Assembly: GCA_012295275.1 (NCBI GenBank)
Contig: CM022667.1
Coordinates: forward strand, 11,222,001 to 11,286,000
Direction of reading: 5' to 3'
DNA: 64,000 nucleotides
Source of the DNA: Chrysomallon squamiferum
Taxonomy: Eukaryota; Animalia; Mollusca
Shown here: positions 1 through 64,000 of the stretch, piece after piece
Layout of the letters: every line of letters begins with the position of its first letter
How positions within the stretch are numbered: the stretch's first letter is position 1
The notes under the pieces: model-generated
Told to the model about the DNA's origin: nothing
What the model saw: only the letters and a program-made list of their open reading frames with translations
Database searches by the model: none
Program-made: the position numbers and the translations under genes

Positions 1-439
1 CGTTTTGACATATTGGAAGGGTAAATTACAAACGAGTTTAAGTCTCAATCGAAGCAGAAGACAAAAGAGAATCAGAATATCAGATGCACGTATGACGTGT
101 CAGCTGATCAACACAACTGAGAGAAGCTCGTGAATGAACGAAAAATTAAAGAACAAGGACTTAAAAACATGCACTGTATACATTTGTATCATTTATTTCG
201 AGCAATTAACTATTAAATTAAATTTCTATTTATATAATTTGTAAAGAAGAAAGATTGTTAAAGCGGGATATCGTTAAGCGAGATGTTACTGTATTTATAC
301 AATAATAATCGCTTTCCAAATAATCTGGAGCAGTTCATTAAAATGACTGAGGTAAAACCAAACATGTCAATAAGACCACTGAACCACATTTAGCCTTTCT
401 ACGAAATGGGATTCTACCATATGGGAGTAAGCCAATCCA

Positions 440-773
440 TGTAGATAAAAACAAATGTCCTCGATGCTCTTGGATAAGGCGGTAACTTATTGTTATAGAG
501 GCAAGAAGTATTATAAAATTAAATGACACTAGTGATCATACATTCTGTTGTGTCCTGTTTATACGCCTTTTGAATGCATACTATTCTTAATTTAGTTTTT
601 CTTTAAATATATATCTACAGTTAACCCATACATTAAAAAGAACGAATGAATGCATGAATGAATGAATGAAAAAATAAATGAACAAAATGATCTTAATGAT
701 TAAACTCTTAATCAAGAGTTTTAAATATTAAATGCTGGATTAAATTTTAGCATTTTTATTTAAGTTTTTGTTT

Positions 774-841
<68 letters not shown>

Positions 842-1490
842 CTAAGAAGACGTTGCCTTCACGTTAAAGCTTGCACGATATGCGGACTCTCATGGTTCCG
901 GTGACCTTTTCGAACTCAAAACAGTAAACACTTCTCGTCCAATCGTTCGCTTTCTTTCATCTTACGTACAACGAGGTCGTTTTACACAACCAGGCCACAG
1001 TTAGGTGGCATGTTTTTATGTTTCGTGAAAACCTGTCTCTGACGTCATTGCAGAAACAGAGTGCGTTCTAAGAAATAAGCAAAAATAGTTATTTGATTTG
1101 ATTTTGTTTTTTTAAAGAAAAAGAAAGAAAGAAGGTCGCTGACACAACCGGAACTAAATGTAGCAGATATCCGTACAGATGTTCATCCGTGATGCTCCTG
1201 GGTTTTACGGTAGTAGAGACAAAGAAGTATTATAAAATTAAATAACGATAGTGACCACACATTCTGTTGTGTCCTGTTTCCGTACTTTTTAAGTGTATAC
1301 TGCCTACACAATTCTTAATTTAGCTTTCCCACTAAATATTATGTCTACAGTAAACCAGACATCAAAATCAAGGAGTGAATGCAAGAATGAATGAATCAAT
1401 GAATGAATGAAACAATAAATGAACAAATTAAATACTGAATGTTAAATACTGGATTAAATTTTAACATTATTATTTTAGTTTTGTTTTAAT

Positions 1491-1580
<90 letters not shown>
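440..1580. repeat. Diverged tandem duplication of a ~400-bp upstream block (about 440-840 vs 1160-1580), each copy ending in an (AG)n tract
   Basis: Shared strings in both copies, e.g. AGAAGTATTATAAAATTAAAT, CATTCTGTTGTGTCCTGTTT, ATTCTTAATTTAG, CTGGATTAAATTTTA and TTTTGTTTTAATGAGAGAG. Boundaries are approximate. Confidence 0.7.
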
Positions 1581-1583
<3 letters not shown>

Positions 1584-1796
1584 TATGTGTGTGAATGGGG
1601 CAGGGTGCGAGAGAATCTGCTTGAAAGGGGGAAGGAGAGAGAGAGAGCGAAAGAGAGAGAAAGAAAGAGTGAGAAAAGCAAGTAAAATAGAAAATGGAAA
1701 CATTATTATAATTCATCTCGTTAAATCAATAATTAAAAGAAAATAAGAGAGAGAGAGACTTTTGCTTTGATTTTTACTGTAACTACATCAGCGCTG

Positions 1797-1996
1797 TGAC
1801 TCATGACGTCTGTTTTCATATATTTTTCCCGAACCGGCATGACCCCGACTGCGTCGATTAAAAGCAGTAATCCATGGAAATAAAAACAAAAGTTCTTTGA
1901 AAACATTTCTCAAACCCGGACACGCCTCGACAACCAATCAAACAAACATCCCGGATTAATGACCTCGGGGAAACGTCCTGTTTCGCCGCTATAAAA
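1797..1996 (+). promoter_or_regulatory. Proximal promoter of gene A: AP-1 site abutting a CRE-like site, CCAAT box, kB-like site, TATA box
   Basis: TGACTCA 1797-1803 directly followed by TGACGTC 1804-1810; CCAAT 1934-1938; GGGGAAACGTCC 1967-1978; TATAAAA 1990-1996, ~60 bp before the ATG. AP-1/CRE and TATA are conserved in paralogs B and C. Motif matches only. Confidence 0.6.
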
Positions 1997-2057
1997 AATG
2001 GAATCACGAAATTCGACAGACATTACCAAACCTTTCAACCCTCTTCGATTCGCAGTC

Positions 2058-2736
2058 ATGAAGGTTTTTCTTCTCATCGCCGCAGTTGTGTACGTCTGCA
2101 CTGCTGCGACTTCAACGACCACTACGGCTCCCGATGTTTCAACGAGCTCCGCCGATCCACAAGTGAATGACGTCAAAGACAAATCGGAACTGTATGACGG
2201 AATCGATCTGAATTCTTTGACGGAAAAGGAACTCGAGTTACTTGCTGATGCCGAAGATGAAGTATTTATCGGAGAGTTGGGTAAATTCTGTTAAATTTTT
2301 TTTTTCTTCTTCTTATCTTTTCTTTCTTGCTTTTTTTCTTTCTTTTTTTTTTTCTTTCTTACTTTGTTCTTGTTCTTTTTGATCCATGAATTTTGTAAAT
2401 GCTTAAAGACAACAATTTAAAAATCACTGAAAATCTTGGTACATGGGTAGTTGTAATACTGAATTCTTGCTGTTCTTGCTCTATAAATATCTACGGAAAG
2501 AGATTACTGAAGTAAAGAATCACGTGAGATGAAAACTGTAAAAAGAACATTCATGGTAGCCATCTTTCTTTCTTTCTTTGCTGTTGTTGTATTTGCTGTT
2601 ATGAAGATTATTGATGATGATGGTAGCTGGTGTTAATGTTATCATAATCATGATCACCGTTATCATTATTTAACTATTATTAGTATTATTATTGTTGTTG
2701 ACGTTCTAGTTGTTGTTGTTGTTGCAAGTATTATTA

Positions 2737-2792
<56 letters not shown>

Positions 2793-2829
2793 TTATTATT
2801 ATTATTTCTTTTTATTACTTTATTCTATT

Positions 2830-2860
<31 letters not shown>

Positions 2861-3121
2861 TTATTATTATGATTATTTGTTTTTCACAGACATCTGGGGA
2901 ATTAAAACGGGTCTGAAAGAGAAAGGGCGAAGAGAAAAACGGTGGATTTCTGCCCTCATGTCAATGGGCAGAGTCTTGTTCCGCGGAGCTTCAAGAGGAG
3001 CTCTTTCGAGAGGTTCAAAAAAACGTCTTACAAGACAGTACTATAAGCAAGGTAAATGAATGAATGAATAAATGAACTGTTGATATTATTATTGTTATTA
3101 TTATTATTGTTATTATTGTTA

Positions 3122-3171
<50 letters not shown>

Positions 3172-3917
3172 GGTGGTGGTGGTGTTAGTAGTATTAGTAT
3201 TAGTATTAGTAATAGTAGTAGTAGTAGTAGTAGTAGTAGTATAACAGTTACAGTTGTAGTAGCAGTAATAGCAGCAACAAACGTCGTAGAAGTACCAGGT
3301 GCAGCAGTGATGTTTATTCATTCATTTACTCATTTATTTATTTATACACAGTTCTAAATATAACCTATACTTAATGTAACGGTTGCTAACAGCAAACATC
3401 TGAAATCGTTAAATTCACTGACCAACGTCACAAACCTTAAATAGCAATTAAAGTTAGAAAATGTCTGAGATTATAAAATTCAACAGACAAATATAATGTA
3501 CGTATGCAAAATATTTTATGTAGAGTTTATTTTCCCTTCCTTAGTGTCTTTTTTTATTTTTATAAAATATTTCCTGTAACCAACTTAAACGCTCTGAGGT
3601 TTGTGAAACAGTAACATACAGAGACGCTCCTTTCACTATTCTAGGTCTACTAATATCATTTTTTACGGTTTTCTAATTGCCTCAGGGCTAAGCTGTGACG
3701 TGCATATGTAACATAAACCTTAGTTAATAAGCTTGTAACTCTTACTAGAGATCTAATGATATATCTTCCTACAGAAACAGGATGGGCTCTTTCAAACTGC
3801 TATAGCTTCTGATTTCCGTGTTTGTTAGACATAGCTGACACTGAATAAAATTTTTTTTATTTTATTTTTTTTATTTTTTTATTTATATAGAAGCAGTAGT
3901 AGCAGCAGCAGTAGTGA

Positions 3918-3960
<43 letters not shown>

Positions 3961-4028
3961 TGTTGGTTGTGTTATTGTTACTCTGGAAATGTATATACAA
4001 AACAAGCATAATGTACACGCAGATGTCC

Positions 4029-4070
<42 letters not shown>

Positions 4071-4463
4071 AACACAGGTCGCTTAGACATACGCGCACAC
4101 ACACACGAACACACATATACTCAACAATACACACACAAACGAATACAAAAGCACAAATTCTGTAATTCAGTATCTGTTTAGGACATTAAAGCAGAAGATT
4201 ACAATTTGAAAACATTGACTAAAAATAATTTCATTTATTATCCAGGTGGCTACCGAAGTGCTCTGCGTGACTTCAGCAGACTGAAGACTCAAGGAACGAA
4301 ACCGTTCACAGGCAACAATGGTCTCCGTGGATACACCGGGCGTATTGGAAACCACAAAGTTACCGTTCGTAACAGCAGCAGCAAAGGAATTCCCACCCTG
4401 GATATTCGTTCTCCCAGACCAGGAAAACACTCTTTTACAAGAAAATTTAGATACCAGAATTAG
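2058..4463 (+). CDS. Secreted prepro-protein paralog A (200 aa): signal peptide, acidic propeptide, furin site RREKR, 108-aa cationic mature protein with a CdiA-CT/polymorphic-toxin-like C-terminal domain; putative antimicrobial effector
   Basis: Exons 2058-2280, 2890-3051, 4246-4463; both introns GT-AG phase 1; frame open to TAG. Mature: WISALMSMGRVLFRGASRGALSRGSKKRLTRQYYKQGGYRSALRDFSRLKTQGTKPFTGNNGLRGYTGRIGNHKVTVRNSSSKGIPTLDIRSPRPGKHSFTRKFRYQN (25 K/R, 2 D/E). Same exon structure in B and C. The gene model is strong; the product call is motif recall plus inference. Confidence 0.85.
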
Positions 4464-4611
4464 AAAGAGACGGACTTTGAGAAATCAGCAGAAATGATTG
4501 AAAATATCGGTTAAAAAAACAAAATTTATAATGACCAAATTAGTGTTTGTGATACGAAACGTTCAGGACCTCGATTATCAACATCCACATCGATTTCTTT
4601 TCCCTTTTGTT

Positions 4612-4643
4612 CTATCTATCTATATTTCTATCTATCTATATAT

Positions 4644-4738
<95 letters not shown>
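4612..4738. repeat. (TCTA)n microsatellite in the 3' flank of gene A
   Basis: Visible tetranucleotide run; source of the spurious SIYL-repeat ORF at 4498-4782. Confidence 0.95.
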
Positions 4739-4739
<1 letters not shown>

Positions 4740-4862
4740 TATTATTATTATTATTATTATTTTAAAATTACTGTTGTGGTAACTATACAAAATAAATACT
4801 GAAACTGAAATTTTGTTTGTTTGTTTGTTTGTGAGAGAGAGAAACAGAGAGAGAAATAGAGG

Positions 4863-4950
<88 letters not shown>

Positions 4951-5539
4951 AACAGAGAGAGAGAGAGAGGAGTACTGTATGAATAAAAATTTATTTTAAC
5001 GAAATCGTTAGTCTGTTTTGACCATTTGTTTTCCTGTTTTTTCTTTTTAATTCTCTCTTTCCTGTTTGTGTGTGAAAACGAAAACATTGTGTCGCTCTCT
5101 ATCTTTTTGTTCTTATGCTCTTTGTATTTGATCTATATTTAGTTTTAAACCAGTCTGACTTGCAATAAATTAATATTATTACATCTGCATCCATCCATTC
5201 ATTCATGCCTGGCTTCGCTTTGTCACCAACTAATTTATTATAGGTTTCATTTTAGACGATTTCTATCTAATAAAGCTGCGTATCTCTTATTTAACATACA
5301 GTTATCTTTTTTTTTACCTGTGTAGTGTGCGAAGCCCATCCCGTCCCCACCCTCCCAAAGAAACAAGAAATAAACAACAAAAAACAGGTGTTCTGTTCTC
5401 GTATTAACTTTTCTAAGACGTTTATCGCTACAAACAAAATAATTATTTCTAATACAGCAAAATATCATCTGACTGATAATAACGATTCAAACACACGGCT
5501 GTGGACTAACTACCTCACTGTTTAGGCTAAATCATTCAA

Positions 5540-5587
<48 letters not shown>

Positions 5588-5720
5588 GTACTAGTAGTAG
5601 AAGTAGTAGTGGCAGACCATTTCTCACAGCCAGTTGCAATCGATACTATTAGTAATATGTGTTTATTTATTCATTTATTTATTTATTTCAACTTTTTTTT
5701 TTTTTTTTTTTTTTACTGCA

Positions 5721-6136
5721 TTTAACTTTATTGACATAATCGCGTAAAATTCCGTTGTAAATATGTAAGAAAAACATTTGTCGACTTCAACAACTCCTGT
5801 AACAACCAGTCATCTTCGGCTGCTCTCAAAACAGGAGGTTTATTTCCCACAAATCAAAAATCATGCTGGTCACAAGGCAAGGGAGATTACTCTGTATCAC
5901 CTCAATCTGTGGAGACCAGAGTTATCGGTCTTAGACTTCCAGAATATTCGTTTAATCCAAACAACACAAACTCATCGTCGACAACAGATGCTGAATACGT
6001 GAATTACGCACTTTATCTGCGCAGACTGATGTTTATTTTGGCTTTCTTTGGACTTTATCTCTTCATTATTGCCGCATTTATTTCTTTGCAGATCGAGCGG
6101 AACAAGCTAGAGAGTATCAGTAAAATAAATGTATAA
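5721..6136 (+). pseudogene. Orphan terminal-exon-like ORF with a C-terminal transmembrane helix, copy 1
   Basis: Frame open 5735-6136, ending ...YLRRLMFILAFFGLYLFIIAAFISLQIERNKLESISKINV*. Preceded by a poly-T tract ending TGCAT (acceptor-like, but AT rather than AG). Has a 1-bp deletion near its start relative to copy 2 and no upstream in-frame ATG. Confidence 0.35.
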
Positions 6137-7136
6137 CGTTTTCTCCGTTTTGTTTGATTTATTTTCCTTTGCTTGGAATAAAGCTAATTCCGTTTATTAA
6201 GGGTTTTTGTAGAATCAAAACAAATCTATGGATCCAGAATTTTAGCTGTTATCGCGTAAATTCGACCTGGGCTTTTTATTCGTGTGCGTTAAAATGTGCG
6301 TCTTGGTATTTTATGAAATGAAGTAACAAAGATATTAACCTTTTATCATGCTGAATCATAATAAAATCTCTTATTTTCAAGGATTTTACTGATACAAACA
6401 AACAAGTAAGTAAAAAAGTAAAATTAAAACGAATTAATTTAAGGGGGTAAAAAATTAAAATAAGGATAATATTCCATCTTCAAAAATATATTGGGCATAT
6501 TGATGACTAAAGAATAGACTTGAAATGTTACTGGTTGCTGTTTCGGTTTATAGTGACAAAAGATTTATATAAGATAATACTTGAATAAAAGACGGGGTTT
6601 TTGGGGACGGTATTTCTTATGTGGTTTTTTTGTTTGTGTGTTTTTTTTTTGGTTTGTTTGTTGTTGTTGTTGTTGTTTTTTTTTGTTGTTTTTTCAGAGG
6701 TGATGGTTTGGCTTTATATAAGTTCACAAGTAAAAATGATAATTTTATGTTAACAGATACGGTGATGTATTAGATAGATACTAATAACTTGCATGAACGA
6801 CAAAGCCAAGACAAGCATGAACGAATGGATGCACGCAAATGTAATAATATTAATTTATTGGTAACCAAGCTTTCCACATTAAATAAATGTTGTTTAAAAC
6901 ATAGATCAGATAATGCTGATAACACTAGGGTACACACGTGTTGGTGTACACAGATAGAACAATGTTAATTTGTTGCTAATAAAAGGTCATTGAGCTGTAT
7001 TAGACAAATGATTAAAACTAAACTAATGTTCACACGAAAACGAGATCAACTACCTTGAAAATGTTGGTTTATATAACAAGACAGAAAAACACAAGTGCTG
7101 TGCTATTTATTTGAGGGTCAGTTGTCAGAAATTCTG

Positions 7137-7810
7137 TTACTCTGGTTTTATGGTGTATCTGAAACTATGGAGTTCAAGATCAGGCAGGACTTTAAATCTC
7201 TGAATCTCTGTTTCTGGCCTTCGGTTTGCAAGTGACCAAAAATAAGCTCCGTCCACATAAAGCGTGTATTTCGTACCCACACATCTCACTGTTACACTAA
7301 ACAGCGTATCGAGGCTGAACGGAAACAGTTCCACTTCTTCCTTAATTTCAGACAGTTCTGTGTGAACAATTTTCCGAGTTGTAAAATCAATGACCAGCTG
7401 GAAGACACTCTCACCGGAATTCCCAAGCAAAGCGAAACCGAAAGTAGTGTTCAACCGTTGTACACCGGTCATTTCAAATTCCGTGGAAGTCGTCATATGA
7501 CAGGGCAACGGTTGACCAGATTCTGGCAAAGACGTCCACGTCCACGTCATGTTGGAACATTCGTCGTCAAAGTCCTCCCAGTATCCATTTTCTGAGCACG
7601 TAATCATTAAGACGTTACGACCGCAGAAGGAGTAACCGTCGACACAGACGTACGTTGCAGTAGACTCTGGAATCAGTGACGTGTAGTGAACAGACGAAAA
7701 GGGAACTGTTGACGGTCTGTCACACAAGATCTTCGTCAAGCACGTCGTGTCCTTTTCAAACGAACCTTCTCGTTCGTTTCCCGAGTCCTGATGCTCTGAC
7801 ACGATCCTTC
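7137..7810 (-). pseudogene. 5'-truncated intronless gene: sushi/CCP domain plus galectin-like beta-sandwich domain
   Basis: ORF 7137-7802 has CDRPSTVPFSSVHY...ATYVCVDGY...ITCSENGYWEDFDDEC (sushi Cys/Trp pattern), then ...FPFSLDTLFSVTVRCVGTKYTLYVDGAYFWSLANR (galectin-like FPF...F...VDG pattern without the HxNxR sugar motif). About 400 bp carrying the start codon, signal peptide and PAN domain (present at 14800-15200 in copy 2) is deleted at ~7810. Confidence 0.7.
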
Positions 7811-8085
7811 TTATATTTCTTATATTTCCAGTTAAAGCTATGTTTTATTTAGAAGGGCGGATTACTTTCTTTGTACCAGTGTTGAAGATCGAACGAACAT
7901 TTGTGAAGAAATGTCCACTAAGCTGGTAGCATAATGAGACTGAAATATGTGGACATAAAAATTTATTTTGTTAAATAAAAAATAGGTTTTTCTAATGAGT
8001 TTGCTAAAAAAAATTTTAAAAATTACACACAAACTATTAATTTTTATATTTTTATTATGTGCAGTAACCAAAATAGTCATTTCAA

Positions 8086-8148
<63 letters not shown>

Positions 8149-8291
8149 CAAAGTGGACAAGTGGGAAAATACATATTGATGTTGATGGTCGATGTGCTGA
8201 ACGCTTCGTATCACAAACGCTTATTTCGTCATTATAATACTGCTTCTAACCCATATTTTCAGTTATTTCTGCTGATTTCTCTTTTTAATTG

Positions 8292-10774
8292 TTAATATCT
8301 GATTTTTCTGACGGTGGATCCGCCGCCTCGTCTGGGAGAACGAATTTCCAGGGTGGGTCTTCCGTTGCTGCTGCTGTTACGAACGGTAACTCTGTGGTTT
8401 CCCATACGTCCGGTATATCCACGGAGACCATTGTTGCCTCTGATCGGTTTCGTTCCTTGAGTCCTGAGTCTGCTGAAGTCACGCAGAGCACTTCGGAAAC
8501 CACCTGGATGATAAAATAAATTATTTTTAATTAATGTTTTCAAATTGTAACTTTCAGTTTTGCGTGTACATTATACTTGTTTTCTATATACAGCAATAAC
8601 TATTACTAGTGCCACCGCCTCTAGTACTACTACTGCTTCTCTATAAATCAATAAATCAATAAATATATAAATAAGTAAATAAATAAATAAATAAATTAAT
8701 AAACAAACAAACAAACAAACAAATAAATAAATAAATAAACGAACAAACAAACAAATAAAGAAAGATGTATCATTAGATCTCTGGTAAGAGTTACAAACTT
8801 ATTAACTAAGGTTTATGTCACATTTGCACGTCATTGCCTAGCCCTGAGGGAAGCAGGAAACAGTAAAACATGTTTGTGGACCTGGAAATGTCAAAGGAGC
8901 CTCTCTGTATATTACTGTTTCAAAATCATCAAAGCGTCTAAGTTGTTTCAAAAAAAAAAAAAAAAAAAAAAAAAAATAGACCTTGAGTACACTCTGAATA
9001 AAATAATTTGCATAAGCACATTAAACCAAACAGAAAAATGTTTCTTGAATTTTATAACCTAAGAGTTTCTAATTGTAACTGCTACTGAAATGTTTGTGAC
9101 GTTCGTGAATGAATTTGACGGTTTCAGGTTTTTACTGTTAGCAACTGTTTTATTAAGTATAGGTTACATTTAATACTGTGTATAAATAAATAAATGAATA
9201 CATAAATAAATAAACACTAGCAGCATCTGCTATTACTACGACTACTATTACTGCTACTACTAGTTCTGTTACTGCTAATACTATCACGACAACGACAACA
9301 ACAATCATACCACTACGCTTCCTGGACTTGGTCAAACACTAAGGTCATGACAACTGAACGATGGGTCACATTTGTTTTGGTAAACACACACACACACACG
9401 TCTGGTGGTTTGCTAAGTTATGTTGGAAACTGGCGCACGAAGCGAAAGTAAACCTAGCTAGACACGTATTACAAAGCTATGCATGGTTGTAATATTTATA
9501 AGAAAATGTTAGCTGCTGGCATTTATTACATTCATTCATAGTTATACGTATGTTAGGATATACTTTATTCTCTCTCGCTTTACTTCTTTTATTTTATTTT
9601 ATTTTTTTCGAATTATTATTACTATTACTACTACTACTACTATTATTACTATTATTATTAGTATTATTATCATCATCGTTATTATTATTATTATTGTTGT
9701 TGTTGTTATTATTATTATTATTATTATTATGATTATTATTATTATTATTATTAATCTAAACCAAGAAAATTGTCACTAAATTACATCCAGACATACACAC
9801 ACACTTTCATTCATCCATTCATTCATCCATCCGTCAATTCCTTCATTCATTCCTTCGTTCACTTACCTTGCTTAGCGTAATGTCTGGTAAGACGAGCTCC
9901 ACTTCTTGTGATACCTTTTCTTATAGCTCCACGCAGCAGGGCTCTGCCGATTGCCATAACAAGTGGAACCCAGCGTTTTGGTCTTCGTACCTTATCTTTG
10001 AGAGCGGCTTTAATTCCCCAAACGTCTGTGAAAAACAAATAATAATAATAATAATAACAACAACAAAAACAACAACAACAACAAGAAACACACAACATCA
10101 ACAACAATAATAATAATAATAGTTAAGTAATGCTAAATGGTGATGATGATTACGATAACGTTAACGACAGTTACACTCATCATCAACATCTTCATAACGA
10201 CAAATACAACAACAGGAAAGATAGACGGCTAATGTGAATATTATTTTACAGATTTCCTATCACGTGATCCTTTACTTCAGTAATCTCATTATGTAGATAT
10301 TTATAGAGCAAGAACCCATACACACACATGTACCTAGATTTTCAGTTCTTGTTAGAATGGTTTTAATTTTAAATTATAGTTAGAATGGTTTTAATTTTAA
10401 ATTATTGTTTTTTAAGCATTTAAAAAATTCAAGAAACGAAAAGGAGAAGAAGACGAAAAAGAAGCAAGGAAGAACGAAAGAAAGAAAGGAAAAGAAACAA
10501 ACAAACAAACAAACAAAGAAAAGATAAGAGAAAAAATATAACAGAACGTACCCAACTGTCCGATAAATTCTTCATCTTCGGCATCAGCAAGTAACTTGAG
10601 TTCCTGTTCCGTCAAAGTATTCAGATCGATTCCATCATGAAGTTCCGATTTGTCTTTGACGTCATTCACTTGTGGATCGGCGGAGCTCGTTGAAACATCG
10701 GGAGCCGTGGTGGTCGTTGAAGTCGCAGCAGTGCAGATGTACACAAATGCGGCGATGAGAAGAAAAATCTTCAT
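8292..10774 (-). CDS. Secreted prepro-protein paralog B (197 aa): furin site RRPKR, 105-aa cationic mature protein with a CdiA-CT-like domain
   Basis: Exons 10552-10774, 9867-10025, 8292-8503; GT-AG phase-1 introns. Mature: WVPLVMAIGRALLRGAIRKGITRSGARLTRHYAKQGGFRSALRDFSRLRTQGTKPIRGNNGLRGYTGRMGNHRVTVRNSSSNGRPTLEIRSPRRGGGSTVRKIRY. Confidence 0.85.
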
Positions 10775-10835
10775 GACTGCGAATTGAAGAGGGTTGAACA
10801 GTTTGGTAATGTCTGTCGAATTTCGTGTTTTCTTT

Positions 10836-11035
10836 TTTTATAGCGGCGATACAGGACGTTTCACCGAAGTCATTAATCAGAGATGTTTGTTTGACTGGTT
10901 GTCGAGTTGTGTCCGGGTTTGACAAATGTTTCCAAGAAAACTTTTGTTTTTATTTCGATGGATTACTGCTTTTAATCGACGCAGTCAGAGACATGCCGGT
11001 TCGGGAAAATATGTGAAAAGAGACGTCATGAGTCA
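10836..11035 (-). promoter_or_regulatory. Proximal promoter of gene B (TATA and AP-1/CRE intact; CCAAT and kB-like sites mutated)
   Basis: TATAAAA on the minus strand at 10836-10842; GACGTCA-TGAGTCA 11022-11035. The kB-like site reads GGACGTTTCACC (GGACGTTTCCCC in A and C) and CCAAT has become CCAGT. Confidence 0.55.
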
Positions 11036-11286
11036 CAGTGCTGATGTAGTGACAGTAAAATAAAACTGTTTTAAAAACATACTGTGACAAGTCAAAGTGG
11101 TTTGAGAAAAGAGTTTTGGTATGACTAAGATATCTTTAAATCGAGTATTGTTGTTTTACGTCAGTTGAATTTTATTTTATTACTTGTTTTCTTTTTTCTT
11201 TTCTTTTGCATTATGTTCTTTTATTTGTTATTATTTTTCATTTAACAGGATGAACAGTATCATGTTTCCATTTTCCATTTTAATTG

Positions 11287-11365
<79 letters not shown>

Positions 11366-12679
11366 TAAAAAATAATAAAAAATTGTTTTTCTTTCATTTT
11401 CTTTTTCTTTCAGTTATTTTTCATTGACTGCTTCAGCGATTTCTACAGCCAATCTAACACGTTGTTCTACTATAACAGTTACTGTAACTACAACAGCAAC
11501 GACTACAGTAATATCTACTTACTCAGTGTTTCCTTAATTCTGCCGTAATGTTTCAAATTACTTAATTTCTTCTTCTTTACCCCTCTCAAATAAATGGTGC
11601 TATTATTAATAATCCTTCTGTTAATACAATTACTGCTACTACTACTGCTACTACTACTACTATTACTGCTGCTGCTGCTACTACTACTTCTGCTGCTACT
11701 ACTACCACTACTACCATCATGACTTCTATTACTTATTACCTCTTGTACCTTTACTAACTTTTATTATTACACCTACTACTACTACTGCTACCATACTACC
11801 GCAACCACCTCCACTACTAATAGCAATACTACTACCGATTATATTATTACTGTTTATACTACTATTAAAGGAACAACAACTACTACTACTACTTCTACTG
11901 TCAGCACTTACACATTATGACTGTTACTTCCACTGCCATTGCTCTAGTTACCACAACTACTATTGTTACCATTTTCAACTACTACTACTACTACAAGCCA
12001 ACACCAATGGGACTTTTACTACTATTACTGCTATTATTAATAAATATTATGAACACAAATTATTTTGACGAAACGGTGACAAAGCATATTGTTATTTTTT
12101 TTTCTTACTGTACCTCTCTCTTTCCTGTTTTAATTTGTATTTTCTGTCTTTGTCTCTGTCTCCTTGTTGTAAGTTTGTGTGTGTGTGTGTGTAAAAACTG
12201 TTTAATGGTGTTGCTCTGAATGTTTTTTTCTTATGCTCTATGTATTTGATTTATATTTTGTTTTAAACCCGTCTGACTAGCAATAAATTAATATTATTAC
12301 ATCTGCGTGCATCCATTCATTCATGCGTGCCTTCGCTTTGTCACCAACTAATTTATTATCGGTTTCATTTTAGACGATTTCTATCTAATAAAACTGTGTA
12401 TCTCTTAATTAACATACAATGTTCAGTTTTACCTGTGTAGTATGCGAAGCCCATCCCATGCCTACCCACCCGAAGAAACAAGAAAAAAAAAAAAAATAAA
12501 AAAATAAAAAAAACAGGTGTTCTATTTACTTTTCAAATTAAGTTTTCTAAGACGTTTATCTGACTGATAATAACAAACAAAATAATTATTTCTGATACAG
12601 CAAACTATCATTTGATGATAATAAAGATTGAAATGACATTTTTGTGCTGCTATTATTCTTATTTTGTGGACTAACAACA

Positions 12680-12763
<84 letters not shown>

Positions 12764-12867
12764 GTACTAGTAGTAGAAGTAGTAGTAGCAGACCATTTCT
12801 CACAGCCAGTTGCAATCGATACTATTACTAATTTATTTATTTCATCTTTTTTTTTCTTTTTACTGCA

Positions 12868-13281
12868 TTCAACTTCATTGACGATAATCGCGTAAAATTC
12901 CGTTGTAAATATGTAACAAGCACATCTGTCGACTTCAACAACTCTTGTAATAACCGGTCATCTTCGGCTGCTCTCAAAACAGGAGGTTTATTTCCCACAA
13001 ATCAACAATCATGCTGGTCACAAGGCAAGGGAGACCACTCCGTATCACCTCAATCTGTGGAGACCAGAGTTATCGGTCTTAGACTTCCAGAATATTCGTT
13101 TAATCCAAACGACAAAAACTCGTCGACATCAAATGCTGAATACGTGAATTACCCGCTTTATCTGCGCAGACTGATGTTTATTTTGGCTTTCTTTGGACTT
13201 TATCTCTTCATTATTGCCGCGTTTATTTCTTTGCAGTTCGAGCGGAACAAGCTAGAGAGTATCAGTAAAATAAATGTATAA
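12868..13281 (+). pseudogene. Orphan terminal-exon-like ORF with a C-terminal transmembrane helix, copy 2
   Basis: Frame FNFIDDNRVKFRCKYV...YLRRLMFILAFFGLYLFIIAAFISLQFERNKLESISKINV* is open for ~137 codons. Differs from copy 1 by substitutions, an in-frame 3-bp indel and one extra base near the start. Upstream pyrimidine tract ends in TGCAT. Confidence 0.35.
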
Positions 13282-14229
13282 CGTTTTCTCCTTTTTGTTT
13301 GATTTATTTTCCTTTGCTTGGAATAAAGCTAGTTCCGTTTATTAAGGGTTTTTGTAGAATCAAAACAAATCTATGGATCCAGAATCTTAGCCGTTATCGC
13401 GTAAATTCAACCTGGGCTTTTTATTCGTGTGTGTTAAAATGTGCGTCTTGGTATTTTATGAAATGAAGTAACAAAGAAATTAACCTTTTATGATGCTGAA
13501 TCATAATATAATCTCTTATTTTAAGGATTTTACTGATACAGACAAACAAGTAAGTAAAAAAGTAAAATTAAAACGAATTAATTTAAGGGGGTAAAAAATT
13601 AAAATAAGGATAATATTGCATCTTTAAAAATGTACTGGGCATATTGATGACTAAAGAATAGACCTGAAATATTACTGGTTGCTGTTTCGGTTTATAGTGA
13701 CAAAAGACTTAAATAAGATAATACTTGAATAAAAGACGGGGATTTTTGGGGACGGTATTTCTTATATGTTGTTTTAGTTTGTGTGTTTTTTGTTTTTGTT
13801 TGTTTGTTGTTGTTTTTTTGTGTTTTTTTCAGAGGTGGTGGTTTGGGTTTATATAAGTTCACAAGTAAAATTGATAATTTTATGTTAACAGATACGGTGT
13901 TGTATTAGATAGATACTAGTAACTTGCATGATCAACAAAGCCAAGACAAGCATGAACGAATGGATGCACGCAGATGTAATAATATTAATTTATTGTTAAG
14001 CAAGCTTCCCACATTAAATAAATGTTGTTTAAAACATAGATCAGATAATGCTGATAACACTAGGGTACATACGTGTTGGTTATGCAGATAGAACAGTGTT
14101 AATTTTTGTTAATAAAAGGACATTAAAAGGATACTAATGTTCATGCGACAAAAACGAACAGTTTTGAAAATGTTGGTTTAATGTAACAAGACAAAAAGAC
14201 AAATGCTGTGCTATGTATTTCAAGTCGTT

Positions 14230-15066
14230 AGAAATTCTGAAACCTGGTTTTATAGTGTTCAACTGTGGAGTTCAACACCGGTCTTTTTCAAATTCCGTCG
14301 AAGATGTCATAGGACATAGGGCGTGTATTTCGGTTGACCAGATTACACTGGCAAAGACGTCGGAAACAGTTCCACGTCATGTTGGAACATTCGTCGTCAA
14401 ATTTTCCCAGTAAAATCAATAACCAGCTGGAGCACTCTAACCGGAATTAAGCAAAGCGAAACCGAAAGTAGTATTCAACCGTTGTATACCGGTCATTTCA
14501 AATTCCGTCGAAGACGTCATAGGACAGGGCAGCGGTTGACCAGATTCTGGCAAAGTCGTCCACGTCCACGTCATGTTGGAACATTCGTCGTCAAAGTCCT
14601 CCCAGTATCCGTTTTCTGAACACGTAATCATTAAGATGTTGAACAGACGAAAAGGGAATCAGTGACGTGTAGTGAACAGACGAAAAGGGAACTGTTGACG
14701 GTCTGTCACACAAGATCTTCGTCAAGCACGTCGTGTCCTTTTCAAACGAACCTTCTCGTTCGTTTCCCGAGTCCTGCTGCTCTGACACGATCCTTCTGTA
14801 CACCTGAAACTGCTGTTTGTTGTCCTCATTTCTGAATACAAAAACCTGCAGTCAACGGATTCGTTTGCGTAGCATTGTTTCGATCGTTTATCCAGAATGA
14901 CTACTTTGCACGCTAGCGAACTGAAGCACTCGACTGCACAACGTATGGCCATTCCATTCATTTCCTTAAGTCCTCTGTTTTCATTCAAGGAATGAGAGCT
15001 GTCTACACTGACCATAAGAACAAAAAGATGCATAGGAAAACTACGTAGAAAGTTTCTTCCGTCCAT
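14230..15066 (-). pseudogene. Disrupted intronless gene: signal peptide, PAN/Apple-like domain, sushi domain, scrambled galectin-like domain
   Basis: ATG 15066 MDGRNFLRSFPMHLFVLMVSVDS..., then RCAVECFSSLACKVVILDKRSKQCY (PAN-type C-x3-C...C...C). Frameshift near 14850, deletion with a duplicated filler at ~14635-14660, interleaved/scrambled 3' part at 14230-14450. Confidence 0.7.
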
Positions 15067-15966
15067 GTTATCGAGGAGTTGGCCAAAAACGGAATTTTAA
15101 TAACGAAGTTAAATCATCCAACTTAAATACTCGACAGAAATACTGAGTCAGTTTAATATTGATGAGATGAAGAAACTGATACGGGTCTACGAATTAGAGA
15201 AGATTTATATTTCCATTTAAAGCAATGTTTTATTTACAATGGCCGATTACTTTATGTGTACCAGTATTGACGATCGAACGTACATTTGTGAAGATGTGTC
15301 CATTAAGCTGGTAGCATAATGAGACTGAAATATGTGGACATAAACATTTATTTTGTTAAATAAACAATAGGTTTCTCACACACGCACACTTACCAGAATG
15401 AAATACAGTCAAAGCCAGAAAAAATAAAATAAAAAAATAAAATAAAATAAAATAAATGAAAGGGAGAACAAGAAAAAAATGAGAGAGGATTAGTAAAAAA
15501 AAAAAGAAAAACGATTTCGTCAAAATAATTTTTTTATCATACAGTTCTCTTTTCCTGTCTTATTATTATATTTGTTTTTCTTTAGTTTCCCTGTTTTCTG
15601 TAAACATTTCAAAAACTAGAAGAAGAATTTAGACAAATCACATTGTCTTGTCTTTTTATTACGTGTAACTGAAATAATAAATATAAAATAAAAAACACGT
15701 TTCTTTTCCTTCTACTTTTTATTTGAATCATAAAATGATTCTACTCTATAAACAAAGTATGCATGTTATAAGTGCTAAAAAAAAAAAAAAAGAGAAAAAA
15801 ATACAAACAAACAAAACATTACTCTACTCTAAAATTACAAGTATGCATATAATGAGATAGCTAAAAAAAAAAAAAAAAAAAAAAAAATAAAAGCAATTAC
15901 AAACAAAATATTAATTTTGAATTTTTTATTTTCTGCAGTAACCAAAATAGTCATTTTAAAATAATG

Positions 15967-16034
<68 letters not shown>

Positions 16035-16190
16035 TAATAATAATAAAGAAAGTGGACAAATGGGAAAATACATATTGATGTTGATAATCAATGTCCTGAA
16101 CGCTTCATATCACAAACGCTTATTTCGTCATTATAATACTGCTTCTGACCCATATTTTCAGTTATTTCTGCTGATTTCTCTTTTTAATTG

Positions 16191-16566
16191 TTAATATCTG
16201 ATTTTTCTGACGGTGGATCCGCCGCCTCGTCTGGGAGAACGAATTTCCAGGGTGGGTCTTCCGTTGCTGCTGCTGTTACGAACGGTAACTCTGTGGTTTC
16301 CCATACGTCCGGTGTATCCACGGAGACCATTGTTGCCTCTGATCGGTTTCGTTCCTCGAGCCCCGAGTCTGCTGAAGTCACGCAGAGCGCTTCGGTAGCC
16401 ACCTGGATGATAAATTAAATTATTTTTAGTTAATGTTTTCAAATTGAAGCTTTGTTTTGATGTCCTAAACAAATACTAAAGTATTGAATTTGTCTGCGTG
16501 TTTGTATGTTTCTATTCGTATATCTGTGTATTGTTGAGTATATATGTGTATCTAAGAGACTTGAGG

Positions 16567-16608
<42 letters not shown>

Positions 16609-16697
16609 GACATCTGGATGTAAATTATGCTCGTTTTGTATATACAGCTACAGCTACTACAAATAGTACTACAGCCTCTACTACCAGTGTCTCTACT

Positions 16698-16749
<52 letters not shown>

Positions 16750-17666
16750 GCTACTAGTACTGCTTCTAAATAAATAAAATAAAATAAAATAAACAAAACT
16801 TTATTCATGTCAGCTATGTCTAACAAACACGGAAATCAGAAGCTACAGCAGTTTAAAAGAGCCCATCCTCGTTGTACAGGAAGATATATCATTAGATCTC
16901 TAGTAAGAGTTACAAGCTTATTAACTAAGATTTATGTTACATATGCACGTCACAGCCTAGCCCTGAGGCAATTAGAAAACCGTAAAAAAGGATATTAATA
17001 GACCTAGAATAGTCAAAGGGGCGTCTCTGTATATTACTGTTTCAAAAACCTCACATAAATAAATAAATAAATGAATATACACTACTGCAGCGTCTACTAT
17101 TGCTCTTACTGTTATCGCTACTACTACCACAGCTATTAGTACTGCTACCACTAACAACAACAACAACAACAATAATAATAATAATAATAACTACGCCTGT
17201 TTGAAACCCCTCTACAAACACGTCTAGATTCGCCTCTGATAATAATATTGAAGTATCAGATCGGCATTGCTCTCTACAGGTCGACAAATCGTAGACATTT
17301 AACTGGTTTTTTTTTTTCACTCTGGAGCTGAACTCACGTTCGCATGAAGTGCACAACCTAAATCTCTTAACTGAAGGCAAACACAGATGATTCACTTGTC
17401 TAAGATGCTAATTGAGAAATCTTAAAGATATCACCGCATGGACACATTTTCTTTCAACCTGATGTGAACCGGAATAGCTACCGCTTCCATTCTATTTATA
17501 GCAAGGGCGAGCAATTCCGTTACTTTTCCGTTTGATGTAATTTCCACCCTGATCGTTGCCTAAACGTGACCACTACGCTTCCTGGACTTGGTCAAAGACT
17601 AAGGTCGTGTCGTCTCGGTCTGTGACCTTATTGACACTGAACGATGGGTCACGTTTGTTTTGGTAA

Positions 17667-17697
<31 letters not shown>

Positions 17698-18106
17698 TGG
17701 TGGTTTGCTAAGTTATGTTGGAAACTGGCGCACGAAGCGAAAGTAAACCTAGCTAGACACGTATTACAAAGCTATGCATGGTTGTAATATTTATAAGAAA
17801 ATGTTAGCTGCTGGCATTTATTACATTCATTCATAGTTATACGTATGTTAGGATATACTTTATTCTCTCTCACTTTACTTCTTTTTTTTTCTCTTGTTTT
17901 TCGAATTATTATTACTATTACTACTACTACTACTATTATTACTGTTATTATTATTATTATTGTTATTAGTAGTAGTAGTAGTAGTAGTAGTATTTTTTCA
18001 ACTATTACTATTACTGCTACTACTCCTACTATTATAACTACTATTATTACTACTGGTATTATTATCATCGTCGTTGTCGTCGTCATTATTATTATTATCA
18101 TTATTA

Positions 18107-18159
<53 letters not shown>

Positions 18160-18486
18160 GTTGTTGTTGTTATTATTGTTATTATTATCATTAGTCTAAC
18201 TCAAGTAATCTGTCATTAAATCACATCCAGATATATACACGCACTTTCATTCATCCATTCATTCATCCATCCGTCAATTCATTCATTCATTCATTCGTTC
18301 ACTCATTTACCTTGCTTAACGTAATGTCTGGTAAGACGAGCTCCACTTCTTGTGATACCCCTTCTCACAGCGCCGCTTAGCAGGGCTCTGCCGACTGCCA
18401 TAGCAACTGGAACCCACCGTTTTGGTCTTCGTACCTTATTTTTAAGACCGGCTTCAATTCCCAAAAGGTCTGTGAAAAACAAATAA

Positions 18487-18542
<56 letters not shown>

Positions 18543-19091
18543 TAATAATAATAATAATAACACGTGATATGAACATTATTTTACATATTCATATCACGTA
18601 ATTCTTTACTTCGTTTAATCTCCTTTCATCGATATTTACAGAACAAGAACAGTTGAACTATTCATGTTACAAACACATACACACATGTACCTAGATTTTC
18701 ACTCATTGTCAGAAAGGTTTTCATTTTAAATTATTGTTTTTAAGCATATAGAAAATTCAAGGAACGAAAAGCAGAAGAAGAAAGAACCAAAGAAAGAAAG
18801 AAAGGAAAGAAAAGAAAGAAAGAAAGAAAGAAAAGAACAAAAAAGAAATAATCTATAACAAAACGTACCCAGTTGTCCTACAAATTCTTCATCTTCGGCA
18901 TCAGCAAGTTCCTCGAGTTCCTTTTCCGTCAAAGTATTCAGATCGATTCCGTCATGAAGTTCCGATTTGTCTTTGACGTCATTCACTTCTGGATCGGCGA
19001 AGCTCGGAGAAACATCGGGAGCGGTGGTGGTCGTTGAAGTCGCAACAGTGCAGACGTACACAACTGCGGCGATGAGAAGAAAAACCTTCAT
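16191..19091 (-). CDS. Secreted prepro-protein paralog C (197 aa): furin site RRPKR, 105-aa cationic mature protein with a CdiA-CT-like domain
   Basis: Exons 18869-19091, 18311-18469, 16191-16402; GT-AG phase-1 introns. Mature: WVPVAMAVGRALLSGAVRRGITRSGARLTRHYVKQGGYRSALRDFSRLGARGTKPIRGNNGLRGYTGRMGNHRVTVRNSSSNGRPTLEIRSPRRGGGSTVRKIRY. Confidence 0.85.
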
Positions 19092-19150
19092 GACTGCGAA
19101 TCGAAGAGGGTTTAAAAGTTTGGTAATGTCTGTCGAATTTCGTGTTCCTT

Positions 19151-19349
19151 TTTTATAGCGGCGAAACAGGACGTTTCCCCGAGGTCATTAATCAGGGATG
19201 TTTGTTTGATTGGTTGTCGAGTTGTGTCCGGGTATGAGAAATGTTTTCAAAGAACTTTTGTTTTTATTTCCATGGATTACTGCTTTTAATCGACGCAGTC
19301 GGGGACATGCCAGGTGGGAAAAATATGTGAAAACAGACGTCATGAGTCA
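19151..19349 (-). promoter_or_regulatory. Proximal promoter of gene C (TATA, kB-like site, CCAAT, AP-1/CRE)
   Basis: TATAAAA on the minus strand at 19151-19157; GGACGTTTCCCC 19169-19180; ATTGG ~19209; GACGTCATGAGTCA 19336-19349. A distal full CRE TGACGTCA at 20281-20288 is also present at 1040-1047 for gene A. Confidence 0.6.
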
Positions 19350-19752
19350 CAGTGCTGATGTAGTGACAGTAAAATAAAAGTGTTTTAAAAACATGCTGTG
19401 TCATCTCACAGTCATTTGGGAAAAGAGTTTTGGTATGACTAAGATATCTTTAAATCGAGTATTGTTGTTTTTACGTCAGTTGAATTTTGTTTTATTACTT
19501 GTTTAGTACTTTTGTTTTCTTTTTTTCTTTTCTTTTCTTTTCCTTTATTTTCTTTTATGTTATTTTATTTTATTTTAATTATTGATTTAACGAGATGAAC
19601 AGTATCATGTTTCCATTTTCTATTTTACTTGCTTTTCTCACTCTTTCTTTCTCCTTGTTCTCTCTCTCTCACTCGCACTCTTTATTTCTCTCTCCCACTG
19701 TCGCACTCTCTCTCTCCCTCCCCTTTCACGCACATTCTCTCGCTCCCTACCC

Positions 19753-19839
<87 letters not shown>

Positions 19840-20486
19840 AAACAAAACTAAAATAATAATGCTAAAATTTAACCCAGTATTTAACATTCAGTATTTAATT
19901 TGTCCATTTATTGTTTCATTCATTCATTTTTTCATTCATTCTTGCATTCACTCCTTCATTTTGATGTCTGGTTAACTGTAGACATAATATTTAGTGGAAA
20001 AGCTAAATTAAGAATTGTGTAGGCAGTATACATTTAAAAAGTGCATAAACAGGACACAACAGAATGTGTGGTCACTATTGTTATTTAATTTTATAATACT
20101 TCTTTGTCTCTACCACCGTAAGACCCAGGAGCATCACGGATGCACATCTGTACGGATATCTGCTACATTTAGTTCCGGCCTGTGTCAGCGACCTTCTTTC
20201 TTTCTTTCTTTTTCTAAAGAAAAAAAAAATTCAAAAAACTATTTTTGCTTATTTCTTAGAAACGCACTCTGTTTCTGCAATGACGTCAGAGACAGGTTTC
20301 CACGAAACATAAAAACATGTCGGAGTGACAGGCGACGATAAATCACCCAGCTAACTGTGGCCTGGTTGTGTAAAACGACCTCGTTGTACGTACGATGGAA
20401 GAAAGCGAATGATTGGACGAGAAGTGTTTACTGTTTTGAGAGTCCGCATATCGTACAAGCGTTAACGTGAATGCAATTTCTTCTTA

Positions 20487-20572
<86 letters not shown>

Positions 20573-20952
20573 AATATACTTTAATCCTTCTGTCTCTCTC
20601 TTTCTTTCTTTTCTTTTTAAAGATTTTATTTTTAACAAAATTTATTTCTTTAATTTATATCGTTTTTGTTTTGTTGTTGTTGCTGTTTTTGTTTTGCTGT
20701 TTGTTTTTCTTCTTTTTTTCAGTTATTTTTCATCGACTGCTTCAGCGATTTCTACAGCCAATCTAACACGTTGTTCTACTATAACAGTTACTGTAACTAC
20801 AACAGCAACAGCTACAGTAATATCAATTTGCTCAGTTAATAACGTCTCTTCTTAATTCTGCCGTAATGTTACAAATTACTTAATTTCTTCTTCTTCTTTC
20901 CCCCTTAAATAAATGTTCCTATTATTAATAATACTTCTGTCACTACTATTAT

Positions 20953-20993
<41 letters not shown>

Positions 20994-21707
20994 TTATTAT
21001 TATTACTACTACTGCTGCTTCTAGTACAACTACCACTACTACCACCAAGACTTCTATTTCTTATTACCCCCTCTTGTACTTTTACTACTTTTTATTATTA
21101 CACGTACTACTACTACTGCTACATTACTACCGACACCACCATCATCACCTCCACTACTACAAGTAGTACTACTACAAGTAGTACTACTACCGATTATTTT
21201 ATTACTATACTAAAACTACAACAACAACAACAACTTCTACTGCTACTACAGCTATCAGTACTACCACATTACGACTGTTTATTCCACTACCACTGCTGCA
21301 GTTACCACAACTATTATTACTACAAGCCAACACAAACGTGACTGCTACTACGATTACTGCTACAACTATTTCTGTTGTTACTACCTTACTACAACAACTA
21401 CCACTATAACCATAACTACTAATATTACTACTACTGCTGTTATTACTATTACTACTTCCAGTGTTCCTGTCCATATTGCTGTAACAATAACGTCAACATG
21501 AATAATAACATCAGAAATTAAACATTTTATATTCAGAATTTATGGGCCACTTACTCAATGTTGTTATTAATAATTAAAACGTTCTTTAATTGCTCCATTA
21601 ATAAATAATCATCTGTACTAATTTATCTCATTTTACTGATCTTACACTTACAGCCCGTATCAATAACCGAAGGAAATCAAAAAAGAAAGATCGTTGGTAT
21701 AAGAAAG

Positions 21708-21793
<86 letters not shown>

Positions 21794-22221
21794 CTCTTAT
21801 CGATTAGCGGTAAAAAATGTTTCATCTAGACTTTCCCATGAACAGGAGAAGAGAAAACCTCCGATTTATTTTATATAATATTGTTCAATACTAAACAAAC
21901 ATTCTCACTTCAGGCGAGCGCTAACTCCACAGTACTGTTAGCAGCGACGAAATATTCATATACAGTTTCCCAGTAACATGACAGCTTATATACCAGCCTT
22001 TCACAACCTGTGAAGTGCCGCAAAGGACATTCCGACGTTAAAATGCACAACAGTTGAAAGGAATGCTGAACAGCTGGTGTGAACGCGTCGGCCTCAGAAT
22101 AATATTTTTAACATTCACAATGTTCTGCAAGCTTCGAGAAAAAAGAACAAGTCTTTGTTTACTATTTGTCTATTTGTTATGTAATGAATTAATTAAAATT
22201 TCATTCGATGATATTTTCATC

Positions 22222-22265
<44 letters not shown>

Positions 22266-22625
22266 ATTTTGTGGTTATCGTTTTTGTTGTGTTGTTGTTG
22301 TTATTATTTTTGGTGTTGCTATTATTGTTATTTTGTTTTATGATTAACACAATATTAATAATGATAATAATAATAACATCATCATCATCATCATCATCAT
22401 TGCAATAATAAACACAGTCATGATCATCAATATTTCGAACAGTTTAACATTCGCTCCATAAAACGAAGAACAATACTGGATGTAAACAAAACTATAACAA
22501 ACTATTATTATCAGTATTTATATTTTTGTTATAGATGAAAAATTATACGCTTTAAAAAGAAGCAAAATATTTATGTAAACGATATTTTTTTTTTTTTTTA
22601 AATTATTGATTACTAATATTAAGGG

Positions 22626-22677
<52 letters not shown>

Positions 22678-22896
22678 TATAAAGTAACTCAGATCACATG
22701 ATATACGCATAATTATGCTATCGCTGATTAAAAATGTTAGTAACTACAAAATCAAAGGTCGTAAAGTGGACACAAAAGTATATAATGATAAATTAACAAC
22801 ACTGGACCCATCAATTTTGTATTCAGAAACAGTATACATCCATATACAAACTCAAATACATATACGCACAAACATAAGCTAAAACGCAAAATAATA

Positions 22897-22959
<63 letters not shown>

Positions 22960-23184
22960 GATGTCTGTAAATTGACCACATTTAAATTATTAAGAATGAA
23001 AAGTTTATTTCATAAGCTATATTTTAACTAAAAATTAAATACATTTAAATAAATAAATAAATTTGCAAGTACATCATAATGTAATCTTGAGTAATTTATC
23101 TATTTGAAGATTATATACCAGAAAATATTGTAGCATGAAATGTTTTAATTATGCTCAATATTTGACTGCCGAGAGACCTCTTTT

Positions 23185-23245
23185 AAACCGGAAATAATAC
23201 ATCAAAGAGTCATGTGACATTATGTCTGTTCAAAATGGCGTTGAG
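23185..23245 (+). promoter_or_regulatory. Housekeeping-type promoter motifs upstream of the Rab gene (ETS, E-box/M-box, YY1-like)
   Basis: CCGGAAAT ~23188-23195; GTCATGTGAC 23209-23218; CAAAATGGCG 23231-23240; all ~140-190 bp upstream of the ATG. Confidence 0.5.
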
Positions 23246-23376
23246 GAAGAAGATTTGTTTTTACGGAAAATGAACGATCTTTATCGCTGCTGTATACGCA
23301 TTGGTTGAGAGTTTAAATTGAATAATACTGGAATTTATATTATTAACAAGTTGGATTTTTCGAAAGTATATCGACG

Positions 23377-23919
23377 ATGTCTATGAGAGATGTTAAACTG
23401 TGTTTGCTTGGGGTAAGTATTAATAATTGTTTTAAGTCATTTCCCGGAAATATTATCTTTACGTGAAACACGCTTTGAAGTTTCATTCAGGCTTGAGCTC
23501 AGTGGTAATTATTTTTGTTAAAGAAACTGTTTTCACGATTTGTATAAAGTCATGAAGACAGATGTTTAGCATACTTGTTTCATGCTGTCATATGCAACGT
23601 TATGCTAGTAAATAAAGTAATAGTTTTTAATTTCAATTTTTATTGACGGTGGTAGATTTGTTTATTTGTTATCCTTGTTGCTATCCTATCTGACAGTCTA
23701 TTGTTATTGTTGTTGTATTCATAGCTGTACTATACTACGAATACTAGGCAGTATATATACACTGTTTATTTATTTATTTATTTATTTATATATATATTTA
23801 TTTATTTATTAGTATTATTATTATTAATTTCAGGATTCTGGTGTAGGGAAATCAAGTATTGTAATGAGGTTTGTTTCAGATCAGTTCAGGCCGGCCCTGG
23901 AAAGTACAATAGGGTGAGC

Positions 23920-23980
<61 letters not shown>

Positions 23981-26164
23981 GTTCTTGATATTCAGTCCTA
24001 GAACTTAGGCACCCTGTAGATTCTTATTATGAAAAATTTAGATGATGTAAATTCACACTGGACATTTGTACACTGTTGTTCTATTTTTGCAGATTTATTA
24101 GATAAACTAAATAGTTTCACAGTCTGCATGGATCAGATGAAAACTAAATATAATTCTCTCTTGTCAGTTGCTGTCTATTAATTTGACTCTGTATTTCTGT
24201 CATATTTTCTTTCTAAGTTACAATTACAGTAGGATATTGACAAATATTTATCAGGTATTTCTTTATAATGTTAATCATGATGAAATAAATATCAGATACT
24301 TTGATGAAACGTATTCAGGAGATTTTTAGTTTGCTTTAGAAAATAAATAAATAGTAATAATAATGATGATGATGATTAAAAAAAAATACAAATGAATAAA
24401 TAGCAGCAAACAAATTTACAAAGTAAAAAGTTACCACTAACTTTAAATTTGTGAATTAAAATACATACCTGACTAATAAACTTTGAAAATATTAAAGTAG
24501 TTAAAGTAGTTGGATTTGAGAATTATCAGTTAAATTTTGTTTTTCATTTACAAGGTTTTTAATATTTTCAGTAAAAGAGCATAGACATCAATAACCAAAA
24601 ATGTTTGTTAAAATCAATAAATATTATTTTTAAACACATTTAGTGAATGTAATCCAAGTTAATTCTTTTGTTTTATTTGCTTTTTTTTAGGTTAGTTTAT
24701 TCTTATTTTATTACTTTTTTTTATCAGTGTTCATTTAATTTAATTTAAATATTTTATTGCAAATAATTAAACAGATATTGTTATTCATTCATTGTTATTT
24801 ACTTAGCTATTTATTATTTTATTTTATTTTTATTATTTTTATTACTATTTTCAGTGCTTCTTTCATGACAAAAAACTGGCTGGTAGACAACACTACTTAC
24901 AAGTATCAGATATGGGATACAGCAGGACAAGAGAAGGTAACTCCATTTATATTTGATGTTTCTCATTCAGCCTTTTGATAATTTTTAATAAAATGTTTAA
25001 CACAGCTGTGTTAAATTTTGTTTTTAAACAAAAACATTGTAAATAGAGACTTTTCTGTATATGTGAGCATAAATATACATAAATTTCCCTTTTAGTTTTA
25101 TCGTTTAACGAAAAGAAAAGAAAGAAAATTAATTTTATTACATGTGTTTGTTAAATAATGAAATGATATGGAAAATTTGTTTTGTGATAACATCTTGAAA
25201 TTATGAGCTTAACATTAAAATCATGATAAAAATAAATTTTATTTATTTATTTTGTTATTTATTTATGGAGAAAACTAATTTTTCTGACTTTTTAAAAACA
25301 TATTTTCCTTCAAGAACATAAAATATATATATATATATATATTTTTTTTTCAGTATCGAGCACTTGCACCAATGTATTATAGAGGGGCAGCTGCAGCCAT
25401 TATTGTATACGATGTCACAAGAGAGGTAACTCTTGCTTATAGAAATATTTTATTTAAAAAAATACATTTATTATAGTTTGTAAATTATATTTTTTATATT
25501 CATGTATGTACATTTTTTAAATTATAGTATGCACAAGTAAATCAGTATATTTGGATGAAAACTATTTTTTTTTTAAATTTGTATTTTATCTTTGCTCATT
25601 TGTATATTTTCTTGATATTTTAAATGTTGTTAGTATTATATTGGTATTTAGTGATAGATAGATTATATGGATGGATGGAAAGAAAATAACATGTATAGAT
25701 TTGTTTTTTGCTTACTGCTATTTAACATATATCCATATTTATTCCTGTGAATAGTCAACATGCACTTCTTTTTTTATGTTGTTGTTGTTATTTTAATTAT
25801 TATTATTATTATAACTTAATTATTATTATTATTATTGTTATTACAGACAACATTTCGTTCTGTTAAGGGGTGGGTACAGGAGCTGAGAAGACAGGGTTCA
25901 CCTAACATTGTTCTAGCTATAGCCGGTAACAAATCAGATCTTGATGATCTGAGAGAAGTTCGAACTAAAGGTAAAAATTAACGTTTTATCATAATATTAA
26001 TGTATTCTATTTCATTTACTATAATTATTATTATTTGTAGTGGTAGTAGAAGTAGGAGTAGAAATTATCATTATCATTATTATTGTTAATATGTTTTAAT
26101 TACAAATGTTTTGTAAAAAAAAAAAACTTGACTTATTAATTTTTTTTTTTTTTTTTTTTTTGAA

Positions 26165-26206
<42 letters not shown>

Positions 26207-26598
26207 TTTTTTTTTTTCAGAAGCTCAAGATTATGCTAATGACATTGGAGCTATTTTCTGTGAAACCAGTGCTTTAACAGCAGCTAATATACCAGAACTG
26301 TTTACTTCTATATGTAAGTATATATATATATATATATATATATATCATGTTAAATTTTTTGATTATATATGATAAAATGACGATTATGGATTATTTTATT
26401 AATATTGTTACTGATGTTATTATTGTTGTTATTATTATTGCTATTATTATCATCATTATTATTATTATAACCAAAGATAACTCATTTTCTGAAAAAAAAA
26501 AAAAAAAAAGATAACAAATGAAATATATAGAAAGATAATAAATACAGTTTAATATTTATAAAACAATGACTTAACTTTTATATTCTTGCCCTCTCTGA

Positions 26599-26674
<76 letters not shown>

Positions 26675-26889
26675 TTATTTCTTCTTTTTATTTAATTTTA
26701 ATTTTTTTTAATCACTATTGCTACTATTGTGATTATTATTCATTATTATTTTTATTATTAGCGAAAAGCTTGCCGCCCGAGGACTTCTCAAACACGCCAT
26801 ACAGCTCCCGCGTCAACATCAACAGTCCAGCTAATCAGAAGAAGTCACATCGAGGACGATGCTGTGGAGGCAGTGCAGCAGAAACATGA
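23377..26889 (+). CDS. RAB22A: Rab22/Rab31-family small GTPase (204 aa)
   Basis: Exons 23377-23412, 23834-23913, 24855-24936, 25354-25425, 25847-25970, 26221-26313, 26762-26889; all GT-AG and in frame. Motifs [74 protein letters not shown]-terminal RCC. TIGASF and AIAGNK fit the Rab22/31 subfamily; RAB22A and RAB31 cannot be separated. Confidence 0.92.
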
Positions 26890-27750
26890 TGACAGCTTCT
26901 GTTTATGAGCATTTACACCATCGTCTTTCAGTGATGTGCGATACTTGGGGCTTCCTCTTGTATGGTCTGATTTAAAGTTTTCATTTATTTATTTATCTTG
27001 GATATTTATTTATCTGATGGTAAATTAACAGAGTACATTTGGTATATTTCATGGTAATGCTGAACACCAACCTTTGCTGATAATTAAGTTTTATAGTTTA
27101 AGATAATTTTTTCATGTGTGTGTGGTAAATTTTCATAAAGTTTATGGAGGCTGCCATTTTGTTTCATTTTATTGCTGTTAATATAAAAAATGTAGAAAAA
27201 TGTCCTCAGTACAGATAATTTAACAATGAAAAAAGATTTTCTCAGGCTTAGAGCATTTTTTTTTTTATTTTACATTTCTTTATATGCAGTTATGTTACAA
27301 TGAAAGAAAATGTCAGTACTATCACATCATTTTAGGACTCTTATTATGATTTATTAATCACCAAATATTGTATTTTACAAAGAACAGCTAAAACTTAGAA
27401 GGTATGTGAAATGTTAACTTAGTATTGTTTTACTTACGCCATTACAGATAACTAGGAAGGCAATGGAAATAATATGGAGTGAAATAAAATTATATGTATT
27501 AAGAAAAAAATAAAATGTTATTTATATCTTTTATGTTTTAAGTTTTTGCTGGATGACATAAAGGCCCATATAATATTATAGTTTTTATTTTAATGAAAAT
27601 TAAGACTCAGAATCGTACAAGTATAATACTATTGTAAAATTTTGTATAAAGTGTTTGTAGATTTTAAATTGTACTAAAGTTACATATTCTCTATCTTGTC
27701 CAAAAAGAAAAGAATCAAAATTAAAAAAAAAATCAAAATAAAAAACAAAG

Positions 27751-27798
<48 letters not shown>

Positions 27799-29212
27799 AA
27801 AAATAATCAGTAACAATAACAATTAAATCAAACGAAAGAAAAAAGAAGATTTTAGTAGTACTAAAGTTACACTTAATTTATCTCTTAAATAGAGCATTAA
27901 AATAGTTAAATAAAAATAAGTTAAAAAAAATGAACAAACTAATAAATAAATAATAAACAGTAAGAAAAAGAAAAACGAAAAAGAAAGACACTAAAATTCA
28001 AAAAATAATACGTGCCGAAAAATCAAAAAAGAATTTTTGAAATCATTTATTTTTGTTAGATATTTTTATTTATTTTTTAACAACTTTCTCATAGGGCTAG
28101 AGTATGAAAGTTAAATTCACTATTACAGTACTTCCCATGTTTTATAAATATTAAATTGTATTTATTCACTTTCTAAATTTTTGTTTGTAATCTTTTTTTA
28201 TTTATTTATTGTTTTCTTCTTTGTATGTGTTATCTATGTATGTTATGCCTACAAATAAATATTTTTATTTATAGAATAAACTTTATTCAGATTTGCTGCA
28301 TTATTTACAAATATGACAATAAAATGCATTTCTGCCATTTCGTAACAAGTACATTGTAGATTGAAACTTGATTATTATATTTTAAAAATGTCTCATAAGT
28401 AATGTAATTATTTAATATTTTAACTTGATGTTTGAAATTTTGTTATAGATTTATTTACTGGTGTTATTTTCTTTGAATTCTTTGTTTATTGTTGTTATTA
28501 TTATTATTAAATATTAGTAGCTGTTATTTGTGTAAAAGTAATTATGTTGAAATTAGAAACTTACTTTGGGAAATTTTCTTTTTTAAAAGAAATAAGAAAC
28601 AACAAATGACAGAGAATTTATTTATATTTATGTTAATGTTAATAAGAAATAAATACAACTTAGCAAATTGTTAATATTTATCTTTCATCTTTGTGTGGAA
28701 TCTTTAGCTTACAGAAATAGTTAAAGACATAACACTGTTTCCTGTGGGTTGTTTCCCATTCTAGAAGAAGCTCTACATTTGATGCACTAAAGGCTGAACT
28801 GTACATTAAAAGATATCTTGCTGCTAGATAAAAGTAAACCTATGCTTTTCTCCACTGATACAGGAATCAGTGTTCTTGGTCTACTTTATACTGTAAATAT
28901 TAAAGTATAGGAAAATATTATAAATTTGTTCATAGTAATTGATTACATTTCTTAACTGTCATGTTTAAAACTTACTGATCTCAACATTGCTCTGTTAATT
29001 ACAGTGGATTAGTAAATACTATTCACGCGGAAGTGTATGCTCAGCAGCTACTTTCTTCTTGCTGATGTGTAAAACATTCTCATTTCATTCCCTTCAGTTC
29101 AGTTATCTTCCCTTATATTCCTTCTTTTTACTTCCTGTTTTCCTATCTTTTCACAATTGGACCTTATGAGAAAAAAAAATATATATATATAATAAATAAT
29201 TTTGTTATCCAT

Positions 29213-29251
<39 letters not shown>

Positions 29252-30211
29252 TTGTTATTATTATTTTATTTTTATTATTATTAATATTTTTTTTTTTTTT
29301 TTTGTTTGTTTGTTTGTTTGTTGTTGTTACTGTTTTGTTGTTTATATTATTGTATGAAGATATGTTATTATTTATCTTATTGATAAAGAACTATTCCAGA
29401 GACTCATCTGTTTATCTATATACCATAACACCTCTACAGACACCTAATTTTTGACATACTTTTGTTGTCTTATGTAGAAACAGTCAGTTGTTATTGTTTA
29501 TTGTTAATGTAAGGTATGGTGTAAATTACTTTACAAGTTTGTTTAATTATACAATTATCCTAGAGTTATATTTAGTCAATTAATTTGTTTTATTTTCTTT
29601 AAATTTAATGATTTTATGGTTTCAAGTTTTTGTTTGTTTGTTGATTTATTTGTTCGTAATTTATTATTTTGTGTTTGGCATATGAAATGTATACTTTATT
29701 TTATAAAGAGCATTTGTTTTTGTTATTTTGGAGAGGTTTTTTTGTTTTTTTTTTTTTTTTACTTGCATTGAGTATTGTGAAATTGTTCTTTGTTTTTTTA
29801 AATCATATTTTATATATATTTTTTCTTTTTATCTTTTTTTTTTTTTTTACTATTATATTTTTCCTGTTTTCTAGTCTTCTTTTTCTTATTTATTTTATTT
29901 TATTTTTTATTATTATTTCTTAAATTTAATGTTATTATTTTTTCTGAAGTATAATCAAATTAAAACACCATGTACTTAAATATAATTAGTATTAAAGTTT
30001 GTTGCTTAGCAACAGTTCTTATTTTTATGTTTCCAATAAATTTATAGCAAAACTCTTTTGATTTATTTTAATATGCAGAGTTCTTTATGCAAACTATTTT
30101 TTAATTGTACATGTGTATTTTGATTTGTATTTTGTATATCTGATTGATATATGGTAAAAGGGAAATTATTTTATTACGTTTTACTTTGTTTAATAATAAA
30201 AATTGATGATG

Positions 30212-30243
<32 letters not shown>

Positions 30244-32596
30244 TAGTAAACACAAAGAGAAAAAATAACAAATGTTAGCACTGCCATAATTAATTTTAAA
30301 TTATAAATTATTATGATTATTATTATTAAAATATTTTTGGTTGATATTGCTCCTATATTATTACTACTAGTAGTGCTTGTAATTATTTTTTTTCCCTCAA
30401 CAGATTAAATACATGAAATATATATTTTATTATTATTATTATTATTATTCATTCATATATTCTTGTCATTCTTTACTTCATTCATTATACATTTAGACAG
30501 AAAAATGTTTCAAAAAAGGTTGTGATTGAAATTTAGATACTTGACCAAGGGAAATATGTGTGTGTGTGAACCAAAAAAAAAAATCAAAAAAAAAAGGAAA
30601 ATACACATACATACATACATACATAATTTTTTTTGAATAAATAATAATATCAGACATAATCAAATTTGACAAAAGGCATTTACTAAACCTTTTTCTTTTA
30701 CTTATTTAATGAGACTCTTCTGGTAGATCAGGATTTAGAGTGGTCATTTCAAACATGCTTGGTCACTAGTGTGTCTCCACTGGGTATTATCCCATTCCAA
30801 ACAGCATTGGTAATCAATTTAATCAAGACCATTTTGTAAAATCCTTTTCTGTCAAGAAAAGTGTTCATATTTTCCTCATACCATATATATTTCTAATGAC
30901 TGTTAATAGTTACATAGTTTTGAAACAATATTTATTCATTTGTTATTTATTTATTTATTTTTATTTACTAATATTATTAATTTAAAAAAAAAATGTATTA
31001 TGTTTTAATATTTACTGATTTTTAAAATTTACTTTAATAATAATACTACTACTACTACTACTACTACTACTACAATTACTGTTACTACTACTAGTACTAC
31101 TAAAACTACTTCTTATTTATTTATTTATATCTCAGTCAGAAAGAAAGGAAACATTTATGTGGAGGGCTTTTTTTTTAATTTATTTATTTATTTTATTATT
31201 TTAATTTTTAAAAAAATTTTGTTTGATGCTGGTGAACTATTTATTTCTGTCAGAATTTTTAACAGAAAACAATAAAGTTAAAATACACAGATACACTGAA
31301 GTTGTATATTTACACTACTTGGGTCTTGTTTTCTTTATTAAAACGTATTGTTAATATTTCATGTTATTTATATAGTTATGCTTTCTTCTTTTGTTTTCTG
31401 AATGTACATATTCTTTATTTGTTTCACAAATAAAGTAGAAATATTTGTTATTAGTATATATTTTACTCATGGTATAAAGAGAAGGAAAATAAAAGAAATA
31501 TGGGGTTTTATTTTATATTTTAAATAACAAAAAATGAAAAAAAAAAAGAATATTCCTTTTAATGTTCTGCGAAGAAAAGAAAAATATTTAGAAATAAAAT
31601 CAGATGAAGAAATTGTAATTCTCTTTTTATTTTGTTAATGAAATGCCTCAAGTCTGAAAGGACATGAGATCAATCCCTCAAGGTCATGTTTTTTTGTTTT
31701 GACCTGTATCAAATGTCTCTGCTTTCCCCACTTATGGAAAGGTTTCTGAAAGAAACTAACTTCTTGGTAATTTAGGTAGGAGTAATACATGCAAAGACAA
31801 AAATGGATTTTCTTTCTTATATAATCACTGTACAATTTTCTATCTTTGTTATGAAAAAATAAATACAAGTGAATTATTCATTTATTTATTTAATAACAAC
31901 AAGAACAAAGTTCCAGTATATATTTTCCTTTATTTTCATTGAAGTATATCTATTATACACATTCAGATATTTACATTAAAATTATCATATTAAATATTTA
32001 CATCACTGGAATGTTAATAATAATATATAAGAAGAAAATAAGTTTATTAAAGATATTGGTATTCTTAAAATAAATGAATAATAATAATAATAATAATAGT
32101 AATAACATAAAATGTATACCTACAATGGAAGAAAAAATAAGTGTAAATAAAAAAAAAAAAAAAAAAAAATAAAAAAATAAAGGTGATAAAAAAAAAAATA
32201 AAAAACTTGAACACAATGTACCAAAGGACAAACACAGATAAATATAAAAATAACCGTTACTCCATTTATCAAAACAATAATCTGGTAAATATATGAATTA
32301 ATTGTATATTAGTAATATTACATTTCATTGTTTCAGTAAATGAAATAAATAAATATTTCTTTTTTAATGGACAAAACATTTTACTTAGTGTGTGCGATTG
32401 TGTCACATAATGAGAACCGACCCTAACTTTATAATTAATGAAAAGTTATGTCCAAATGTTAACGACTGATACTCATCTTTTTTCTCACCTCGTAGCGAAT
32501 GAGTAACGCATGCTAAAAACAGTTATGTCCCTTTTTCGTCTGTGACGCCATGATGGGTATTTCGACCTTTGTAGATCGCGAGTTTTATTTTATTGG

Positions 32597-40917
<8,321 letters not shown>

Positions 40918-40990
40918 TATTATCACATTTCAAACTTTAACAAAACCAGTCTACCAGAAAAATCAAAACACTCGCTATCAACGCCTTCCA

Positions 40991-41000
40991 CAAGATGGCG
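40991..41000 (+). promoter_or_regulatory. YY1-like motif in the region between the divergently oriented DOK-like and MARVEL genes
   Basis: CAAGATGGCG, ~75 bp upstream of the DOK-like ATG. Motif match only. Confidence 0.4.
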
Positions 41001-43569
41001 CTAATAGGATAACACTTTTTTTTTTTTTTCAGATCGGACGCGTGTTTAAACGGTAACTCCAGTAATTAATACTGAGAGGCACAGAAAGAGAGCGAGTTTT
41101 GTATCGACTACATTTATCTCCGGTTTACTGGGACAAATCTGATACGAACGACGGCAAAGTCCACGGTACATCAACAGACTCGTGAAACTGTAGCTGAGAG
41201 ATTTAGTTTCACTGACGGACTTGCATACGTCTGTCAGTAGTTTACCCGTTATGTATTGTACGCACGTGGCGTTTTATGTTACTCATGTATCGTTGATAAT
41301 TATTAAAGTTAATGCGTCAGACATGAAGCTATGTACGATAGATGTGTTCCTGATATCTTGATTTTTTTTGTTTTTTTTGTTGTTGTTTTTTTAAATTATT
41401 TTAGTTGTTATTGTTTTTAATGGTTATTATTGTTAGAAGTAGTATTATTAGTAGTATTCCTGTTGTCGTTGTTGTTGCTGTTATTGTTGTCATCGTAGAA
41501 AGGTAAGAAAATAATACCGACGATGATCATATGACAACAATATCAGCAACAACAACGACAACGGATACAGTACTAAAACTACTACTACTATATAAAGATA
41601 AAATAAAATAAAAAATAAAGAAAGAAAGATATGATTTATTTGATATTTCATTTGTAGTTTGGTATTTTTACTATATTTAAGAAAAGAAAATAACAATAAA
41701 TAAATAAACAAATATATATATATATATGTAGTGTATTATCGGTGTAGCCATATAACACGTTCTCTTAATATTAGATAATTTTTAAATCTGTTTCTTTTTG
41801 AACTTGGCTCAGTAGACTTCGTATTAAAAGTTTAATTTTAAATACATGAATTAAAACTAAACTAAAATAAACAAACAAATAAATACATAAACACAAAAAA
41901 AAAAAAAAAAAAAAAATAGAGAAACAAATAAATAAACGAACAACCAAATAAAATAAATAAAAAAACGTAAAAAATATAATAAAATATAATAAAATCGGTA
42001 TTTAAACCAAAAAAAAAAAAAAAGGACAAAAACAGAAGCATGAAAAAATAAACAAAAAAAACCCCACATAAATACAAAACAGAATAATAAAAAATGTGCA
42101 TTATCGATTAGTATTAAAGCAGTAAACGACATCTATTCAAACAACACGCTTAAAATAAACAATATATCTTTCACAGCCTCTTGTTCGCTCGGAAAAATAA
42201 CTAGGTCACACTATCCTGTGACGGGGAGTAACGAAAACGACAAAATATATTCCCGAAGAAAAGGAGGCGTATCTCAAAGGTATTTTTAACATAAAACATC
42301 ATATTCTTACGGCGGTCATTGTGTAACTGTAATATATATATATATATATATCTATCTTTCATAATGAATGTATGTAGTAATATTTTACCGTACTTAGGAG
42401 CGATTTATTTGTGTGAAGGCTTACTTAAGTTATCGTTATTATTGTTATTATCGCTTTGAAGATATCAGAGGGCATTAATCGTTTGTTGTCCAGTATATAG
42501 CTGTGTTGTGTTTTACAATAAATATAATAACTATGTAGATATGTACGTAAAGCCGTTATGTTCGTCTGTGTTTCAAACACATAAACTCACTGACGATGTG
42601 TTTTGTATTAGCCTCGAGAAAACGTGGCTGTGGTATTTGATACTATACAAATAATGAAACAAATTATAATGTTGTTGTATACGTATCTACGTAGGCTAGA
42701 TTATTTTGTTGTAGTAGTAGTAGTAGTATCAGTAATATACGTTCATGTTATTTATGGTTTTTTATTTTATTTTTATTTGTTTTTGTTGTTGCTATTATTG
42801 TTATTATTAGTGATAGTAGTAGTTGTTGTAGTAGCAGTAGTAGTAGTAGCATCAGTAATATACTTTCATGTTGTTATTGATGTTCATTATTTTTAGTTGT
42901 TGCTATTATTGTTATTATTAGTAATTGTAGTAGTTGTTGTAGTAGTAGTAGTAGTAATAGTAGCATCAGTAATATCATGCTATTTATGTTTATTATATTT
43001 AGTTGTCGTTGTTGCTATTATTTTTATTAGTAGTAGTAGCAGCAGTAGCAGAAGCAGTAGTGGTAGTAGTTGTAGTATAATAAGAATAGTAGTAACAGTA
43101 GAAGCAGTAGTAGTAGTAGTAGCATCAGTAATATACTTTCAAGTTGTTATTTATGTTTATTATTTTTTTAGTTGTTGCTATTTTTTATTATTATTATTAG
43201 TAGTATCAGTAGCAGAAGTAGTAGTGGTAGTAGTTGTAGTATAATAAGAATAGTAGTAAAAGTACTAGTAGCAATGGTAGTGGTAGCAGTAGTAGTTGCA
43301 ATGGTAGTGGTAGCAGTAGTAGTTGCAATAGTAGTAGTATTAGTAGTAAGAGTAGTAGTGGTTCTGGAAGCAATAGTAGTGGTAGTAGTGCTGTTGTTGT
43401 AGTATTATCATATTTATTAGTAGTCGTAGTCGTCGTAGCTGCTATTCTAATTTTTAAAATAATTATTACACTAAATAACATTTGTACAAATAATAATCAA
43501 AACGTTCTTTTTGTCTTTATCTTTATAATGGTCGTCTTTACCTCTTTTTATTCTTAGGCTTCTTCTTCA

Positions 43570-43604
<35 letters not shown>

Positions 43605-43635
43605 TGTTTTTGTTTTTTCACATCAGCATATAGTT

Positions 43636-43816
43636 ATGACGGATGCAGAAGTTAGCGAAGAAAAAGTCAGTGGTAGCGACAAAGATAACGTGATTCCATT
43701 AAAATTCGGCCTCGTTATTGATGTAGGGTTCGCTAAGAGTATTGAAGGAATTTTACTGGCGTTAATAGCCGTACGTACATTTCAGTTAGCGTATATGTGT
43801 GTGTGTGTGTGCGTGC

Positions 43817-43884
<68 letters not shown>

Positions 43885-44403
43885 AAAGAAAGAGAGATCC
43901 ATATTCTTTCTTTTAATCATTCATTTATTCTTCCTTCTTTTAATCATTCATTTATTCTTCTTTCTTTCGCTCATTCATTCATTCATTCCCTCTTTATTTT
44001 TTCTTCTGTCTTCCAGGTTTTATCATTTATAGCATTTTGCTGCGTGGCGTCAGCTAGGATTGAATATTGTGACAAACATTTCGGTGGAAGCACGTACAAC
44101 TTCTTCGAATTCGTGTCCATCTCGTGTTTCATCGCTTTTACCATCTTATATGTGCTGTATCTTACCACACTTCACACCAAACTTTTCTTCCAGATGATAC
44201 CTTGGTTACTGATAGTAAGTGTGTGTAGCCGTATCAGTCATATTAATTTTAGAACGGTTCCGCTTGTAACGACATTGTCACAGAATTAGAAAGATTAGGC
44301 GAATCAGTCGTTGTAATGATAGTTGCAATGTATGAAAAAGAATAATTATATATATATATATATAAATATAAATATATAGTGTTTAGTATCAGTTTTAGAG
44401 TAA

Positions 44404-44449
<46 letters not shown>

Positions 44450-44741
44450 CATATATATATATATATATAAAATACTATTATTCTAAAAAAATACTATGAT
44501 TGTTTGTAATTTCTTTCTTTCTATCTTTATATTTTTTTATTTATTTTATATTATTTTATTTATTTTGTTGTTCTTTGTTTGAATTTTTGTTTGTTTATAT
44601 TTGTTTGTTTATTTATTTATTTGTTTGTTTGTTTATCAGGACCTCGGTTCGTGTGGTGTCTATGTGGTACTGTACTTCATCTCATCAATCGTGTTAGCTA
44701 CCAAAACTTGTTATGACAGTGGAAATAGAGCTGGAGCGGTG

Positions 44742-44830
<89 letters not shown>

Positions 44831-45206
44831 CATCATCATTAATATTATAATTGTTGTTGTTGATGTTGTTGTTATATTGTTATTGTTATTATTATCGTTA
44901 TCATCATCATCGTTATTATTATCATTGTTGTTGTTGTTGTGGTTATTAATGTTATCATCATCACCATCATCAGCTTCATTCTCATCTAACAGTAACTCGA
45001 AATTCAGTTCATAATCATTGTAAAGATAAATTATTATTTATTAATTTTATTTATTTATTTATTTATTCGAGGCTTTCGGCTTCTTCGCGATGTTCGCAAT
45101 TTGTGGAAAGGGATATTTTTCATTTCGAACCTGGTGGGACGCAAGACAAGGAGCAGGCAAGGACGCGAGATCGATAGAACCAGACTATGATCCGGATAAA
45201 TACTGA
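43636..45206 (+). CDS. MARVEL-domain four-TM protein (CMTM/plasmolipin-like, 188 aa)
   Basis: Exons 43636-43770, 44017-44214, 44640-44738, 45072-45206; all phase 0. FAKSIEGILLALIAVLSFIAFCCV...NFFEFVSISCF...IPWLLIDL...YFISSIVLA...AGAAFGFFAM are typical MARVEL helices. The last acceptor is GAG. Confidence 0.88.
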
Positions 45207-45814
45207 CTACAGTCTTCCACTTCCGAACGTGCCTGTCGCCATTGATGGGAGGCAACTCTGACTTTCTGGATTTTTAATAACTGTTATTTAAATGTGTTCT
45301 CACAGTCATAATAATATCATTGAGTTTTTATTGTTATTGTTGTGTTATTTATTAATTTATTTATTTATTTATTTTTATTTATTTATTTATTTATTTGTCG
45401 AAGTTACGTGATTAACATCCGGTTTAATACCCGCACGCACCCACCCATTTTCTCTCATCGTTATCTTTTCCCTTTTTTTCATGAGCCTTTCGCATGTCGC
45501 TGTTTTTCGGAAAAAAAAAATACCAACAACAAAAAACAAACAAAAACAAAACAACAACAAAAAAAAAAAAAAAAAAAAAAAATTAATGTATTAATACTTT
45601 ACCGTACTTAGAAACGATTTATTTATTTTAAGGCTTACTTAAGTTACGTTTTTACTGCTATCATAGCTTCATGATTAGAGGGCTTTACAGTTTGTTGCCC
45701 ATTATGTATCTGTGACATTTGTATTTTATAATAATTACATATATATATATATACTTCTGCTGCTACTACTAATACCACCATAACTACTAGATATATTATT
45801 ACTGCTGCTACTAC

Positions 45815-45850
<36 letters not shown>

Positions 45851-46359
45851 TTCTGATATATTAAAACGCGAGTTTAACTATGACGTGACGTTGATATTCC
45901 ATAAGTAAACTACAAATGACGACAGTATTCTGTGAGTAAGAGAAAACGTAACGTTCCGAGGATTCCTTGACTGAAGCTAAGGTTTCGTTTGTTCTGTAAG
46001 TAAAACTAATAGGGTATTGCTTATTCTATGAAAAGTTTACCAATAAACTAGGATGATATTTCGTATTTCTTGAATGTTTTGTAAGTTGCTCTAAAACGGT
46101 TTTGCGTATTCTTTGAATATTTTTTTTTTTGGACCTTAACATGGGGTTGTGAATACTTTGAGTAAAATAAATCTTCATACAGAGGCTCCGCAGATAATTC
46201 TCAACAATATGTTAAAAACCGAACGTTGAAATGGCTTTATTTAGTTTGCGACTTAATACTGAAAGTTAACGTTCAAATGATATTATTTTGCAAGTTACAT
46301 TTGAAATGGAATTACTCATTTTGCGAGTCTACGTTAAAATGTCTTTAACCATTCTTAAA

Positions 46360-46770
46360 GATAAAGTCGAAACGTCTTCACAGTCTAAAAGTTAACGTTG
46401 AAATGTCTTCAGTCGTTCTAAAAGTTAACGTTGAAACGTCTTTAATCGTTCTAAAAGTTAACGTTGAAACGTCTTCAGTCATTCTAAAAGTTAACGCTGA
46501 AATGTCTTTAATCGTTCTAAAAGTTAACGCTGAAACGTTTTTAATCGTTCTAAACGTTAACGTAACGTCTTTAATCGTTCTAAAAGTTAACGCTGAAACG
46601 TTTTTAATCGTTCTAAAAGTTAACGCTGAAACGTTTTCAATCGTTCTAAACGTTAACGCTGTAACGTCTTTAATCGTTCATAAAAGTTAACGCTGAAACG
46701 TTTTTAATCGTTCTAAATGTTAACATTGAAACGTCTGTAATCGTTCTGAAAGTTAACGTTGAAACGTTTT
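46360..46770. repeat. 33-bp minisatellite, ~12 copies (degenerate copies back to ~46210)
   Basis: Unit TTCTAAAAGTTAACG(T/C)TGAAACGT(C/T)TTTAATCG, head to tail with no unique spacers; begins immediately after the stop codon of the kringle gene. Confidence 0.9.
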
Positions 46771-46773
46771 TGG

Positions 46774-47065
46774 TTATTGTGTAATCGTTGAGGTAATTTC
46801 TTTCGACTCCGATGAGCACTGTGATGAGGAGCACTTTTCTCCTTTTTGTTTACGAATGTTAGAACTTATCTCATCGACGGTTTCCATGCTCTTTTTCGAT
46901 GTCACCGTGATCCCCCAAGGTCGGTTTTTTCGTATGCATGCCAGAACCTTCTTCGGCGGCGTTATGGCGTGAATGGTGTACACTCGGTGTAAAGCCATCA
47001 CGTCGTCGTCGAGTTTATTTTGTTCAATAGTGTGTTCGTTTCTGTCGTGAATGAAACAATGAGAT

Positions 47066-47100
<35 letters not shown>

Positions 47101-47170
47101 TCATATGACGCATTTAATCACAAGTTAAAACGAGCTAAAAACATATACATATATATCTACGTACACAAAG

Positions 47171-47261
<91 letters not shown>

Positions 47262-47792
47262 TTTCTTTTCATATGAAAAAAACATTATGAGACAGTTAAA
47301 TTGGAAAATACCTTGAAAAAACGCACCCCATTACGGGTATCGACAATATGAATGCAACAAGGATACACACTAACATGACGAAATTTGGCCCTGCAACATA
47401 AAACTATGTGATTATAAACATTAATTAATTAATTAATTAATTATTATTTTTTCTTTGTTTTTCTTTTATATTAATATTATGCACCTAATCCATTTTTGTA
47501 TGTTCGTTTCTTTCCATACCTAAATACATACTTATACATCAGTGCCACATGCTTACATATATAGATACGAGTGTAGGTATGCCTGTATATAGTTAGGTAG
47601 CTAAGTAAATTATGCACTGGAGTATGTATGTCTATTTGACCTCACCTGTATCCATGTTAGGTATGTTTAGGGCAGTTTCATTTGGTCTGTATTCTTCGGA
47701 GTTCATCGGTAAAAAGTATAATTATAAAAAAAGAAATAAGAAAAAAAAAAAAGAAGTACATAAATGCAATAATTAACTAATTAACTAACTAG

Positions 47793-47880
<88 letters not shown>

Positions 47881-48188
47881 GTGTGTGTGGCTGAGAGATA
47901 GATAATTTATGTACGTATGTGTGTATGTTTGTATGAATGTATGTGTGTATATCTATGTAAGTATATACAGATATGCGTGGTATAATATTACTAATTGTTA
48001 AACCGAAAAGTAAAAGTAATAAAAATAAATAAATAAATAAATAAATAATAATAATAACAGTAATAGTAACAGTAATAATAATAAATCAGAAGAAAAGTAA
48101 GAATAATCATCATCATCATAATCATAGTCATAATCATGACAGCAACAACAACAACAACAAACAATAAAAATAACAATAATAATAATTA

Positions 48189-48252
<64 letters not shown>

Positions 48253-48652
48253 TGTAAAATTGCAGTAAGCAGGATATACGTATGTCGGGGTTTTCGGTCT
48301 GTATATTGCGCTTTTCACAGAATGACGTAACAAACCATCACACGGCGGAATCCCGCACGTTTCCCATCTGACACTGGGTTCTGTCGTGTAACAAAACGGA
48401 ACGCCCGTGCGCTCAGGGTCCCGGCAGAAGTTTTCAGACGCAGTCAACGACGTGTCCGGAAATGTGGCGACGTCGATGTTGTTGTGTTGGTGGGGACGTT
48501 GCTCGTCCCATCTCTGGCACGTCAGGCCTGTTATCGTTGTTCGTTTCTTTCCGGAATAAACAGACTCGGTACCGTTGGAAACGTCGAAACATTGGTCTGT
48601 ACATACAGAACAACAGAAGCAATAATAATAATAATATATAATAATAATAGTA

Positions 48653-48708
<56 letters not shown>

Positions 48709-48861
48709 TGTTATTTCCATATTAAACGAAATTTAGAAGTTTAATATTATTGCAATGAAACCGTATCAGGTAAATCATATTTACTTACACCTTTTCTTTA
48801 TTTCTTTCTTTCTTCATTAATTTTTATACTGAATTTAAACCTCTATCTCAATATCTATCTC

Positions 48862-48901
<40 letters not shown>

Positions 48902-50876
48902 CCTACCTACCTAACTACCTACATGCATACATACATACATACATACCTATCTTCCTACCTATTTATTGATTTATTGATTTATTTATATTCAAATTCTGCA
49001 ACGTTTGAAACCTGAGCACAGACGTATTCCACAGTCCATTCTCTCGGGCTGGTATTGAATAGTGTAACACCACGGGTATCCAGAATGGTCTGGGTCGCGG
49101 CAGAAATTCTCTGCGTGAGCCAGCGATTTGTCCGGGAACAGCTCGAGCTTCTTCATCCCGTGGGGGTGGGGGAACTGTGAGTCCCACCGCTGACAGACGA
49201 CGCCCGTCCTCGTCTTGTGGCGATGCCCAGAGTAAGCAGCTGTGTTAGCGACCACCTCAAAGCAGTCAGGTTCTGAAAGAGTAGACCGCGATGGCGTAGT
49301 TGAAGTAGTAGGAGGAAGAGGAAGTAGTATCTGTAACAGTAGTAGTAGTAGTGTATTGTAGTAGTAGCAGTAGGAGAGTAGGATCAGTTTTAGAGTAGTA
49401 GAGTAGTAGTAGCAGTAGCAGTAGAAGTAGTACGAGGAAAAGGAGGAGGAAGAAAAGAATATAGTAGAAGACGTAGCAGTAATTCAGATAGTAGTAGTAG
49501 TAGCAGTAGCAGCAGTTCTAGTTATAATAGTAAAAGTAGTACTAACTGCAGTAGTTGTACTAGTATTACTAATTGTAGTAGTTATTTTTGTAACAGCAGT
49601 AGTAGTAGCAGCAGTAGCAGTAGCAGTAGTAGTAGCAGTAGTGGTAGTAGTAGTTATTTTTGTAACAGCAGCAGTAGTAGTAGTAATAGCAGCAGCAGTA
49701 GCAGTAGTAGTAGCAGTAGCAGTAGTAGTAATAGCGGCAGTAGTAGTAGTAGGAGTAGTAGTAGTAGTAGTAGGAGTAGTAGTAGTAGTAGTAGCAGTAG
49801 TTATAGTAGCTGCAGCAGCACGGTAGTAATAACAATAGCAGCAGCAGTAGTACTAGCAGTAGTAGTAGCAGCAGCAACTGTAGTAGTAGTAGTGGTAGAA
49901 TCAGCAACAGCAGTAGTAGCAATAGTTGTCGTAGTAGCAGCAGCAGCAGCACCGCACATCAGTAGTAGTAGAGTGGTAGTAGTAGTAGTAATAGTAACAG
50001 TTACATTATGTAACGTATACGAACTTAAACATTCAGGAACTGAACAGATTTGCCATTTGTACTTTTGGTCAGTCGTGTGGCACCACAAGAACCCTCTGTC
50101 CTCGGGGTCACGGCAGAAATTTTGTGCTTCATCCACAGTTTTCTCCATAGGAAAGTCGTGGCTTTTGTACTTTCTGTGTTCATGAGGGTAGTCACGATTC
50201 CAGTGCTGGCACTGCAAACCCGAAAACGTCGTTGTCTTGTTACCTCTGTACAAGACCTTGCCTTTGAAGCTGAGATAGCATTCTTGCAAGTCAGTCCCTG
50301 CGATGAAAGAAATAAATAAATTAAAGAACGAATGAGAAAATGACGAATGGATCATTCTTACTCTGTGTATTTCTATCTGTCTAGTTGTGTGTGTGTGTGT
50401 CTCTCTGTCTCTGTCTGTTAGTCTCTCTCTAGTACAAGTCTAGTGGTGATAGTATTATTAGCAGTACTAGTACTGCAGTAATGCTACTAATAGTATTGTT
50501 GTTAGTAGTGGTAATAGTAGTACTCGTAGTAGCGAAACAATGGAAGTAGTAGCAGTAGCAGCTGCAGTAATGTGGTAGCAGTAGCAGAAGCAGTAATGAT
50601 AGTTCTAGTAGTTATTGTGGTATTAGTAATAGCAGCAGAAGTAGAAGGTGCAGTAGTAGTACCATTGTTAGTGATAGTAACAGCGGTAGTAGTTATAGTG
50701 ATGTTAGTGGTAGTAATAGCTGTATTAGAGTTAGCAGCAGTAGTAATGATGTCAGGAGTAGTTGTGGCGATGTTAGTAGTAGTAGTTTTAGTATGTAAAT
50801 AAATCAACAAACCACTGTGACAAACTTCTGTTTGAAACATGCAGACGAGACACAGCAGTAATGAAATGACTGGCAT
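46774..50876 (-). CDS. Type I membrane protein with three kringle domains, one TM helix and a ~90-aa cytoplasmic tail; no protease or kinase domain
   Basis: Exons 50813-50876 (signal MPVISLLLCLVCMFQTEVCHS), 50025-50297, 49012-49272 and 48336-48596 (each a kringle: Y-x-G...T-x-x-G-x-x-CQ-x-W...NFCRDP...C-x-T...C), probable 47646-47693 (weak acceptor), 47312-47390 (TM FVMLVCILVAFILSIPVMGCVF), 46774-47041. Phases are consistent. Confidence 0.82.
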
Positions 50877-51688
50877 GTGAGATCTGAAAAAGAAAAGATA
50901 GAAAGAAAGAAAGAAAGAGTATTAGATTCTGCACATGGTACAGAAGGACAAAGTCCAAACACCACCGCCCATATGTCAAGACTCGACCGAATGGCAGCCA
51001 TTAGATCTCATCCCGAGGCAAAACACGATATCGTTCGACTATGGTTGCATGTCTGTAAGTCTATATGTGTTTATACGTATGTGTGCGTATGTATGTGCGT
51101 AGGTAGGTAGGCTGATATATAAACTTGTTTATATAATGTATGTATGTGTGTTTGTGTGTGTGTGTGTTTGTGTGTATGTTATAAACGCTCTTCTATTTTT
51201 CATGCATACGTACTTACCTACCTACCTAGCTATCTACATGAAATAAAACGTATTATTGTCAATAATTATGTCTACGATATTTTACATTTTAAAATATTTA
51301 GAACTCCTGTTTCAAGTACTCTGACGAATAAGACTTCTTTTTAAAAACATAAATGCTCTCGTGTGTTTTTTATTAGTTGCCGACATCTTAGGAGAATTAT
51401 TATCTACGTCATCAGTCACGTCATTAATTGAGGTCTTCTATTACTATTATTAATTTTATTGTTGTCGTTACTGTTTTTGTTATTGCTGTGGTTATTATTA
51501 TTATCATCATTATCATCATCATCCTAATCATCATTACTACTGTTTTTGTTATTGTTGTCATTACTAGTATTTTATTATTATTATTATTATTTTTTGCTGT
51601 TGTTTCTATTGTTATTGTTGTTGTTCGTATTAATATTACTACTAGTATTGTTTTTGGCCTTATACAGTAGTTTTGGTGTTTTCTATTT

Positions 51689-51735
<47 letters not shown>

Positions 51736-51871
51736 AAATTATTATTATCATTATGATGATGATCAAATTGATTAATAATTGATCTTTCAATTACCTTTAT
51801 CATTTTTTATTTTTGTACTTATTTTGTCGATATATTACACACTCGCACACACTCACACACACACACAGATA

Positions 51872-51916
<45 letters not shown>

Positions 51917-52632
51917 AAATGAGAAGAAATGGCATCATTATATTTCGCAAAGACTGGAAAAGTGGCCTGGTCAAATTGTAGAAAAAGAGCGTGACTCCAA
52001 TATTTACTTTGTTATTAGATAATGTTGCTCCACAACAACAAACACAATATTATATTAAAAATATAATATATTATTAAATAAGTAAATATGCAAGGAAAAA
52101 CGGAAAGAAGAAGGGAAACAAACAGATTGACCGACCGTCAGACAGATTATGTAACGTTGTCGCTTTTTGGAATGATTCATAAATGCTCCAGGCACCAGTA
52201 TAATAATAATAATAATAAGTATGATGATGATGATGATGATGATGTAGATAGTGATAATGATGGTATTGATAATGATAATGATGATGATAATGATGATAAT
52301 AATATTAATACTACTACTACTAATAACAACAGCAGTGGTAGTAGTAATAGTAGTAACAGTAGTAGTAGTAGTAGTAATAGAGTAGCAGAAGTAGTCGCAG
52401 TGGAACAAATAGAATTAGTAGTAATAAAGTGTATAATGGATGTAACAACAATGGTGCGTTCGTAGTCGTCGTCGTAGTCGTAGCAGCCTTAGTAATAACG
52501 TGCAAAATGGATTTAACAGCACAGTGTTGCATTGGTCGACGTCGTTGTCGTCAAAATAGAAGCAGCATTAGTAATAAAGGGTGAAAAATGTATTGACAAT
52601 GTGGTGCTGTTGTTGCTGCTGCTGCTGCTGCA

Positions 52633-54037
52633 TTAGTCGTCTTCATCTTCATCGTCTTCTTCATCCGACCACAGTTCGAGAACGGTTACGTGTTCTCTCA
52701 GCTTATTCTTTCCGGCATTGTCCAGGCTTGAGTCTGACCGTTTCCGGTCACCGCTTGTCGACGGCTGCGTTGGCTGCGTTGACTTCGTCTTGTCGTCTTC
52801 GCGAGCCTTCTGAGCTTCGTCGTCTTTACGAGAATCACGACCCTTTCTGTGCAGAGGATTCCACGACGTGTGATCCTTGTGACCCTCGCGACCTTCGTGG
52901 TCGTCCTTGTTTAGCCCCTTGAGAAACTTGTGACCTTTCTCCGGGTTTTTCTCGGCGTCGTGGCTTTTTATATGCAGAGCTTTCAGCACTGACTGACCTC
53001 GGTCTGAATGATGAGCTTTGTCGACTTCGTGCCCTTTGCGATCTTCGTGATGTTTCCCTGCGTCGTGAACTTCGACACCTTTTCCTGCTGCACCTTCCGG
53101 TGCCGTGTGACGTTTTTCCTGAAGACCTTTGTCGGTGTCGTGACTTTTCTGATCTTCGTGTTTCTCCGTTTCGTTACTTTCCTGAACCTCTTGACCTCTT
53201 CCAAATATGCCTTCCAGTAACGAGAAACGTCGGCCGGCTTGTGGAGTTTTCTCAGCCTCGAGATGTTTCTCTATGTCTTGAGCTTCTTGACCTGTTCCAC
53301 GTATACTTCCAAGTGCTGAGAAACGTTTGTCAGCGTGTTGACCCTTCTCGGCCTCGTGACCTTTCTGATCTTCGTGATGTTTTCTGTGTCTTCACTTCCT
53401 TGAGCTTCGTGACCTCTGCCAAATAAGGAGAAAGGTCGGTAAGCTTGTTGACCCTTCTGGACTTCGTGATACTCATGGGCCTTCTGGTCTGGACCTTTCT
53501 GAACATTCTCAGCATGTTCTTCAGCATGACCTGGCAGAACGCCATGGCCTTTTGCATACAAAGTTTCCAGAATCGAAGGAACTCTGTGGGGTTCATTATC
53601 TCTTTCTCCTGCTTGAACGTCGGGACCTTTCTGAAGGTCTGCGCGCTTCAGAGCAGGACCGTTCTCTACGTCTGCCTGATCTTTTCCACGTAATGAGAAT
53701 TTCATAAATGAGAAACCTGCACCCTTTTCGTCTTCATCTGTCTTCTGATCAGTAACATAGCCGAGGTTATCCTCCGAAACAATTTCCCCTTTTGTGTCCG
53801 GGCGACGACGAAATCTCGTCAGAAAAGATAGTTTTATCCTGTTTTTAAAAGCGCGCACTTTGGACGATAAACGTGCCTCATGTTCCATTTCGATGAACCT
53901 GTTAACGAAACATTTATGTTGAATTAACCTTAAAGGCTGACTGACACACACGTAGATACACTTACACATACAAACATTCACATATGCACACTCGCACACA
54001 CACTGACTGACACACACAAATGGACAGACAATCAAGC

Positions 54038-54070
<33 letters not shown>

Positions 54071-54355
54071 AAACATAGTAATAATAACAACGACGACGAT
54101 GACAACGACAACAAAACAATAACAAAGGATAGTTACTGACGTACCTCATATATGCATAGATTCCAATAAAGAATAAAAGAGCTAACATTACATAAAGTCC
54201 GACAACCAAAGGAAACTCATTTCGCTCCGGATTGAAACCTACAAAAAATAGAACAAACTATCATAACAAATAAATAAATAAACAAACAGTTAATCAAGCA
54301 TGTAAGAAAACAGTCAAACAAACTAACAAATTATCAACTAAGTAAATAAATAACT

Positions 54356-54386
<31 letters not shown>

Positions 54387-54673
54387 GAAGAAGAAGAAGA
54401 AGAAGAAGAAGGAGGGAGGAGGAGGAGGAGAAGACGAAGAAGAAGAAGAAGAAGAAACAAGCAAATGAATCAATAAATAGCGAAGAATGTACAATAACAA
54501 AAATGATCACAAAGATAACAAGGACGACGGCGACAACACTAACAACAGGAGCTTTTAACAACAATACCAGTAACGATTTAGAAATGTGTGTGCCTGTCTG
54601 AAGGTGTTGTAATTTTGTTGACTTTTGCAACAGTAACAATTTCATCATATTAAATGTAACATGAAATAATAAA

Positions 54674-54729
<56 letters not shown>

Positions 54730-55045
54730 TTTAAAAATAACACCACCACTACCAACAGCAGCAGCAGCAGCAGCAACAACAACAACAACAACGACAATAA
54801 TAATAATAATACCAGGACATTCCTCGAATGAATAACAAAGGTGAGTTTTAGTTTTCTTTTCGTAAGTGCAGTTGCTATGGAAACATCTCTGTCTCTCAAG
54901 TGTTTGGGTTTTAACGCCGAACCCCATACATGTCCTACTGCAGGGACTGTCAACCTGCACACCCCATCGTGTCCAACTGTACAGATCTACAACTACAACG
55001 ACAACAACAACTATAATAATAATAATAATAATAATAGTTGTAGCT

Positions 55046-55091
<46 letters not shown>

Positions 55092-55295
55092 TAATAATAG
55101 TAGTTCTAATAATATTAATAACAGCAAATACTACTAATAGTAGCGATGATGATAACTGATAATACAGAGCAAAAACAACAACATGAATAAGAAGAATGAT
55201 AATAATGATAATACAGATAATAAATTGAAAAGAAACAGTAGTAGAGGCAGTTGTAACGATAGCAACAAGGACAGCAATAATAATAATAATAATAA

Positions 55296-55326
<31 letters not shown>

Positions 55327-55602
55327 AAGAAGAAGAATGGAAAGTAGAATGTGGGGAGAAAAGAAGAACATCATCAGCAGCAGCAACAACACCAATAACA
55401 ACAATATATTTTAAAGGGATGTTAGGATCACTGTTACAATTGTGTTACCTTCGTTGGTGTCAGTGCTTATTTCGTAGTCTGACATAATGATGTCCCTAAT
55501 AATAATAATAACAACAACAATAACGACAACAACTATAACAAAATAAAGATGATGAGAACAAAAATGATGATGTTGTTGATAATAATAATAATATACTACT
55601 AT

Positions 55603-55637
<35 letters not shown>

Positions 55638-55732
55638 TTAATAATAATGAAGATAATTACGATGATATAAATATAAAAGAAAAAGAAGTAGAAAGCAATT
55701 TTAAAAAGATTAATAATAATAATAATAATATA

Positions 55733-55795
<63 letters not shown>

Positions 55796-56030
55796 CAAAT
55801 ATCACATCAGTAGTATGAACGAAAATAGCATTTAATGCAGTCATATTAATAGCAACAACAAAACAATAGTAACAGCCCCAACTGTACGATCACTCTTACT
55901 GATTTGCCAGTCACTTAGTGCACACGTCAGAAAACAAATGATAAACAAATAATAACCATGTAAAAATATACTATAAACTCCTGGAATATTTTTTAGTTTG
56001 CGCTTCTTATCTCTTCTTTATTGTCATCAT
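52633..56030 (-). CDS. Single-TSP1-domain type I membrane protein, paralog 1, with a long His/Glu/Lys/Gly-rich repetitive cytoplasmic tail; apparent 1-bp frameshift at 53380-53383; start codon unresolved
   Basis: Exons: hydrophobic leader ending at 55900 (YYLFIICFLTCALS, donor GTAAGA; 5' end uncertain), probable 55449-55478, 54813-54986 (YSWTRW...CSRTC...R.RC...C...C...CP, TSP1), 54145-54238 (TM), 52633-53898 (tail). Adding one A to an A4 run joins ORF 53271-54209 to ORF 52633-52989. Confidence 0.72.
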
Positions 56031-56477
56031 GCAAAAAAAATGTAGTAGCGAAAGCAAAGCAACTTTTAATGACGTTATTCACAGTCTCGATTTTATTGGA
56101 TTCTTTATATTGTGTGATGTCGGTGGAATTCGGATGAATTCGGATTTTTGAGTCTTGATTTTATGCCATTTCAGACAACGTCCAAATTAATTTTATGATA
56201 AAATATTTTCAGCTGTTCCTTAAATTTCATGTAATATATTTATTAGGGTAAAATCAGTAAATAGATAACTTTAATTTATAAATGTTATAATACGAATTCG
56301 GCCGGAATTTTTATTTAGTAATTCGAAATTAGAAAATGCACGATCATTTTGAATCAGTATTATATAAATTATTTATTTACTTATTTATTTATTTATTTAC
56401 ATACTTAAAAAAAATTCACGGATAAGAGATAAGGGCGTAAGTTTCCCATCTTCCATGGTTTTTTATTTCTTCACACA

Positions 56478-56513
<36 letters not shown>

Positions 56514-58029
56514 TGAAATTTAAACAAAATGTAATAAATAAGGAACTATCAACATTTTAAACTTATCAGTGTTATCGTCCTAAAATACAATCATTATAAC
56601 ACCTAATTCTTTCCTGTCATCGGCAAGTTTCACTTAACTTGCCTTTTTCTGCTAATCCAGAAACACTAGCCCCTAGCTTAGCAGAACATTTCTTATTTCA
56701 TTATCAGAAATCATAGACAAATGTGATTGTATCTTGTGATTGTTTTAGAATGTTGTTATTATTCTTCCTGTGTTTGACATTACTGCTGTTCTTATTATTC
56801 TTATTGTTGTTCTTTGATTACTTATTTCTTCCACAGTGCTGTCATTAATAAATGATATTAAAAATGCTGTTATTGTTGTTGTTTTCTCTTCTTCTTTTTT
56901 TATGGTTACTGTCAGTATTGATGTTCTGGTTATTGCTATTATTATTATATCACCACTACTGTAAAGAGTAATTATGATTTATTTTGGGGGTTTTTAAAAC
57001 ATTTTTATTTATCTATTTTTAATTCTTCCATTACAATTACTACTGCTGTTGCTATCACTAACAATATTACTAGTACTTACTATTTATTTACTTTGCTCGT
57101 CCTACAATCACAACACCATCATCACTATAACTACTACTATTAAAATTACTGTCATTACTTCAGCTGCTACTATTACTGCTGGTAGTATTAGTAGTACTAG
57201 TACAAGTGTACAAATTTAATGACTGCCATCACTATTTAACAAAAATATATCCACCAATTAATTAAACAAATAAACATATAAAATAACTCAAAAAAAAAAA
57301 AATAATAATAAAAAAAATATATATATATATTTTAAATTGATTAAATAAATAAAATAAATAAATAAATAAAGGTTAAATGTTTCTTTAAATAATATAGTTT
57401 TATCTCCTTTGCTGATTAACATTATAGATACCTGAATCATCACTGACAAGATTTTAATTATAATAATAATTTAATTATAATTGTTATTCTGTTAATGATG
57501 TCATCATCTTGGGAAATGATTAGTACTGATTAAGAAAGTACAATGGTCTGGATTTAATGTGTTTATTCATTTCAAATGAATATTTATGTAAATAAATATT
57601 TAATAAATATGTTTATAAATAAATATGTAAGTATGTACATAAATTAGTAAGTAAATAAATAAATAAAGGAGGACATAAATGATAATAATAATAATAATAA
57701 TAATATAATAATAGTAGTAACAATAATTACAATAATAATAATAATAATAGTTGTAACAATAACAATTACAATAATAACAACAACAGCAACAACAACAATA
57801 ATAATAATAATAAATAAATAAATAAATAAGTATATGCTCCAGTCATTATAAACAAAGCAAACAAACAATAACAATTGCAATAAACAACAATTATAACAGT
57901 CATTATTTATACTAAATACATTTTTATGAGCACAAAACATCATCACATCCTACAATATTAAGAATAAAAAACCAGTAACATATTTATCAACAGCACTGCT
58001 TGTTACACTGTATTTATAATTAGTCACTG

Positions 58030-58570
58030 CAACCAACACCAACATCATCAACATCAGCACACTAACATCACCACAATCAATACACAAAGAAGACATCAAA
58101 CATCATTATGATCAACACACTAACATTATTATAGTCAACACTAACATCACCATAATCAACAGTAACTTGACCGTAACTAACACACTAACATCACCATAGC
58201 TAACATACAAACATCACTATAATTAAACACTAATATCACTACACTAGCATTACTGGAATAAATACACTAATATTACTAGAATCAATACACTAATATTACT
58301 ACTATCAATTCACTAACATTACCAAGATATCAACATAACCAAAACATTAGTCCTGTCATGACCAGAACACTAACATCATAACCAACATACAAAAATCAAA
58401 ACCAAAATACTAACATCACCATGATCAACATACAAACATCCCTGTAATCAACACACTAACATCTCCACAGCTAATTTTAACATCACCATAGTCAACACAC
58501 TAACCACCTCATAGCTAACACACTGACATCACCATAGGCAGCATGCTAACATCACCATTATGAATACATT
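58030..58570. repeat. Degenerate ~21-23-bp minisatellite (consensus near CAACACACTAACATCACCATA), ~20 copies, downstream of TSP1 paralog 2
   Basis: Recurrent ACACTAACATCACCA / ACACTAATATTACTA cores. Confidence 0.7.
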
Positions 58571-58860
58571 ATACAATCAAAACCATCATCACCCATTGCC
58601 AACAACAACAAGAATAAAAGTAGAGCAACAGCAAAATGATGCTAACATCATCCGAATTTACCCTAAACACAACCACTGTAACCACCAATCAACCCATTAA
58701 CATCACCAACAACAATAACACTATAGCCCAGCAAAAAGTGATGATGATGATGATGATGATGATGATAATGATGGTGATGATGATGACGACAACAACAACA
58801 AGAAAAACAACAAACAACAGAAGTAAATAAACAGAGAAACAAAATTTAATATTTCTTAGT

Positions 58861-61179
58861 TTACATCTGCACAATTTTTTGTTTATTGCTCTCTTCGTCT
58901 GTCAAGATGTCCTCAACATTTATGTGCTCACGATACATCTTCTTCACTGTCTCATCATCACTCGAACTCTCTATCTGTATCTCCACCTTTGGTTTGTGAA
59001 CACTTTTCTTAGGCTCTTTTGGAACGTCAGAAACAGTCTTACTCTTTTTATTACGTTTCTCTATCTCGGTGAGAATCCATTCATCCTTGTAATGTTCCGA
59101 AGTGAACGAGAAAGCTAGATTGTCTTGTCCAGAATTTTGTTCGTCGAACATGTTTGCCTTCTTTTTCGGTTTTTGGCTGCTGACTTTGCTGAGTGATTTT
59201 TTAAACGTTTTCAGACATGAAGAGGTTCCGTCGTAACTGTCAATTAAATAACGTGAGATATTTTAGTTAAGGATCACTAGCATTGTGTCTGGCAGGTGAA
59301 CAGAAAGACTCCCAGAAAGATGGGTTAATGAATGGATGGTTTGGAGAGATGGAGAGATGGAGGAACATAAATGAATAGCTAGAAAGTTCGTAGTCAGGTA
59401 AATAAACAGAGCGACAAAAAACAAAAACAAAAACAAAACAAAATATATATATATATACATAGTTAAAGTAGCACATAGATATATAGACAGAAATGCATGA
59501 GTTAAACAGACAGATGAATGGTCAAACAGACTGACATTCAGAAACACTAAAAACAAGGTATACAGGCAGACAGGCAACCAACATATATATATACATACAT
59601 ACACACATACACATATATGAAAAGAAACATTTTGTAGAATACTCTATGAAACAGAAAGTAGAAAGTTAGAGAATGAGTCAGATTGTGATACATAAACAGT
59701 GCAGATATATGCAGACAGACAATAAGAAATAAACAAATATGACAATGCTTTGATATTCTGAAATTTCCTTGTTACTCTCAATTTCAAACAAAGAAAACCT
59801 TACAGAGACTCAATTTTGACACACAAAAAAGTAATTTTTTCATTTTTGACATAGGCGGTTATATTTAAATTATATTAAATATTAGTGAAAATAGATTCTT
59901 TAATTCAGTTTTATGATCAAAACAAGATTTAAAAAAAATTATTTTTTTTTTTTTTTTTTTTTTTAAATTTGAAACTTCATTAATGTGAAACATTATGGGA
60001 GTCAAATAATATTTTAACTAAAACAAAATGCAGGGTATGAAGATTCTGTTCTATAATTTGTTTTTTACAAAAAATACTGCAAAATGGTTATAAATTATTA
60101 AACTAAATATTAGATATGTATGTTTGTCTGTTCTGTGTAAGTGTGTGTATGTGTGAGTGTATATTGTGTCTAATATGTGTGTGTGTGTGTGGAAGTGTCA
60201 GTTTGTTCTGGGTATATATGGGTCTGTGTATCTAACTGTATTTGTCATTCTGCATGTGTATATGTGTGTCTCTGTGTTATAAACATGTGTTAGTGAGTAT
60301 ATTCTGTACGTGTGTGTGTTTATGTATGTGTAAATCTGTTCTTGGCATATGTGTGGAAGACATTATGTTTTGGGTATGTGTTTGTGCGAGTATGTATACA
60401 TTTATATCTACATCTATGTAAGCTGTACCTGGCTATTAGTGTAAATAACCAACACTCAGGCCATGTACCCTGCTGAAGTACAAATACGTAATAGGTGTAA
60501 TGATTCCTCATCTACAAATTTCCCAATTTAAACCAAACAGCCATATTATGTTTGGTATATCATTCAGTTTCAAATATCAAATATTTTCTTACATTCTCCA
60601 ACACACTTGAAATGAATTTCCCAAATTCCTGACAAAGGCTAATGAGCAAAACAGATAATTCCCTTTAGATGTTATTTTATTTTAATCCATAAAGAATTTT
60701 AGATCATGTTGGAGGAGCAATAAATATATAAGACAGACAGATAGATGCACTGACAAAGACAGACAGACAGACTTGGAAGGAGATGCACAGAATATGACAT
60801 CATTAACAATGTAAAAAATTAAAGCAATAACCAAAAAAAAAAATAATAATAATGATAAGAAAAAGATCAATAGCAACAACAATTAAAATAATTACAAGGT
60901 AATAACAGTGATAGGAATAACAAAAACAGTAACAAAAATAAAATAATAATAATAATGAGAACAAGATCAATAGAGAGAATATCAAAACAATAAAAAATAG
61001 TAAAAATAAATATAAAAATAAAAAAAAAAATACTAGCACCCCCTGAAAAAATAAAAACAGACCAACAACAAAAAAAAAATAATGATAAATACAAGATCAG
61101 TAGTGATCACATCATCTAATAATGAAATAATAGCAATAATAATGATAAGAATAATATAATATAATAATAACAATGACAA

Positions 61180-61220
<41 letters not shown>

Positions 61221-61695
61221 GAAGTAGTTCTAATAATATTAATAACAGCAAATACTAATAATAGTACCAATGATCATAACTGATAATATAGACCAAAACA
61301 ATAACAAAATAAAACAATAGGAATAGCAACAACAATAAGAACAATAAAAACACTACCATCACCAATACAAAAAATAAACAGAAAAAGTAATGACAAGAAT
61401 AATAAATCAAATAAGAATAAGAACAACAAAAACTATAAAGGCAACAGCATAAACAACAACAATAACAATAACAATAACTCTACAACAGTAATAATCATTA
61501 CATAATTATGCTTAAATTGACACTGCCTTTACCTGTAGAAAATATAAAGTCCTCCTATGAAAAAAAACAGGATTAGACCAAAAAGTCCAATAATTAACAA
61601 TATTGTATTAATGTGATCCTTGGAACCTGAAAAAAAGAAAAACAACAATATATATATACAAAATAAAATAAAATGAATAAATAAATAAATAAAAA

Positions 61696-61743
<48 letters not shown>

Positions 61744-62165
61744 TGACAAATGAATTAATAAATAACCAACAACCACTACAACTACTTGTACTATGCTTTT
61801 ACTCATCAACTATTGCCCCTGGTATTTCGAGTACTATTACTATTGCTATTACTGCAACCACTACTACTACTATTCCTGCTACTACTACCCCTAGTACTGC
61901 TGCTGTTGCTGCCAGTATTTTCACTACCACAACAATTTTTTTTTAATGTTACTATAATACTATTACTACTAATACTTGCACTGCTACAATTACTAATATT
62001 ATTACTATTACTTTTGTTATTTCTACTACAACTATAACTGCTATTATTCAATTAGTATTACTACTACTACTAATACTAAAATTCTACTACTATTACTACT
62101 ATTATCAGTAATACTACAGCTGCTATATCAACCATTAATACAAATTCTATCATGGCAAATATTCA

Positions 62166-62206
<41 letters not shown>

Positions 62207-62618
62207 CAGGGCACGGAATTTTTTCATCGCATGTTTCTGAGAAAGTATATTCGGTTGGTCCTTTGCATACCTCTCCTCCACGATTGCATTTTCTAAATTT
62301 GTTTACAACCAAATATCCAGGACCTCCGCAGGTCCGACTGCAGCCAGATTTACTGGTAAACCACGTAGTCCAGCCGCTGTATACTATCAAAGATATAAAT
62401 AAATTTATAATAAGTATCGTACTATATGAATACGAGAAATAATAATAATAATAATATATAAATAATTGAACTTGATAAATAAAAATAAGGAAACAAAAAT
62501 ACTAAACTATTGATGCCGAGTGGTTTATTCCGTGATGCTGCACTATAAGATTAAAATATAACAAACCAAATGTTTTCGTAAATTCTTGAATGATCAGAAG
62601 CAATATGATATTGTTCAT
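58861..62618 (-). CDS. Single-TSP1-domain type I membrane protein, paralog 2 (~232 aa)
   Basis: Exons 62567-62618 (MNNIILLLIIQEFTKTF, signal-like, less certain), 62207-62383 (YSGWTTW...CSRTCGGPG...FRKC...C...C...PCP), 61533-61626 (TM ILLIIGLFGLILFFFIGGLYIFY), 58861-59236. Phases 1,1,2; TM exon is 94 bp, as in paralog 1. Confidence 0.8.
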
Positions 62619-63195
62619 TTTCTAAATCTCCTTTTCTTGTTTTTTGTCGAGAAACCAAGTCACATTATTTCAACATAAATGTTTTCCATGACGTCACAAG
62701 ATACTTCATGTCTCGTTTTCTTCTTCTTTCGAGAAGAGTCTGAGAAAAAAGAATCTCGTGTCAACAGTAATTCGTACGAAATCGTGAAAAGAAACAATTT
62801 AATAGAAATGCAAATAATAATAATTATTATAATGGTTTCAAGTATTGTTTTACAATTAGGTACTCAGAACTGTCCGCTATATTGTTTCAGCAGACTAAGT
62901 TTCCACATTATGGTATCTTCATGTTCACGCGCCAGTGTCTGTGAAAATTATTTTTTTTTTTTTTTTTTTAGTACGAAAAGGGTACGAGATGGTATGACGT
63001 CAAAGTTTCCTAAAAAAAACCCACACAATCTGTGTTCGACCTTTGCAGCAATTTCTACTCAATAATAGACATATGTGTATATGAGGCACTGATTATATGA
63101 CATATTTCCCCAATTTACTTTTAATAATCCATATAGAATTGATTGCATTATGAAGGAATACATGTTTAAAACTTTGTAAACACTGATCGGCGTTC

Positions 63196-63210
63196 GACGC
63201 TGCCATCTTG
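63196..63210 (-). promoter_or_regulatory. YY1-like motif, possible transcription-start region
   Basis: Minus strand CAAGATGGCAGCG in a locally CpG-richer patch ~600 bp upstream of TSP1 paralog 2. Motif match only. Confidence 0.35.
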
Positions 63211-63583
63211 GATTTCGATCGGAAAACGTCTGATCGGGTTTTTGAACTTCCAATTTCAACTATTTTACATCTATTTTCTGAACATTTTATGATTAACACT
63301 GATAAAGGCAAGGATGGTTGTTCATATTTCTAAACTATTTCCTTTTTCAACTTAATCAAACTTTTCCGGTGATGTAATTTGTGTCGTTTCGAGTTATCAT
63401 TCGTTTGGTCCATATATTTATAAACATTTTTCTGTGTTATGCCTCCGTTGTTCTACAGAGTGGGTTTATTTTAGCGTGTGTTGGATCAGAGAATTGTAGA
63501 ATTTCATATCGTATAAACATTTCCTCATTGTCTTCTTTGGTATTATTATTATTATTTTTTTTTTTTCGCAGTTTTTCTGAGTC

Positions 63584-63638
<55 letters not shown>

Positions 63639-63916
63639 CATAATAATAATAATAGTTGTTGTTCTACGTATTATTATTATAGCGCAGGATCATTGCATGT
63701 TTTTGAATTGTTGGAAAATAACAACCTAGTATACATTTGTTTCGAGAATTATTAATTAGAAATAAATGAAATGAAAATACGTTATTTACCTGAGACAACT
63801 TCATTTTCTCTTCTTGTTTGTGGCTCTCTTTCTTAGCATCTTTTTGTACTCTTTTGTAATATCATATGAAATAGTCTAAACATATTCTGAATATCTTCTA
63901 TATTTATTACTACTAC

Positions 63917-63976
<60 letters not shown>

Positions 63977-64000
63977 CAATAAAATACTCTAAAAATGGTA

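Follow-up and report, generated by a model that had tools for sequence, protein, structure and literature searches.

A 64-kb window of the Chrysomallon squamiferum genome (the whole stretch of DNA analyzed, to which all coordinates refer) contains three spliced genes, g1, g2, and g3, whose products carry a C-terminal core like that of the bacterial S8-VOC2 toxins. It is somewhat probable that this core entered molluscs a single time, ahead of the gastropod-bivalve split, and that the genes encode a secreted, convertase-activated antibacterial protein.

Splicing the exons in silico yielded three intact three-exon paralogs with open frames of 200, 197, and 197 amino acids (g1, g2, and g3, respectively). 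Gene g1 lies on the forward strand: exon 1 (2058 to 2280) encodes the signal peptide and the larger part of the acidic propeptide, including a conserved DG-x-D-L...EL..L..AED motif; exon 2 (2890 to 3051) encodes the end of the propeptide, an REKR site, an amphipathic cationic helix, and the first strand of the toxin-like core; and exon 3 (4246 to 4463) encodes the S8-VOC2-like core with the terminus RKFRYQN-stop. Genes g2 and g3 lie on the reverse strand, with the signal peptide and acidic propeptide in exon 1 (10552 to 10774 and 18869 to 19091), an RPKR site, the amphipathic helix, and the first core strand in exon 2 (9867 to 10025 and 18311 to 18469), and the toxin-like core, ending in RKIRY-stop, in exon 3 (8292 to 8503 and 16191 to 16402). 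All six introns are of the GT...AG type, are in phase 1, and fall at matching codon positions (after 74 and after 127/128). A profile search found exactly three copies of the domain within the window, and the surrounding genes are of animal type (kringle, PH, MARVEL, and sushi/galectin).

Self-BLAST placed g2 and g3 with their flanks in a tandem duplication unit (5063 to 19400; about 5063 to 11350 against 12180 to 19700) with blocks 81 to 97% identical, relative to which g1 is an inverted, older copy. The proximal upstream region is also conserved, at 1758 to 2057 (forward strand) for g1 and at 10775 to 11074 and 19092 to 19391 (reverse strand) for g2 and g3; all three genes have TATAAAA at -66/-68 from the ATG and TGACTCA and TGACGT near -260/-252. 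This upstream conservation may merely reflect recent duplication or gene conversion. The dN/dS ratio among the paralogs is about 0.6, indicating weak constraint.

Transcript evidence bears out the predicted exon junctions for g3. One public RNA run (X1) contained a 664-nt contig in which the three predicted exons stand back to back (record positions 1 to 223, 228 to 385, and 386 to 664). All 29 of its 29 listed differences from g2 are the g3 sequence, and the difference counts per exon (8, 19, and 16) agree with those between g2 and g3, so the contig represents spliced g3, covering all three of its exons. A 297-nt contig from a second run of the same study (X21) bridges these exons as well. 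Runs X2 to X19, with small shares, stood outside this comparison. Among the assembled contigs none was specific to g1 or g2, an absence that is uninformative in data of this kind.

The last ~80 residues of all three products match a tip domain of bacterial interbacterial toxins. A preliminary description of this DNA had proposed homology to CdiA/RHS-type C-terminal toxin domains from a motif string; the string is present in all three genes, with small deviations in g1 (D for E and F for I), and the homology is upheld by profile comparison. A profile built from 49 exclusively bacterial rows scored the mature parts of g1 to g3 at 54.8 to 60.5 bits, against at most 1.0 for reversed sequences and 12.9 bits for the best of 3,000 shuffles; hhalign gave a probability of 99.6 for the mollusc domain against the bacterial one, and the top identity to bacterial cores was 42 to 44%. 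Initial bacterial matches had only modest raw E-values (4e-5 to 7e-4, with 1.8 billion proteins searched), as might be expected from contamination, recent transfer, or chance similarity, but that explanation is effectively refuted by the shuffle control, the spliceosomal introns, and the spliced RNA contig; homologues in 13 mollusc species and the animal neighbors also speak against it. The preliminary description had cited introns and eukaryotic neighbors against contamination.

Bacterial homologues carry the domain at the C-terminal end of RHS, PT-HINT, PT-VENN (CdiA), MafB, VgrG, PAAR, and haemagglutinin proteins, and each of the 10 distinct bacterial loci examined has, downstream and in the same orientation, a member of a single conserved putative-immunity gene family. 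The best profile match to this immunity family among 1,974 six-frame segments of the window had an E-value of 1.4, and in g1 to g3 the place of a toxin delivery protein is taken by a signal peptide plus a propeptide restricted to animals. We have very little doubt that the mollusc core is of bacterial origin. Scans with Pfam and NCBIfam of the three core exons, and with Pfam of the mollusc homologues, returned no family for the domain, and PDB sequence searches with one protein and three profiles returned chance TPR or ribosomal rows only. One bacterial match (P0010) was a false match to an SprB repeat and was dropped, and ESM Atlas feature matches to Ntox47, Ntox37, and Ntox21, with scores of at most 0.80, were treated as leads only.

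The named eukaryotic rows are all molluscs (17/17; nine gastropod and four bivalve species), and 14 more animal-type rows had no species name. The same prepro layout is common to the 13 named species, and in all named records found the homologues are annotated as uncharacterized; a search of a largely open-access set of papers found no description of the mollusc family. This spread through gastropods and bivalves, absent from the preliminary description, means that the transfer was ancient and not specific to the Chrysomallon lineage, and presence in both snails and bivalves makes capture by an early mollusc likely. Tandem arrays recur in other molluscs, as judged from adjacent locus numbers.

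In a careful, unrooted tree of 93 columns, the 34 animal rows fell on one side of a branch with support of 87/93, and the SH-aLRT value of that branch was 100 after removal of two long rows. Bacterial rows had been seeded from the matches nearest the animals, and a 66% identity cutoff then reduced them from 126 to 60; three partial or mis-spliced animal rows (P0020, P0031, and P0034) and members of near-copy clusters (P0048 to P0055 and P0191 to P0198) stood outside the tree. Endozoicomonas homologues were not sister to the animal rows, and so no donor is named. Bacteria-to-animal transfer, as first proposed, is supported as the most parsimonious origin, and the single animal branch points to one ancient transfer into molluscs, likely before the gastropod-bivalve split.

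The core is modeled with high confidence (pLDDT 94) as a beta-alpha-hairpin-beta3 fold (strands 2-9, 25-31, 37-43, 46-51, 60-66, and 72-80; helix 12-21). The model contains the VOC-like beta-alpha-beta-beta-beta core with a hairpin insert past the helix that S8-VOC2, as far as its published description goes, requires, and it matched glyoxalase/bleomycin-binding structures with Z of 5 to 5.8. Structural matches were middling overall (best Z, 5 to 6), and Foldseek against the PDB and viral models gave no match at an E-value of ≤0.001, with RelE rows nonsignificant (E ≥ 0.24). Resemblance of the full-precursor model to nucleotidyltransferases (Z of about 6) was taken as a common arrangement.

The conserved polar residues, counted over 34 animal and 60 bacterial rows in g2 numbering, are R169 (100% of animal and 100% of bacterial rows), S172 (97/100), T178 (94/100), E/D180 (100/100), R196 (97/98), and Y197 (91/98). 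No histidine is common to these animal and bacterial rows, whereas BECR ribonucleases act through a His/Asp/Glu/Arg site. R169, S172, K194, and R196 occur in all three genes and by eye match the printed S8-VOC2 consensus, the active-site mark columns being unrecoverable in the text of that supplement. Animals have replaced a T-K-G motif that in bacteria precedes strand 1 (85/77/87% conserved) and might be catalytic.

The precursors have the layout first described for them. Convertase-type sites lie at residues 89 to 92 (REKR in g1 and RPKR in g2 and g3), and the mature parts of 108, 105, and 105 amino acids are Cys-free with net charges of +23, +23, and +22. The pro-region is acidic (16 to 19 D/E versus 6 to 7 K/R), and the signal peptide was called by eye from the hydrophobic N terminus and the homologues. 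An R-x-K/R-R site, at which we infer cleavage, is present in 30 of the 34 animal rows. Secretion and processing of the mollusc protein are highly likely.

The acidic propeptide appears to be an animal novelty absent from the bacterial homologues: a pro-domain profile gave E-values under 1e-5 for animal proteins but none below 0.004 for any bacterial protein, a single bacterial match at 10 bits being taken as chance. For the homologue from Gigantopelta, a complex of propeptide and mature domain was predicted with a score of 0.68, against 0.01 for the best control, with runs agreeing in at least 89% of contacts and partner pLDDT of at least 79; the mark applied was attained by 51 of 78 solved pairs and 2 of 108 mismatched pairs. 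The propeptide is thus predicted to bind the mature domain. The predicted interface does not include R175, S178, T184, E186, K200, R202, or Y203 of that homologue, so in this model the propeptide is not an immunity-like plug of the active site. Derivation of the propeptide from an immunity protein was likewise unsupported (best E-value, 1.9 among locus open reading frames).

Cationic antimicrobial peptide precursors with an anionic propiece combine a signal peptide, acidic propeptide, convertase site, and cationic amphipathic N terminus. The mollusc protein could share the same bacterial origin and yet work as such a cationic antimicrobial, of large size, by binding or disrupting membranes or polyanions (LPS or nucleic acid), the toxin fold serving as a scaffold with catalysis lost or secondary. 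Almost all animal mature parts have net charges of +10 to +27, the N-terminal helix is amphipathic (hydrophobic moment, 0.5 to 0.9) in all animal rows but one, the paralogs diverge fastest in exon 2 (68 to 70% nucleotide identity versus 83 to 95%), and the bacterial TKG motif is lost, all of which would suit such a scaffold. R169, S172, T178, E180, and R196 are, however, strictly kept in gastropods and bivalves, and retention of polar residues that are invariant in bacteria is not expected of a passive scaffold, which leaves this alternative unlikely.

The mechanism proposed here retains a working toxin domain. The acidic propeptide is predicted to pack against the helix side of the mature domain and against the N-terminal segment of that domain; during secretion it would serve as a chaperone and mask the charge. 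The core is more cationic in animals than in bacteria (median charge, +11 versus +4; P = 2e-11, for rows that are not independent). Once the precursor is cleaved, this raised positive charge and the amphipathic helix at the N terminus would bind and cross bacterial envelopes, substituting for the lost RHS/CdiA delivery. In what is the weakest step, the cluster of R169, S172, T178, E180, K194, and R196 could then act on a target in the cytoplasm, for which RNA or the translation apparatus is the likeliest candidate in view of the proposals made for fold relatives. We predict that the mollusc protein is probably an antibacterial effector; that it acts through the ancestral catalytic site is a tentative prediction, slightly on the doubtful side, and the full scheme, in which a cytoplasm-acting toxin enzyme was rebuilt as a self-delivering immune effector that the propeptide masks, furin-type cleavage arms, and the cationic helix imports still active, is more doubtful again. 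In the publications covered, no member of the bacterial family has a measured activity.

Animal defensive toxins and hormones just as typically have a secreted, convertase-processed layout, and the domain might instead act against eukaryotes (parasites, fungi, predators, or egg predators) or have a nondefense secreted role (mucus, shell or egg matrix, or signaling). Such roles are quite improbable given an ancestral context that is interbacterial with paired immunity-like genes, a strong cationic drift and recurrent tandem expansion that suit defense, and the presence of the family in filter-feeding bivalves as well as snails.

If the antibacterial reading is true, it would describe an old and widespread case of toxin domestication in bivalves and snails, among them farmed animals (abalone, oyster, pearl oyster, and scallop), and an unrecognized, class-spanning family of mollusc antibacterial enzymes. 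Domesticated interbacterial toxins with demonstrated immune roles are few in the portion of the literature available, and Dae2 acts on the cell wall; the mollusc domain probably had its site of action within the target cell, which left the animal with two problems to solve, delivery and self-protection. Activity of the mollusc protein would open the VOC2 toxin fold to functional study for the first time and give the bacterial family its first activity, and the claim is cheap to test, the genes being short, Cys-free, and annotated as uncharacterized.

Compared with cationic antimicrobial peptide precursors, the prepro layout is alike, whereas the mature mollusc part is a 105-amino-acid, Cys-free folded domain of bacterial origin. 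The two CDD models named in the preliminary description were not supported. The CdiA-CT of Escherichia coli A0 34/86 (5T86, "CdiA-VOC"), which we take to be the CDD model CdiA-CT_Ec-like, resembles the core at most at the level of fold (Z, 5.4; rmsd, 3.6; 76/82 aligned; 8% identity, tied with unrelated folds), and its family motif R-x-D-Y/W-D...H is absent here, where the mollusc and bacterial family has R..S..T.E..K.R. For CdiA-CT_5T87E_Ct, the comparison fails on sequence: the C. taiwanensis 5T87 CdiA-CT printed in a paper's supplement carries an H-G-H-V-R motif but lacks every mollusc-family motif, and three profiles gave no match to 5T87_E among PDB sequences at E ≤ 10. The absence of 5T87 among the structural matches listed says little by itself. 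The 5T86/Rhs2 group gave no profile match to the mollusc family. Salmonella Rhs2/Ntox47, which is reported to be toxic in E. coli and to bind EF-Tu and which its authors propose to be an RNase, resembles the mollusc core, as 5T86 does, in overall fold and as a polymorphic-toxin tip, but was rejected as a family member since its Asp/His site is not conserved here (bioRxiv 10.64898/2026.05.10.723254).

By eye, the mollusc domain is best matched in the published alignment by S8-VOC2, a computationally defined bacterial toxin family for which the authors proposed metal chelation and not RNase activity (Li et al. 2022, PMC9424270). The likeness, within the published material available, extends to the beta-alpha-beta-beta-beta core, the hairpin past the helix, and glyoxalase/VOC structural neighbors and to many rows with GG..A..DF, R..SS..G.PTLE, and KIRY; the predicted Arg-Ser-Lys-Lys surface cluster of that family may correspond to R169, S172, K194, and R196. 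The mollusc version differs in its signal peptide, acidic propeptide, convertase site, and introns and in being without an immunity gene. The main text of that paper does not mention molluscs, horizontal transfer, or Aplysia, and its supplementary alignment includes two eukaryote-type accessions. Dae2 of ticks is likewise, in the available text, an interbacterial toxin gene captured by an animal and freed from its delivery apparatus, with a proposed immune use (bioRxiv 10.1101/2020.04.10.036376), and the mollusc genes resemble the Dae class in combining bacterial toxin homology and a patchy eukaryotic distribution with introns, a signal peptide, and, for g3, a spliced transcript. Dae enzymes, however, cleave peptidoglycan outside the cytoplasm by a demonstrated activity, whereas the unrelated mollusc domain probably acted ancestrally in the cytoplasm, carries its own propeptide and cationic helix, and has a predicted activity.

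The three paralogous genes at positions 2058 to 19091 of the window (g1, g2, and g3) each splice from three exons into an intact frame; the plus-strand g1 encodes 200 amino acids, and the minus-strand g2 and g3 encode 197 each. All six introns are GT-AG, lie in phase 1, and fall at the same two codons. In each product a hydrophobic N terminus precedes an acidic pro-region, and an R-x-K-R site occupies residues 89 to 92; the Cys-free mature parts of 108, 105, and 105 amino acids have net charges of +23, +23, and +22, respectively, confirming the signal-type layout and charge range of the preliminary description. Self-BLAST of the window identified a tandem duplicated unit carrying g2 and g3, with g1 as an inverted copy. 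Paralog protein identity is 146 to 170 of 197 positions (dN/dS of about 0.6), and exon 2 is the most diverged between g1 and g2/g3 (68 to 70% versus 83 to 95% elsewhere).

RNA contigs from four of 22 runs were compared with the window. A 664-nt contig from one run (X1) contains the three exons back to back without intron sequence, and all 29 listed differences from g2 match g3, so that the predicted exon junctions are borne out for g3; a shorter contig covers the same junctions in a second run from the same study. No g1 or g2 transcripts were seen in these contigs, which cannot show absence, level, or tissue. Among 13 neighboring open reading frames scanned, 5 matched a kringle, PH, MARVEL, or sushi/galectin domain. 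Together with the spliced g3 contig, these neighbors uphold the earlier reading of a eukaryotic locus, and contamination is excluded as the source of g1 to g3.

Ordinary animal neighbors include a PH-domain gene with long low-complexity exons (32600-38366, minus strand), a MARVEL gene (43825-45000, plus strand), and a multikringle gene (48220-50440, minus strand). Between g1 and g2, within the duplicated unit, is a minus-strand open frame of 235 codons (7137-7844) that matches a sushi domain (E = 7e-6) and a galectin-like one (E = 4e-10); it has no start codon at its 5' end, and a second copy at about 14200-14800 is broken, rearranged, and partial. A lectin adjoining putative effectors may be immune related. 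A duplicated plus-strand frame of about 135 to 150 codons with a hydrophobic C-terminal stretch (5735-6136 and 12832-13281), without a Pfam match, probably represents one exon of an uncharacterized membrane protein. Self-BLAST offsets also revealed a tandem repeat with a period of about 33 bp (46331-46771) that forms an open frame of repeated units and has no Pfam match.

A word-based search with the g1 to g3 family recovered 6 proteins, and a profile built on the three core exons matched 40 of 1.84 billion proteins at E ≤ 0.001. Molluscs account for all 17 eukaryotic rows that carry a species name, and 14 further rows of the same type lack one. The family occurs in the gastropods Gigantopelta, Haliotis (two species), Bradybaena, Aplysia, Physella, Pomacea, Batillaria, and Littorina and in the bivalves Sinanodonta, Ylistrum, Pinctada, and Saccostrea, the nearest relative being a protein of the neomphaline gastropod Gigantopelta aegis (85% over exon 3). 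The layout is common to all animal rows, with R-x-K/R-R in 30 of 34 and a dibasic site in the other 4, and the mature parts carry charges of +5 to +27. Judging from adjacent locus numbers, the genes are tandemly duplicated in Sinanodonta, Bradybaena, and probably Physella. Two apparently misspliced database proteins (P0034 and P0020) diverge from the family alignment about where the window introns fall, a hint that such relatives share these introns. In P0027 the convertase-site/helix segment is duplicated and in P0026 the mature helix region is extended, which suggests that the N-terminal helix may differ in form or come free as a peptide of its own. No description of this family, its architecture, or its origin was found in the openly available papers and preprint main texts searched.

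The weaker matches among the 40 proteins were C termini of RHS and HINT proteins. A profile built from nine of these bacterial C termini matched 152 proteins; among the 120 matches listed, the domain ends RHS, PAAR, VgrG, PT-VENN, MafB, PT-TG, and haemagglutinin proteins, and an Atlas structure search recovered VENN, MafB, and CdiA clusters at TM scores of 0.88 to 0.94. In all 10 distinct bacterial loci examined, the domain ends no more than 1 residue from the stop, and downstream of it on the same strand (about 470 bases away in two loci) lies a member of one ~130-amino-acid family without a Pfam or PDB match (for example, L001:3453-3851 and L004:3427-3825). This is a toxin-immunity layout, with the downstream gene encoding the putative immunity protein; locus L013 carries a tandem doubled version. 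All named bacterial loci belong to the Bacillota, and the mollusc profile matched 4 of 401 sampled Bacillota genomes. Endozoicomonas bacteria are associates of marine invertebrates; in their proteins (P0043/P0059 and P0106) the domain ends chains of 684 to 737 amino acids, one with ankyrin repeats. The mollusc and bacterial profiles align with an hhalign probability of 99.6%, and the g1 to g3 mature parts score 55 to 60 bits against a 49-row bacteria-only profile (best of 3,000 shuffles, 12.9). By sequence, homology of the core to CdiA/RHS-type toxin tips, as originally proposed, is firm.

In a tree of 94 rows and 93 columns, the 34 animal rows form one side of one branch (support, 87/93; 91% of bootstrap trees; SH-aLRT of 100 after two long rows were dropped), and the Endozoicomonas rows are not sister to them. 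Bivalve rows lie near the base of the animal side, with two bivalve/gastropod changes. Because the tree has no root and its bacterial rows favor those nearest the animal sequences, the direction of transfer rests on distribution: many toxin architectures with paired genes and far wider S8-VOC2 diversity in bacteria, and named eukaryotic matches in molluscs only. On that basis the proposed bacteria-to-animal acquisition is the most likely origin. Since g1 clusters with one of the Gigantopelta paralogs and g2/g3 cluster with the other (100/91 and 100/92), the g1-g2 split may predate Chrysomallon and Gigantopelta, with exon 1 perhaps kept alike by gene conversion.

The core had no match among Pfam, NCBIfam, or PDB sequences. 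Its model (pLDDT 94) has a strand-helix-hairpin-three-strand topology, and the nearest folds are middling: glyoxalase/VOC proteins (Z of 5 to 5.8) and the CdiA-CT structure 5T86 (Z of 5.4 over 76 aligned residues). The expected resemblance to CdiA-CT may extend to the fold, where 5T86 ties with unrelated folds, but does not reach the sequence (8% identity), and the label CdiA-CT_5T87E_Ct failed on sequence comparison. Li et al. 2022 (PMC9424270) characterize the S8-VOC2 toxin domain by its VOC-like fold, an Arg-Ser-Lys-Lys cluster, and a hairpin that follows the helix; they class 5T86 apart as a related family and do not mention the mollusc family in the main text. By eye, their S8-VOC2 alignment includes rows with matching motifs, and assignment of the g1 to g3 domain to S8-VOC2 rests on topology and this visual comparison. 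Eukaryote-type accessions appear in their S8-VOC2 (XP_005091745.2 and CAF1484007.1) and 5T86-family, or CdiA-VOC (CAF1157237.1), alignments. The PDG turn of the bacterial domain, lost in the g1 to g3 family, is kept in XP_005091745. We take the three accessions to be Aplysia and bdelloid rotifers; because XP_005091745 keeps the turn, molluscs may have a second subfamily, and additional independent transfers may have taken place.

Animals retain the bacterial invariant residues R169, S172, T178, E/D180, R196, and Y197 (g2 numbering), and K194 is present in 97% of animal versus 55% of bacterial rows; strand register from DSSP would place the conserved polar residues on one sheet face. Retained catalysis is a tentative proposal, and the upstream T-K-G motif is changed in animals. 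The median core charge is +11 in animals versus +4 in bacteria, and animals have gained an amphipathic helix as well as an acidic propeptide that is conserved among them and has no bacterial match; a noncatalytic cationic antimicrobial, a reading to be set against the retained invariant residues, is doubtful, and an anti-eukaryote or structural role is unlikely. When the full precursor of the Gigantopelta homolog is modeled, its propeptide is well ordered (pLDDT 84 to 97 over residues 51 to 90). As separate chains, propeptide and mature part are predicted to bind (0.68 versus 0.01 for the best control), with contacts agreeing in at least 89% and a partner pLDDT of at least 79. Solved pairs reached this binding mark in 51 of 78 cases and mismatched pairs in 2 of 108. 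Because two parts of a single chain usually pass it, the prediction supports one folding unit rather than binding after cleavage. The predicted interface covers 29 of 112 residues and includes 4 of 8 animal-only conserved positions and no putative catalytic positions, which suggests a role for the propeptide as chaperone and charge mask. The reading slightly favored is that convertase cleavage would activate a secreted precursor, releasing a self-delivering antibacterial effector that would still act through the ancestral site, with RNA or translation as the probable target.

The 5T86-like Ntox47 toxin Rhs2 of Salmonella binds EF-Tu and is toxic in Escherichia coli according to bioRxiv 10.64898/2026.05.10.723254, whose authors propose a nuclease activity by deduction; Rhs2 uses Asp/His residues, whereas the g1 to g3 family lacks them. 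The S8-VOC2 domain has already been named computationally, and the class of domesticated toxins is already known, Dae2 of ticks being a case of the same class (bioRxiv 10.1101/2020.04.10.036376).
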